From: a virus | Length of the DNA: 39,370 nucleotides | IMG/VR virus record: IMGVR_UViG_3300045988_022530 | Span: 1 to 39,370 of that record | Direction: 5' to 3' (one strand) | Notes under the pieces: model-generated | What the model was told of the DNA's origin: nothing | Seen by the model: the letters and a program-made list of their open reading frames with translations, nothing else | The model's database searches: none | Shown here: positions 1 through 39,370 of the stretch, piece by piece | How positions within the stretch are numbered: the first letter of the stretch is position 1 | How the letters are laid out: each line of letters begins with the position of its first letter | Program-made: the position numbers and the translations under genes

Positions 1-119
1 GTGCGGTACATTGTGATGCACTACACGGCAAACAACGGCGACACCGCGCGCAACAACTGCGACTACTACCACCGCGTGGGCGGCCTGCAGGCCAGCGCGC
101 ACTATTTCGTTGACGAGCA
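1..119. repeat. Terminal overlap, copy 1 (identical to 39252-39370)
   Basis: Base-by-base comparison gave 119/119 identity. The repeat lies inside the endolysin coding sequence and preserves its frame. Confidence 0.95.
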
Positions 120-813
120 TGGCGCGATGCAGTCCGTGCGCGAGGGCGACACGGCGTGGCACTGCGGCGCGCGGGCGTACTGGCATCCCGAGTGCCGCAA
201 CGGCAACAGCATCGGCATCGAGATGTGCAGCCGCAAGCGCGCCGACGGCAGCTACTACATCAAGCCGGAGACCGTGGCAAACGCCGCGGCGCTGGCGCGG
301 GAGATCATGCAGCACTATGGCATCGACACCGACCACGTGCTGCGGCACTACGACGTGACGGGCAAGCGCTGTCCCATGCCGTGGGTGGACGACCCGGCGC
401 AGTGGACGGCATTTAAGGATATGCTGACGCCGAAAAACACTACTACAGACGAGGAGGACGAGGATGACATGGTGAGGTACAACAAACTCGAGGACGTGCC
501 CGCGTGGGCGCGCAGCACGATCAAAGAGATGATGGACGCAGGTCTGATCTCCGGCACGGGTGGTGGCAATCTTGACCTGTCCGCCGATATGCTGCGGATG
601 TTATACGTCATTTGGCGTATGCGTGATACGCGCTATGGCCGTATCGTGGACGGCAAGGTGACTAATGTGCCCGACTGGGCGCTCGACAGCTTGCAGGCGC
701 TTGCGGATAAAGGCGCGCTTGCTGGCGTGGGTGATGGCAAACTTAACTTGTCCATGGACATGATGCGGACGCTGGTCGTGTGTCAGCGGATGATGGACGG
801 TGACGCTAAGTGA
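1..813 (+). CDS. N-acetylmuramoyl-L-alanine amidase endolysin (Amidase_2/PGRP-type) with two C-terminal 57-aa repeats. The 5' end is at 39195 across the circular junction.
   Basis: Motifs HYTANNG, AHYFVD, DTAWHCG, NSIGIEMC and LRHYDVTGKRCP are typical of the amidase_2 fold. Tandem repeats start VPAWARS (nt 496) and VPDWALD (nt 667). The frame is continuous with the ATG at 39195. Confidence 0.9.
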   Translation: MRYIVMHYTANNGDTARNNCDYYHRVGGLQASAHYFVDEHGAMQSVREGDTAWHCGARAYWHPECRNGNSIGIEMCSRKRADGSYYIKPETVANAAALAREIMQHYGIDTDHVLRHYDVTGKRCPMPWVDDPAQWTAFKDMLTPKNTTTDEEDEDDMVRYNKLEDVPAWARSTIKEMMDAGLISGTGGGNLDLSADMLRMLYVIWRMRDTRYGRIVDGKVTNVPDWALDSLQALADKGALAGVGDGKLNLSMDMMRTLVVCQRMMDGDAK

Positions 814-1127
814 CTACATATCAGTGGCTTTGCCTGCTGGGCATCCCGTCGCTGCTGATCGCGGCGCTGCTGGCCATGATCCGGCATCTGGCGGCGCAGA
901 TCCAGCACGATCGCGCGGACACAGCGGCGACCAAACTGGGCGTACAGGCCCTGCTGCGGGCGCAGATGATATCCGACTACAACAAATGGTCCGACCGGGG
1001 CTATGCCCCGATCTACGCAAGGCAAAATTTTGAAAATTGTTGGGGGCATTACCACACGCTTGGCGCGAACGGCGTGATGGACGATATCCATGCAAAATTT
1101 TTGCAGCTCCCGACGCAGGAAAAATGA
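810..1127 (+). CDS. Membrane-anchored lysis-cassette protein (N-terminal TM helix); function unknown, possibly a holin accessory
   Basis: GTG start overlaps the endolysin stop (GTGA). N-terminal hydrophobic helix WLCLLGIPSLLIAALLAMI. It sits between the endolysin and the holin. Confidence 0.6.
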   Translation: MTTYQWLCLLGIPSLLIAALLAMIRHLAAQIQHDRADTAATKLGVQALLRAQMISDYNKWSDRGYAPIYARQNFENCWGHYHTLGANGVMDDIHAKFLQLPTQEK

Positions 1128-1146
1128 AAAAGAAAGGACGATAAAA

Positions 1147-1410
1147 ATGGAACTTGGAATTGCATCTGTGGCGGCGATCACCGCCATCGCGTATCTGCTG
1201 GGCATGGCCGTCAAGGCCACCAGCGTGGCTGACAAATGGATCCCCATCATCTGCGGCGCGGCCGGCCTGATCCTCGGCGTCGTCGCCTGGGCGATGGGCG
1301 TGCCGGACTTTCCTGCGCACGACTGGCTCAACGCTGCGGCCGTCGGCATCGTGTCCGGCTGGGCGGCTACGGGCCTTAACCAGAGCGTCAAGCAGCTGAC
1401 CGAGAAATAA
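1147..1410 (+). CDS. Holin (small 2-3 TM protein, SPP1/LL-H-like class)
   Basis: ATG at 1147 follows AAAGAAAGGA. 87 aa with hydrophobic segments IASVAAITAIAYLLGMAV, IPIICGAAGLILGVVAWAM and AAAVGIVSGWAATGL, and a charged C-terminus. The longer ORF from 1090 lacks an SD. Confidence 0.75.
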   Translation: MELGIASVAAITAIAYLLGMAVKATSVADKWIPIICGAAGLILGVVAWAMGVPDFPAHDWLNAAAVGIVSGWAATGLNQSVKQLTEK

Positions 1411-1419
1411 TAATTAAGA

Positions 1420-1458
1420 AACGCCTGAGAGAACCAATGTTCTCTCAGGCGTTTTTCA
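1420..1458 (+). terminator. Rho-independent terminator of the lysis operon
   Basis: Perfect 15-bp stem AACGCCTGAGAGAAC / GTTCTCTCAGGCGTT with loop CAAT, followed by TTTTT. Confidence 0.85.
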
Positions 1459-1535
1459 TCAAATAAGAGTATGAAACGGAGTTTGAAATAGGACTAAATT
1501 TGTCTGTATTTCACTGCATTTTTCATTTTTAGGGC

Positions 1536-1587
1536 AAAAATCAGAGAACCGGAAAACACTGATTTATCAGCATATTCCGGCTCTCTT
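1536..1587 (-). terminator. Terminator hairpin directly downstream of the tRNA 3' fragment (would terminate the reconstituted tRNA gene after integration)
   Basis: Minus strand: AGAGAGCCGGAA ... TTCCGGTTCTCT (12-bp stem, 1 mismatch) followed by GATTTTT. Confidence 0.55.
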
Positions 1588-1630
1588 TGGTCCGAGTGAG
1601 AAGATTCGAACTTCCGGCCTCTTGAACCCC
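1588..1630 (-). other. 3'-terminal fragment of a tRNA gene (T-arm, acceptor 3' strand, discriminator, CCA); probable attP core
   Basis: The minus strand reads GGAAG-TTCGAAT-CTTCT-CACTCGG-A-CCA, with a canonical T-loop. No complementary 5' acceptor strand (CCGAGTG) lies within 100 nt upstream, so it is not a complete tRNA. Confidence 0.7.
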
Positions 1631-1702
1631 ATTCATACGAGAATGTAGTGTTTTCAATGCTTTGCTGGTTTGGAGTTTGAAACGAGTTTGAAATAGGATT
1701 TT

Positions 1703-2851
1703 CTAAATTGCGTCCGTTATCTTCCGAAGGTCGTTTAGATCCACGTCCTGATAATAGCGCGTCATAGATATGTCGGTGTGACCGATCAGCTCCAGCATAT
1801 CCTTTTCCGGTGCTTTGATGCGCTTGGCCAGTGTTGCGAATGTGTGACGGCAGGAGTGCGGCGTGTACTTATGGCGTTTGACGCCACCAGCCACTTCCAC
1901 GATCGGATTGTCGATGCCGGCGGCTTCGAGCGCCGGATAAAATGCGCGGTCTGTAAATGCACGGAGCGTCCACGAATTGCCGGATTCATCGCAAAACAGC
2001 GCGCCGCTGCTGCGGCCGCCAGCGACGTGGTCGACGATGGCCTGAATCTTCGGGGACACGGTGACGGTACGGCCTTTTCCGGCTGCGGTCTTCGCGCCGC
2101 CGACCAAGCAGTGCTGCGCGCGGTTATAATTCTGCACGTCCAGCGCAAGAAATTCGCTCGGCCGGAAGCCCAGGTAGATCATGCAGTACACATAGTCTGC
2201 ATATGGCACGACACCGACGGCCTGCCGGATCTTTTCGATTTCAATGTCCGTGAACGACGGCCGGTGCGCGGCAGCTTCGCCTTTGACGGACAGGAACTGC
2301 GCCAGATTCAGGTTCTCCGGGATCAGGTGGCGCGGGATGCCGTACTTATACATCAGGCCGCAGGTGGCGCGCATATTTTCCTTGGTGCGCTTTCCACGTG
2401 GGCATTCGTCGATGCAGTCCTGCAGGTCGTCAATATCCACGTCAGATATTTTCATCATCCAGATTGGCGTAAAATATTTGATGGCAGCACGGTAGCACCC
2501 CAGCGTGGAATCGTCCGCCTTATGCGTGGGAAACCATGCATCATACAATTCCTTAAACGTTGGATCGCGGCGCTTTGCCTGCGCCTTTTTCAGATCCGGA
2601 AGCGCCGCGAGCGCTTCTTTTTTCGTGACAAAGCCGCACTTCGTGCGCGTTTTTCGGCGCATTGTTCCGTCTGACTGCACAATATACCCAAGCGTCACAC
2701 TGGCACGCCATGTGCCGTTTGCGGCCTTATACACATATCCCTGCCCGTTTCCGCGCTTTTTCCGGCGCGTGATGGGCGTTTGCGGCTTTCCGCAGGCGCA
2801 GCAGAACCGGCTGCCGTCCGGGATCTGCGCGCCGCATTTTTTACATTGCAT
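1703..2851 (-). CDS. int: Tyrosine-recombinase integrase with N-terminal zinc-ribbon
   Basis: Catalytic motifs GFRPSE (Arg I), HSCRHTF (H-x-x-R) and GHTDISMTRYY (His/Tyr). N-terminal CKKCG...CCACG zinc ribbon. SD AGGGGG lies upstream of the ATG. Confidence 0.92.
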   Translation of the reverse strand: MQCKKCGAQIPDGSRFCCACGKPQTPITRRKKRGNGQGYVYKAANGTWRASVTLGYIVQSDGTMRRKTRTKCGFVTKKEALAALPDLKKAQAKRRDPTFKELYDAWFPTHKADDSTLGCYRAAIKYFTPIWMMKISDVDIDDLQDCIDECPRGKRTKENMRATCGLMYKYGIPRHLIPENLNLAQFLSVKGEAAAHRPSFTDIEIEKIRQAVGVVPYADYVYCMIYLGFRPSEFLALDVQNYNRAQHCLVGGAKTAAGKGRTVTVSPKIQAIVDHVAGGRSSGALFCDESGNSWTLRAFTDRAFYPALEAAGIDNPIVEVAGGVKRHKYTPHSCRHTFATLAKRIKAPEKDMLELIGHTDISMTRYYQDVDLNDLRKITDAI

Positions 2852-2957
2852 TTTTTATCCCCCTATGATACCATAAAGGGGCAGTTACCCCTTTAATTGC
2901 GATTGGTGGTTTTCTGCACGGCCGTCTCGGTGTTCCAGCACCGGGGCGGCTTTTTTA

Positions 2958-3626
2958 TTAAAAGATGAGGGCAATGGCGATGGCGAGCGGCACATACATG
3001 AGATAAAAGCATCTATGATATAGCTTTAACTGCTCCTCCATGGCTTGTATGCGCGCATCGATCTTATAAAACGCTCTCTGAGATTCTTTTTCGAGCCACT
3101 TCTTCCGTTCCGGCAATGGAAGCGGCAGACCAAAATCGTCTTTAAGCTCAGGGATACGGTGCTGCCTCTCTGCATCTGGTTCTTCCTCGTAGTCAAAGCC
3201 ATACCACGGGATATCAAAATGAAAGTACCCGCGCTTGATGAGCGCGTTCGATTCAAAAAACAGCGCAAAAAACAGCGCAACTGACGCAGCCAAAAAGACA
3301 TAGAGCAGGATGCCTTTTACGGAGTCCGGAACCAGCTTTTTGCACACTGCGGCGGAGAAAGCGGCGCAGCCGAGCAAGCACGCAGGCCACTGGGAGTTCT
3401 CCTCAGCCTCCTGTACAAAGGACGTAAGCCTTTTGAGGCGCACACATCGATGCAAAAGCCAGAAGTAGTCGTCCGAAAAAACATCGTATTCCGAGAGACG
3501 CGGCAGCTCAAAATCCTTGTCCAGGTCGATATGAATCTCCCCGGCGCGGTAGAGGAACGCGCAGACGAATGCGGAGAGCGCTACGGCGCAGAGCGTGAGA
3601 ACAATAGGCAGCACCATCCACCACAT
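2958..3626 (-). CDS. Four-TM membrane protein of unknown function (lysogeny-region accessory gene)
   Basis: Start MWWMVLPIV at 3626 follows SD AAAGGTG. A good promoter lies inside the longer ORF (to 3707), which argues for the shorter start. Predicted TM helices at the N-terminus, at WPACLLGCAAFSAAV, at ILLYVFLAASVALFFALFF and at the C-terminus. Lower GC than the genome bulk (by eye). Confidence 0.7.
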   Translation of the reverse strand: MWWMVLPIVLTLCAVALSAFVCAFLYRAGEIHIDLDKDFELPRLSEYDVFSDDYFWLLHRCVRLKRLTSFVQEAEENSQWPACLLGCAAFSAAVCKKLVPDSVKGILLYVFLAASVALFFALFFESNALIKRGYFHFDIPWYGFDYEEEPDAERQHRIPELKDDFGLPLPLPERKKWLEKESQRAFYKIDARIQAMEEQLKLYHRCFYLMYVPLAIAIALIF

Positions 3627-3657
3627 TGAGACCACACCTTTCAAATGTTTTCGCTTA

Positions 3658-3686
3658 ATTTTACCATGCTGCGCAGGAGATGTCCA
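3658..3686 (-). promoter_or_regulatory. Sigma-70-type promoter for the membrane-protein gene
   Basis: Minus strand TGGACA - 17 nt - TGgTAAAAT (extended -10), about 30 nt upstream of the ATG at 3626. Confidence 0.55.
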
Positions 3687-3765
3687 CTGAATTACGCTGT
3701 ATTGCATGGCATATTTTTTGGCATTCTATCTATACGGGATCGCGTTTGAAGAAAATAACAAAAAG

Positions 3766-3783
3766 TGTGCAGCATCCTGCACA
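3766..3783. promoter_or_regulatory. Palindrome TGTGCAG-catc-CTGCACA in the divergent intergenic region; candidate operator
   Basis: Perfect 7-bp inverted arms with a 4-bp spacer, between the divergent membrane-protein and XRE genes. Confidence 0.35.
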
Positions 3784-3825
3784 TTTCCAACACGAGGCCG
3801 AAAAAATGTGATAGGATTGCGTCAA

Positions 3826-4017
3826 ATGATAAATCATGTGCGCGAATATCGGGAGTACAAGGGCGTCAGCCTGCGATGGTTGGCCAGAAAGGTGGGGTGC
3901 GGGGCAAGCACAATCAGCGCGATCGAAAGGGGGAAATGTGTTCCCAGCGTTTATCTGGCGCTGCGGATCGCAAATGCGCTGGGGACGTCTGTCAGCGACC
4001 TATGGGGAAAGGAGTAG
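3826..4017 (+). CDS. Small XRE-family helix-turn-helix regulator
   Basis: MINHVREYREYKGVSLRWLARKVGCGASTISAIERGKCVPSVYLALRIANALG is a typical Cro/C1 HTH. Alternative GTG start at 3808. The long ORF from 3706 is unsupported. Confidence 0.75.
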   Translation: MINHVREYREYKGVSLRWLARKVGCGASTISAIERGKCVPSVYLALRIANALGTSVSDLWGKE

Positions 4018-4019
4018 TT

Positions 4020-4121
4020 GTGGAAAAGCGAGATTATATAATAGAGTGCATCATCGCATTGCTTCGGTGCTTGCCGGAAGGGAAACTGATGACAGTGCTC
4101 TCGTTTGTAGAAAATATGTAA
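4020..4121 (+). CDS. Tiny ORF (33 aa) coupled to the XRE gene; function unknown
   Basis: GTG lies 5 nt after AAAGGAG. It encodes VEKRDYIIECIIALLRCLPEGKLMTVLSFVENM and is followed immediately by a terminator. It is below the ORF-track length cutoff. Confidence 0.4.
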   Translation: MEKRDYIIECIIALLRCLPEGKLMTVLSFVENM

Positions 4122-4123
4122 TG

Positions 4124-4163
4124 GAAAAGGAAGGCGCGGCTCAACCGTTGCCTTCCTTTTTTG
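4124..4163 (+). terminator. Rho-independent terminator for the XRE/tiny-ORF transcript (right arm lies in the 3' end of the convergent repressor gene)
   Basis: GAAAAGGAAGGC ... GCCTTCCTTTT followed by a T run. Confidence 0.6.
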
Positions 4164-4515
4164 TGGCGTCTGCTACTTGTGCGACAAATGTTTCCACAAC
4201 AGGCCACATCTCGTCCGGGAGATCTGCCATTGTACGGAGGACACGCTTTTGCGCGCAGTCACCGCGATTGAGAGCTTTTGCGACAAACGCAGAAATAATA
4301 CCGTCGTCATCCTGCGGCGTGTCATCAATCAAATAAGAGACAGGGACACTAAAAAGCTGTGCGATAGCCTTTACCTTCGACGCTGGGATATCATCCACGC
4401 GTCCGCATTCCCACTTGCTTACTGCATTCTTTTTTACGCCCAGGCGCTCCCCGAGCTGCGTCTGCGTAAGCCCGAGCAAAGTTCTGTGATATTTTATTTT
4501 TTCGCCAATCGTCAT
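4141..4515 (-). CDS. CI-like phage repressor (XRE HTH N-domain plus C-terminal domain)
   Basis: IKYHRTLLGLTQTQLGERLGVKKNAVSKWECGR is an HTH. The gene is transcribed divergently from the cro-like gene. Confidence 0.85.
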   Translation of the reverse strand: MTIGEKIKYHRTLLGLTQTQLGERLGVKKNAVSKWECGRVDDIPASKVKAIAQLFSVPVSYLIDDTPQDDDGIISAFVAKALNRGDCAQKRVLRTMADLPDEMWPVVETFVAQVADATKKEGNG

Positions 4516-4546
4516 TGCTGTTTTCCTTTCACAATATTGTATCTTA

Positions 4547-4574
4547 ATAATAACACAAAAAATTTGAAAGTCAA
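4547..4574 (-). promoter_or_regulatory. Leftward (repressor) promoter
   Basis: Minus strand TTGACT - 16 nt - TGtTATTAT, upstream of the repressor ATG at 4515. Confidence 0.55.
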
Positions 4575-4585
4575 CAAAAAGTATC

Positions 4586-4613
4586 TTGACAAGCAGAAAA
4601 AAGCGCGTATAAT
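4586..4613 (+). promoter_or_regulatory. Rightward early (lytic) promoter
   Basis: Consensus TTGACA (4586-4591) - 16 nt - TATAAT (4608-4613), 46 nt upstream of the cro-like ATG. Confidence 0.75.
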
Positions 4614-4636
4614 GAAAGTATCCTGAAAAGGTGAAT
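4613..4636. promoter_or_regulatory. 24-bp operator-like repeat, copy 1 (TGAAAGTATCCTGAAAAGGTGAAT), overlapping the start of the early transcript
   Basis: 23/24 identical to 4864-4887. It shares the core GTATCYTRA with 4539-4547 and 4581-4589. Confidence 0.55.
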
Positions 4637-4659
4637 TACGAAGTGTTGGAGGTGATACT

Positions 4660-4866
4660 ATGCAGGCGAATATGCTGAAAGGCAAGCTGGCCGAAAACGG
4701 CATGACTCAAGCGGCTGCGGCCGAAAAAATCGGGATTAGCTTCAGCCGATTTAATGCGAAGATCAATGAAACGCGAGGCGCGGAGTTTTCACTCGGTGAG
4801 GTTTTGGCGCTGAAGAACGTTTTGAATCTCAGCCCGGAACAGATAGACCAAATTTTTTTCACTTGA
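4660..4866 (+). CDS. Cro-like small HTH regulator (DUF739-like)
   Basis: 68 aa, LKGKLAENGMTQAAAAEKIGISFSRFNAKIN...IFFT. First gene of the rightward operon. SD GGAGGTG. Confidence 0.75.
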   Translation: MQANMLKGKLAENGMTQAAAAEKIGISFSRFNAKINETRGAEFSLGEVLALKNVLNLSPEQIDQIFFT

Positions 4867-4887
4867 AAGTATCTTGAAAAGGTGAAT
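4864..4887. promoter_or_regulatory. 24-bp operator-like repeat, copy 2 (TGAAAGTATCTTGAAAAGGTGAAT), between the cro-like and xis-like genes
   Basis: 23/24 identical to 4613-4636, 251 bp downstream. Confidence 0.55.
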
Positions 4888-4913
4888 CGCAATATAAGAA
4901 AGGGAGGGAGACC

Positions 4914-5132
4914 ATGACACTGGAAGAACTGGCCGCGAAGCCGTCGGAAATCCTGACGTGCGCGGACGTGGCGCCGCTGCTGGCCTGCAGCCCGTGGACG
5001 CTTCACGAACAGGCGATGGAAGACCCGTACGCGCTGGGCTTCCCGGTGATCGTCGCAAAGCGGCGTGTGAAGATTCCGAAGCGGGCATTCATCCGCTTTA
5101 TGCGCGGAGAGATGGAGGGAGAGAGGACATGA
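4914..5132 (+). CDS. Excisionase-family / MerR-like HTH DNA-binding protein (candidate Xis)
   Basis: LTCADVAPLLACSPWTLHEQA...GFPVIVAKRRVKIPKRAFIRFMRGE matches the excisionase-type pattern. SD AGGGAGGGAG. Confidence 0.6.
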   Translation: MTLEELAAKPSEILTCADVAPLLACSPWTLHEQAMEDPYALGFPVIVAKRRVKIPKRAFIRFMRGEMEGERT

Positions 5133-5284
5133 AGGTATTCGGCAATCCGGCCACGAAGGCCAAGATCCGCCGCTACATCGTGTGGGGCATCGAGGACGGT
5201 ATCGTCTGCGCGGCCTTTTTGGGCGGCATCACACTGGCCGGGTGGGTGTTCCACGTGATTTTCGCGGCGCTGGGGGTGGCATGA
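5129..5284 (+). CDS. Small membrane protein (51 aa)
   Basis: ATGA overlap with the upstream stop and a strong SD. Hydrophobic segment IVCAAFLGGITLAGWVFHVIFAALGV. Confidence 0.55.
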   Translation: MKVFGNPATKAKIRRYIVWGIEDGIVCAAFLGGITLAGWVFHVIFAALGVA

Positions 5285-5775
5285 TGTTCACGCCTGAAGA
5301 ACTGGCCGCGATGCGCGCGGCCGACGAGGAGATCGACCGGACGTTCGAAATGACGGAAGACGACCTGCAGCTGTCGCGGGCGATTGACCAACAGGCGCGG
5401 CAGGAGCGAAGCAAGTGCGCGGCGCCAAAACCGCGCACGGAGGAGCAGCGCGCGCGCGCCCGTGCCTACCAGAAGAAGCGGTACTGGGAGAAGCACGAGG
5501 AAGTGCTGGCATACCGCCGCCGGTACTACGCCGAGCGCCGGGAAGACCGCGCGGCCGAAACGGCCGCATACCGCAGGCGGAAGCTGGCCGAGGCAAAAGC
5601 GAACGGCCCGACCTATTTCAGCCTGTGGCTGAAACAGAACGGCATCACGCAGAAAGAAGCCGCTGAGCGGCTGTGTGTGTCGCTGAACTGCGTTACCTGC
5701 TGGGCTGCCGGGATTTTCCGCCCGAAGGTGGACAAGATCCGCGCGGTGTGGCCGGAGTACGGAGGCGAGACATGA
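5281..5775 (+). CDS. Hypothetical early protein with Arg/Tyr-rich helical repeats and a C-terminal HTH
   Basis: Repeats AYQKKRYWEKH / AYRRRYYAERRED / AYRRRKLAE, then LKQNGITQKEAAERLCVSLNCVTCW. The start may be 5284. Confidence 0.6.
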   Translation: MMFTPEELAAMRAADEEIDRTFEMTEDDLQLSRAIDQQARQERSKCAAPKPRTEEQRARARAYQKKRYWEKHEEVLAYRRRYYAERREDRAAETAAYRRRKLAEAKANGPTYFSLWLKQNGITQKEAAERLCVSLNCVTCWAAGIFRPKVDKIRAVWPEYGGET

Positions 5776-7433
5776 TGCAGCACATCGGCGACATCACGAA
5801 AATCGACGGCGCTACCATCGAGCCGGTGTGGTGCGTGACGGGCGGCAGCCCGTGCCAGGACCTGAGCATCGCGGGCAAGCGTGCCGGTCTCGCAGGCGCT
5901 CGAAGCGGCCTGTTTATGGAGCAGATCAGAGTGATAAAGGAGATGAGGGAGCATGACAAACAGCTTGGCTGGGCAGGAGAGCTTATTCGCCCTAGATACA
6001 TGGTCTGGGAAAACGTGCCCGGAGCGCTCAGCAGCAACAAAGGCCGAGACTTTGCGGCCGTGCTCGAGGAAACGATCCGCATCGTCGAGCCGGAAGCCCC
6101 CGGTATTGAAGTGCCTGCAAAAGGCTGGCCTACCTGGGGTGGATACCGAGACGTGGACGGACGATGGAGCGTGGCTTGGCGAGTACACGACGCGCAATAC
6201 TGGGTAGTGCCCCAGCGTCGTCGTCGGATCGCGCTTGTCGCAGATTTTGGAGGCGACACCGCACACGAAATACTCTTTGAGCGCGCGGGCGTGTCAGGGG
6301 ATCTTAAACCGCGCGGCGAGGCGGGGGAAGAAGCTGCCGGAGGCTTTGGAACGGGTGCTGACTGCGCAATCCCGATTAACGATAAGGCCACTCGATACGC
6401 CGGAGGCGGAAGCTCGCGCAACCACGACGGCAGCGGAAACGGACTTGGCATAGGCAAGGACGGGGATCCGTCGCCGACGATCACGGCGGGGGACCGGCAT
6501 ATCGTTTGCGCAGCCTTTAAGGCGGGACAGGGCGCAAAGGCGAACGGCATCGGCTACGCTGAGGAATGCGCGCCGACGCTGGGCGCGGTATCAAGCGGGA
6601 CGAATCAATGTCCGTCTGTTTTGATATTTGATCGCGCGCAGATCACATCGCCGACTAACCGCAGCACCGTCGGACCGGACAAGCCGTGTCCTACGCTGCA
6701 CGCCTTCGGCGAGGTTCCGGCGGTTTGCTATCAAATGCAGGGCTTCGGCGATTACCGCGAAGCTGACGTCGCCAGCTCCTGCAAACAGCGAGACTACAAG
6801 GACAGCACAGATCTGGTTATCGGAATTGACGGAGAATGCAATGCCTATATAGAACAATATGGCACACTGCGAGCGCACGCGAGCGGCGGTGCGGAAGAAA
6901 CGCTTATGCATCGCATGGTCGTGCGGCGTCTGACCCCGCTGGAATGTGAACGGCTTCAGGGATTTCCGGATGGCTGGACGGACATCGGCGACTATACCGA
7001 CAGCACCGGCAAAAAGCGCAAGACATCCGACAGCGCACGGTACAAGGCGCTCGGCAACAGCATCGCGCTTCCGTTCTGGCGATGGATGTTCGGGCGCATG
7101 GCGGCCTATCTGCCGGAAGGTGCGACACTCGGCAGCCTGTTTGACGGCATCGGAGGCTTCCCGCTGTGCTGGGAAGACGTGCACGGCGCTGGAACGGCAG
7201 TATGGGCAAGCGAGATCGAAGAGTTCCCGATCGCTGTGACCAAGAAAAGATTTGGAAGTGAAAACATGATTCACTACACGTTGAATATTGAACCGCCGGT
7301 CGAGCCGCCAGCCTACACCTGCCCGATTTGCCCGGTGTGCGGTGCGGAGACGGACACGGTGTACAAGAACGTTTATGGCGATCCGGTTGGTTGCCCAGAA
7401 TGTGTTACGGAGGTGGACGCATGGGCGGAATGA
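5772..7433 (+). CDS. DNA (cytosine-5) methyltransferase, circularly permuted motif order, with a C-terminal zinc ribbon
   Basis: Motif IV GGSPCQDLS (PCQ at 5850-5858), VI WENVPG (6009-6017), VIII VPQRRRR, IX RRLTPLECERLQGFPDGW and X LGNSIALP. Only then come motif I LFDGIGGF (7140-7157) and motif II ASEIE. The C-terminus reads CPICPVCG...CPEC. Confidence 0.85.
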   Translation: MMQHIGDITKIDGATIEPVWCVTGGSPCQDLSIAGKRAGLAGARSGLFMEQIRVIKEMREHDKQLGWAGELIRPRYMVWENVPGALSSNKGRDFAAVLEETIRIVEPEAPGIEVPAKGWPTWGGYRDVDGRWSVAWRVHDAQYWVVPQRRRRIALVADFGGDTAHEILFERAGVSGDLKPRGEAGEEAAGGFGTGADCAIPINDKATRYAGGGSSRNHDGSGNGLGIGKDGDPSPTITAGDRHIVCAAFKAGQGAKANGIGYAEECAPTLGAVSSGTNQCPSVLIFDRAQITSPTNRSTVGPDKPCPTLHAFGEVPAVCYQMQGFGDYREADVASSCKQRDYKDSTDLVIGIDGECNAYIEQYGTLRAHASGGAEETLMHRMVVRRLTPLECERLQGFPDGWTDIGDYTDSTGKKRKTSDSARYKALGNSIALPFWRWMFGRMAAYLPEGATLGSLFDGIGGFPLCWEDVHGAGTAVWASEIEEFPIAVTKKRFGSENMIHYTLNIEPPVEPPAYTCPICPVCGAETDTVYKNVYGDPVGCPECVTEVDAWAE

Positions 7434-7717
7434 CGGACACCTACATCAAAGGCGGGATGCTGCAGAGCCGCCACTGCGACGGCTGCGCGCACTACCGGCC
7501 GCTGTACGAATCCACGCCGAAGACAAGCCCGAGGGTGTGCCTATACATTTTAAATTTTAAGCGCTCGCGCGGATGCCAGGCCGGAGCCGGATGCCCGCAC
7601 CGGATCACGCCGGAGGACTGGGCGAAAGAAAAAAGCGGCATGGAAGCCATGCGCGCCCGGATGCGCAGCAGCCGGGGCGGGGCGAAAAACCGCGGGAGAA
7701 AGAAGGAAAGCACATGA
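7421..7717 (+). CDS. Hypothetical Cys-rich protein with a basic tail
   Basis: SD GGAGGTG lies 4-5 nt before the ATG at 7421. Cysteine motifs HCDGCAHY...CLY...RGCQAGAGCPH. Confidence 0.6.
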   Translation: MGGMTDTYIKGGMLQSRHCDGCAHYRPLYESTPKTSPRVCLYILNFKRSRGCQAGAGCPHRITPEDWAKEKSGMEAMRARMRSSRGGAKNRGRKKEST

Positions 7718-8649
7718 TCACGAAGACGACGACCGTCGGCATGACGGACGAGCAATGGCACGCCGAGCGGCGCAAGAGCATCGGCGGCAGCGACGCCGGG
7801 ACGATCCTCGGGCTGAACAAATACAGTTCGCCCTACGCGCTGTGGGCCGAGAAGACCGGCCGCGTGACGCCGGAGGACATCAGCGACCGCGAGGCGGTGC
7901 GGCTGGGGCACGACCTGGAGGACTATGTGGCAAAGCGTTTCGCCGAGGCGACCGGAAAGCGGGTGCGGCGGGAAAACCACTTTATCGTCAACAGCGACTA
8001 TCCCTTCGCGCACGCGCTGCCGGACCGCATGGTGATCGGCGAGAACGCGGGGCTGGAATGCAAGACAACGTCCAGCTTCGAGATCCCGAAGCAGTGCGCC
8101 GAGGGTGAATTCCCGGCGGTGTGGTATTGCCAGATCATGCATTACATGATGGTGACGGGCGCGCCGGTGTGGTATCTCGCGGTGCTGTGCTTCGGGCGGG
8201 GATTTTACTGGTTTCGCGTGGAGCGCGACGAGGGCGAAATTTCGGCTCTGGCGGCTGCCGAGCAGGAGTTTTGGCAGTATGTACGGAGCGGGACGGAGCC
8301 GCCTGTGGACGGAACGGACGCGACAGCGGAGGCGCTGCGCACGCTCTATCCCGACAGCAGGGACGGCGAGACGTGCGACCTCGGCGCGGTGCAGTCAGCC
8401 GTGCGCAGCTACACGGCGCTCGGCGAGCAGATTGACGAGCTCAAGCGGCTGCAGGCGGAGCAGGCGGCGACTATCCAGCAGTTTATGGGCACGGCGGAAA
8501 AGGGGCTGTGCGGCGATGTGGCGATCACATGGAAGACGCAGCAGCGCAGCACCTTCGACCGGAAAAAATGGGAGGCGGCGCACGGAGCGATCCCGCGCGA
8601 ATACTTCAAGACGTCGCAGGCGCGACCGTTTCGGGTGACTATCCGATGA
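7714..8649 (+). CDS. YqaJ-type (lambda Exo-like) recombination exonuclease
   Basis: GGSDAGTILGLNKYSSPYALWAEKTG is the hallmark N-terminus. ATGA coupling to the upstream gene. It is paired with RecT downstream. Confidence 0.88.
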   Translation: MITKTTTVGMTDEQWHAERRKSIGGSDAGTILGLNKYSSPYALWAEKTGRVTPEDISDREAVRLGHDLEDYVAKRFAEATGKRVRRENHFIVNSDYPFAHALPDRMVIGENAGLECKTTSSFEIPKQCAEGEFPAVWYCQIMHYMMVTGAPVWYLAVLCFGRGFYWFRVERDEGEISALAAAEQEFWQYVRSGTEPPVDGTDATAEALRTLYPDSRDGETCDLGAVQSAVRSYTALGEQIDELKRLQAEQAATIQQFMGTAEKGLCGDVAITWKTQQRSTFDRKKWEAAHGAIPREYFKTSQARPFRVTIR

Positions 8650-8834
8650 CGCCGTCGACACCATGCAGGGAGTGCCCTGGCCGGTATCCCGGATGCCACG
8701 CACGCTGTGACCGCTACGCCGCATTCCGGCGCGGGAGGGACGCGGCAAATCTGGCACGGCAGCGCGACAACGATATCCTGCGCTACATACGTGAAAACCA
8801 CGAAAAACGAGAATATGTGAAAAAACAACCATAA
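8646..8834 (+). CDS. Small Cys-rich protein (62 aa)
   Basis: ATGA overlap with the upstream stop. Sequence PCRECPGRYPGCHARCDRY. Confidence 0.55.
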   Translation: MTPSTPCRECPGRYPGCHARCDRYAAFRRGRDAANLARQRDNDILRYIRENHEKREYVKKQP

Positions 8835-8856
8835 AAAGAAGAAAAGGAGAAACAGC

Positions 8857-9327
8857 ATGAAGAGGCAAGGGAACATGGTAAAGATCAGCAAAGAGCGGCT
8901 GCGCCTGTTTTGCAGCAAAAACGGTGGTCAGACGGTCGTGAGCGAGACTCTGGGCTACGGTAAAAGCTTCATCAGCAACGCGCTGCACTCCGGGAAGATG
9001 AGCCGGGCGGCGAACAAACTGCTGGCAGCCACATATGGCATCCCGGAGGACTTTTTCCTCGCGCCGGATCCTCCGAAAACGGTGCAGCCTCCGGAGCCGA
9101 AGGACGCACAGCAGGGGGGGCAAGATGGGTACGCGCTGCGGCTTTTGACATCGGACAAGCAGGTTTTCCTGCTGCTGGAGCACGACGGCGAGAAAGTCGG
9201 CAGCGCGTACTCGAAGCGCAAGGACAACAGCGAGCTGGCGCTGGTGCAGGCGATCAGCTACGCGGCACACATGATCTACAAATTCTGCGAACAAAAAACG
9301 CTGCAGGAATCTATGGAGGGTAAGTAA
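8857..9327 (+). CDS. Hypothetical protein with an HTH-like N-terminus
   Basis: SD AAAGGAG lies 7 nt upstream. 156 aa. No recognisable catalytic motif. Confidence 0.6.
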   Translation: MKRQGNMVKISKERLRLFCSKNGGQTVVSETLGYGKSFISNALHSGKMSRAANKLLAATYGIPEDFFLAPDPPKTVQPPEPKDAQQGGQDGYALRLLTSDKQVFLLLEHDGEKVGSAYSKRKDNSELALVQAISYAAHMIYKFCEQKTLQESMEGK

Positions 9328-9329
9328 GC

Positions 9330-10163
9330 ATGGAAAAAAATCTGATCCAGAAGCAGGGCGGCCAGATGAGCGCCGCGAAGGCTGAGAAGAAGACGATGCA
9401 GGCATACATCAAGGCAATGGAGCCGGCGATTAAGAAGGCGCTGCCGAGCGTGATCACGCCGGAGCGGTTCACGCGCATGGTGCTCTCGGCGCTGTCGTCC
9501 ACGCCGAAGCTGGCCGAGTGCTCTCCGCAGTCGTTTCTCGCGGCGATGATGACGGCGGCACAGCTGGGCGTGGAGCCGAACACGGCGTTGGGGCAGGCGT
9601 ACCTGCTGCCGTACCGCAACCACGGGCAGATGGAATGCCAGTTCCAGCTCGGCTACAAGGGCTTGATCGACCTTGCTTACCGCAGCGGCGAGGTGAGCGT
9701 GATCCAGGCGCACACGGTGTACGAGAACGACGTGTTTGAGTACGAGCTGGGCATGGATCCGAAGCTGCGGCACGTACCGGCAAAGGCCGACCGCGGCGAG
9801 GCCGTCGCCTACTACGCGATGTTCAAGACCAAGGACGGCGGCTATGGCTTCGAGGTGATGAGCGTGGACGATGTGCAGCGGCACGCGCAGCGCTACAGCA
9901 AGAGCTACGGGAGCGGATCGAGCCCGTGGCGCTCCAACTTTGACGAGATGGCAAAAAAGACTGTGCTCAAGCGCGCGCTGAAGTATGCGCCGCTGAAGTC
10001 TGACTTCGTGCGCGGTGTGGCGCAGGACGAGACGATCAAGGCCGAGCTGAGCGACGAGATGTACGCCGTGCCGGACGAGACGGTCTTCGATGCCGAAGGC
10101 GAGGAGATCGACAGCACGGCCGTGGACACGGAAACGGGCGAGGTGATCGACAGTGCTGAATAA
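9330..10163 (+). CDS. recT: RecT-family single-strand annealing recombinase
   Basis: TPERFTRMVLSALSSTPKLAECSPQSFLAAMMTAAQLGVEPN...GQAYLLPY...QFQLGYKGLIDLA is typical of RecT. Confidence 0.9.
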   Translation: MEKNLIQKQGGQMSAAKAEKKTMQAYIKAMEPAIKKALPSVITPERFTRMVLSALSSTPKLAECSPQSFLAAMMTAAQLGVEPNTALGQAYLLPYRNHGQMECQFQLGYKGLIDLAYRSGEVSVIQAHTVYENDVFEYELGMDPKLRHVPAKADRGEAVAYYAMFKTKDGGYGFEVMSVDDVQRHAQRYSKSYGSGSSPWRSNFDEMAKKTVLKRALKYAPLKSDFVRGVAQDETIKAELSDEMYAVPDETVFDAEGEEIDSTAVDTETGEVIDSAE

Positions 10164-10629
10164 GATCGTGATCATGGGCCGTCTGACGCGCGACCCGGAG
10201 ATGCGCCAGACCGGGAGCGGGACGTCGGTGACGTCCTTCTCCCTCGCGGTCGAGCGGGACTACAGCGGCAGGGACGGCGGCGAGAAGCAGACGGATTTTA
10301 TCGACGTTGTGGCATGGCGGCACACGGCAGAGTTCGTCGACAAATACTTCGCCAAGGGCGATATGGCCGCCGTGAGCGGCCGCCTGCAGATCCGCGACTG
10401 GACGGACAAGGACGGTAACAAGCGCCGCAGCGCCGAGGTCGTGGCGGACAGCGTCTACTTCGGCGGGAGCAAGCGCAGAGAGACGGACGCAGCGCCTGCT
10501 GCATACGATGCGCGTCCGGTCGCCGTGCAGCCGACGGACGCGGACATGGAGCGGCTCGACGAGCTGGTGAGCGCATACGACAACGTCGCATACGCTGACG
10601 ACATCGACGGCGGAGACCTGCCGTATTAA
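10153..10629 (+). CDS. ssb: Single-stranded DNA-binding protein
   Basis: NKIVIMGRLTRDPEMRQT...FIDVVAWR..AEFVDKYF.KG..AAVSGRLQIRDW is an OB fold. Acidic tail DDIDGGDLPY. Confidence 0.92.
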   Translation: MLNKIVIMGRLTRDPEMRQTGSGTSVTSFSLAVERDYSGRDGGEKQTDFIDVVAWRHTAEFVDKYFAKGDMAAVSGRLQIRDWTDKDGNKRRSAEVVADSVYFGGSKRRETDAAPAAYDARPVAVQPTDADMERLDELVSAYDNVAYADDIDGGDLPY

Positions 10630-10643
10630 GGAGGGCAGAGCAC

Positions 10644-11507
10644 ATGGCATGGATCGAGCTGCACCAGACGCTGCCGACGAACCGCAAGACGATGCGCTTC
10701 AAGCGGCTGCTGAAGATCAAGACGCCGCAGGCCGTCGGCCATATGTGTATGCTGTGGCTCTGGGCAATCGACAACGCGCCGGACGGGGATCTGTCTCCGT
10801 TCGGCGCGGACGAGATCGCGGAGGCCGGCGGCTACACGGGCAAAGACCCGCACGCATTTGTGGACGCACTGGTCGGAGCAGGGTTCGTGGACGACGACGG
10901 CACATCCCTGATGATCCACGAGTGGTATGACTACGTCGGCAATCTGGTGGACAAGCGCGCGATCACCAAGGCGCAGAACCGCGAACGCGCGCAGAGATAC
11001 CGCGACAAGCGCAAGCAAATGAGCGTGACGGAAAGCGTGACGGAGCGTGACGATGTAACGCGGCGTAACGCTGACGTAACGCGTGACGCGAGCGCACGCG
11101 CAGCGTTACGTAACGCCGACGTAACGACCCTATACAGTACAGTACCGTACAGTACCAATACAGTACCCTGTATTTCTGAAGAAAGAAAGGTAAAAGAAAG
11201 AAGCCCGGAGGTGCAGCCTGTGACCGACGTGACGCCTCCGGAAGCTGTCCGGCCTGACGTGCTGGAGACGAAAAACAGGTTGGTCGTGCAGGCGGATATG
11301 CCGAGGGGCCGAAAGCTGGACGAACTGCCGGAGGGGATGCGCCTTGCAGACCTGCCATTTATCAAGCTCTGGCGCAGCAAGGGACGCGACGTGCGCACGG
11401 GCACGGTGACGCTGGCCATTGATGCGTACTTGCGGGAGCGGCCTCCGGAGACTGCGGCGGTGACTGCTGAGACCGCAAAGGCGGGTGAGGCGCGTGTCGA
11501 GCGGTAG
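10644..11507 (+). CDS. Replisome-organizer / replication-initiator-like protein containing the putative origin
   Basis: The N-terminal MAWIELHQTL...MLWLWAIDNAPDGDL resembles phage replisome organizer N-domains. The central low-complexity VT-rich stretch is encoded by DNA iterons. Confidence 0.6.
   Translation: MAWIELHQTLPTNRKTMRFKRLLKIKTPQAVGHMCMLWLWAIDNAPDGDLSPFGADEIAEAGGYTGKDPHAFVDALVGAGFVDDDGTSLMIHEWYDYVGNLVDKRAITKAQNRERAQRYRDKRKQMSVTESVTERDDVTRRNADVTRDASARAALRNADVTTLYSTVPYSTNTVPCISEERKVKERSPEVQPVTDVTPPEAVRPDVLETKNRLVVQADMPRGRKLDELPEGMRLADLPFIKLWRSKGRDVRTGTVTLAIDAYLRERPPETAAVTAETAKAGEARVER
11021..11205. repeat. Putative origin of replication: iteron arrays plus a purine-rich tract inside the organizer gene
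   Basis: Nine GT[GA]ACG hexamers start at 11025, 11037, 11047, 11055, 11065, 11076, 11083, 11110 and 11121. There is a 14-bp palindrome GCGTTACGTAACGC (11103-11116). TACAGTACC starts at 11138, 11148 and 11159, plus TACAGTAC at 11133. The tract GAAGAAAGAAAGGTAAAAGAAAGAAG follows. Confidence 0.6.
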
Positions 11508-11733
11508 CTACCGGCAGGTGCTGGTGCAGTGCCCTTTTTACCTGTATGACGACGGCGCGGGGCGCATCTGCTGCGAAGGGATCGCGCCGGAGACGACGGT
11601 GGCGACGATGTTTCGCCACCGAAGCCAGATGCAGCAGCATATGCGGATCTTCTGCGAGGACGCATTCACCTGCTGTGAGCTGTACAGAGCGGTAATGGCC
11701 GCAAAATACGAAGACGAGGAAGGAGACCAATGA
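11485..11733 (+). CDS. Hypothetical Cys-rich protein
   Basis: CPFYLYDD...RICCEG...FCEDAFTCCELY. The start is uncertain (GTG 11485, 11494 or later). Confidence 0.55.
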   Translation: MRRVSSGSYRQVLVQCPFYLYDDGAGRICCEGIAPETTVATMFRHRSQMQQHMRIFCEDAFTCCELYRAVMAAKYEDEEGDQ

Positions 11734-12041
11734 TGGAAGGAAAAGAACGAAAGCGCGCGGACGATCTTCCGGCCGGCGCTGTGGAGCTGGTAAGAGAGAT
11801 GCTGCACCGGCCGCGCTCGAGCGCAGATTTCTCGCCGGCAGCGCGCTACGCTGTTAGCAAGCTGTGCGACTACGCCGCCCAGGAGCACGAGCTGCGCGAG
11901 AAGGCGGAGGAACGCTACTGCCGGGAGCAGAAAAAGGCGCTGCAGTTTTCAGGCACGATGGCAAAGAAGGAGCGCACGATCGACGACCTGCGGCAGCAGC
12001 TGTCGTTTATGCAGCAGGCGCTGCGGGACGCGGGGGTGTGA
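11730..12041 (+). CDS. Hypothetical coiled-coil protein
   Basis: SD GAAGGAG and ATGA overlap. 103 aa. Confidence 0.6.
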   Translation: MMEGKERKRADDLPAGAVELVREMLHRPRSSADFSPAARYAVSKLCDYAAQEHELREKAEERYCREQKKALQFSGTMAKKERTIDDLRQQLSFMQQALRDAGV

Positions 12042-12043
12042 GT

Positions 12044-12487
12044 ATGAATAAAGACGTTTTGTTTTCCAGCAAAACTGATTTGTGGGAGACCCCACAGGAC
12101 TTTTTTGACATGCTTGACGCGGAGTTCGGCTTTACGCTGGATGCCGCCGCGGACGCACAAAACCACAAATGCCCCTGTTACTATACGCGAGAGCAGGATG
12201 GACTGAAACAGCCCTGGCGGGGCACGGTGTGGTGCAACCCACCATACGGTCGGCAGATCGGCAAGTTGGTGCAAAAGGCCAGCTACGAGAACTACGTGAA
12301 TAACAACACCATCGTCATGTTGCTTCCAGCGAGGACGGACACGCGATGGTTCCACACGTATATCTATAAGCGGCCGAACGTCGAGACACGGTTCGTGCGC
12401 GGGCGGCTGAAATTCGGCGGCAGCAAAAACAGCGCGCCGTTCCCGAACATGGTCGTGATTTTTAAGCCGAAAGATGCGGGGGTGTGA
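12044..12487 (+). CDS. Phage Dam-type DNA N6-adenine methyltransferase
   Basis: WETPQDFFD..LDAAADAQNHKCPCYYT...WCNPPYG (NPPY catalytic motif). Start is the ATG at 12044. Confidence 0.85.
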   Translation: MNKDVLFSSKTDLWETPQDFFDMLDAEFGFTLDAAADAQNHKCPCYYTREQDGLKQPWRGTVWCNPPYGRQIGKLVQKASYENYVNNNTIVMLLPARTDTRWFHTYIYKRPNVETRFVRGRLKFGGSKNSAPFPNMVVIFKPKDAGV

Positions 12488-12489
12488 AG

Positions 12490-12864
12490 ATGGACGCACT
12501 GAAATTTATCGAAGAACGAAACCGAATGTGTGAACGGTATTGGCAGGTAGACGGAGACTGCGACGGCTGCCCGATGCTTAATGTAGACGAATGCAACGAA
12601 CTGCGCAGTATGGTTGACGATGCCGGTAAAGCCGTGGGGAAGGTCGTGGAAATCGTCGAGAAGTGGTCAAAGGAGCATCCGCGCAAGACGCGGCAGGACG
12701 TGTTTTTGGAACAGTGGCCGGAAGCCGATGTCCTTGCAAACGGGTGTTTGCGTATATGCCCGAATAGAATTTCGTCGCGGCATCGCGGCGCACATGGGGA
12801 ATGTATCGCCGCGATTAAATGTGACGATTGCCGCCGCGAGTTCTGGATGCAGGAGGTTGAGTGA
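12490..12864 (+). CDS. Hypothetical Cys-rich phage protein
   Basis: DGDCDGCPMLNVDEC ... ICPNR ... CDDCRREFW. ATG at 12490 follows GGGGGTG. Alternative GTG start at 12484. Confidence 0.6.
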   Translation: MDALKFIEERNRMCERYWQVDGDCDGCPMLNVDECNELRSMVDDAGKAVGKVVEIVEKWSKEHPRKTRQDVFLEQWPEADVLANGCLRICPNRISSRHRGAHGECIAAIKCDDCRREFWMQEVE

Positions 12865-12901
12865 TTGGGTGCGATAGGAGGTGGAGTGATTGGGTGCGAT
12901 A
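12859..12901. repeat. 18-bp direct repeat GAGTGATTGGGTGCGATA x2 (12859-12876 and 12884-12901) at a gene junction
   Basis: Exact duplicate. Copy 1 holds the stop of the upstream gene and copy 2 holds the GTG start of the next small ORF. Confidence 0.8.
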
Positions 12902-13020
12902 CTTGTGTGTTTTACCCGCCAAGCGCTTGCGACGGTAAACCATGCTGTATGTGCGACACTGATGATGTGCTGTTTAACTGCTATCAACCAGCTTTTAAAG
13001 ATGGGGGTGATGAAGCGTGA
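12886..13020 (+). CDS. Small Cys-rich ORF (44 aa), below the ORF-track cutoff
   Basis: AGGAGG lies 4 nt before the GTG at 12886. Encodes VIGCDTCVFYPPSACDGKPCCMCDTDDVLFNCYQPAFKDGGDEA. Its stop overlaps the next start (GTGA). Confidence 0.55.
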   Translation: MIGCDTCVFYPPSACDGKPCCMCDTDDVLFNCYQPAFKDGGDEA

Positions 13021-13346
13021 AAGCGTGGCTTGCCAGAGAAAAGGACGAATTTTGTGCAACCGTTGTTTTTGCCGAAACGCGAGGAAAAGCAAAGGCTTTG
13101 GCGTTGTATACTGAAGCTTGTGAAGATGCCGATTTTATCTACATCGAAGTTCACAGGTTGAAAGAAGCGGATAAATACTACCAGCCCGGTAAAACGGAAC
13201 TTTGCTGGTTTAATGCCGAAGATCGAATCGCAATGGTTAAAGATTGTGGATTTACTTGCGATCCTGACGCACATTGTGCGGAAGAATGTGCTGATTGCCC
13301 TGCAAAAGAATTTTGCGATGATTTTATTGGAGGCGATGAAGGATGA
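13017..13346 (+). CDS. Hypothetical protein (Cys-rich C-terminus)
   Basis: 109 aa, CDPDAHCAEECADCPAKEFC. Coupled to both neighbouring genes. Confidence 0.6.
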   Translation: MKAWLAREKDEFCATVVFAETRGKAKALALYTEACEDADFIYIEVHRLKEADKYYQPGKTELCWFNAEDRIAMVKDCGFTCDPDAHCAEECADCPAKEFCDDFIGGDEG

Positions 13347-13888
13347 GTAAGGCTATCATGCTGAGCATCCGTCCAAAGTGGTGCGAAAAGATTGCCAGCG
13401 GCAAAAAAACTGTCGAAGTCCGCAAGACAAAGCCAAAGCTGAAACCGCCGTTCAAGTGCTATATTTATTGCACAAAAGATAAGAATAATCATTTTTGGAC
13501 TGGAAAGCGTTATTCTTATGCTGACGATCACAGCCACAATGCATTTGATAAAATCGGAAGTGGTAAGATCATAGGCGAGTTCATCTGCGACCAGATTTAT
13601 GAGCTCGCGCCTCTCAACCATGCACCGGACGACGTAGAAAAGCAAGCCTGCCTGACACGGGAAGAAATTGTGAACTACCTAAAGGGGGCCGGCTACGGCT
13701 GGCACATTTCCGACCTAAAAATCTACGATATGCCGAAGAATCTGACAGAATTTCACACTCAGGAAAAATGCAAATCATGCAGCAAAAGCGGGTACGAAAG
13801 CACAGCCTGTATCTATGATGAAAATTGCATGGTTCCGGTGGCAATTACTAAAGCACCGCAAAGCTGGTGTTACGTGGAGGAGGGCTGA
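13343..13888 (+). CDS. ASCH (PUA-like) domain protein
   Basis: The N-terminal LSIRPKWCEKIASGKKTVEVRK is the typical ASCH signature. Lower-GC codon usage (by eye). Confidence 0.7.
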   Translation: MSKAIMLSIRPKWCEKIASGKKTVEVRKTKPKLKPPFKCYIYCTKDKNNHFWTGKRYSYADDHSHNAFDKIGSGKIIGEFICDQIYELAPLNHAPDDVEKQACLTREEIVNYLKGAGYGWHISDLKIYDMPKNLTEFHTQEKCKSCSKSGYESTACIYDENCMVPVAITKAPQSWCYVEEG

Positions 13889-13890
13889 CA

Positions 13891-14181
13891 ATGAGACTGA
13901 TTGATGCGGATGATTTGGGCGTGGGGCGGTGCAGCAAAGATGTTCTCCCTGCAGCGTATTGTGCTGGTTGGAACGGATTATTTGGCTTGATCGAAAAAGC
14001 TCCCACTGTGGACGCTGTGCCGGTGGTGCACACCTACTGGGCGCATCTTGGCGGTGACGAGTGGATTTGCCCTGCGTGCGGCTTTGTCATCACCACTGAG
14101 GGCAGTTGGGATAAGCCTACTAAAAAATACTGCGAGGATTGCGGCGCGAAGATGGACGGTGGTAGCGATGCGCTTGATTGA
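13891..14181 (+). CDS. Hypothetical protein: MRLIDAD...APTVDA module fused to a zinc ribbon
   Basis: MRLIDADDL...KAPTVDAVPVV, then CPACG...CEDCG. Confidence 0.6.
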   Translation: MRLIDADDLGVGRCSKDVLPAAYCAGWNGLFGLIEKAPTVDAVPVVHTYWAHLGGDEWICPACGFVITTEGSWDKPTKKYCEDCGAKMDGGSDALD

Positions 14182-14308
14182 CGCGGATGCCGTGCTGCGC
14201 AGCCTGTCGGACGATCTGCCGTACAAGGACAGTGTCCGGCGGGTGCTGATGCAAGCGCCGACGGTGGATGCCGGGATGGATGTGCACGATGCCGAACCGG
14301 AAGAATAG
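14168..14308 (+). CDS. Small paralogue of the MRLIDAD...APTVDA module (46 aa)
   Basis: MRLIDADAVL...QAPTVDAGMDV. It overlaps the upstream gene by 14 nt. Confidence 0.5.
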   Translation: MRLIDADAVLRSLSDDLPYKDSVRRVLMQAPTVDAGMDVHDAEPEE

Positions 14309-14495
14309 ACCGGACGTTTTTCCCAGCACGGAGTCCGGCCGCACACGCTGGTGGGTGTGGTATGACTGCGACATCCGATGCCCGTGGCTGGCACCGAGCG
14401 GCTGCCGGGCGGATGCACTGGAGCTGCAGCCCAGCGCGGCATACGGAACGAACTGCCATGGGCGGCGACGCCGGAGACGAAAGAAGGAGGAGTAG
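14268..14495 (+). CDS. Hypothetical Trp/Cys-rich protein with a poly-Arg tail
   Basis: GC3 is high in this frame (about 78% by hand count). Sequence WWVWYDCDIRCPW. The start is uncertain (14268, 14280 or 14289). Confidence 0.45.
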   Translation: MPGWMCTMPNRKNRPDVFPSTESGRTRWWVWYDCDIRCPWLAPSGCRADALELQPSAAYGTNCHGRRRRRRKKEE

Positions 14496-14501
14496 AAAGC
14501 G

Positions 14502-14693
14502 ATGGCTAAGAGCAGCCCGAAAAATCATTCTTATGTCTATATTCCTACGGATAAACTTGTGGCTCTAATCAAAGAATCATGCCCGCCTATTGGGTATAAC
14601 AGCAACGACGGTTGTTTTGGCGCGGGCGAAGATTGCAAGAAATGCTGGCTCTCGTGGCTCAAGGACGGTGAAGACGATGCCAAAGAGAGTTAA
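14502..14693 (+). CDS. Hypothetical small protein
   Basis: SD AGAAGGAGGAG. 63 aa with C..C pairs. Confidence 0.6.
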   Translation: MAKSSPKNHSYVYIPTDKLVALIKESCPPIGYNSNDGCFGAGEDCKKCWLSWLKDGEDDAKES

Positions 14694-14949
14694 TCCGCGC
14701 CGGAGGCCGGTGACGATGGCAGACGTTCAGCGCGCAAAGGACGCGGCGACGGCGGATGCCTGCCGCGTGACGCTAGCGATCTTTTTCACGGCTCTGCTGG
14801 ACAAGGAGGGTATGGGCACAGAGCAGCTCCAGCGCATCTGGCGAGAGGTCGAGGCCCTGAGCGAGAGCGTGCGGGACGGATATGTCTCCGCGCCGGACCT
14901 AATCCGCGTGCTGCGCGATGAGTATGAGATTGACATCATAGGAGGATAA
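14677..14949 (+). CDS. Hypothetical protein
   Basis: ATG at 14677 in the frame of ORF 14590-14949. 90 aa. Alternative start at 14716. Confidence 0.55.
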   Translation: MPKRVNPRRRPVTMADVQRAKDAATADACRVTLAIFFTALLDKEGMGTEQLQRIWREVEALSESVRDGYVSAPDLIRVLRDEYEIDIIGG

Positions 14950-14953
14950 AGCG

Positions 14954-15412
14954 ATGAACAGACTGGACACCCTGAAGGCCGCCGCCGAATGCGTGTGCGG
15001 CAGCCGGGAAGAAGACTACGGCAGCCCGGAGGACAACTTCGCCGTGATCGCGGCGCTGTGGACGGCATACACCGGCACGGACGTCACGCCGAAGGACGTG
15101 GCCATGATGATGGCGCTGTTAAAGATCGCCCGCGCGAAAGCGGGCAGCAAGCCGGACACCTACGTCGATCTGGCTGGCTACGCAGCGTGCGGGGCGGAAA
15201 TTTCGGCGCGTGAGCCGAAGCCGGGCGCGAAGCGCACAGCCAGCACGTCTGGCGCGGCCGTAGGCGCAGAGGCCGGAAAAACGGCATCCTGCGTGAAGCT
15301 GCAGCGGATGGACGGCTACTATCTGGTGGACGTGGACGGGAATCCGCACCGCTTTACGCTGTGGGAAACCGCGATGCAGTTCATCCGCGAGCACGCCGGT
15401 GAGCTGACGTGA
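14954..15412 (+). CDS. Conserved phage protein of unknown function
   Basis: SD AGGAGG. The N-terminal pattern GSREEDYGSPEDNFAVIAALW...DVAMMMALLKIAR recurs in phage proteins. Confidence 0.6.
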   Translation: MNRLDTLKAAAECVCGSREEDYGSPEDNFAVIAALWTAYTGTDVTPKDVAMMMALLKIARAKAGSKPDTYVDLAGYAACGAEISAREPKPGAKRTASTSGAAVGAEAGKTASCVKLQRMDGYYLVDVDGNPHRFTLWETAMQFIREHAGELT

Positions 15413-15789
15413 CGGCGGAGTTTGTGATCCCGACGAGGCTGCCGGGGATGAACGAATACACGGACGCCTGCCGGCGGCACGCGCAGGTGGGCGCGAAGAT
15501 GAAGCACAACAACCAGGAGATCGCCGCGTGGGCCATCAAGACGCAGCTGCGCGGGGTGAAGTTCGACCGGCCGGTAGAAATCACATACACGTTCTACGAG
15601 CCGAACCGGCGACGTGACAAATCGAACGTCGCGGCGTTCGGCGTCAAGGTGATCGAGGACGCGCTGGTGATGTGCGGGGTGCTGAAGGACGACGGCTGGG
15701 CATACATACAGGCGTTCACGTCGCGCTTTGCGCTGGACAAGGAAAAACCGCGCATCGTGGTGCGGATCACGGACGAAGGCGCGGAATAA
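15409..15789 (+). CDS. rusA: RusA-family Holliday-junction resolvase
   Basis: MNEY...RRDKSNVAAFGVKVIEDALVMCGVLKDDGW matches the D.sN..K...DAL....L.DD pattern. Confidence 0.8.
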   Translation: MTAEFVIPTRLPGMNEYTDACRRHAQVGAKMKHNNQEIAAWAIKTQLRGVKFDRPVEITYTFYEPNRRRDKSNVAAFGVKVIEDALVMCGVLKDDGWAYIQAFTSRFALDKEKPRIVVRITDEGAE

Positions 15790-15793
15790 AGGG

Positions 15794-15826
15794 AAAGCTC
15801 CGGGGCGGAAGCCTCGGAGCTTTTGC
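15794..15826 (+). terminator. Terminator between the early/middle and late regions
   Basis: AAAGCTCCG ... CGGAGCTTT followed by T residues. Confidence 0.6.
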
Positions 15827-15919
15827 TGTATATTGGTGCGGAAGTTGTGCAGGATGCAGAAAATGCTGGGATAGATAAGCGTGGGCGGTCTGGTGTACGA
15901 TGGACGCGGAGGTGCAGTG

Positions 15920-16552
15920 ATGGTGTACCAGGACTGGGATGCTTTGAAAATGGAATATGTTACCACGAAGACGACCTACGCGAAGCTGGCCGAAAAGTAC
16001 GGCATCAGCATCAGCCAGATCAAAATCGTGGCTGCACGTGATGGGTGGACAAATGAGCGGAAAAAGTTCGCCGCGCGCGTACAACAAAAGGCGTACAAAA
16101 AGGCGTGCAACCACGAGGCCGACCGGCTCGCGCGTCTGATCGCCGCCACCACGGGCGCGATCGACGTGGCGATGCGCGCGATCGGCGACGGCGAGCAGTT
16201 TAACCGGTATCTGGTCGAGCGGCGGGAGAAGTATGCCGTGCCGGTGGCGGACGAGGCTGCCGAAGACGGCGAGCTGCCGCCGGACGGGAAGCTGCTGCTG
16301 GAGCGGCAGTGGACGGAGGAGCAGACATACCAGAAGGTGGACACGAAGGCGCTGAAGGACCTGACGGGCGTGCTGAAGGACCTGACGGGGCTGGTGCGCG
16401 ATCTGTACGGCATCCCGACGCAGGCGCAGGCCGAGGCGCAGCGCATCGCGGCCGAGCGGCTGGAGCTTGACCGCAAAAAGGCCGAGGACGGCAGCACGGA
16501 CACGCACGCGGAGCTGGAGATCGTGGGTCTGCCGGAGGAGTACAAGCGATGA
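15920..16552 (+). CDS. terS: Terminase small subunit
   Basis: The HTH YAKLAEKYGISISQIKIVAARDGWTNERKKF lies directly upstream of TerL. GGAGGTG is 5 nt before the ATG at 15920. Confidence 0.75.
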   Translation: MVYQDWDALKMEYVTTKTTYAKLAEKYGISISQIKIVAARDGWTNERKKFAARVQQKAYKKACNHEADRLARLIAATTGAIDVAMRAIGDGEQFNRYLVERREKYAVPVADEAAEDGELPPDGKLLLERQWTEEQTYQKVDTKALKDLTGVLKDLTGLVRDLYGIPTQAQAEAQRIAAERLELDRKKAEDGSTDTHAELEIVGLPEEYKR

Positions 16553-17985
16553 TACTGATCGATGCAAGCAAGATCAGCGACAAGCAGGACGCCTTCCTGC
16601 GCGACGAGCACCGGCACGTGGCCTATGGTGGCGCGCGCGGCGGCGGCAAGAGCTGGGCCGTGCGCACCAAGGCCAAGATCCTGGGCTGCACGTATCCCGG
16701 AATCAAGATGCTGATCGTCCGGCGCACGCTCGATGAGCTGCGCAACAACCACGTGAAATTTCTGACGCCGGAATTGGCCGGCGTGGCGAAGTACAACCAA
16801 AGCACAAAAGAGTATAAATTTGCCAACGGCAGCACGCTGACGCTGGGATACTGCGACGCCGAGAAGGATCTTGGCCACTATCAGGGCGCGGAATATGACG
16901 TGGCCTTTCTGGATGAGGCCGGGCAGCTGCAGCCGGAGTGGATCCGCGAGATCAATGCGTGTGTGCGTGGCACAAACGGATACCCGAAGCGGACATACTA
17001 CACGCTCAACCCCGGCGGGCCGGCGCACGGATACTTCAAGCGCCTGTTCGTCGACCGGCGCTTCGAGGATGCCGAGCGGCCGGAGGACTACAGCTTCATC
17101 CAGGCGCTGGTGACGGACAACCGCGCGCTGATGGAGGCGCAGCCGGAGTACATCGCCGAGCTGCGCAAGCTGCCCCCGAAGCTGCGCGCGGCATGGCTGG
17201 AGGGCTCGTGGGACATTTTCGAGGGGCAGTTTTTCGAGGACTTCCGCACGGAGCCGGATCTGATGGCGGCGCACGAGGCGGGCGTGGACGCGGATCCGGA
17301 GGAGCTGCGGGCGCAGCACCGGTGGTGCCACGTGATCAAGCCATTCGACCTCGCGGCCGGAGCGTGCCGGGGATGGCACATCCTGCGCAGCTACGACTTC
17401 GGCTACGGCAAGCCTTTTTCGTGCGCATGGTGGGCGATGGACTATGACGGCGTGCTGTACCGCATCATGGAGCTGTACGGCTGCACGGAGACACCGAACG
17501 AGGGCGTGAAGTGGTCGCCGGACGAGCAGTTCAAGCGCATCGCGGAGATCGAGGATACGCACCCATGGCTGAAGGGCCGGAAGATCACGGGCGTAGCGGA
17601 CCCGGCCATCTGGGACGCATCGCGCGGCGAGAGCATCGCGGACACGGCGGCGCGGTATCGCGTGTACTTCACGCCGGGAGACAACAAGCGCGTGCCTGGC
17701 TGGATGCAGTGCCATTACCGGCTGCAGTTTGACGCGCAGGGATATGCGCGGATGTACGTCTTTGATACGTGCAAAGCCTTCATCCGCACGGTGCCGCTGA
17801 TGATGTACAGCCGGACAAATCCGGAGGATCTGGACACGACGCTGGAGGACCACGTCAGCGACGAGTGGCGGTATCTGTGTATGTCGCGGCCGGTGAAGCC
17901 GATGCTGGCCGCGGAGGAAGAGCCGGTGCTGTCCGATCCGCTGAATCAGATGCAGAAACCGGGGCGCTACGGCGCGATCTGGTGA
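16549..17985 (+). CDS. terL: Terminase large subunit
   Basis: Walker A YGGARGGGKS and Walker B VAFLDEAG. The C-terminal nuclease-like half ends in DHVSDEWRY. Confidence 0.92.
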   Translation: MILIDASKISDKQDAFLRDEHRHVAYGGARGGGKSWAVRTKAKILGCTYPGIKMLIVRRTLDELRNNHVKFLTPELAGVAKYNQSTKEYKFANGSTLTLGYCDAEKDLGHYQGAEYDVAFLDEAGQLQPEWIREINACVRGTNGYPKRTYYTLNPGGPAHGYFKRLFVDRRFEDAERPEDYSFIQALVTDNRALMEAQPEYIAELRKLPPKLRAAWLEGSWDIFEGQFFEDFRTEPDLMAAHEAGVDADPEELRAQHRWCHVIKPFDLAAGACRGWHILRSYDFGYGKPFSCAWWAMDYDGVLYRIMELYGCTETPNEGVKWSPDEQFKRIAEIEDTHPWLKGRKITGVADPAIWDASRGESIADTAARYRVYFTPGDNKRVPGWMQCHYRLQFDAQGYARMYVFDTCKAFIRTVPLMMYSRTNPEDLDTTLEDHVSDEWRYLCMSRPVKPMLAAEEEPVLSDPLNQMQKPGRYGAIW

Positions 17986-18003
17986 TAAAAACGGGAGGTA
18001 AGT

Positions 18004-19941
18004 ATGGACAATATCGCTATCAGCGGCGCGCAGCTGGGCACAGAGGCGCAGGCGCTCGGCGGGCAGGTGATGCCGCCGGAGGACGTGATCACGCGCGAGC
18101 AGCTGCAGGAGTTTTCCCGCGTGCTGCACGAGTACAAGGTTGGCAAGGCCAGCACCGAGCGGCGCATGATCGCGGCCGAGCAGTGGTGGAAGCTGCACAA
18201 CCAGCCGGAGGAAGAGAAGGCCGGAAACCAGCTGTACAGGGGCTTCCGCAGCAGGAGCTCGTGGCTGCATAACGTCATCGTGAACAAGCACGCGGACGCG
18301 GTGGAATCGTACCCCGAGCCGAACATCCTGCCGCGCGAGGAAGGCGACAAGCAGGAAGCGAAGATGCTGTCAGCGATCGTGCCGTGCGTGCTGGAGCAGA
18401 ACGCCTTCGACGCGACGTGGAGCGACGCGATGTGGGCCAAGATGAAGTACGGCACGTGCGTGTACAAGATCACGTGGGACAGCGGCAAGCTCGGCGGCCT
18501 CGGCGACATCAGCATCGAGCGCGTGAACGTGCTCAACCTTTTCTGGGAGCCGGGCATCACGGACATCCAGAAGAGCAGGTACGTGTACCACACGGAGCTG
18601 GTGGACAACGAAGCGCTCGAGGAGCAGTATCCCCAGCTGCGTGGGCAGCTCAAGGGCAACGACTTTTATGCGTCGAAGTTTTTGTACGACGATAACGTGC
18701 CGACCGATCGGAAGAGCACGGTGATCGACGTGTACTACCATCGCGGCGGTGTGCTGCACTACTGCAAGTATATCGGCGACATCGTGCTGTACGCGACGGA
18801 AAACGATCCGGAGTACCGCGAGCGGGGGCTGTACGACCACGGCCTGTACCCTTACGTCTTCGACGCGCTGTTTCCGGTCGAGGGATCGCCGTGCGGATAC
18901 GGTTACGTGGATATCTGCCGCAACCCGCAGACGGCCATCGACAGTCTCGGCACGAGCCTCGTGCGCAACGCTGTGGTTGGCGCGACGCCGCGCTACTTTA
19001 TGCGCGAGGATGGCAGCGTGAATGAGCAGGAGCTGCTGGACACGGAGAAGCCGCTGGTGCACGTGGACGGCAACTTGGGGCAGGACAGCATCCGGCCGAT
19101 CGACTACAACGCGCTGCCCGGAAACTATATCAACGTGTGGAGCACGATGGTGAACGAGTTGCGCGAGACCAGCGGAAACACCGACACGGCGACCGGCAAC
19201 GTGACCTCCGGCGTGACGGCGGCGAGCGCCATCGCCGCGCTGCAGGAGGCAAGCGGCAAGGGCAGCCGGGACAGCACGCTCGCGGCATACCGCGCATACA
19301 GCAAGATCGTGAATTTGTGCATCGAGCTGATCCGGCAGTTTTACGATCTGCCGAGATCCTTCCGGATCGTGGGCGAGCTGGGCATGGAGCAGTTTGTATC
19401 CTACAGCAACGCCGGGCTGCAGCCGCAGGCGCAGGGCATGGCCTTCGGCGCGGACATGGGGATGCGGCTGCCGGTGTTCGACATCAAGGTGTCGGCGCAG
19501 AAGAAAAACGTATACACCCGCGTGAGTCAGAACGAATTGGCGCTGCAGTTTTTCCAGATGGGCTTCTTCAACACGAGCATGACGGACCAGGCGCTGGCGT
19601 GTCTGGACATGATGGACTTTGACGGCAAGGACGGCGTGATGCAGAAGATCCAGCTCAACGGCGTGCTGGCGCAGCGGCTGCAGCAGTACCAGCAGCTGGC
19701 GCTATCGTTGGCGCAGATCGCGCGGCCGGACATGGTGCAGGGCATCGCGGCGGACATGGGCATCGCCATGCCGGCACAGGCGGGCGCAGGCGCAAGCGCC
19801 GCGCCGAAGATGCAGGAAAGCGACGAGATCTCCGGCATCAAGGCCGACGAGCACCCGGTCGCCGCGAAGGCGCGGGAGGCGAGCGCGAACGCTGCCCAGC
19901 CGGGCGGCGGAGCCGTGATCAAGGGGGGCAGCAAGGCATGA
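18004..19941 (+). CDS. Portal protein
   Basis: 645 aa, immediately after TerL and before the protease and scaffold. Called on size and position. Confidence 0.8.
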   Translation: MDNIAISGAQLGTEAQALGGQVMPPEDVITREQLQEFSRVLHEYKVGKASTERRMIAAEQWWKLHNQPEEEKAGNQLYRGFRSRSSWLHNVIVNKHADAVESYPEPNILPREEGDKQEAKMLSAIVPCVLEQNAFDATWSDAMWAKMKYGTCVYKITWDSGKLGGLGDISIERVNVLNLFWEPGITDIQKSRYVYHTELVDNEALEEQYPQLRGQLKGNDFYASKFLYDDNVPTDRKSTVIDVYYHRGGVLHYCKYIGDIVLYATENDPEYRERGLYDHGLYPYVFDALFPVEGSPCGYGYVDICRNPQTAIDSLGTSLVRNAVVGATPRYFMREDGSVNEQELLDTEKPLVHVDGNLGQDSIRPIDYNALPGNYINVWSTMVNELRETSGNTDTATGNVTSGVTAASAIAALQEASGKGSRDSTLAAYRAYSKIVNLCIELIRQFYDLPRSFRIVGELGMEQFVSYSNAGLQPQAQGMAFGADMGMRLPVFDIKVSAQKKNVYTRVSQNELALQFFQMGFFNTSMTDQALACLDMMDFDGKDGVMQKIQLNGVLAQRLQQYQQLALSLAQIARPDMVQGIAADMGIAMPAQAGAGASAAPKMQESDEISGIKADEHPVAAKAREASANAAQPGGGAVIKGGSKA

Positions 19942-20261
19942 TCGAGATCGTGTACGACCGGATGCGGCTGCGTCTGACGGCTGACGGGCACGCGGGATTC
20001 GCCGAGGCGGGGCAGGACATCGTATGCGCGGCGGTGACGATCCTTGTGTACACGCTGGCGGCCGCCGTGGGCAACATGGACGCCGCCGGGCAGGCCCGCG
20101 GCTCGAGCGTGGAGCTGGGCAGCGGGCACGCCGAGATCGTGTGCGCTGCATCGCCGCGATGGCGCGCGTGCGCGAAGATGATCTGCGACCAGATCTGCGC
20201 GGGATTCGATATCCTGCGGCAGATGTACCCGGAGCGCGTGCGCTACGAGGTGCGCGGATAA
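19938..20261 (+). CDS. prp: Prp-like cysteine protease (ribosomal-processing protease family, DUF464)
   Basis: The GHAGFAEAGQDIVCAAVT signature carries the His/Cys dyad. 107 aa. Head-module position. Confidence 0.8.
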   Translation: MIEIVYDRMRLRLTADGHAGFAEAGQDIVCAAVTILVYTLAAAVGNMDAAGQARGSSVELGSGHAEIVCAASPRWRACAKMICDQICAGFDILRQMYPERVRYEVRG

Positions 20262-20278
20262 AAAATTTTCAGAGATCC

Positions 20279-20314
20279 GAGGCCGAGGGATAGAGAAAGC
20301 CCTCGGCCTTTTTG
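20279..20314 (+). terminator. Rho-independent terminator after prp
   Basis: GGCCGAGGG - 10 nt - CCCTCGGCC followed by TTTTT. Confidence 0.75.
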
Positions 20315-20539
20315 TATGCTGGAGGTGCGAGGGTGCAGGGGCTTTCGCGTGTGTACCTCCTTTCTTTTCCCATTTTCCCATCTCCTTTTCTCTTGGCACC
20401 CACGCAGCGGGAGACTGCTGCGTGGGTATCTATGCCGCCGCGAGGCGCGCTGCAGCGATGGACTGCAAGTGCCGGTGCAACTCCGGCCGGCGGCTGACAG
20501 GGTCGTGGCCTACCACAGATTTTTGACGGAGGCATCCTT

Positions 20540-21586
20540 ATGCGATTTGACATCAAGGCACTGGCTATGCTGCATGGCCTGCAGGTGTTCGGCGGCGAAG
20601 GCGGCGCGGGTGGCGCGGCCGGAGGCTCTGCCGGAGCGGGCGCAGGCGCAGATGGTGCAGGTGCTGCGGGCGTAACAGCTCCCGACGCCGGGGAGCGCAT
20701 CCTAACCGGGCTTGGTGTCCCGGCGGACAAGATCAGCAAGCGGTCGAAGGCGCGCGTATCGGCCATGCACCGTGACGATGGGGCAGCGGCAGAGGCGGCG
20801 CAGACGCAGGACGACGCTGCAAATGGCACCGATGACGGGCAGGAAATGCCGAAGCGCCTGACGTGGGACGAGATCATGGCGGATCCCGAGTACAACGAGC
20901 AGGCGCAGAAGATGATGCAGAAGCGGCTGGCAAAGTCGAAGAAGTCCGAGCAGGCGCTCAAGGACCTGGCGCCGGCATTGGAGCTGATGGCGCGCAAGTA
21001 CGGCATCGACGCAGAGGATATCTCCAAGCTGGACGTGCAGGCGCTGAACAAAGCTGTGACCGAGGACAAGGCGTACTACGAGGAGCGGGCGGACGAGCTC
21101 GGCATCCCCGTCGAGGAGGCCATGCGTATCGACCATCTGGAGCGGCGCAACAAACTGCTGGAGCACCAGAACGAGCAGACGCTTGAGCAGCGCAGGCTGC
21201 AGGAGCATTTCGATGGGCTGGTGCAGCAGGCGGCGAAGCTGCAGGAGACGTATCCGGGCTTTGACCTGCAGACGGAGCTGGAAAACCCGGTCTTCGCGCG
21301 GCTGACCGCGCCGGGAAGCCTGGTCAGCGTGGAGGACGCCTACTTTGCCGTGCACCGCAAGGAGATCCAGACGGCGGCGATGCAGGTGGCAGCGCAGAAG
21401 ACCGCGCAGCAGATCAGCAACAGCATCCAGGCCGGGCAGCGCAGGCCGGCAGAGAACGGCAGCGCATCCAAGGCGGCATCCATTTCTGCCCCGGCGACGA
21501 TGTCGCGCGCGAGACGCGACGAGATCAAGCGCCGCATGAACATCGCAGCGGCGAACGGGGAGAAGCTCTATCCCGGCACGTTCTGA
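20540..21586 (+). CDS. Scaffolding protein
   Basis: Gly/Ala-rich N-terminus followed by long charged helical sequence. It lies directly upstream of the major capsid gene. The N-terminal GLQVFG resembles a Prp site. Confidence 0.75.
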   Translation: MRFDIKALAMLHGLQVFGGEGGAGGAAGGSAGAGAGADGAGAAGVTAPDAGERILTGLGVPADKISKRSKARVSAMHRDDGAAAEAAQTQDDAANGTDDGQEMPKRLTWDEIMADPEYNEQAQKMMQKRLAKSKKSEQALKDLAPALELMARKYGIDAEDISKLDVQALNKAVTEDKAYYEERADELGIPVEEAMRIDHLERRNKLLEHQNEQTLEQRRLQEHFDGLVQQAAKLQETYPGFDLQTELENPVFARLTAPGSLVSVEDAYFAVHRKEIQTAAMQVAAQKTAQQISNSIQAGQRRPAENGSASKAASISAPATMSRARRDEIKRRMNIAAANGEKLYPGTF

Positions 21587-21637
21587 CGCGCAGGGAGACG
21601 ATCCCCGAACAGAATACTGAAAGGGGAAGCAATACCT

Positions 21638-22744
21638 ATGATCATGAATCTGATTACCAAGCTCGGTCTGCAGCTTTTCGCGGATGCGGGCACGCTGGTC
21701 AACGCGACCGGCAACTACGTCAACGCCTCGACCGGCACGGTGACTGCCTTCTCCGGCACCAACACGCTCGCGCCGGAGCTCAAGACCTTCTACGACACCG
21801 AGCTGCTCGAAAACGCGCGCGCCGAGATGTTCTACGCGCAGTTTGGCAAGAAGCAGGCGCTGCCGAAAAACCACGGCGGCACGGTCGAATGGCGCAAGTG
21901 GAACACCTTTGACAAGGCCAGCAAGCTGACCGAAGGCGTGATCCCGACCGGCCAGAAGTTCGGCGTGACCAAGCTCGAGGGCAGCATCAACCAGTACGGC
22001 ACGTACACCAGCATCACCGACCGCCTGGAGCTGCGCGCCTACGACGACGTGATCCTCGGAGCGACCGAGGAGATGGGCGCGAGCGCCGCAGAGACGCAGG
22101 AAAAGCTCATCCGCGACGCGCTGCTGACCAACACCAACGTGCTCTACTGCGACAACCTCAGCGCGGCCGGCGCGTATATCTCCACGCCGACCTCCTGCGC
22201 CGAGATGGGCGCCGGCGGCGGCACGAGCGCTGCTGACGGCTATGCCTACCTGACGCCGGACATGATCGCCAAGGCGGTCACGAAGATGAAGAAGGACCGC
22301 GTGCCGGCCATCAACGGCAAGTATTACGCTGTGATCCATCCGTCCGTCGCCTACGACCTGCGCAAGTCCAACGAGTGGATTGAGGCGCACAAGTACGCCC
22401 AGCCGGACGAGATCTACAACGGCGAGATCGGCGAGCTGCACGGCGTGCGCTTCATCGAGAACACCTTCGCGCCCGTTCTGACCGGCACGGGCTACAAAAA
22501 CAAGAGCGAAGGCGCGACCTACGCGACCTACTTCTTCGGCAAGGACGCCTTCGGCATCATCGATCCGGAGGGCGGCGCGCTGGAAATGATCGTGCACGAC
22601 AAGTCCGAGATCGGCGGCCCGCTGAACCAGTTCAGCACCATCGGCTACAAGTTCGAGACCAACGGCGCGACCGTGCTGTACACCGAGCGCCTGCTGCGCG
22701 TGATGAGCACGTCTGCTTACAGCGCGACGGACGCCGCCAACTGA
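21638..22744 (+). CDS. Major capsid protein (HK97-fold class) with an N-terminal Prp-type propeptide
   Basis: 368 aa, positioned after the scaffold. N-terminus MIMNLITKLGLQLFA|DAG. Confidence 0.85.
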   Translation: MIMNLITKLGLQLFADAGTLVNATGNYVNASTGTVTAFSGTNTLAPELKTFYDTELLENARAEMFYAQFGKKQALPKNHGGTVEWRKWNTFDKASKLTEGVIPTGQKFGVTKLEGSINQYGTYTSITDRLELRAYDDVILGATEEMGASAAETQEKLIRDALLTNTNVLYCDNLSAAGAYISTPTSCAEMGAGGGTSAADGYAYLTPDMIAKAVTKMKKDRVPAINGKYYAVIHPSVAYDLRKSNEWIEAHKYAQPDEIYNGEIGELHGVRFIENTFAPVLTGTGYKNKSEGATYATYFFGKDAFGIIDPEGGALEMIVHDKSEIGGPLNQFSTIGYKFETNGATVLYTERLLRVMSTSAYSATDAAN

Positions 22745-22808
22745 GGCGAAACCAATATGGCCGGAGGCGCTGCGGCGTCTCCGGCTGATGTGAGAAAGGA
22801 GCGTACCC

Positions 22809-23075
22809 ATGGCAACCGAAAAAAAGACTGAGGCTGCGGCTGAAAAGCTGCCGGATCCGTATGAGCTGGAGGAGATCTTCATCCCGCGCGCAGGCGCGAA
22901 GGAAGACCCGAACCTGTTCGTGAGCGTCAACGGAAAGAATTTTCTGATCCCGAAGGGCAAGAAGTCCAAGGTGCCGCGCTACATCGCCGACGAGATCCGC
23001 CGGTCTGAGCGCGCGCGGGACGCCTTCGAGGCGTTCGTGGACGAAGCGACGGCGGCCGCACAGCAGGCAGAGTAA
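22809..23075 (+). CDS. Small head-associated protein (unknown function)
   Basis: SD AAAGGAG. 88 aa. Followed by a terminator. Confidence 0.6.
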   Translation: MATEKKTEAAAEKLPDPYELEEIFIPRAGAKEDPNLFVSVNGKNFLIPKGKKSKVPRYIADEIRRSERARDAFEAFVDEATAAAQQAE

Positions 23076-23079
23076 ACCA

Positions 23080-23110
23080 AAGGGAGGCGGCAGTCACGCC
23101 TCCCTTTTTC
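23080..23110 (+). terminator. Rho-independent terminator after the capsid genes
   Basis: AAGGGAGGCG - 7 nt - CGCCTCCCTT followed by TTT. Confidence 0.75.
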
Positions 23111-23129
23111 AGTATAAGGAGCAGAGACT

Positions 23130-23501
23130 ATGACGATTTCGGACGCGATCACGATGGTGGACGCCCTGCGGCCGAACCAGTATTCGCAGGACATGAAGAT
23201 CCGGTGGCTGTCGCGCCTTGACGGGATGATCTGGCAGGAAGTGATCCGCACGCACGAGGGCGGCACGGAGACGTTCGACGGCTACGACAGTTCGTCGATG
23301 GACAGCACGGAGCTGCTCGTCGGCAGCCCGTATGACGAGGACGTGTACAACAACTTCCTGCAGGCCATGATCGACCGCGAAAACGGCGAGGCGGGCAAAT
23401 ACAGCCAGAGCATCACGCTGTTCAACGCGGCGTTCTCGCGCTGGCGCAACTGGTATAACCGCGCGCACATGGCGAATGACCCCGGAACATTCCGGTTTTG
23501 A
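23130..23501 (+). CDS. Putative head-tail adaptor/connector protein
   Basis: 123 aa, first gene after the head block. SD AAGGAG. The call rests on position only. Confidence 0.45.
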   Translation: MTISDAITMVDALRPNQYSQDMKIRWLSRLDGMIWQEVIRTHEGGTETFDGYDSSSMDSTELLVGSPYDEDVYNNFLQAMIDRENGEAGKYSQSITLFNAAFSRWRNWYNRAHMANDPGTFRF

Positions 23502-23515
23502 GGGAGGGATGACAG

Positions 23516-25513
23516 ATGCCGACATATCCGACGATTCAGGAAACGGCACGCTCGCAGCAGGTGACGGATACCTTCGGCGGCTACAACCACAACCTCAAGA
23601 TCCCCGAGGGGGAATTTTATGAGATGGAGAATCTGTGCGGCGACGATTACCCGCTGCTGGCAAACCGTGACCGGCGCGACACGGTGCTTGGCAACCTGAA
23701 CAACCTGAACGCCATGACGGTGCGAAACGGATCGCTGTATTACATTGCCGGGGTGGACAGCGACCCCGGCAAGACGATGACCGGGCTGTACTGCGACGGA
23801 GAAAAGGTGATGGAGCTGGCATTCACGGGGCGGAAAAAGCTCGTGAACATGGGCGCGTACCTGCTCATCTGGCCGGACAAGGTGTGGTACAACACGGCGG
23901 ACGGCACGCACGGGAACATGGAGAAACTGTTTTCCGCTGCGGCCGGGACGTATCTGTTTTCGGAGACGAACGCCGTTTCCGGCCCGGACGGGCAGGAGAC
24001 GACCACGGTCTATGCCATATGGCTGGTGGAGCCGTGCAGCCGGGACGGGAAGACCGTGTACACGACGAGTGAGACGCACAGCGTGACCTTCGGCAGCAAC
24101 CGCACGGTGATGCAGGACGGGATCACCTACTACTATCTCAACAGCAACAAACCATCCGCGCCGAAAAACGGGGACGCATACATCGACAACGAGACGCGAA
24201 CGCCATATGTCTACAGCGACACGGAGAAGGACTGGGTGGCGCGGGATGTGCCGGTGATGCGGCTCAAATGCAAGGGGATCGGCAGCGGCTTCGCGCCCGA
24301 GGACTATGTGAAGATCTCGTATGTGGACACGAGCACGGACTTCGGCCTGCTCGGCGGGGATAACCTTGCGGACGGTACGTACCGCGCGGTGCTGGCCGCT
24401 GGGGACGATTACCTCGTGCTGGACGCCTATGCGCCGAAGGTCGCGGTGCGGTATTACATCGACGAGACGCCGCCGGGCGTATACGTCAAGGCGGCGATGG
24501 ATCTGCCGGATATGGACTACGTCATCGAGGCGCAGAACCGCCTCTGGGGCTGCAAGTACGGCACGGTGAACGGGAAACTTGTCAACGAGATCTACGCCAG
24601 CGCGCTCGGCCGCTTCGACATCTGGAAGCAGTACGCGGGCGTGAGCACGGACAGCTACGCGGCGTCCGTCGGCTCTGACGGCCGGTGGACGGGCGCGGTG
24701 AACTACCAGGGCAGCCCACTGTTTTTTAAGGAAAACCGGATGCACAAGGTGTATGTGTCCGCGAGTGGCGCACACAGGATTCAGGAGTACACGATGCGCG
24801 GCGTGCAGCCGGGATGTGCAAGGAGCCTCGCGGTGGTCAACGGCGTGCTGTTTTACAAGGCGCGCGACGGCGTGTTCGCCTACGACGGAAGCGGCGCGCC
24901 GATTGACGTTGGCGAAAAGCTGAACCTGAAAGAGCTGCACTGGAGCGGGAACATGAGCGCAATCGCTTCGGCGTGGCGCGACAAATACTACCTGTATCTG
25001 CAGATGAGCACGCCTCCGGGAAACCGGCTGCTGGTGCTGGACACGAGCCGGGGCACATGGTATCGGGAGAGCCTGCCAGTAGGCGGTGTTGTGGACTTCG
25101 CAGAGCTGGAAGGAACGCTGCTGTGCGCGACGAGCGGAGACGTGCTGGAGATTGCGCGCGACCAGACGCTGGCCTTTCGAGCGAGCGGCACGACGGAGGA
25201 CACGGTGGCATGGAGCTGTGAGACGGGGCTGATCGGTTACAGCACGGTGGAGCAGAAATACGTCAGCCGGTTCAACATCCGCATGAGCCTCGCGCGGGAT
25301 GCGTACATGGATGTGCTCGTGCAGTATGACTCCGACGGTGTGTGGCACAACCAGGGCCGCATCCAGGGTGTGGGAACGCGCACGTTCATGCTGCCAGTGC
25401 GGCCGAGGCGCTGCGACCACTTCCGCATCCGGCTCGAGGGCAGCGGGGACGTGCGCATCTACAGCTTCGCAAAGATATTCGAGGCGGGGAGCGATGTGTA
25501 TGCTGACATTTGA
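23516..25513 (+). CDS. Large virion structural protein (putative tail/nozzle component)
   Basis: 665 aa, beta-rich and aromatic-rich sequence. SD GAGGGAGGG. No enzymatic motif seen. Confidence 0.6.
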   Translation: MPTYPTIQETARSQQVTDTFGGYNHNLKIPEGEFYEMENLCGDDYPLLANRDRRDTVLGNLNNLNAMTVRNGSLYYIAGVDSDPGKTMTGLYCDGEKVMELAFTGRKKLVNMGAYLLIWPDKVWYNTADGTHGNMEKLFSAAAGTYLFSETNAVSGPDGQETTTVYAIWLVEPCSRDGKTVYTTSETHSVTFGSNRTVMQDGITYYYLNSNKPSAPKNGDAYIDNETRTPYVYSDTEKDWVARDVPVMRLKCKGIGSGFAPEDYVKISYVDTSTDFGLLGGDNLADGTYRAVLAAGDDYLVLDAYAPKVAVRYYIDETPPGVYVKAAMDLPDMDYVIEAQNRLWGCKYGTVNGKLVNEIYASALGRFDIWKQYAGVSTDSYAASVGSDGRWTGAVNYQGSPLFFKENRMHKVYVSASGAHRIQEYTMRGVQPGCARSLAVVNGVLFYKARDGVFAYDGSGAPIDVGEKLNLKELHWSGNMSAIASAWRDKYYLYLQMSTPPGNRLLVLDTSRGTWYRESLPVGGVVDFAELEGTLLCATSGDVLEIARDQTLAFRASGTTEDTVAWSCETGLIGYSTVEQKYVSRFNIRMSLARDAYMDVLVQYDSDGVWHNQGRIQGVGTRTFMLPVRPRRCDHFRIRLEGSGDVRIYSFAKIFEAGSDVYADI

Positions 25514-25961
25514 TTACCCGCAGACGTATGCAGTGGCCGGCAGCACAGAGGAGCAGCTTGCCCAGCTGCGCTCGTACATCTGGCAGCTCGTGGACGTGCT
25601 CAACCAGGCAGGCGACGGGAACGAGGCCGGAATCGGCACTGCAGATACTGCCGCGCTCCGTACAGAGCTGGAAAAGCTGCGAAAGGTGCTGCGGGATCTG
25701 GAAGCAAAGAGTGGGCACGGCCTCCCGAGCGGCGGAACGACCGGGCAGACGCTGACGAAGCTGTCCGACAGCGACTATGACACGGGCTGGCGCACACCGG
25801 CTGGTGGCGGTGGAAGTGGCGGAGGCACAGTGCAGAGCGTCAACTGGGTGCTGCCGGATAACGCCGGAAATGTGCAGTTGACGTCGGAAAACATCGGCGC
25901 GGTGGACGAGGATGCAGAGCTGACGATCCTCGAGATCGTGGATATGTGGAATAACGCTTAG
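25494..25961 (+). CDS. Tail-fibre-associated protein
   Basis: The motif GGTTGQTLTKLSDSDYDTGW recurs in phage fibre proteins. Gly-rich linker GGGGSGGG. The start is 25494 or 25500. Confidence 0.6.
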   Translation: MCMLTFDYPQTYAVAGSTEEQLAQLRSYIWQLVDVLNQAGDGNEAGIGTADTAALRTELEKLRKVLRDLEAKSGHGLPSGGTTGQTLTKLSDSDYDTGWRTPAGGGGSGGGTVQSVNWVLPDNAGNVQLTSENIGAVDEDAELTILEIVDMWNNA

Positions 25962-25971
25962 GGGGAGAACT

Positions 25972-27009
25972 ATGGCGACGAAATACGCAGGGCAGAATGC
26001 CCTGAACAAGCTGATGCAGATCATCAAGACGGCGCTTGCCAACAAGGCCGACAAGACGGCGCTGGACGACAAGCTGGACAAGACCGGCGGCACGATCGCC
26101 GGAAACGTGATTGTTGAAGGAACGGTGGAAGCCGAAGGCAGCATAACCATACGCGAAGCGGGGAGCTTGGCCCACATAGGCTTGATGCCGTCCGGCGACA
26201 ACGCTGCGAGTATCGTCAGTACGAGCAGCACAGGAAAGAGCGGCAACGCACGTCTCGTTGTTGGCACGCCGACCGGTGACAATGACGCAACGACGAAAGC
26301 CTACGTGGACAGCAAGATTGCGGCCGGTGGTGTGACCGTCGACGACTCCGTTTCGGACACGTCCACAAATCCGGTGCAGAACAAGGCTATCAAAGCAGAG
26401 CTGGACAAAAAACTGGACAAGAGCGGTGGGACGGTCAGCGGAAACCTGACGGTGACGGGGAATGTGACGTCCAGCGGCACAGTGGACGGCCAAATGATTT
26501 CCGGCCAGATCGTGACCGCGTATAGCTCCGACCACAAAAAACAAATCGCGCTGGAATGCACGGGGCAGAATGCAGGCCGCTTTTCGGGAGAAGTGAGCGG
26601 GGGCGTTCTGTATTACGCGCGTATGGCTGTCGCCACGCCGACCGACGATAACGATGCGACGACGAAAGCGTATGTTGACGGAAAAGTGGCCGGCTTGCAG
26701 ACAGCCGATCAGGTGCAGACGGCGATCAACAGCGCGATCTCCGGCGTATATACGCCAAAGGGCTCAATCGCTTTCGCGTCTTTGCCGACGGCGGTGGCCG
26801 GGAACAAGGGCTGGGTGTACAACGTCACCGATGCTTTTACCACGACGGCAGCGTTCGTCGAGGGCGCAGGCCATGCCTACGGCGCGGGTACGAACGTCGT
26901 GTGCGTGGACGTTGGCAGCGGCAGCTACAAGTGGGACGTGCTTGCGGGAACGATCGACCTGACAGAGCTGACGGCTGACGAGGTGCAGACGCTCTGGGAT
27001 TCCATCTGA
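25972..27009 (+). CDS. Tail fibre / receptor-binding protein
   Basis: Two copies of PT.DNDATTKAYVD (a fibre-typical P..DA..K.YVD motif). Heptad-like KLDKTGGT / KLDKSGGT repeats. Confidence 0.75.
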   Translation: MATKYAGQNALNKLMQIIKTALANKADKTALDDKLDKTGGTIAGNVIVEGTVEAEGSITIREAGSLAHIGLMPSGDNAASIVSTSSTGKSGNARLVVGTPTGDNDATTKAYVDSKIAAGGVTVDDSVSDTSTNPVQNKAIKAELDKKLDKSGGTVSGNLTVTGNVTSSGTVDGQMISGQIVTAYSSDHKKQIALECTGQNAGRFSGEVSGGVLYYARMAVATPTDDNDATTKAYVDGKVAGLQTADQVQTAINSAISGVYTPKGSIAFASLPTAVAGNKGWVYNVTDAFTTTAAFVEGAGHAYGAGTNVVCVDVGSGSYKWDVLAGTIDLTELTADEVQTLWDSI

Positions 27010-27022
27010 GGAGGGATGACCC

Positions 27023-27517
27023 ATGCAGACAAGCGGAAGCGCGGCAATTAAGAAGCTGATCCAGCTTGTGAAAGCCGCAGTATCGGATGCGCTGGCGGAG
27101 GCAAAGGCGTACACAGATAACGCCGCAGCGGGCGGCGCGGACTACATCGAATCGCAGGGCACGACCGGGAAATGGACATGGCGCAAGTGGCACAGCGGCA
27201 TCGCCGAGATGTGGGCTACTTTCGACTCAGACTCGCTGGAAATGACATCACAGACATGGGGGTCACTGTATACCGCATCGTGGATGGGCCTCGCAGCCAA
27301 TAAGGCGGCACGCCGATATCCGTTTGCTTTTGTCGAAAACCCCGTCGTGTCTGCGACGCCAACGGTTGGAAGTGGCAACATCTGGCTCGCTACAAATACC
27401 GAAAACGACATAGGTACGCGCCTTACGCACGCGCCGGCGTATCAGTGCGTGAGAGCATCTGACGCGACGGTTAATAGCCCACAGATCAGCTACTATGTTG
27501 TGGGTAGGTACAAGTAA
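27023..27517 (+). CDS. Second fibre-type protein or fibre tip
   Basis: Its N-terminus (AAIKKLIQLVKAAVSDAL) parallels that of the preceding fibre (NALNKLMQIIKTALANKA). Confidence 0.55.
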   Translation: MQTSGSAAIKKLIQLVKAAVSDALAEAKAYTDNAAAGGADYIESQGTTGKWTWRKWHSGIAEMWATFDSDSLEMTSQTWGSLYTASWMGLAANKAARRYPFAFVENPVVSATPTVGSGNIWLATNTENDIGTRLTHAPAYQCVRASDATVNSPQISYYVVGRYK

Positions 27518-27529
27518 AGGAGGCAACGC

Positions 27530-28882
27530 ATGGCAAAGAAAAATTACAACGGTGTCGAGTTTGACGACAGCGTGGATTATGCCGCGCTGATGGGGAAGGC
27601 TGCTGCTGCCGGGAACAACGAGAAGGCAGCCGTCCTGGAACGAAAGCGCAACGCGAAGATCCAGTCCGGCGGCATGGACTACGAGACGACAAACCAGTAC
27701 GCGCAGTACCTGCCGAAGGTGGACACGCCGTATGACACACAGACGGACTACGCCGCCCTGATGGGGAAGGCTGCGGCCTCCGGAGACTACACGAGCGCGG
27801 CCCGGTACGAAAAGCAGCGCAACGCGAAGATCAAGGGCGAGGGCCTTGACTACGAGACGAGCGATTACTACTCGAAGTACCTGCCCGAGAACCGGTATAC
27901 CTACGACCCAAGCAAGAACGACGCATACCAGCGCGCGAACGATCAGGCGACGGAGATTTACGACAAGATCATGAACCGCGGCGAGTTTTCCTATGACGTG
28001 AACAAGGACAAGCTCTACCAGCAGTACCGCGATCTGTACGCGCAGATGGGGCGCGGCGCGATGGAGGACACCATGGGGCAGGCGGCGGCGCTGACCGGGG
28101 GCTACGGAAGCACCTACAGCCAGAACGCGGGGCAGCAGGCGTATAACGCCTACCTGCAGAAGCTCAACGAGGTCGTGCCTGAGCTGTATAATGCAGCCTA
28201 CAACCGCTACAACCAGGAAGGTCAGAACCTGATGAACCTCTACACCATGGCGCGTAACAACGCCGACAGCGCTTACGAGCGAGACTACAACCAGTGGTAC
28301 AACCGGCTGCAGCTCGAGCGCAGCGACGAGGACACGACCTACAACCGCCAGCAGACCGAGGAGCAGAAGAAGCTCACGCAGGAGGAGACGGATTACGAGC
28401 GCAAGCAGAACGCATGGAGCCGTCTGTCGTCCCTGATCACGACGACCGGGTACCAGCCGTCGAACGAGGAGCTGGCGGCGGCAGGTATGTCTGCCAACGA
28501 GGCGGCGTATCTGCGGCAGTATTACCAGCAGCAGAAGGCAGCAGCGTCAAATAAGAGTGGGGGGTCGGGCGGCGGAAGCAGAAGAAGCAGGAGCAGAAGC
28601 GGGAGCGGATACGGAGGCGGCGGAACGCAGCCGGGGCAGCCGGGTTCACCGTCTCCGTATGCACACAAGCCCGGCAGCGGGATCACGCACAACGACATCG
28701 ACTACACGGACACGAGCGCAGTAAAAGACTCTGCGGCCGTGGCAGGCAGAGTGCGGGAGATGATCAACGAAGGCGTACCGATCGCGGACGTGAATACATT
28801 CATCCGCAGCGCGTCGGAAAACGGCCTGATCTCGGACGACAGCGCCCGCAGGCTGAGATACATGAATAACTCCAGGAAGTGA
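27530..28882 (+). CDS. Virion-module protein with an internal 57-aa tandem repeat, a Q/N/Y-rich core and an RS/GG-rich tract
   Basis: DYAALMGKAAA...RNAKI...DYET...YLP occurs twice (nt 27575 and 27746). The tract SGGSGGGSRRSRSRSGSGYGGGG lies near 28556-28625. Confidence 0.65.
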   Translation: MAKKNYNGVEFDDSVDYAALMGKAAAAGNNEKAAVLERKRNAKIQSGGMDYETTNQYAQYLPKVDTPYDTQTDYAALMGKAAASGDYTSAARYEKQRNAKIKGEGLDYETSDYYSKYLPENRYTYDPSKNDAYQRANDQATEIYDKIMNRGEFSYDVNKDKLYQQYRDLYAQMGRGAMEDTMGQAAALTGGYGSTYSQNAGQQAYNAYLQKLNEVVPELYNAAYNRYNQEGQNLMNLYTMARNNADSAYERDYNQWYNRLQLERSDEDTTYNRQQTEEQKKLTQEETDYERKQNAWSRLSSLITTTGYQPSNEELAAAGMSANEAAYLRQYYQQQKAAASNKSGGSGGGSRRSRSRSGSGYGGGGTQPGQPGSPSPYAHKPGSGITHNDIDYTDTSAVKDSAAVAGRVREMINEGVPIADVNTFIRSASENGLISDDSARRLRYMNNSRK

Positions 28883-28893
28883 GGGGCACATAG

Positions 28894-31800
28894 ATGACAG
28901 TCAAGAAAGCAGCAATCTCCATTGGCGATTGGCTCAAGAGCACGGGATTCTCCGCCGAGAAAACGCTTGCTTCGGCGCAGGAGCAGCGGAAAAACCTGCT
29001 GCAGCAGATGGACAACGCGAATGCATCGTATCTAACCGGCGAGAATCGCGGCGCGCTGCAGAACGCATTTAGCAACTATCAGGCGACCATGAACGTGCTT
29101 CGCGGCGCCGGCTATGACACCGGAAATGACGTCGACGTTCTGCGCAGAGCCGTGCACTCGTCCTTCGACTTCCAGAACCAGTTCAAGGACCAAGACGACT
29201 TCAATGTGTCGTATGCCTACCCGAAGAAATACAAGGGCAAGACCCGCACGGACGTGAATGCGGCGCTCGCGCAGCTCAAGAACACGCCGGGGGCCGAGGC
29301 GGAATATGACTGGCTGAACAAGAACCAGATGAATTACTGGTCTGCGGACGAGCTGAAGGCGCAGATCGGCGCGTGGCAGAACGAGATTTCCGGCATCGAA
29401 CGGCAGCGCCGGAATATGCCGCGCATGGCAGCTGGGAGCACAGACGCAGACTATGCCAAGCGGCAGCAGGAGGCGCTCGCGCTCTCGGGGCAGATCGATG
29501 AGCGAAAAGCGAAGATCGGGAAAGCGCAGAGCCTGCTCACGCGGAAGACCTACGATGACGAGATCAGCAAGTGGGACACGCAGATGCAGAGGGCGCTCTC
29601 TGACTACAGCAAGGCGCTGAGTGTGAGCGAGAGCGCGAACACGGAGATGGCGATGGCCGGAAACTCCGCATTTGTCGTGCAAAACAGCGACTACGCCAAA
29701 AACGCGCGCAACACGGTGCGCAGCTTCGAGCAGCAGCTTCGTGATTACGGCTACAGTGACCAGCAGATCAACGGCATCCGCAGCTATGCGCTCACGCAGC
29801 AGCACGCAAACGAGGCTGCGGAAATGGCACAGCAGGTCGCACAGGAGGCCAAGGAGCATCCGTGGCTGGCCTCCGCCATGTCTGTCGGGACAAATATGAT
29901 GGCCGGAGCGGGTGCGCTCGACATCGCTGCACAGAATGCGCTGAACGGGACGGACCCGTTTACGGGCGAAAAAATGGCCGTCGACCGCTATACGAAATCC
30001 ATGGTGCCGAGCACGGTGACGAACACCATCCGCGGGAGCGTTTCCGAGGACATGAGCGGCATCGGGTCGTTCCTGTACAACACCGGCATGAGCATGGCAG
30101 ACAGCCTGGCAACGCTGGCCATCGGCGGCGCGACCGGCCTGCACGGCGCGGCGGATGTGATCCTCGGCGGCGCGGCGGCATCTCAGGCAATCACGGATGC
30201 GTATGACCGCGGCGCTTCTGACTCGCAGGCCATGTCGGTCGGCCTGCTCTACGGAACGGCCGAAGCACTGTTCGAGCACATCAGCCTGGACAAGCTGCGT
30301 ATGTTCCATACGTCGGCGGCCGCCGGGAAGAAGACCGCGAAGACGCTGGTTAAAGATATGCTCAAGCAGAGCTTTGTGGAAGGCAGCGAGGAAGTCTGCA
30401 CGGACATCGCAAACGTCATCTCCGACGCGATCGTGATGGCCGACAAGAGCGAGATCAACCAGACGATCGCCGCCTATCAGGCAGACGGCATGAGCGAGGA
30501 CGAGGCAACGCGCAGGGCGTGGCTTGACTGGCTCGGCCAGACGGCGCAGGACTTTGCTGGCGGCATGATCTCCGGCGGCATGATGACCGGCGGTGACATG
30601 GCGCTCAACGCCGGGATGCGAAACGCGAATTACCGCGAGACCGGCCGGCAGATCACGGCCAACGACTACGCGGACATCCTCCGCCGCGCTGCAGAGGAAA
30701 GCGGCGACGAAAACATCCGGAAGCTGGCTGGGAAGAAGCAGACAAACCGCAACACCGGCAAGCTCTACGAGGCGACACAGGAAGCAAATCTCACGCAGGC
30801 GGTCTCTGACCGCCTGGGTGCGCTCGGCACGCCAGAAAACGACGTGCAGGAGCTGACCGGCCTCGTGGTCAAGCAGATCAAGGGGCAGGAGCTGACGGGC
30901 AAAGAACAGCGGAAATTTGACGCCAGCAAGCAGGCACAGCGCGCGGCGAGCGAGTATGCGTCCCTGTTCACGCGGGATGCAGACCGGACCACGAACGCAT
31001 GGGCGCGCAGCCATATGCGTGACGCAGCCGAGCTGGAGCGCAACGCGATCTATGGCGGGGCACGCAAGACTGACGCAGGGCAGGCGCAGACACATCAGGC
31101 GGAGAAAAACGCCGAGGTGCAGGTAAACGGTGAGACCGCGCAGGTGCAGGCGCTTCGATATGACCAGGAGAGCGGCAGCGTGGAGCTGTCCGTGAAGGCC
31201 AAAAACGGCGATGTGCAGCGTGTTTCCGTGAAGGACGCCAAGCTGCCGGAGGGCACGCGCCTACTCGCCGAGAGCGCGGAAAAATACGGCGAGACCGCGC
31301 CGCAGATGTACGCCAACTACCAGAACGGGCAGGACGTGGAGCGCTACGCAAGCGCCTACGAGGTGGCATACTCTTACGGACGCGCTGGCGTGAAAAACTA
31401 CGCCGTGCTCGAGAACAGCGGCGCAGCATCGTATCTGACACAGGAGCAGCGGAAATTCGCCTACGAGACCGGCCTTGCCGCGGCGCGCAGGGAATCGGAC
31501 GCAAAGAGCGCGGCGGCCAAGAGCAGCGAAATTCAGGCCGGTAGCGTGACGCTGGAAGGCGGAAAGCTCGGAAACGTGACGCTCGCCGCCGTGAACACGG
31601 CCGGCCTGACGCGCAAGCAGACGGCGTCGATCGACGTGGCACGCAAGGTGGCCGAGGCGACCGGCGTGAACGTCGTGTTCTTTGAATCTCGTTCGGATGA
31701 GAGCGGGCGCTATATCGGCATGAACGGCGCATACCGCGATGGCACGATCTATCTGGACGTCAACGCAGGGAAGAACAACGTGGACACCGGCGAGACGGCC

Positions 31801-34800
31801 ATCCTGAAGACGATGTCGCACGAGCTGACGCACTTCATCCAGCGCAACAGCGGCCAGTATGAAGCACTGAAGGAGTTCGTGGCGAACCATGTGCTCGAGA
31901 GCGGCGACAGCATCGAGCGCCTTGCCCAGCAGAAGATCGACAACGACTCGACCGGCGAGCTGACGATGGACGGCGCGATGGACGAGGTCGTGGCCGATGC
32001 GTGCGAGATGATGCTGCGCAACACCGAGGCCGTGCAGCGGCTGGCGAATGAGAACCGCAGCCTTGCCGAGAAGATCCGCGACTGGATCGGGGATTTTGTC
32101 AAGAAGCTGCGTGCTGCGTTCAAGGGAGACCGCGCGACGCACGACGAGGCGAGAGCCATGCTCGACCGCATGGTGGAGCTGCAGAAGATCTGGGACGATG
32201 CGCTGGTGGACGCGGCGAAGGTGAATGCGGGGCGCGCCGGGGAGATTGCAAGCAACGGCGTGCAGGAATCGTCTCGCGGGAAGTACTGGCGGCCTGACCT
32301 GAATCAGCAGGAATGGTCGCTTTTGAACCGGCGAATGGGAAAAGAACTCGACAGCGGCAAACAATATCTTGACGAATCCACAAAGTGGCTGTACGCTGAA
32401 GAAAAGGGTGTGAAGGTGTTCGCCTTGTACGGGGTGGGAGATGGTACTGAGGCGACCACACTGTATGCGGTCGGCGGAAAACAAGCCGCGCTGCAGAATG
32501 CGAATATTGCAGAATATGTTGAGAGGAGCAGAGAATATGACAGAGATGGACGATCTGTTGATTCGTGGGTTGAGTTGCTTCGGCGTAAGAAAGGGAGCAG
32601 GGGCCGAAATCTATCTCAGGGTCAAGGGCCAACCGGAGCTTCAGGAACGGCTCATGGACTATATGGCGGATCACCGCGAGGCAACGGCGGAAGAACTTCT
32701 GGACGTGGCTCGCAGAATCAGCGCAAAGTAAAAGAGCAGTTCTCCCTCCGCGAACCGGTGGAGCAGGTGCGTGATCTTGTCGCCGTGCATGGCCTGACAG
32801 AGCAGAACCTGCGTGGCGCACTCGCGCTCGGCGGATTGCCGATGCCAAGTATCGCGGTCGTAAAAGCTGTGCAAGGGCACAGCAAGTACGGCCCGATTTC
32901 CATGGTGTTCGGCAGGGAGAGTATTGACCCGCAGGTTGACCCCAGGAACAAAATCTACGGCGGGGATGCCTACACGCCGACGGCACCGGCGGTGGAATAT
33001 CCGGTGAACTACGACCGGATGCGGACCGTCGAAAAACGGCTCGCCAGACTGAGCGGGAAGATTGCGGGCGGCGTATTCCGAAACGGCAGCGCCATGCAGC
33101 GTGCAGGCGTCGGTGAAGAGAGCGGTATGAGCGCGTCGGAGCTGGCGGACAAGCTCTCGCGGGACGACAGCGTGCGCGCGGCCTATCTGGCCGATCGTGG
33201 GGAAACGCTCGAGCCGGTCATGCAGGCAAAGGAATTCAACCGATACGGCAATGACGCGCTGGCAAAACTGGTGCAGAAAATCGGCGTGCAGGAGCTCGCC
33301 CACGTTGAAGCGGACATGGAAACCGGGGACTATCAGTCTGCGCGAGAGATCGAAGACACGGTGCGCCAGATTATCCGCGACAGCTACGAGGAACAGCATC
33401 GCAGATTTCTGGACCGAAAGCCGGAACTGAAGGAAAAGCGGCTTGACCACTTCATGGATAACAATGTCCATACTTCCACGGTTGAGAATTTCATCCGAGA
33501 TGCGTGGGCGTTTTACGAAGATCAGGGTGCTACAGCGGACGAAGTAGACCGATTGGCTACCAGCGACAAATTGCACGAGGCGACGGATACTGAGGACGTG
33601 AAGGCATGGCTGCTGCCACAGCTGAAATCTGTTTTTGGCGAGCCCGGCATTTACAACGGGAAGGAGCGCTATACCGCCTCTGGAGACAGACGCAGCTTTT
33701 CGCAGCTGCATTGGGAATACACGCTCGAGAACATTGTGAGTGCGATGGCGGAAACCCAGAAGGAGCGCGGCGGCCAGACGTGGGGGACGTCGGCAGGAGC
33801 TATGCAGGCTGTCAGCGCCGAGGACTTTTCCAGCATTGATGAAGTGAAGGCCGCGAGCGGCAGGCTCGGCAAAGCGGAAGGCGAGCAGTATGAAGCGGCG
33901 AAGAATGCTGTTGAAAACCTGATCGATCAAGCGACACGCGCCGTTATGCGAGAGACGCGGCCGCACGCCGACAATTCGTTCGATGAAAGAGAAATTATCG
34001 GCGATGTTATGATGGAAGCGGCGAAGGGCAAGCGGACGGCGCGGGCCATTCAGCAGGCTTTTGCGAAAGAGGGATATTCGGTCAGTGAAGAAACTGCTCG
34101 CCGGATTCAAGAAGTGTATAAGGCGGCGGCTGCACTTCCGACGGAATATTTTGAGGCGAAGCCGCAGAGAGCGGTCGGCTTTGACGAGGTGAAAGTGGCC
34201 ATTGTGCCGGACAACATCAACTCCGAGCTGAAAGAGCAGCTTGAAAATATGGGAGTGCCGGTGCAAGTGTACCGCGCTGGTGACGAGGAGCAGCGTCTGC
34301 AGATACTGAACTCGGATAAATCGTGGCAGTTTTCCGAGCGTGACGACACGCGGACAGACCGCGACGTGCTTTCCGACGCCGCGGACGGCGACGCGGCAAA
34401 CGTGCGCGAGATGGAGATGCTGCGCGAGTACCGGGAGAAGCTGCAGAAATACAGCTCGCTCACACGGAGGCTGGAGCAGCAGCGCGAGCTTGCGCAGAAC
34501 GCGGAAAGCAAGGAGGAGCGCCTGAAGGCGAGAAACCGCGCGGACAACCTGGCTGCGCAGGTGAGCCGAGCGGACGCGCAGCTCACGCGGATGCAGAACG
34601 CGAAACCGCTGCGCGAGCTGGTGGCGCGCGAGCTGAAGACGCGCGACAGCCTGGCTAAGGAAAACGCCATGCTGCGCGACCGCGTGGAGTATTTGCGTGG
34701 GCAGATGCAGCGCACGAAAGAGGCAACCACAGACCCGAAAGCCGTGCGGGAAGCCGCAAAGGATATCATTGAGCGGACCGGCAGCAGCATCGGCGTGGAC

Positions 34801-37800
34801 GAGGTGATGAGCCAGCTGCAGGAGCTGTACGACGGCATTGCCCGCGCGACCGGAGACAACGGGCTTACCTACGCGGAGATTCAGCAGCGCGCGGACGATC
34901 TCGCACACGACATTTTGAACGACGTGACTGCCGTTGACGACACGATGTACCGCGAGTATGAAGACCTGCGGAGGTATTTCAAGGGTCAGCAGCTCGTCGT
35001 GTCCGCGGCTGACCGCGGGGAAATTCCGGACTTCGGAGATTTCCGACGGAGAAACATGGGCCGAATGCGGCTGAAAAACGGCGAGCGGACGAACGTTGAC
35101 CAGGTTTACGCAGAGCTGAGTGAGCTGTACCCAGAATTCTTTGACCAGAACCGCGAGAGCCAGCCGAGCGACCAGCTATACCGCATTGCCGATGTGCTGG
35201 ACGCGGTGTACTCCGTGAACGAGTACAACCCAAACGCGCAGTATATGCGCGAAGCGACGCAGAGTGTGAGCAACGAGATCCTTGAGCAGTTTTTCGACCT
35301 GCCGCAGCAGAGAACGTTTGCCGACCGGCAGGCGAAGAAGGACGAACAGCAGAAGACGCACTACCTCAACCAGATCAACGAGCTGCGCAAGGCCAATGAC
35401 ACGCGCATCGCGGAGCTGCGGGCGCAGAACCGCAAACGGCTGCAGGAAGCCATAGCAAGAGAGCGCGAGAAACGCGACGAGCAGATTGCGCGGCTGAAAG
35501 AGCACTATGACGAGCGGGACGCAGCCGATAAGGCACGTAGGGAGGAAAGCGCGGCAGTGGCGAAATACCGCCCGCGCATCGAGCAGAAGGCGAAGCGCCT
35601 GAGCGATTGGCTGCTGAAAAACAGCGACAAGGAACACATCCCGGAGCCGTTGAAGCTGGCGGTAGGCGAGTTCCTGGAATCCATCGACTTTACGAGTAAG
35701 AGGGCGCTGGACGGCGGCGCGCTGACGAAAAAGGACATTCGGCGTTCGCTCCGGTATACTGACCGGATGCAGAAGCTGCTGGACAGACTGCGCGGGCAGA
35801 ACGATGACGGGACGAACGACCTCGGACTGTATCTGGACATCCCGGATGGATTCCTCGAGGAGATGCAGAAGCACATCAACACTGCGTCCGACATCGTCAG
35901 CCAGAACCCAGGCGAGAACGTTGTAAACCGGATGAGCGGAGAGCAACTGCAGCAGCTCGACCAGATGCTCACGATCCTGACGCGCAGCATCCAAAACGCG
36001 AACAAGCTCAAGGCCAACGCACACTTTGAGACCGCACGGCAGGCGGCACAGGCGACGGTGCTGGAGCTCGACCGGCTGGGTCAGGCCAAAGGCAGAACGA
36101 AGGCTGGGGAAAAGGCGGCCGGTTTCTTCAACTGGGAGAACACGACGCCGTACTATGCTTTCCAGCGCTTCGGCGAGGGCGGCAAGGCGATCTTCGAGGC
36201 GCTTTCCGACGGCTGGGACAAGATGGCCTTCAACACGAAGGCGGTCATGGACTTCACGGAGCAGACCTACACGCCGAAGGAAGTGAAGGCGTGGGCAAAG
36301 GAAACGCACACGTTTAAGCTCGAGAGCGGCGAGAGCGTGAGGATGACGACCGCACAGATGATGGCGTTCTACTGCCTGTCGAAGCGCGAGCAGGCCGCCG
36401 GCCATCTGCTCGGCGGCGGTATGCGCGTGGAGGACATCCAGAACAGCGGGCGCAAGGAAAACGTCAAGCAGCCGGATCCGTTCCTGCTGACGCAGGAGGA
36501 CATCTCCGCGATCAATGGCGCGCTTACCAAGCGCCAGCGCGAGGTGGCGGACAAACTGCAGAAGTACATGAACGATCAGGGCGGCGCGTGGGGCAACCGT
36601 GTGTCGATGGAGCGCTTCGGATACCGCGCGTTCACGGAGGAGAACTACTTCCCCATCGAGACGATGGACTCCAACCGCGACGCGAAAGACCCTGGCGCGA
36701 AAGAGAACGACATGTTCCGCCTGCTGAATATGTCCGCGACGAAGAGCCTCGTCTACAAGGCAAACAACGCGCTCGTTGTACGCGACATCTTCGACGTGTT
36801 CAGCAACCACATGGCTGACATGGCGAAGTATGACGCGCTGGCGCTGCCGATCCTCGACGCGATGAAGTGGTACAACTACCGCGAGAAGCAGAAGCTCGAG
36901 AACGGCCACGTGCTCACGACGACGGTACAGCGGTCGATTGAAAAGGCATACGGAATGGATGCCAACAAGTATTTCACGACGTTCATCAAAGACCTGAACG
37001 GCGTGAACGAAGGCGGCCGCGGGGAGGGCTTCGCAAAGAAGATGCTCTCCAACTACAAGGTGGCGGCCGTGGCTGCGAACCTGCGCGTGGCGCTGCTGCA
37101 GCCGACGGCGTATGTGCGTGCGGTCGGTGTGATGAGCCCGAAGTATCTCGCAAAGGCGTTTACGGAGGGAAAGAGCGCCTACAAAGAGGCAGAGGCTAAC
37201 AGCGGCATCGCGCTGTGGAAGCAGATGGGCTTCTACGACACGAACATCGGTAGGGGTGTCCGCGACCAGATCAAGAACGCCGGGACGTGGAAGGACTCGA
37301 CGGTCGAATTCCTTATGAAAGGCGCAGAATGGGCAGACCGGCTGACGTGGGGGCGCTTGTGGAACGCCTGCAAAGCGGAGGTGCGTGACAAGCAGAAACT
37401 GACCGGCGACGCGCTGCTGAAGGCGACGGCCGAACGCTTCCGCGAGGTCATCTACTCGACGCAGGTGGTGGACAGCACGATGACACGCAGCCAGGCAATG
37501 CGCGCGACCGGTGTGTACGGTGCTGTATCTACGGCCTTTATGTCGGAACCGACGCTGTCGTACAACCTCTTGCTCAAGGCGTACACGGACTACACGGCTG
37601 AGCTGCGCGCGACCGGCGACAAAAAAGAAGCGTGGAGAAACGCAAGCGGGAAAATTGCAAGAGCGCTGGCGACCTATCTTGTGTCGGCGGCTGCTTCGGG
37701 GCTTGCCGAATCAATCGTGGACGCCTGCAGAGACGACGACGAGTACGCCACGTGGCTGGAGAAGTACCTGAGCGCGCTGATCGGCGCGAAATACAAAGAC

Positions 37801-39030
37801 GGGAAGTTTTCCGGCGTGAACCCGCTTGAAAGCAACCTGTTCATGGACGTGGATATCCTCTCGAAGCTCCCGATCCTCAAGGATTTCATGTCGATGATCT
37901 CCGGGTACGAAAACGACCGGATGGACACGGAATGGATCAGCAACCTGATCGATGCGTATCGGATCTGGGACGAGACGATCAAGCTGGAGACCGGCGAACT
38001 GGACGAGCCGACGGACGTGACGTACAACGGCAACATGACGCTGTACGGAAAGATCTACAAGACACTCAAGGCCGTCTCACAGGCGACCGGTCTGCCGATC
38101 AGCGCGGCGAGCCGCGAGGCAGTAACGCTCTGGAACACCATCGCCGGAGCTGTCGGCAAGGGCGACGAGTGGACGATCCACACCTATGACTCCGGGCCGG
38201 AGAGCCAGATCAAGTACGGTCTGATGGACGGCTATCTCACGCGCGAAGAGGCGCAGCAGCTGCTGGTCGACAAAGGACTCGCGGACGACGAGAATGAAGC
38301 GTACTGGAAGGTTGACAAGTGGGCGACCGGCGAAGGAAAGTACGACGAGGCGCTCGCTGCGGTGCTCAGCGGAGACAAGGCCGCCTTCGATGCGCAGGCC
38401 AAGGAGCTGAAAGAGCACGGCATCGGCGAGAAACAGCTGCAGTCTGCGGTACGCTCGCAGGCGAAGGAGTGGTACGTCGGCGACGACGACGGAAAGCGCT
38501 CGATCACGAAGGAGCAGGCGCTGAAGATCCTGCAGCAGTACGGAGGGAAAGACGCCGACGAGGCGCAGAAACTGGTGCAGAAGTGGACGTGCGAGGTCGT
38601 GACCGGCACGGACTACGACGACATCAAGGATCTGTATCTCGATGGGAAGCTCACGCGGTCTCGCGCGGTAGATATGCTGACGCGCTACGGCGGGATGAAG
38701 CAGGAGGACGCGCAGAACAAGATCGACACGGCGGACTTTGTGAAGGCACATCCGGAATGCGACGGCATCAGCGTTGAGGCCGTGCAGAAGTACAACGAGC
38801 AGGCGAAACCGGCCGGTATGGACGCGGGGACGTTCTGGGAAGCGTACCAGTTCAAGAACGACGCAAGGACGACGCGCGACAGCAACGGCAAGGCCATCAG
38901 CGGCCAGGGAGCAATGGACAAGGTCACTGCATATATTGACGGGCTGGACCTTAGCAGAGAGCAGAAAAACGCGCTGTTCCTGTGCTTCTACAGCCAGACC
39001 TCGCTCAATAAGATCCGCTGGAGCAATTAA
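28894..39030 (+). CDS. Giant multi-domain virion protein (3378 aa), polyvalent-protein-like, with a zincin HExxH module
   Basis: Uninterrupted 10,137-nt ORF with SD GAGGGG. Gly-rich hydrophobic segments, HELTH at 31819-31833, long coiled coils and C-terminal tandem repeats. It is the last gene of the virion operon. Confidence 0.85.
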   Translation: MTVKKAAISIGDWLKSTGFSAEKTLASAQEQRKNLLQQMDNANASYLTGENRGALQNAFSNYQATMNVLRGAGYDTGNDVDVLRRAVHSSFDFQNQFKDQDDFNVSYAYPKKYKGKTRTDVNAALAQLKNTPGAEAEYDWLNKNQMNYWSADELKAQIGAWQNEISGIERQRRNMPRMAAGSTDADYAKRQQEALALSGQIDERKAKIGKAQSLLTRKTYDDEISKWDTQMQRALSDYSKALSVSESANTEMAMAGNSAFVVQNSDYAKNARNTVRSFEQQLRDYGYSDQQINGIRSYALTQQHANEAAEMAQQVAQEAKEHPWLASAMSVGTNMMAGAGALDIAAQNALNGTDPFTGEKMAVDRYTKSMVPSTVTNTIRGSVSEDMSGIGSFLYNTGMSMADSLATLAIGGATGLHGAADVILGGAAASQAITDAYDRGASDSQAMSVGLLYGTAEALFEHISLDKLRMFHTSAAAGKKTAKTLVKDMLKQSFVEGSEEVCTDIANVISDAIVMADKSEINQTIAAYQADGMSEDEATRRAWLDWLGQTAQDFAGGMISGGMMTGGDMALNAGMRNANYRETGRQITANDYADILRRAAEESGDENIRKLAGKKQTNRNTGKLYEATQEANLTQAVSDRLGALGTPENDVQELTGLVVKQIKGQELTGKEQRKFDASKQAQRAASEYASLFTRDADRTTNAWARSHMRDAAELERNAIYGGARKTDAGQAQTHQAEKNAEVQVNGETAQVQALRYDQESGSVELSVKAKNGDVQRVSVKDAKLPEGTRLLAESAEKYGETAPQMYANYQNGQDVERYASAYEVAYSYGRAGVKNYAVLENSGAASYLTQEQRKFAYETGLAAARRESDAKSAAAKSSEIQAGSVTLEGGKLGNVTLAAVNTAGLTRKQTASIDVARKVAEATGVNVVFFESRSDESGRYIGMNGAYRDGTIYLDVNAGKNNVDTGETAILKTMSHELTHFIQRNSGQYEALKEFVANHVLESGDSIERLAQQKIDNDSTGELTMDGAMDEVVADACEMMLRNTEAVQRLANENRSLAEKIRDWIGDFVKKLRAAFKGDRATHDEARAMLDRMVELQKIWDDALVDAAKVNAGRAGEIASNGVQESSRGKYWRPDLNQQEWSLLNRRMGKELDSGKQYLDESTKWLYAEEKGVKVFALYGVGDGTEATTLYAVGGKQAALQNANIAEYVERSREYDRDGRSVDSWVELLRRKKGSRGRNLSQGQGPTGASGTAHGLYGGSPRGNGGRTSGRGSQNQRKVKEQFSLREPVEQVRDLVAVHGLTEQNLRGALALGGLPMPSIAVVKAVQGHSKYGPISMVFGRESIDPQVDPRNKIYGGDAYTPTAPAVEYPVNYDRMRTVEKRLARLSGKIAGGVFRNGSAMQRAGVGEESGMSASELADKLSRDDSVRAAYLADRGETLEPVMQAKEFNRYGNDALAKLVQKIGVQELAHVEADMETGDYQSAREIEDTVRQIIRDSYEEQHRRFLDRKPELKEKRLDHFMDNNVHTSTVENFIRDAWAFYEDQGATADEVDRLATSDKLHEATDTEDVKAWLLPQLKSVFGEPGIYNGKERYTASGDRRSFSQLHWEYTLENIVSAMAETQKERGGQTWGTSAGAMQAVSAEDFSSIDEVKAASGRLGKAEGEQYEAAKNAVENLIDQATRAVMRETRPHADNSFDEREIIGDVMMEAAKGKRTARAIQQAFAKEGYSVSEETARRIQEVYKAAAALPTEYFEAKPQRAVGFDEVKVAIVPDNINSELKEQLENMGVPVQVYRAGDEEQRLQILNSDKSWQFSERDDTRTDRDVLSDAADGDAANVREMEMLREYREKLQKYSSLTRRLEQQRELAQNAESKEERLKARNRADNLAAQVSRADAQLTRMQNAKPLRELVARELKTRDSLAKENAMLRDRVEYLRGQMQRTKEATTDPKAVREAAKDIIERTGSSIGVDEVMSQLQELYDGIARATGDNGLTYAEIQQRADDLAHDILNDVTAVDDTMYREYEDLRRYFKGQQLVVSAADRGEIPDFGDFRRRNMGRMRLKNGERTNVDQVYAELSELYPEFFDQNRESQPSDQLYRIADVLDAVYSVNEYNPNAQYMREATQSVSNEILEQFFDLPQQRTFADRQAKKDEQQKTHYLNQINELRKANDTRIAELRAQNRKRLQEAIAREREKRDEQIARLKEHYDERDAADKARREESAAVAKYRPRIEQKAKRLSDWLLKNSDKEHIPEPLKLAVGEFLESIDFTSKRALDGGALTKKDIRRSLRYTDRMQKLLDRLRGQNDDGTNDLGLYLDIPDGFLEEMQKHINTASDIVSQNPGENVVNRMSGEQLQQLDQMLTILTRSIQNANKLKANAHFETARQAAQATVLELDRLGQAKGRTKAGEKAAGFFNWENTTPYYAFQRFGEGGKAIFEALSDGWDKMAFNTKAVMDFTEQTYTPKEVKAWAKETHTFKLESGESVRMTTAQMMAFYCLSKREQAAGHLLGGGMRVEDIQNSGRKENVKQPDPFLLTQEDISAINGALTKRQREVADKLQKYMNDQGGAWGNRVSMERFGYRAFTEENYFPIETMDSNRDAKDPGAKENDMFRLLNMSATKSLVYKANNALVVRDIFDVFSNHMADMAKYDALALPILDAMKWYNYREKQKLENGHVLTTTVQRSIEKAYGMDANKYFTTFIKDLNGVNEGGRGEGFAKKMLSNYKVAAVAANLRVALLQPTAYVRAVGVMSPKYLAKAFTEGKSAYKEAEANSGIALWKQMGFYDTNIGRGVRDQIKNAGTWKDSTVEFLMKGAEWADRLTWGRLWNACKAEVRDKQKLTGDALLKATAERFREVIYSTQVVDSTMTRSQAMRATGVYGAVSTAFMSEPTLSYNLLLKAYTDYTAELRATGDKKEAWRNASGKIARALATYLVSAAASGLAESIVDACRDDDEYATWLEKYLSALIGAKYKDGKFSGVNPLESNLFMDVDILSKLPILKDFMSMISGYENDRMDTEWISNLIDAYRIWDETIKLETGELDEPTDVTYNGNMTLYGKIYKTLKAVSQATGLPISAASREAVTLWNTIAGAVGKGDEWTIHTYDSGPESQIKYGLMDGYLTREEAQQLLVDKGLADDENEAYWKVDKWATGEGKYDEALAAVLSGDKAAFDAQAKELKEHGIGEKQLQSAVRSQAKEWYVGDDDGKRSITKEQALKILQQYGGKDADEAQKLVQKWTCEVVTGTDYDDIKDLYLDGKLTRSRAVDMLTRYGGMKQEDAQNKIDTADFVKAHPECDGISVEAVQKYNEQAKPAGMDAGTFWEAYQFKNDARTTRDSNGKAISGQGAMDKVTAYIDGLDLSREQKNALFLCFYSQTSLNKIRWSN
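32537..32731 (+). CDS. Nested 64-aa ORF in an alternative frame inside the giant gene
   Basis: SD GAGAGGAG lies 8 nt before the ATG. Product MTEMDDLLIRGLSCFGVRKGAGAEIYLRVKGQPELQERLMDYMADHREATAEELLDVARRISAK. Hand-counted GC3 is about 64% in this frame against about 39% in the giant-gene frame. The giant frame is G/R/S low complexity here. Confidence 0.5.
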   Translation: MTEMDDLLIRGLSCFGVRKGAGAEIYLRVKGQPELQERLMDYMADHREATAEELLDVARRISAK

Positions 39031-39035
39031 ATTCG

Positions 39036-39066
39036 GGGGAGGGATAGAAATATTCCTCCCTTATTT
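39036..39066 (+). terminator. Terminator after the giant gene
   Basis: GGGAGG - 12 nt - CCTCCC followed by TTATTT. The stem is short. Confidence 0.5.
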
Positions 39067-39106
39067 ATATTGTATATTGTAGAAGCAGTGGAAGGGAGGC
39101 CATCAT

Positions 39107-39178
39107 ATGACAATCACAATCGCAGACTGGCGTGGGGCGCTGTGGCAGTGGGACACTGGCGGCTGTGGAGGTAACTGA
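39107..39178 (+). CDS. Micro-ORF (23 aa, Trp-rich) upstream of the endolysin
   Basis: SD GAAGGGAGG lies 7 nt before the ATG. Encodes MTITIADWRGALWQWDTGGCGGN. The stop is 16 nt before the endolysin ATG. Confidence 0.35.
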   Translation: MTITIADWRGALWQWDTGGCGGN

Positions 39179-39194
39179 ATAAGGAGGGCACAAG

Positions 39195-39370
39195 ATGATA
39201 GAATTTGTTTCTTGCAATCTGTCAAATTTCCGCGCCGGGCGCACGCAGCCGGTGCGGTACATTGTGATGCACTACACGGCAAACAACGGCGACACCGCGC
39301 GCAACAACTGCGACTACTACCACCGCGTGGGCGGCCTGCAGGCCAGCGCGCACTATTTCGTTGACGAGCA
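39195..39370 (+). CDS. 5' part of the endolysin gene (continues at position 120 of the window via the circular junction)
   Basis: SD AAGGAGGG lies 6 nt before the ATG at 39195. The ATG is in frame with 39252, which equals position 1. Confidence 0.85.
   Translation, partial: MIEFVSCNLSNFRAGRTQPVRYIVMHYTANNGDTARNNCDYYHRVGGLQASAHYFVDE
39252..39370. repeat. Terminal overlap, copy 2 (identical to 1-119)
   Basis: Same 119-nt string as the window start. Confidence 0.95.

Follow-up and report, generated by a model that had tools for sequence, protein, structure and literature searches.

Polyvalent proteins are predicted to be one of the principal means by which phages bring in counter-defence enzymes together with their DNA, and almost none of them has been studied experimentally. 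The domains that define these proteins were described by Iyer, Burroughs, Anand, de Souza and Aravind (2017; PMC5512222), who also count the virion RNA polymerase (vRNAP) of phage N4, which has a zincin, among the polyvalent proteins and report that the C-terminal zincin of the P1 protein DdrB is thought to self-process. The PBECR5 family was likewise defined from polyvalent proteins in that work, where its endoribonuclease activity is a prediction. In Clostridia, the prophages phi1 and phi4 of Clostridium clostridioforme LM41 carry at their 3' end ORFs of ~8 kb, which take up ~20% of the genome and have limited similarity to LPD3, and which are suggested in that work to help the DNA become established on entry (PMC11318856).

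Here, we describe a giant ORF in a stretch of viral DNA of 39,370 nucleotides (IMG/VR record IMGVR_UViG_3300045988_022530), referred to as the window in the following. Because its ends share a direct overlap of 119 bp, the window represents a circular genome of 39,251 bp; the phage is temperate and podovirus-like, and its host is probably a gut member of the Oscillospiraceae. An earlier note, made from the sequence alone, had recorded a single ORF of 3378 aa, about 26% of the genome, and had likened its product to polyvalent proteins. The ORF indeed has no internal stop, shows coding periodicity and makes up 25.8% of the circular genome, and the likeness is supported by a PBECR5 match, a conserved zincin, the modules of its relatives and its late/virion context. 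We consider it probable that its product is a polyvalent protein of the phage type, in which a conserved chassis carries an exchangeable payload. Its features and their surroundings are listed in Table 1.

Table 1. Features of the giant ORF and its flanks (nucleotide positions in the window)
Feature	Residues (aa)	Nucleotides	Strand	Basis and remarks
Upstream partner gene	450 aa; core ~130-260	27530..28882	+	co-conserved with the giant ORF
Giant ORF	3378 aa + stop	28894..39030	+	ATG to TAA; 3378 codons, zero internal stops; uninterrupted frame; intact homologous ORFs in 54 loci
N-terminal helical region	1-289	28894..29760	+	AF2; lineage-specific
Gly-rich, moderately hydrophobic helical domain	~290-600	29761..30693	+	motifs GSFLYNTGMSMAD ... 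EGSEE ... AGGxxSGG
Zincin-type metallopeptidase-like domain	~880-1112	31531..32229	+	HExxH at aa 976-980 (nt 31819-31833)
Variable central cassette region	~1112-1812	32230..34329	+	without DNA homology in relatives L006, L003 and L005
Junction motif copy 1, QFSLRE	1282-1287	32737..32754	+	opens the PBECR5 unit
PBECR5 domain, predicted BECR-fold RNase	1281-1509	32734..33420	+	Pfam PF18814
Junction motif copy 2, QFSERD	1812-1817	34327..34344	+	right breakpoint of the swapped cassette
Spacer	1813-2140	34330..35313	+	charged long helix, ~200-aa globular part, start of second charged helix
Constant C-terminal module, ~950 aa	~2141-3100	35314..38193	+	alignments of relatives, AF2
C-terminal helical repeats and conserved tail	3101-3378	38194..39027	+	self-alignment, AF2
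Terminator-like 12-bp stem-loop with T-rich tail		39035-39062	+	begins 5 nt past the giant-ORF stop

The ORF is genuine and not an assembly artefact. Across its span, the two remaining sense frames contain 113 and 90 stops, i.e. ~3% of codons, from which we calculate a chance of ~e^-100 for an open frame of this length, and its G+C content by codon position (0.61/0.41/0.79) is a strong coding signature. A Shine-Dalgarno-like GAGGGG lies 8 nt 5' of the ATG, which follows the end of the upstream gene at a distance of 11 nt. Intact homologous ORFs of 2146-4520 aa are found on 54 independent Clostridia contigs, among them a MAG contig that is 93% identical and carries an ORF of 3337 aa. In one close relative, found in two samples, the gene is broken into parts of 1795 and 1938 aa, which implies that a single polypeptide is not obligatory. 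The INPHARED collection holds no near-identical phage DNA, and tblastn gave fragments only.

The chassis comprises an N-terminal block of helical region, Gly-rich helical domain and predicted zincin peptidase and a C-terminal block of an all-α module of ~950 aa and helical repeats, with one or more effector cassettes between them, here a PBECR5 unit of ~530 aa. The helical N-terminus that had been read from the sequence is borne out by AF2, which models aa 1-289 entirely as helices (pLDDT ~80 over aa 20-170); by BLAST, it is common only to the closest relative (L006). The Gly-rich domain, whose motifs are a consensus over alignments of relatives, was found in 110 of the 132 representatives of the family (minimum length 2000 aa, pairwise identity at most 50%); a homologue search with the domain alone gave 4 matches, and AF2 renders it as long helices with low confidence. 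Gly-rich hydrophobic segments, as expected from the earlier note, are seen at aa ~330-600, though with a top 19-aa Kyte-Doolittle mean of 1.26 they stay below transmembrane grade.

The HExxH zincin module, also anticipated, is present: an alignment of 13 giant ORFs shows no variation at H976, E977 and H980 and hardly any at E1031, the putative third ligand within an EVVAD motif, and in a second alignment all four are invariant. The AF2 model has β strands followed by the HExxH helix. The domain occurs in 104 of the 132 representatives, with HExxH retained in 99 of these 104, and lies N-terminal to the constant module in every case, at a distance of 233-2424 aa. As for its family membership, the domain has HExxH and a conserved downstream third ligand, and no curated metallopeptidase model recognised it above threshold: Pfam searches gave sub-threshold matches (E 0.002-0.1) to eCIS_core, DUF5700, DUF6782 and Tox-MPTase2 and did not return MPTase-PolyVal, the PDB profile search was empty, and Foldseek returned no solved zincin.

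The variable activities are located in the central ~700 aa. The DNA of L006, L003 and L005 aligns with the window at 89-95% identity as far as aa ~1110 and then once more from aa 1813-1815 onwards (nt 34330-34338, i.e. on QFSERD), with nothing alignable between, and by BLAST the cassette segment is matched in only one of the 54 giant ORFs. In their central parts, these three close relatives have MuF_C and PBECR5, ART-PolyVal, or an LPD3-like and a methyltransferase-like domain. Central cassettes are exchanged among related phages by recombination. In our phage, the cassette contains, in addition to the PBECR5 unit, a small domain without assignment (aa ~1140-1230) and a Gly/Arg-rich linker (aa ~1230-1280). 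PBECR5 is the sole above-threshold Pfam match of the protein (E=2.7e-63, 214.5 bits at a cutoff of 25, profile positions 2-223 of 239) and forms the N-terminal part of a conserved unit of ~530 aa (aa 1284-1812), which is the large domain that had been delimited by QFSLRE (aa 1282) and QFSERD (aa 1812). This unit is a predicted metal-independent endoribonuclease. Its invariant polar residues among eight homologues are K1324, H1329, S1336, D1345, T1361, T1363, R1600, H1606, E1612, E1754, K1756 and R1759; among these, H1329, S1336, T1361 and T1363 are candidates for the catalytic His and Ser/Thr of the BECR fold.

The two motifs that bound the unit conform to the pattern [FY]SxR[DE], which we observed 71 times, versus 16.8 +/- 4.0 in shuffles, and whose density per 1000 aa is 0.49 in the variable region versus 0.03 in either chassis part. 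Only about 40% of the family members contain it. It occurs in 41 of the 104 zincin-positive versus 3 of the 28 zincin-negative proteins, an association that could be phylogenetic. The phage also encodes a Prp-type protease, and the N-termini of its capsid and scaffold proteins carry L27-like LQxF motifs followed by A/G. Processing of the giant protein by Prp was rejected, as it has no LQxF site and its only similar site, EQFF (aa 2132-2135), is not kept in relatives. The EQFF site coincides with the start point of stand-alone homologues.

The spacer, matched by BLAST in 19 of the 54 relatives, belongs to a region that had been read as ~400 aa of coiled coil. Two Pro/Gly-free charged helical runs (aa 1833-1904 and 2138-2226) are present, but a globular stretch lies between them, and a continuous coiled coil of 400 aa is not supported. 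Similarly, the ~1100 aa without recognisable motif indeed match nothing in Pfam or the PDB, yet they are the most conserved, family-defining part of the protein. The earlier note had suggested that the unassigned parts could hide new activities; these ~1100 aa, however, form the constant module, and the variable activities sit centrally.

AF2 predicts the constant module as an all-α fold with three small β hairpins (pLDDT 83, pTM 0.70). Its invariant polar residues include H2639, N2729, R2731, Q2736, R2742, K2776, D2815, Q2857, D2860, R2870, E2885 and R2946. The module has 6567 cluster representatives, most of which come from Clostridia-type contigs of animal and human gut origin, and 81 BFVD matches, every one of them in giant phage proteins; these include contigs labelled as myo- or siphoviruses, labels that are unreliable. 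The module matches PHROG 22978, which has no assigned function, and nothing in Pfam or NCBIfam; NCBIfam returned nothing for the whole giant protein, its partner or the phage's 665-aa protein either. In a PDB profile search, the best real match had E>0.1 and the rest were designed helical proteins, the best Foldseek match against the PDB was not significant (E=0.09), and no kinship with MuF, T7 gp14-16, P22 ejection proteins or N4 vRNAP was detectable. The C-terminal helical repeats that had been pointed out stand out in a self-alignment (score 56 versus a null of 20 +/- 4.5, null maximum 39). They follow the consensus Y..DG.lT...A...L..yGG....EAq.kv, with the tail D.NG...SG..K...YI..L.L...QK.AL, occur in 126 of the 132 representatives and are helical in the AF2 model (pLDDT ~90). 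The fold modelling advised in the earlier note, run with AF2 on aa 1-1150 and 2200-3378, led to no significant PDB match by Foldseek, including for the N-terminal model, whose overall pLDDT was only 64.

The genomic setting is that of a virion gene. As had been noted, the giant gene closes the structural operon, which contains TerS, TerL, a P22-like portal, a Prp protease, a scaffold, a major capsid protein (MCP) and fibre-like genes, and it adjoins the lysis cassette, where accessory genes also gather. The partner gene is found directly upstream in 41 loci, and its product has no match in Pfam, PHROG, NCBIfam or the PDB (phmmer). Six relatives with homologous portal and MCP (50-77% identity) have the order TerL-portal-Prp-partner-giant-scaffold-MCP. 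This slot is that of MuF-type minor head proteins, and the location of the pair between portal/Prp and scaffold/capsid argues for a head-internal protein. A tail tape measure was considered and rejected: the giant protein has no such match in Pfam or PHROG, the portal is P22-like, and the genes scanned in the window gave no tape-measure, tail-tube, sheath or other ejection-protein match.

These observations together support the polyvalent reading. It combines at least two effector or enzymatic domains, PBECR5 and the zincin, in one polypeptide. Its homologues at the same position carry ART-PolyVal, LPD1, LPD3, MuF_C, PBECR3/5, Sno/SNF2/ResIII helicases and C5 or Eco57I-type methylases, i.e. 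the domains by which Iyer et al. characterise proteins that enter along with the DNA (PMC5512222). The giant protein itself is without an RNA polymerase, helicase or methylase motif, as the earlier note had it, in Pfam and PDB sequence searches. A shared vocabulary in mosaic architectures is apparent from the relatives' repertoire and from the replacement of cassettes between flanks of 89-95% identity, and the late/virion context from the operon in the window and the head-gene block in the six relatives.

The giant protein would be made late, along with the product of its partner gene (27530-28882). The constant chassis may then bring it inside the capsid near the portal, and during infection it would exit together with the DNA by way of the short tail; for the constant module, we propose a role in packaging and ejection from its position and constancy. 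Once injected into a new host, the payload, a predicted RNase, would attack host or defence-related RNA and might in this way act against defence. More speculatively, the zincin, a predicted peptidase, may cut at the [FY]SxR[DE] junctions and thereby free the modules. A more far-reaching version, which we put forward tentatively and hold to be rather doubtful, is that the Gly-rich domain, the zincin, the ~950-aa module and the 450-aa partner form an undescribed delivery platform of short-tailed Clostridia phages, which doubles as an ejectosome and takes up plug-in cassettes bounded by [FY]SxR[DE] that the zincin cleaves after entry. If true, this would be a phage counterpart of polymorphic-toxin/eCIS cargo logic, with thousands of metagenomic variants.

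It appears unlikely that the protein is foremost a structural ejectosome or internal core, in which the Gly-rich domain, the all-α module and the partner form a conduit across S-layer, peptidoglycan and membrane and the cassette is a secondary passenger. This reading overlaps with the polyvalent one, and the difference lies in which function is essential. The P22-like portal, together with the absence of a tape-measure, tail-tube or other ejection-protein match among the genes scanned, would fit it, as would a chassis that is far better conserved than the payload and the weak, non-significant Foldseek matches of the N-terminal model, most of which are membrane proteins and α-pore-forming toxins. 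Ejection and core genes of P22 and T7 occupy a position comparable to that of our gene pair, and the PBECR5-bearing giants of the phages Ab9 and Carin1 come after internal-virion or lysozyme genes. However, no solved ejectosome or core protein is similar in sequence or fold, the hydrophobicity is under transmembrane grade, a peptidoglycan hydrolase domain was not found in the giant protein, and the BFVD matches of the constant module extend to myo- and siphovirus-labelled contigs, unreliable as these labels are.

We regard it as improbable that the protein is a weapon akin to polymorphic toxins, as proposed for MuF toxins, and released at lysis with or on particles against competitors. A variable RNase or ART module on a conserved carrier and fast cassette replacement are reminiscent of polymorphic toxins (PMC5576092), and eCIS_core and Tox-MPTase2, among the sub-threshold zincin matches, are toxin-system domains. 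Yet the variable part is central and not C-terminal, the ORF is followed by the terminator-like hairpin, a 23-codon ORF and lysis genes and by no immunity-like gene, and many payloads of relatives (helicases, methylases) are of the counter-restriction type and not toxins. Slightly less credible still is a late intracellular factor that is not packaged and serves host takeover, superinfection exclusion or DNA handling in assembly: the lysis cassette next to the gene in the window would be in keeping with it, but the six relatives place the gene within the head-gene block, its domain vocabulary is common to proteins defined by virion context (PMC5512222), and a chassis so large and so conserved is not easily accounted for in a soluble late enzyme. 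An assembly or annotation artefact that joins ordinary genes, the check named in the earlier note, can be dismissed as next to impossible, for against the one split gene (1795 + 1938 aa, two samples) stand a single frame with uniform codon periodicity, the intact 93%-identical MAG copy with 53 further intact contigs, and the recovery of the 132 representatives.

With its very large membership, fixed chassis, sharply bounded swappable payload and isolate-borne members that should be open to induction, the family lends itself to practical tests of packaging, of processing and of what the individual cassettes act against. The constant C-terminal module is large, conserved and confidently modelled, while none of its relatives is solved or curated, which makes it a clear target for both structural and functional work.

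Among the known systems, T7 gp14-16 and the core proteins of Pectobacterium phage PhiM1 are also large, mostly helical products of genes that close the structural region of short-tailed phages; they reside in the capsid until they are ejected and span the envelope (PMC11440229), and the giant protein is likened to them by position only. Homology of the T7 gp14-16 or P22 gp7/16/20 type was not found by Pfam, PHROG, PDB sequence or fold searches, and the giant protein is without a lytic transglycosylase, lysozyme or other cell-wall hydrolase domain. The host differs as well: judged by the SLH domain of the phage amidase, it is of the Gram-positive type with an S-layer. The N4 vRNAP (3500 aa, encapsidated and injected) is likewise a giant polypeptide of a short-tailed phage, with terminal domains around a central catalytic payload. 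N4-like phages typically have genomes larger than the 39 kb of the window, and an N4-like RNA polymerase was rejected by Pfam, PDB sequence searches and Foldseek against the PDB (modelled aa 1-1150 and 2200-3378). The anti-restriction proteins DarB and DdrB of P1 are large enzymes that travel inside the head and enter the host along with the DNA, and some relatives of the giant protein carry methylase and helicase payloads like those of DarB. No homology to them was detected, however, P1 is a myovirus, and the payload here is a predicted RNase.

MuF/SPP1 gp7 and the MuF polymorphic toxins (PMC5576092) resemble our family in having variable effectors, including PBECR/MuF_C, on a conserved carrier, and six relatives have the giant gene in the slot beside the portal and ahead of scaffold and capsid; in the window, the gene lies at the end of the structural operon. 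Unlike them, the giant protein has a central payload and no immunity gene and is ten times larger, and no Phage_Mu_F domain was found in it, in 27 scanned relatives or in existing Pfam annotations. Acinetobacter phage Ab9 CDS0016 (2839 aa) and Cobetia phage Carin1 gp32 (2854 aa) share the PBECR5 unit of ~500 aa (E=5e-42 and 1e-34, respectively, with an HMM of the unit built here) and an HExxH motif. They account for ~21-22% of their respective genomes (~39-40 kb), both phages are cultured, and Carin1 is a published podovirus; the Ab9 giant follows annotated internal-virion genes and that of Carin1 a tail nozzle, and both also follow a lysozyme gene. They nevertheless have another chassis (PHROG 9880), with PBECR5 preceding the zincin, no detectable constant module (hhalign probability 0.2% for Ab9), no Gly-rich domain and no junction motif.

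The LM41 phi1 and phi4 ORFs, compared by description only, are also unusually large and located at the end of the structural region of Clostridia prophages; their domain architecture is not given (PMC11318856). With the polyvalent proteins of Iyer et al. (PMC5512222), finally, the giant protein shares several effector-type domains per giant polypeptide, a late/virion context and strong mosaicism among orthologues. What sets the family apart is that its ~950-aa module and Gly-rich domain match no Pfam family, LPD families included, that its zincin is without an above-threshold match to a curated Pfam metallopeptidase, and that it has a fixed two-part chassis. For the window, the giant protein adds one more member, as could be expected, to a class described before, rather than a new kind of system.

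The giant ORF at the end of the window is a genuine and intact gene. All 3378 codons lie in one frame with a sole, terminal stop, whereas the two other sense frames of the same span contain 113 and 90 stops, and its G+C content by codon position (0.61/0.41/0.79, in a genome with 60% G+C) has the periodicity of real coding sequence. An exact direct overlap of 119 bp between the window ends (1-119 and 39252-39370) indicates a circular genome of 39,251 bp, probably complete, of which the ORF occupies 25.8%, matching the ~26% that an earlier note had given for this single frame. The flanking signals fit a gene that is the last unit of the structural operon; both the hairpin after its stop and its spacing from the upstream gene agree with the same note's view that it closes the virion operon. 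An assembly artefact is ruled out by the homologous ORFs in 54 loci from species-representative genomes, which run uninterrupted over 2146-4520 aa. When the C-terminal module served as query of an exhaustive profile search, 6567 cluster representatives passed E ≤ 1e-3, and 4224 of them E ≤ 1e-30; among the best 150 of the 6567, most are 2000-4800 aa long and carry the module C-terminally.

We dissected the giant protein with two AF2 models and three multiple alignments, and mapped its parts by BLAST and HMMs. It is built from a chassis, i.e. conserved N- and C-terminal blocks, and a cassette, i.e. a swappable central payload. The modules listed in the earlier note were largely recovered, except that its continuous coiled coil of ~400 aa proved to be two separate charged helical runs. 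Of 132 diverse representatives, 110 have the Gly-rich domain of the N-terminal block, whose hydrophobicity stays below transmembrane grade and whose AF2 model is of low confidence. In the zincin, H976, E977 and H980 are invariant; ~50 residues further on, within an EVVAD motif, E1031 hardly varies. The AF2 model places β strands ahead of the HExxH helix, as zincins have. The matches of this region in Pfam are sub-threshold and all to zincin families (eCIS_core, DUF5700, DUF6782, Tox-MPTase2). The zincin always lies N-terminal of the constant module, the large C-terminal all-α region, with 233 to 2424 aa between the two.

Features of the genome and of the giant protein (positions in nucleotides, or in residues where marked aa)
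Feature	Position	Strand	Remarks
Tyrosine integrase	1703-2851	-	
C5 cytosine methylase; YqaJ exonuclease/RecT recombinase pair	5673-7433; 7573-8649, 9330-10163		methylase 586 aa
Prp-type cysteine protease	19938-20261	+	107 aa; PF04327, E=5e-12; directly after portal
Scaffold-like and capsid genes	20540-21586, 21638-22744	+	
665-aa protein	23516-25513	+	C-terminal half matches PHROG 511 'internal virion protein', E=1.9e-51
Partner gene	27530-28882	+	450 aa; directly 5' of giant ORF
Stop of partner gene	11 nt 5' of giant ATG	+	
GAGGGG site	8 nt 5' of giant ATG	+	Shine-Dalgarno-like
Giant ORF	28894-39030	+	3378 aa
Stem-loop	starts 5 nt 3' of giant stop		12 bp, T-rich tail; terminator-like
23-codon ORF	39108-39179		between terminator-like hairpin and amidase
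Amidase_2 endolysin	39195-39370 continuing 120-813		C-terminal SLH domain; lysis cassette
Hol44-type holin	1090-1410		lysis cassette
Helical region	aa 1-289		lineage-specific
Gly-rich domain	aa ~290-600		moderately hydrophobic, helical; motifs GSFLYNTGMSMAD, EGSEE, AGGxxSGG
Small β domain, then zincin-like domain	aa ~740-1112		
Variable region	aa ~1113-1812		small unassigned domain, Gly/Arg-rich linker, ~530-aa unit
Spacer	aa 1813-2140		globular part between long charged Pro/Gly-free helices (1833-1904, 2138-2226)
Constant module	aa ~2141-3100		some 60 invariant positions, many polar
Helical repeats and conserved tail	aa 3101-3378		in 126/132 representatives

The architecture of chassis and cassette becomes apparent from three close relatives. 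Their DNA matches the window at 89-95% identity as far as giant residue ~1110, just past the last zincin helix, and identity restarts at residues 1813-1815; at the DNA level, nothing in them can be aligned to the 2.1 kb between these breakpoints. In the window, PBECR5 strongly matches the first 230 residues of the ~530-aa unit (E=2.7e-63), and many polar residues of this unit are invariant. The central modules of the close relatives are instead MuF_C+PBECR5, ART-PolyVal, or LPD3-like repeats around a methyltransferase-like segment. The last is seen in the nearest relative, L006 (~6800-8840, giant aa ~1100-1790), as a mosaic in which two LPD3-like repeats flank a methyltransferase-like segment with a DVGGG motif and FSER[DE] bounds each piece. 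Across 27 scanned members, the central region holds ART-PolyVal, LPD1, LPD3, MuF_C and PBECR5 domains, Sno-type, SNF2 and ResIII helicases, and C5 or Eco57I-type methylases.

The right breakpoint falls exactly at QFSERD. The two sequences that the earlier note had taken as domain bounds, QFSLRE and this QFSERD, are both copies of a junction motif, [FY]-S-x-R-[DE], which is mostly preceded by a polar low-complexity linker. It occurs 71 times in the 132 representatives, compared to 16.8 +/- 4.0 times in shuffles. Per 1000 aa, the variable region has 0.49 copies and either chassis part 0.03. Of the 104 zincin-bearing proteins, 41 have the motif, against 3 of the 28 in which no zincin is detectable. 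The motif marks cassette boundaries; it may be a site of proteolysis, a landmark for recombination or the strand with which each cassette begins.

In some family members, the gene is not continuous. In one 93%-identical relative, recovered from two different samples (L003 and L004, each 10001-21201), it is split into overlapping ORFs of 1795 and 1938 aa, with the break ~45 codons past a QFSLRE junction, within a small LPD3-like module; programmed recoding, a real frameshift or decay to a pseudogene could each explain this. A stand-alone version of ~1200-1300 aa is confirmed by gene context in one case, and so may be further matches, 966-1201 aa long and located on contigs of ~38-45 kb, stand-alone genes. 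Given the split and stand-alone versions, a single polypeptide is usual, not an absolute requirement. As a separate observation, the polyvalent gene of one relative (L002) is split into three ORFs of 1195, 506 (MuF_C+ART-PolyVal) and 1182 aa, and an AcrVA2-like gene (15166-16224) lies directly past the lysis genes there.

The constant module coincides with the region in which the earlier note saw no motif. No other part of the family is as strongly conserved. The AF2 model of the constant module, a confident one (pLDDT 83, pTM 0.70), is all-α with three small hairpins, and searches by sequence, profile and fold found no Pfam, NCBIfam or PDB relative. A library of predicted viral structures gave 81 significant matches, all of them C-terminal pieces of giant proteins from uncultured phages, annotated by other domains (MuF_C, nuclease, PolyVal ART, LPD). 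The C-terminal helical repeats noticed earlier were reproduced by self-alignment.

The phage is temperate. Its virion module, all on the + strand, encodes TerS, TerL, a P22-like portal, Prp, a scaffold-like protein, the major capsid protein, two small proteins, the 665-aa protein, fibre-like proteins, the partner and the giant protein. No tape-measure, tail-tube or sheath match was found among the window genes scanned, so the particle is probably short-tailed. The N-termini of the capsid (MIMNLITKLGLQLF/ADAG) and scaffold-like (MRFDIKALAMLHGLQVF/GGEG) proteins both resemble the L27/80alpha F/A Prp cleavage motif; the giant protein has no conserved Prp-like cleavage site. The 665-aa protein is kept in 28 related loci and has no Pfam or NCBIfam match; since its sequence looks β-rich, it may belong to the tail or nozzle and not to the core. 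Two islands of low G+C (~3000-5000 and ~12000-14500; 0.49-0.53 versus ~0.62 elsewhere) may be regulatory regions or recent gene acquisitions, and one may speculate that the YqaJ/RecT pair could promote short-homology exchanges at cassette borders. The SLH domain of the endolysin implies a host with an S-layer. The closest relative (93% identity across the C-terminal third, 92-95% DNA identity over shared flanks) was found in an Oscillospiraceae MAG from the human gut, on a contig of 71 kb. The family as a whole occurs in Clostridia MAGs of human and ruminant origin, among them Oscillospiraceae, Lachnospiraceae and Ruminococcaceae. A cultured lysogen, Waltera intestinalis WCA3-601-WT-6H, has a family member as well (locus L054, NZ_VUMU01000002.1).

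For the partner, Pfam, PHROGs, NCBIfam and PDB gave no match. Its N-terminus has a tandem repeat, two copies of DYAALMGKAAA...KRNAKI...DYET..Y..YLP, and 41 loci keep its Gln/Asn/Tyr-rich core (aa 130-260) directly ahead of the giant ORF. Six loci whose portal and capsid genes are homologs of the window's (50-77% identity) have the order TerL-portal-Prp-partner-giant-scaffold-capsid, which places the pair in the slot of MuF/gp7-type minor head proteins. In the window, the pair stands at the end of the structural genes, where P22 and T7 have their ejection and core genes. These gene orders speak, if indirectly, for a protein that sits inside the head and is delivered.

The polyvalent reading proposed in the earlier note holds in that the giant protein has the testable traits of this class and falls within Pfam PBECR5; its packaging and delivery we infer. 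Overall, we consider it probable that it is a packaged and delivered polyvalent protein. It would be made late, enter the capsid together with the partner via the constant chassis, and leave with the DNA; the payload, a predicted RNase, would then cut host or defence RNAs, and the zincin might free modules at junction motifs. Most of the remaining probability goes to a chassis that is primarily an ejectosome, a view that overlaps with the polyvalent one. That the chassis is a cargo-delivery or ejectosome platform with zincin-released cassettes seems rather unlikely to us. Tested for membership, the giant protein fell outside MuF proteins, known ejectosome proteins, tape measures and N4 vRNAP, the last in accord with the earlier note, which saw no RNA polymerase motifs. 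A toxin directed against competitors, or a late factor that stays out of the virion, carries little weight.

Further indirect evidence for delivery from inside the head comes from two cultured phages with genomes of ~39-40 kb, in which the PBECR5 unit also occurs: Acinetobacter phage Ab9 (3268-11787, 2839-aa ORF) and the published podovirus Cobetia phage Carin1 (gp32; 4271-12835, 2854-aa ORF). Both ORFs are annotated as hypothetical (PHROG 9880) and follow a lysozyme gene and annotated internal-virion (Ab9) or tail-nozzle (Carin1) genes. They share the PBECR5 unit and an HExxH motif with the window's protein, but differ in their chassis, in which no homology to the constant module is detectable. 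For large PBECR-bearing polyvalent proteins in virion contexts, Iyer et al. (PMC5512222) predicted packaging and injection, and processing into functional units by the zincin. ORFs of ~8 kb with LPD3 similarity, ~20% of the genome, have already been described at the 3' end of the Clostridium clostridioforme LM41 prophages phi1 and phi4, and the same role was proposed for them as here (PMC11318856); the giant protein is therefore a new member of an already described kind. What may be new is the very large constant module, absent from Pfam and without a PDB match, together with a defined chassis, the partner gene and the junction motif.

What the first reader, a model, noticed from the sequence alone, without database searches (positions are those of the whole stretch)
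32521..32731. Nested gene: a 64-aa ORF with its own SD in another frame of the giant gene, where the host frame turns to low complexity
A strong SD (GAGAGGAG) lies at 32521-32528, 8 nt before an ATG at 32537, in the frame shifted by +1 relative to the giant ORF. It encodes a well-composed 64-aa protein (MTEMDDLLIRGLSCFGVRKGAGAEIYLRVKGQPELQERLMDYMADHREATAEELLDVARRISAK) ending at TAA 32729-32731.

Over exactly this interval the giant frame reads YDRDGRSVDSWVELLRRKKGSRGRNLSQGQGPTGASGTAHGLYGGSPRGNGGRTSGRGSQNQRKVK, which is G/R/S-rich. My hand count of third-position GC is about 64% for the nested frame and about 39% for the giant frame. Normal-looking giant-frame sequence stops just before the SD (…AEYVERSRE) and resumes just after the TAA (KEQFSLREPVEQ).

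Three readings are possible:
- A small gene is overprinted on a linker.
- A cassette inserted between two formerly separate genes and left the outer frame open.
- A frameshift produces an alternative C-terminus.

None of the other off-frame ORFs in the giant gene looks protein-like.
Basis: seen in the sequence. Interest (0 to 1): 0.72.

Follow-up and report, generated by a model that had tools for sequence, protein, structure and literature searches.

The report
Small gene nested inside giant phage gene
A 64-codon gene with its own ribosome-binding site sits in a different reading frame inside a 3378-codon phage gene; the small gene is the part under selection, and the giant protein reads the same DNA only as a flexible spacer between two of its domains.

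Summary
The window is a temperate Clostridia phage. Its 3378-aa polyvalent protein gene (28894-39030) contains a +1-frame ORF (ATG 32537 to TAA 32731) preceded by GAGAGGAG.

Across about 125 related loci (81 distinct sequences), every copy of an 85-aa giant-frame domain, which I call X, is followed about 55 nt later by this ORF.
- Nearly all distinct copies have a Shine-Dalgarno motif plus ATG or GTG.
- Substitutions follow the nested frame: nested dN/dS is 0.14-0.29, against 1.2-1.7 for the giant frame over the same bases. In domain X just upstream the pattern is reversed.
- The giant frame nevertheless stays free of stop codons in 12 of 12 lineages that share under 75% identity. The joint probability is about 10^-12.

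The small protein folds confidently (pLDDT 94, four helices). It belongs to a wide family of about 65-aa proteins with no annotation.

A frameshift fusion is unlikely, because stops in the nested frame lie 12-27 nt upstream of the start in 43 of 62 variants. An assembly artefact and a role as cognate immunity protein for the downstream effector domain are also not supported.

Function is unknown. My best inference is a partner of domain X that is encoded next to it. The arrangement is an unreported, modular embedded gene in polyvalent proteins.

The parts
28894..39030 (+). Giant late gene encoding a 3378-aa polyvalent (multi-effector) virion protein. This is the host ORF.
   Evidence: ORF list and translation. 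phrog_22978, a profile of 3513 positions, matches both halves. Pfam PBECR5 matches aa 1281-1509. The gene lies after terminase, portal and capsid genes.
31819..31833 (+). HExxH motif (HELTH, aa 976-980). It may mark a zincin or metallopeptidase region upstream of the module.
   Evidence: Seen in the translation only. No Pfam hit. Metallopeptidase processing of polyvalent proteins was proposed in PMC5512222.
32281..32535 (+). Domain X, read in the giant frame (aa 1130-1214). The conserved core is 32281-32484 (KYWRP...EW.LL.RR...DE.TKW.YA.EKG..VFALYG.GDGT.AT.LYAVGG). A variable tail follows and carries the SD.
   Evidence: HMM hits in 135 places in the loci. Giant-frame pN/pS is 0.18-0.47 and the +1 frame is about 1.0. 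No Pfam, PHROG, NCBIfam or PDB match.
32521..32528 (+). Shine-Dalgarno sequence GAGAGGAG for the nested gene, 8 nt before the ATG.
   Evidence: An SD core (GGAGG, AGGAG or GAGG; in a few variants only AGGA or GGGG) lies 5-12 nt before the start in nearly all of 62 distinct variants. The giant-frame amino acids encoded at that spot differ (ER, KEE, NGG, MEG, LED, KEY).
32537..32731 (+). Nested gene in frame +1 of the giant ORF, encoding a 64-aa four-helix protein.
   Evidence: Translation. 30 stand-alone homologues of 61-72 aa. 126 clusters at 50% identity in a library of 1.84 billion representatives. Nested-frame dN/dS is 0.14-0.29. AlphaFold pLDDT is 93.6.
32536..32733 (+). Giant-frame reading of the same DNA (aa 1215-1280). 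It is a G/R/S-rich basic linker, kept free of stops but not constrained in sequence.
   Evidence: Giant-frame dN/dS is 1.2-1.7. Amino-acid identity is lower than in the nested frame in 1870 of 1891 pairs. The frame is open in 12 of 12 divergent lineages, joint P about 10^-11.8. Composition is. pLDDT is about 30 in a thin-alignment model.
32734..33420 (+). PBECR5 nuclease-like effector domain of the giant protein. It starts directly after the nested stop codon (KEQFSLREP...).
   Evidence: Pfam PF18814, E = 2.7e-63, aa 1281-1509.

Best explanation
The 195 bases code in two frames.

Shown here:
- The +1 frame encodes an independent 64-aa, four-helix protein under ordinary purifying selection.
- The giant frame is held free of stop codons but is otherwise unconstrained. 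The polyvalent protein therefore reads the small gene out of frame, as a basic G/R/S-rich spacer between domain X and the next effector domain (PBECR5 in this window).
- X plus the embedded gene form one module. The module recurs, sometimes twice per gene, in front of different effector domains.

Inferred from conserved signals:
- The small protein is made by internal initiation at its own SD and ATG on the late giant mRNA.

Inferred about origin:
- A resident small gene following X was probably absorbed when neighbouring effector genes fused into one polypeptide. It was probably not created de novo inside a linker.

Inferred about function, with low confidence:
- X is the only invariant neighbour and the small gene is produced from the same mRNA. 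The product most likely acts on or with the X module of the giant protein, for example as a folding, packaging or processing partner.
- A neutralising (immunity-like) role is the main alternative.
For: Association and signals:
- 135 domain-X hits in about 125 loci are each followed about 55 nt later by the nested ORF in frame +1.
- Among units found through X alone, 69 of 70 distinct units have an intact nested ORF with SD and start. The one exception is cut by a contig end.
- The SD and start are conserved although the overlapping giant-frame residues differ. 59 of 62 starts are ATG, and the spacing is 5-12 nt in all but one.

Selection:
- Differences by nested codon position run pos3 > pos1 > pos2, for example 0.388 / 0.23 / 0.131.
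- Pooled Nei-Gojobori (NG86) estimates give nested dN/dS 0.14-0.29 and giant-frame 1.2-1.7.
- The control, domain X, shows the reverse: giant frame 0.18-0.47, +1 frame about 1.0.
- The giant frame is open in 12 of 12 representatives below 75% nt identity. The product of the per-sequence probabilities under synonymous resampling is 10^-11.8.
- No SD-preceded start for a separate downstream gene is visible after the TAA.

The protein:
- The AlphaFold model of the nested protein has pLDDT 93.6 and four helices.
- One BFVD (predicted viral structures) match is an annotated 64-aa phage protein, TM-score 0.91.
- The family has 126 clusters, almost all 63-75 aa.
- Distant members (L123, L126, L129) again lie inside an open giant frame. 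X or an X-like domain lies upstream in L126 and L129; in L123 it is missing.

Modularity:
- Two units per gene occur in L056, L092 and L119.
- Units precede ART-PolyVal, PBECR5, LPD3-like and other domains.

Not an artefact:
- At least 11 independent assemblies at 98-99% identity show the same layout.
Against: - There is no expression data (ribosome profiling or peptides) for either frame.
- In this single sequence, the openness of both frames is not significant.
- The 10^-11.8 figure assumes that the lineages are independent.
- L127/L128 show that the three parts can exist as separate genes. Read-through is therefore not obligatory.
- No sigma-70-like promoter or terminator was found near the gene, so expression separate from the giant mRNA is unsupported.
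- Function is wholly inferred. There is no Pfam, PHROG, NCBIfam or PDB match. The model of domain X was of low confidence, pLDDT 43.
Confidence: 0.85

Rival explanations
1. Three separate genes. The giant ORF is not translated across the segment. Gene A ends functionally near X, the small gene follows, and gene B (PBECR5 onwards) is translated separately. On this view the open outer frame has no function.
For: L127/L128 have exactly this split layout. An upstream TAG overlaps the SD, a giant-frame TAA lies at the end of the small gene, and the downstream ART-PolyVal gene is called from a GTG. Openness in one sequence is not improbable, P = 0.26.
Against: - The giant frame is stop-free through the segment in 12 of 12 divergent lineages (joint P about 10^-11.8) and in 68 of 70 X-ascertained units; the two exceptions are L072 and a contig end.
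- A and B are always in the same frame.
- No SD-preceded start follows the TAA in the window.
- phrog_22978 is a family with a single profile of about 3500 positions.
Confidence: 0.07
2. Programmed +1 frameshift. Ribosomes translating the giant frame slip into the nested frame near the SD. They would make a truncated protein ending in the 64-aa domain, with no independent small protein.
For: - SD-like sequences can stimulate frameshifting, as in prfB and dnaX (my own knowledge).
- In the window the +1 frame is open for 123 nt upstream of the ATG.
- P0059 is an in-frame X-nested fusion.
Against: - 43 of 62 variants have a stop in the nested frame only 12-27 nt upstream of the start, often between X and the SD.
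- No conserved slippery motif exists. The only conserved elements are the SD and an ATG or GTG at initiation spacing.
- The ORF stays intact where the upstream giant frame is broken or missing (L009b, L010a, L123, L124).
- P0059 lacks the first helix and reads like an indel within the overlap.
Confidence: 0.03
3. The nested ORF is a non-functional by-product. Its apparent conservation only reflects constraint on the giant-frame linker or on the DNA or RNA.
For: In a gene with 79% GC at third positions, long stop-free off-frame runs are common. Several runs of 90-166 codons occur in this gene.
Against: - The substitution pattern is that of the nested frame, not the giant frame.
- Nested amino-acid identity exceeds giant-frame identity in 1870 of 1891 pairs.
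- The SD and start are conserved through different giant-frame residues.
- The fold prediction is confident.
- Compositional phase switches only here in the gene.
Confidence: 0.03
4. Sequencing or assembly artefact. Two compensating indels put a normal in-frame domain out of frame.
For: None beyond the abrupt change in composition.
Against: The same frame relationship appears in more than 100 independent contigs from many samples, at 45-99% identity. All indels between variants are whole codons.
Confidence: 0.01
5. A functional rival within the same dual-coding layout. The small protein is an immunity or antidote factor that neutralises a toxic part of injected polyvalent proteins. It would protect the producing cell, lysogens, or bacteria that keep orphan copies.
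For: - The gene directly follows one domain and precedes toxin-type domains (PBECR5 RNase-like, ART), as immunity and antitoxin genes do.
- Chromosomal loci carry strain-variable tandem arrays of [X fragment + small gene] of different subtypes. Examples are L007, L009, L010, L079 and L115, and the fba-pfk site in L088. This resembles orphan toxin-tip/immunity arrays.
- The small ORF stays intact where the giant frame is broken.
- There is a weak sub-threshold hit to an addiction-module family, TIGR02574, E = 0.06.
Against: - The subtype of the small protein does not track the downstream effector. Subtype N0 precedes PBECR5, ART and three other clusters.
- X is small and more conserved than the small protein, and nothing shows it is toxic.
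- The 'retention in remnants' is biased, because loci were found through X or the small gene.
- No own promoter was detected.
- The TIGR02574 hit is far below its cutoff.
Confidence: 0.2

Closest known systems
Phage lambda Rz1 embedded in Rz (spanin genes). This is the classic out-of-frame gene wholly inside another phage gene; I cite it from my own knowledge.
   Same: A small ORF in the +1 frame lies entirely inside a larger same-strand phage gene. It has its own ribosome-binding site and start, and both frames are maintained.
   Different: - In Rz/Rz1 both products are sequence-constrained subunits of one complex. Here the host frame is only a stop-free spacer (giant-frame dN/dS 1.2-1.7).
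- Here the host is a 3378-aa polyvalent virion protein.
- The embedded gene belongs to a module (X + gene) that can occur twice per gene and in front of different effector domains.
- There is no sequence or fold relationship.
Viral overprinting: overlapping genes born de novo inside an existing frame (reviewed in PMC8227390)
   Same: Two proteins are read from one stretch of DNA in different frames. The pair is asymmetric: one product has ordinary composition and the other is low-complexity or disordered.
   Different: The polarity is the reverse of the textbook case. The embedded frame looks like the older, well-folded, codon-adapted gene, and it belongs to a wide family. The enclosing frame is the compositionally odd, unconstrained one. 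This fits fusion by read-through across a resident gene. L127 shows the unfused layout.
Polyvalent proteins of phages and conjugative elements (Iyer et al. 2017, PMC5512222)
   Same: - The host gene is a giant multi-domain protein carrying PBECR5; relatives carry ART-PolyVal and LPD3.
- It is encoded among late virion genes.
- That paper proposes that these proteins are processed into separate units.
   Different: A text search of that paper for 'overlapping', 'frameshift' and 'linker' found no occurrence of any of the three. Domain X and the small protein are not in Pfam.
Toxin-tip plus immunity cassettes of polymorphic toxin systems, with orphan arrays (from my own knowledge; Zhang et al. 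2012 is cited in PMC5512222)
   Same: - A small gene immediately follows a protein domain.
- There are tandem, strain-variable chromosomal arrays of truncated upstream fragment plus small gene.
- Conserved flanks surround a variable middle.
   Different: - The immunity gene here would sit inside the toxin ORF, not after its stop.
- There is no covariation with the downstream effector.
- Toxicity of X is untested.

Membership tests
Embedded out-of-frame protein-coding gene (nested or overlapping gene) | The ORF lies wholly inside a longer same-strand ORF, in another frame. | tested here: met
   32537-32731 lies in frame +1 of 28894-39030.
Embedded out-of-frame protein-coding gene (nested or overlapping gene) | It has its own translation-initiation signals, and these are conserved in relatives. 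| tested here: met
   An SD core (GGAGG, AGGAG or GAGG; in a few variants only AGGA or GGGG) lies 5-12 nt before an ATG or GTG in nearly all of 62 distinct variants, despite different overlapping giant-frame residues.
Embedded out-of-frame protein-coding gene (nested or overlapping gene) | There is purifying selection in the embedded frame. | tested here: met
   dN/dS is 0.14-0.29. The position pattern is pos3 > pos1 > pos2. The flanking control shows the reverse.
Embedded out-of-frame protein-coding gene (nested or overlapping gene) | The enclosing frame is also maintained. | tested here: met
   It is stop-free in 12 of 12 divergent lineages, joint P about 10^-11.8. Its amino-acid sequence is not constrained.
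Embedded out-of-frame protein-coding gene (nested or overlapping gene) | Both products are detected experimentally. | not testable with these tools
   No ribosome profiling or proteomics data are available.
Programmed ribosomal frameshift product | A conserved slippery site exists, and the alternative frame is open from the shift site. | tested here: not met
   Nested-frame stops lie 12-27 nt upstream of the start in 43 of 62 variants. No conserved motif other than the SD and the start is present.
Polyvalent protein (Iyer et al. 2017). This concerns the host gene. | It is a very large polypeptide that combines several conflict or effector domains, encoded with virion late genes. | tested here: met
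   The protein is 3378 aa and has PBECR5 at E = 2.7e-63. Homologues carry ART-PolyVal, LPD3 and ADPrib_exo_Tox. Its neighbours are terminase, portal and capsid genes.
Polyvalent protein (Iyer et al. 2017). This concerns the host gene. | It has a metallopeptidase domain for self-processing. | tested here: inconclusive
   Only an HExxH motif (HELTH, aa 976-980) was seen. No Pfam hit.
Cognate immunity or antitoxin of the adjacent effector domain | The immunity type co-varies with the toxin type. | tested here: not met
   Nested subtypes N0, N1 and N2 each precede several unrelated downstream clusters, including PBECR5 and ART-like ones.
Cognate immunity or antitoxin of the adjacent effector domain | It has sequence or fold membership in a known immunity or antitoxin family. 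| tested here: not met
   No Pfam or PHROG hit. The only NCBIfam hit is TIGR02574 at E = 0.06 (13 bits against a cutoff of 31.9). There are no significant PDB fold or sequence matches.
Mobile insertion (intein, intron or homing cassette) in the giant gene | The segment is present in some homologues and absent in others. | tested here: not met
   No X domain lacks the nested ORF among 135 hits. The segment is not in frame, and no Rfam family matches.

The most novel reading that the evidence does not exclude
The [domain X + embedded gene] module may be a mobile neutraliser system. On this reading the small protein binds the conserved X module of injected polyvalent proteins. Prophages and bacteria would keep orphan, strain-variable arrays of these genes (at the fba-pfk site, the BPL-GreA site and the cotJC element) as immunity against effector cargo injected by superinfecting phages. 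The immunity gene would be hidden inside the weapon's own reading frame.
Probability: 0.12. Interest if true: 0.85.

Novelty: new variant of a known kind. Interest (0 to 1): 0.62.

Why it matters
- Gene callers forbid long same-strand overlaps. This whole protein family (126 clusters at 50% identity) is therefore called only where the giant gene is broken, and is missed in intact phage genomes.
- It is an unusually clean example, backed by comparative data, of a fully embedded gene in a tailed phage, and its polarity is inverted. The embedded gene is the constrained one, and the giant protein uses its out-of-frame reading as a domain linker. This suggests a route by which effector genes fuse into polyvalent proteins without losing a small gene that lay between them.
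- It adds an unrecognised component (the small protein) and an unrecognised domain (X) to polyvalent virion proteins of gut Clostridia phages.
- It gives direct experimental handles. SD or ATG mutations that are silent in the giant frame can be made, and so can stops in one frame that are silent in the other.

Tried and rejected
- **Single-sequence significance of double openness:** not significant, so I moved to comparative tests.
- **Homology for the small protein:** Pfam, PHROGs and NCBIfam gave nothing usable. A PDB sequence-profile search gave nothing. Foldseek against the PDB gave nothing below E = 1. BFVD gave only an uncharacterised family member.
- **Homology for domain X:** no family hit. 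A PDB profile search gave only trivial 'LYAVGG' Kelch-blade matches. The AlphaFold model from a 6-sequence alignment was too poor (pLDDT 43) to search with.
- **Word-indexed protein search with X:** only 5 short proteins were found and no giant ones.
- **Curated collections:** no match to the module or the gene in the INPHARED phage set or in PLSDB plasmids.
- **Promoter and terminator scan around the gene:** none found.
- **tRNA and Rfam scans of the window:** none found.
- **Immunity for the downstream effector:** rejected as the leading idea after cross-tabulating subtype against downstream domain.
- **Preferential retention of the small gene in prophage remnants:** not claimed, because the loci were found through the module itself.
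Full report
**1. The observation**

The sequence is as described.
- GAGAGGAG lies at 32521-32528, the ATG at 32537 and the TAA at 32729-32731.
- It is in frame +1 of a 3378-aa ORF, 28894-39030.

GC by codon position confirms the hand counts.

| Reading | pos1 | pos2 | pos3 |
|---|---|---|---|
| Nested frame | 0.63 | 0.385 | 0.63 |
| Giant frame, same bases | 0.62 | 0.62 | 0.38 |
| Giant gene overall | 0.61 | 0.41 | 0.79 |

A sliding scan of compositional phase over the 10-kb gene finds one sustained switch. It is to phase +1 and covers 150-nt windows starting at 32404-32659.

The giant-frame peptide over the segment is 68% G/R/S/N/Q/P/T with pI 11.7. The nested peptide is ordinary, with pI 5.3 and 34% hydrophobic residues.

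Within this one sequence, double openness alone is not significant: P = 0.26 and 0.54 under synonymous resampling.

**2. Context**

The window is a temperate phage genome.
- It has an endolysin (1-813) and a tyrosine integrase (1703-2851, minus strand).
- Next to the integrase is a fragment of a tRNA 3' end (1588-1635), probably attP.
- It also has a C5 methylase, YqaJ/RecT, Dam, large terminase, a P22-like portal and a capsid gene.

The giant gene follows the structural genes.
- It matches phrog_22978, a profile of 3513 positions.
- It carries Pfam PBECR5 at aa 1281-1509, which starts directly after the nested stop.

It is therefore a polyvalent protein in the sense of Iyer et al. 2017 (PMC5512222). 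A text search of that paper for 'overlapping', 'frameshift' and 'linker' found none of these words.

**3. The small ORF is a real, widespread gene**

- A word-indexed search found 30 homologues, all stand-alone proteins of 49-72 aa (all but two fragments 61-72 aa) at 54-98% identity.
- A profile search of 1.84 billion cluster representatives found 126 clusters, almost all 63-75 aa.
- AlphaFold with 24 sequences gives a four-helix model at pLDDT 93.6.
- The only structural match is an uncharacterised 64-aa protein of an uncultured gut phage, TM-score 0.91.
- Nothing matches in the PDB, Pfam, PHROGs or NCBIfam.

**4. The module**

Comparing the window with the loci that encode these homologues shows a shared unit. 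It consists of an 85-aa giant-frame domain, which I call X (32281-32535), plus the nested gene.

I then collected loci through X alone, from viral, genome and metagenome collections.
- Across all loci held, 135 X hits are each followed about 55 nt later by the nested ORF in frame +1.
- Among X-ascertained units, 69 of 70 distinct units have an intact nested ORF with SD and start. The exception is a contig end.
- Intact giant genes can carry two units (L056, L092, L119).
- Units precede ART-PolyVal, PBECR5, LPD3-like and other domains.

**5. Which frame is selected**

Pairwise differences by nested codon position run pos3 > pos1 > pos2 in every divergence bin above 10%. In other words, the giant frame's third position is the least variable.

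Pooled Nei-Gojobori (NG86) estimates are as follows.

| Region | Giant frame | +1 (nested) frame |
|---|---|---|
| Overlap segment (dN/dS) | 1.2-1.7 | 0.14-0.29 |
| Domain X, just upstream (pN/pS) | 0.18-0.47 | about 1.0 |

- Amino-acid identity is higher in the nested frame in 1870 of 1891 pairs.
- Selection on protein sequence therefore switches frame at the nested gene.
- The giant frame still stays free of stops through the segment in all 12 representatives below 75% nt identity. The product of the individual probabilities is 10^-11.8, assuming independence.
- Both frames matter, but the giant frame matters only as an open, unconstrained spacer.

**6. How the small protein is made**

- Nearly all of the 62 distinct variants have an SD core 5-12 nt before the start. 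59 starts are ATG; the other three are one variant type where a GTG follows a GAGGAGG.
- The SD is kept through different giant-frame residues: ER, KEE, NGG, MEG, LED and KEY.
- In 43 of 62 variants a stop in the nested frame lies 12-27 nt upstream of the start. This leaves no room for a general frameshift fusion.
- The ORF survives where the giant frame upstream is frameshifted, stopped or missing (L009b, L010a, L072, L123, L124).
- No sigma-70-like promoter or terminator is nearby.
- I therefore infer internal initiation on the late giant mRNA.

**7. Origin**

The embedded frame looks like the older gene. It folds well, has normal codon-position composition and belongs to a broad family. The enclosing frame looks derivative.

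L127/L128 show the unfused layout.
- The upstream gene ends with a TAG that overlaps the SD.
- The small gene follows.
- A giant-frame TAA lies at its end.
- A separately called ART-PolyVal gene comes next.

Whether this layout is ancestral or a decayed derivative cannot be decided here.

**8. Function**

Nested subtypes do not track the downstream effector cluster. A cognate immunity role for PBECR5 or ART is therefore not supported.

The only constant partner is X, whose function is also unknown. Its predicted layout is helix, three strands, helix, at low confidence.
- I favour a partner of the X module that is encoded next to it, with a role in folding, packaging or processing.
- An immunity-like neutraliser remains possible.

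Two observations make the immunity idea worth testing. Chromosomal remnants carry strain-variable tandem arrays of different subtypes. The small ORF also outlives the giant frame in some of them. The remnant data are, however, biased by how the loci were found.

**9. Artefact**

An artefact is excluded. At least 11 independent assemblies at 98-99% identity, and more than 100 at lower identity, share the frame relationship. Indels between variants are whole codons.

**10. Verdict**

This is a genuine embedded gene that has been conserved over deep divergence. It sits in a polyvalent phage protein, and the roles are inverted: the small gene is constrained and the host frame serves as a spacer.

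The kind of arrangement is known, for example lambda Rz1 in Rz (my own knowledge) and viral overprinting (PMC8227390). The following are not described in the sources I could search:
- the embedded gene family;
- its modular link to domain X;
- its occurrence in polyvalent proteins.

Noticed in passing
window 1588-1635 (and L012 18452-18499, L015, L016): A 48-nt stretch just beyond the 3' end of the integrase gene reads as the 3' part of a tRNA gene on the minus strand (…TGGTCCGAGTGAGAAGATTCGAAC…). It is 100% identical to chromosomal sequence in three loci. It is probably the phage attachment core (attP). ARAGORN finds no complete tRNA in the window.
   Followed up: partly
L001 9490-10499 versus window 1710-1844 and 32159-33035: In a bacterial chromosome, the last 135 nt of the integrase gene are joined directly to the giant gene at window position 32159. 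This is a prophage remnant with about 30 kb deleted. It keeps X, the nested gene and 100 aa of PBECR5, and the same remnant is seen in several samples (L002, L047-L052).
   Followed up: partly
L007-L011 and L088 (between the fructose-bisphosphate aldolase and phosphofructokinase genes): The same chromosomal site carries one, two or three tandem [X fragment + small gene] units of different subtypes in different strains. L009 also has a MuF_C gene and an integrative element there.
   Followed up: partly
L012-L016, about 6800-12100 in L012: A Mn-catalase (cotJC-like) gene is split by a 5.3-kb element. The element carries an amino-acid ABC transporter, one X + small-gene unit and a large serine recombinase. 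It resembles the elements that interrupt sporulation genes and are excised during sporulation.
   Followed up: no
L127 736-3345 and L128: This is the only layout found with stops in the giant frame at both edges of the small gene, giving three separate genes. The upstream stop TAG overlaps the small gene's SD.
   Followed up: partly
P0059 (131 aa, from the representative library): This called protein reads X and part of the giant-frame linker, then continues in the nested frame. It lacks the first helix of the small protein. It is most simply a 1-nt indel within the overlap.
   Followed up: no
window 34024-34204: A marginal three-window blip occurs where compositional phase +1 scores slightly above the giant frame. 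It overlaps a 43-aa TTG ORF (34061-34192). It is far weaker than the nested-gene signal.
   Followed up: no
window 34338-34411 versus L003-L006 10746-10819: A 74-nt stretch of the giant gene is 92% identical to sequence downstream of the unit in the BPL-GreA chromosomal remnant. It lies within the remnant's long open giant-frame ORF (L003 9526-11223).
   Followed up: no
window 1421-1456: A perfect GC-rich hairpin followed by a T run (aaacgcctgagagaac…gttctctcaggcgttttt) looks like an intrinsic terminator. It lies at the end of the lysis-side genes.
   Followed up: no
window 29032-36909, minus strand: Very long antisense ORFs lie inside the giant gene (687, 407, 745 and 577 aa). They are expected from the 79% third-position GC, and nothing suggests they are coding.
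   Followed up: no
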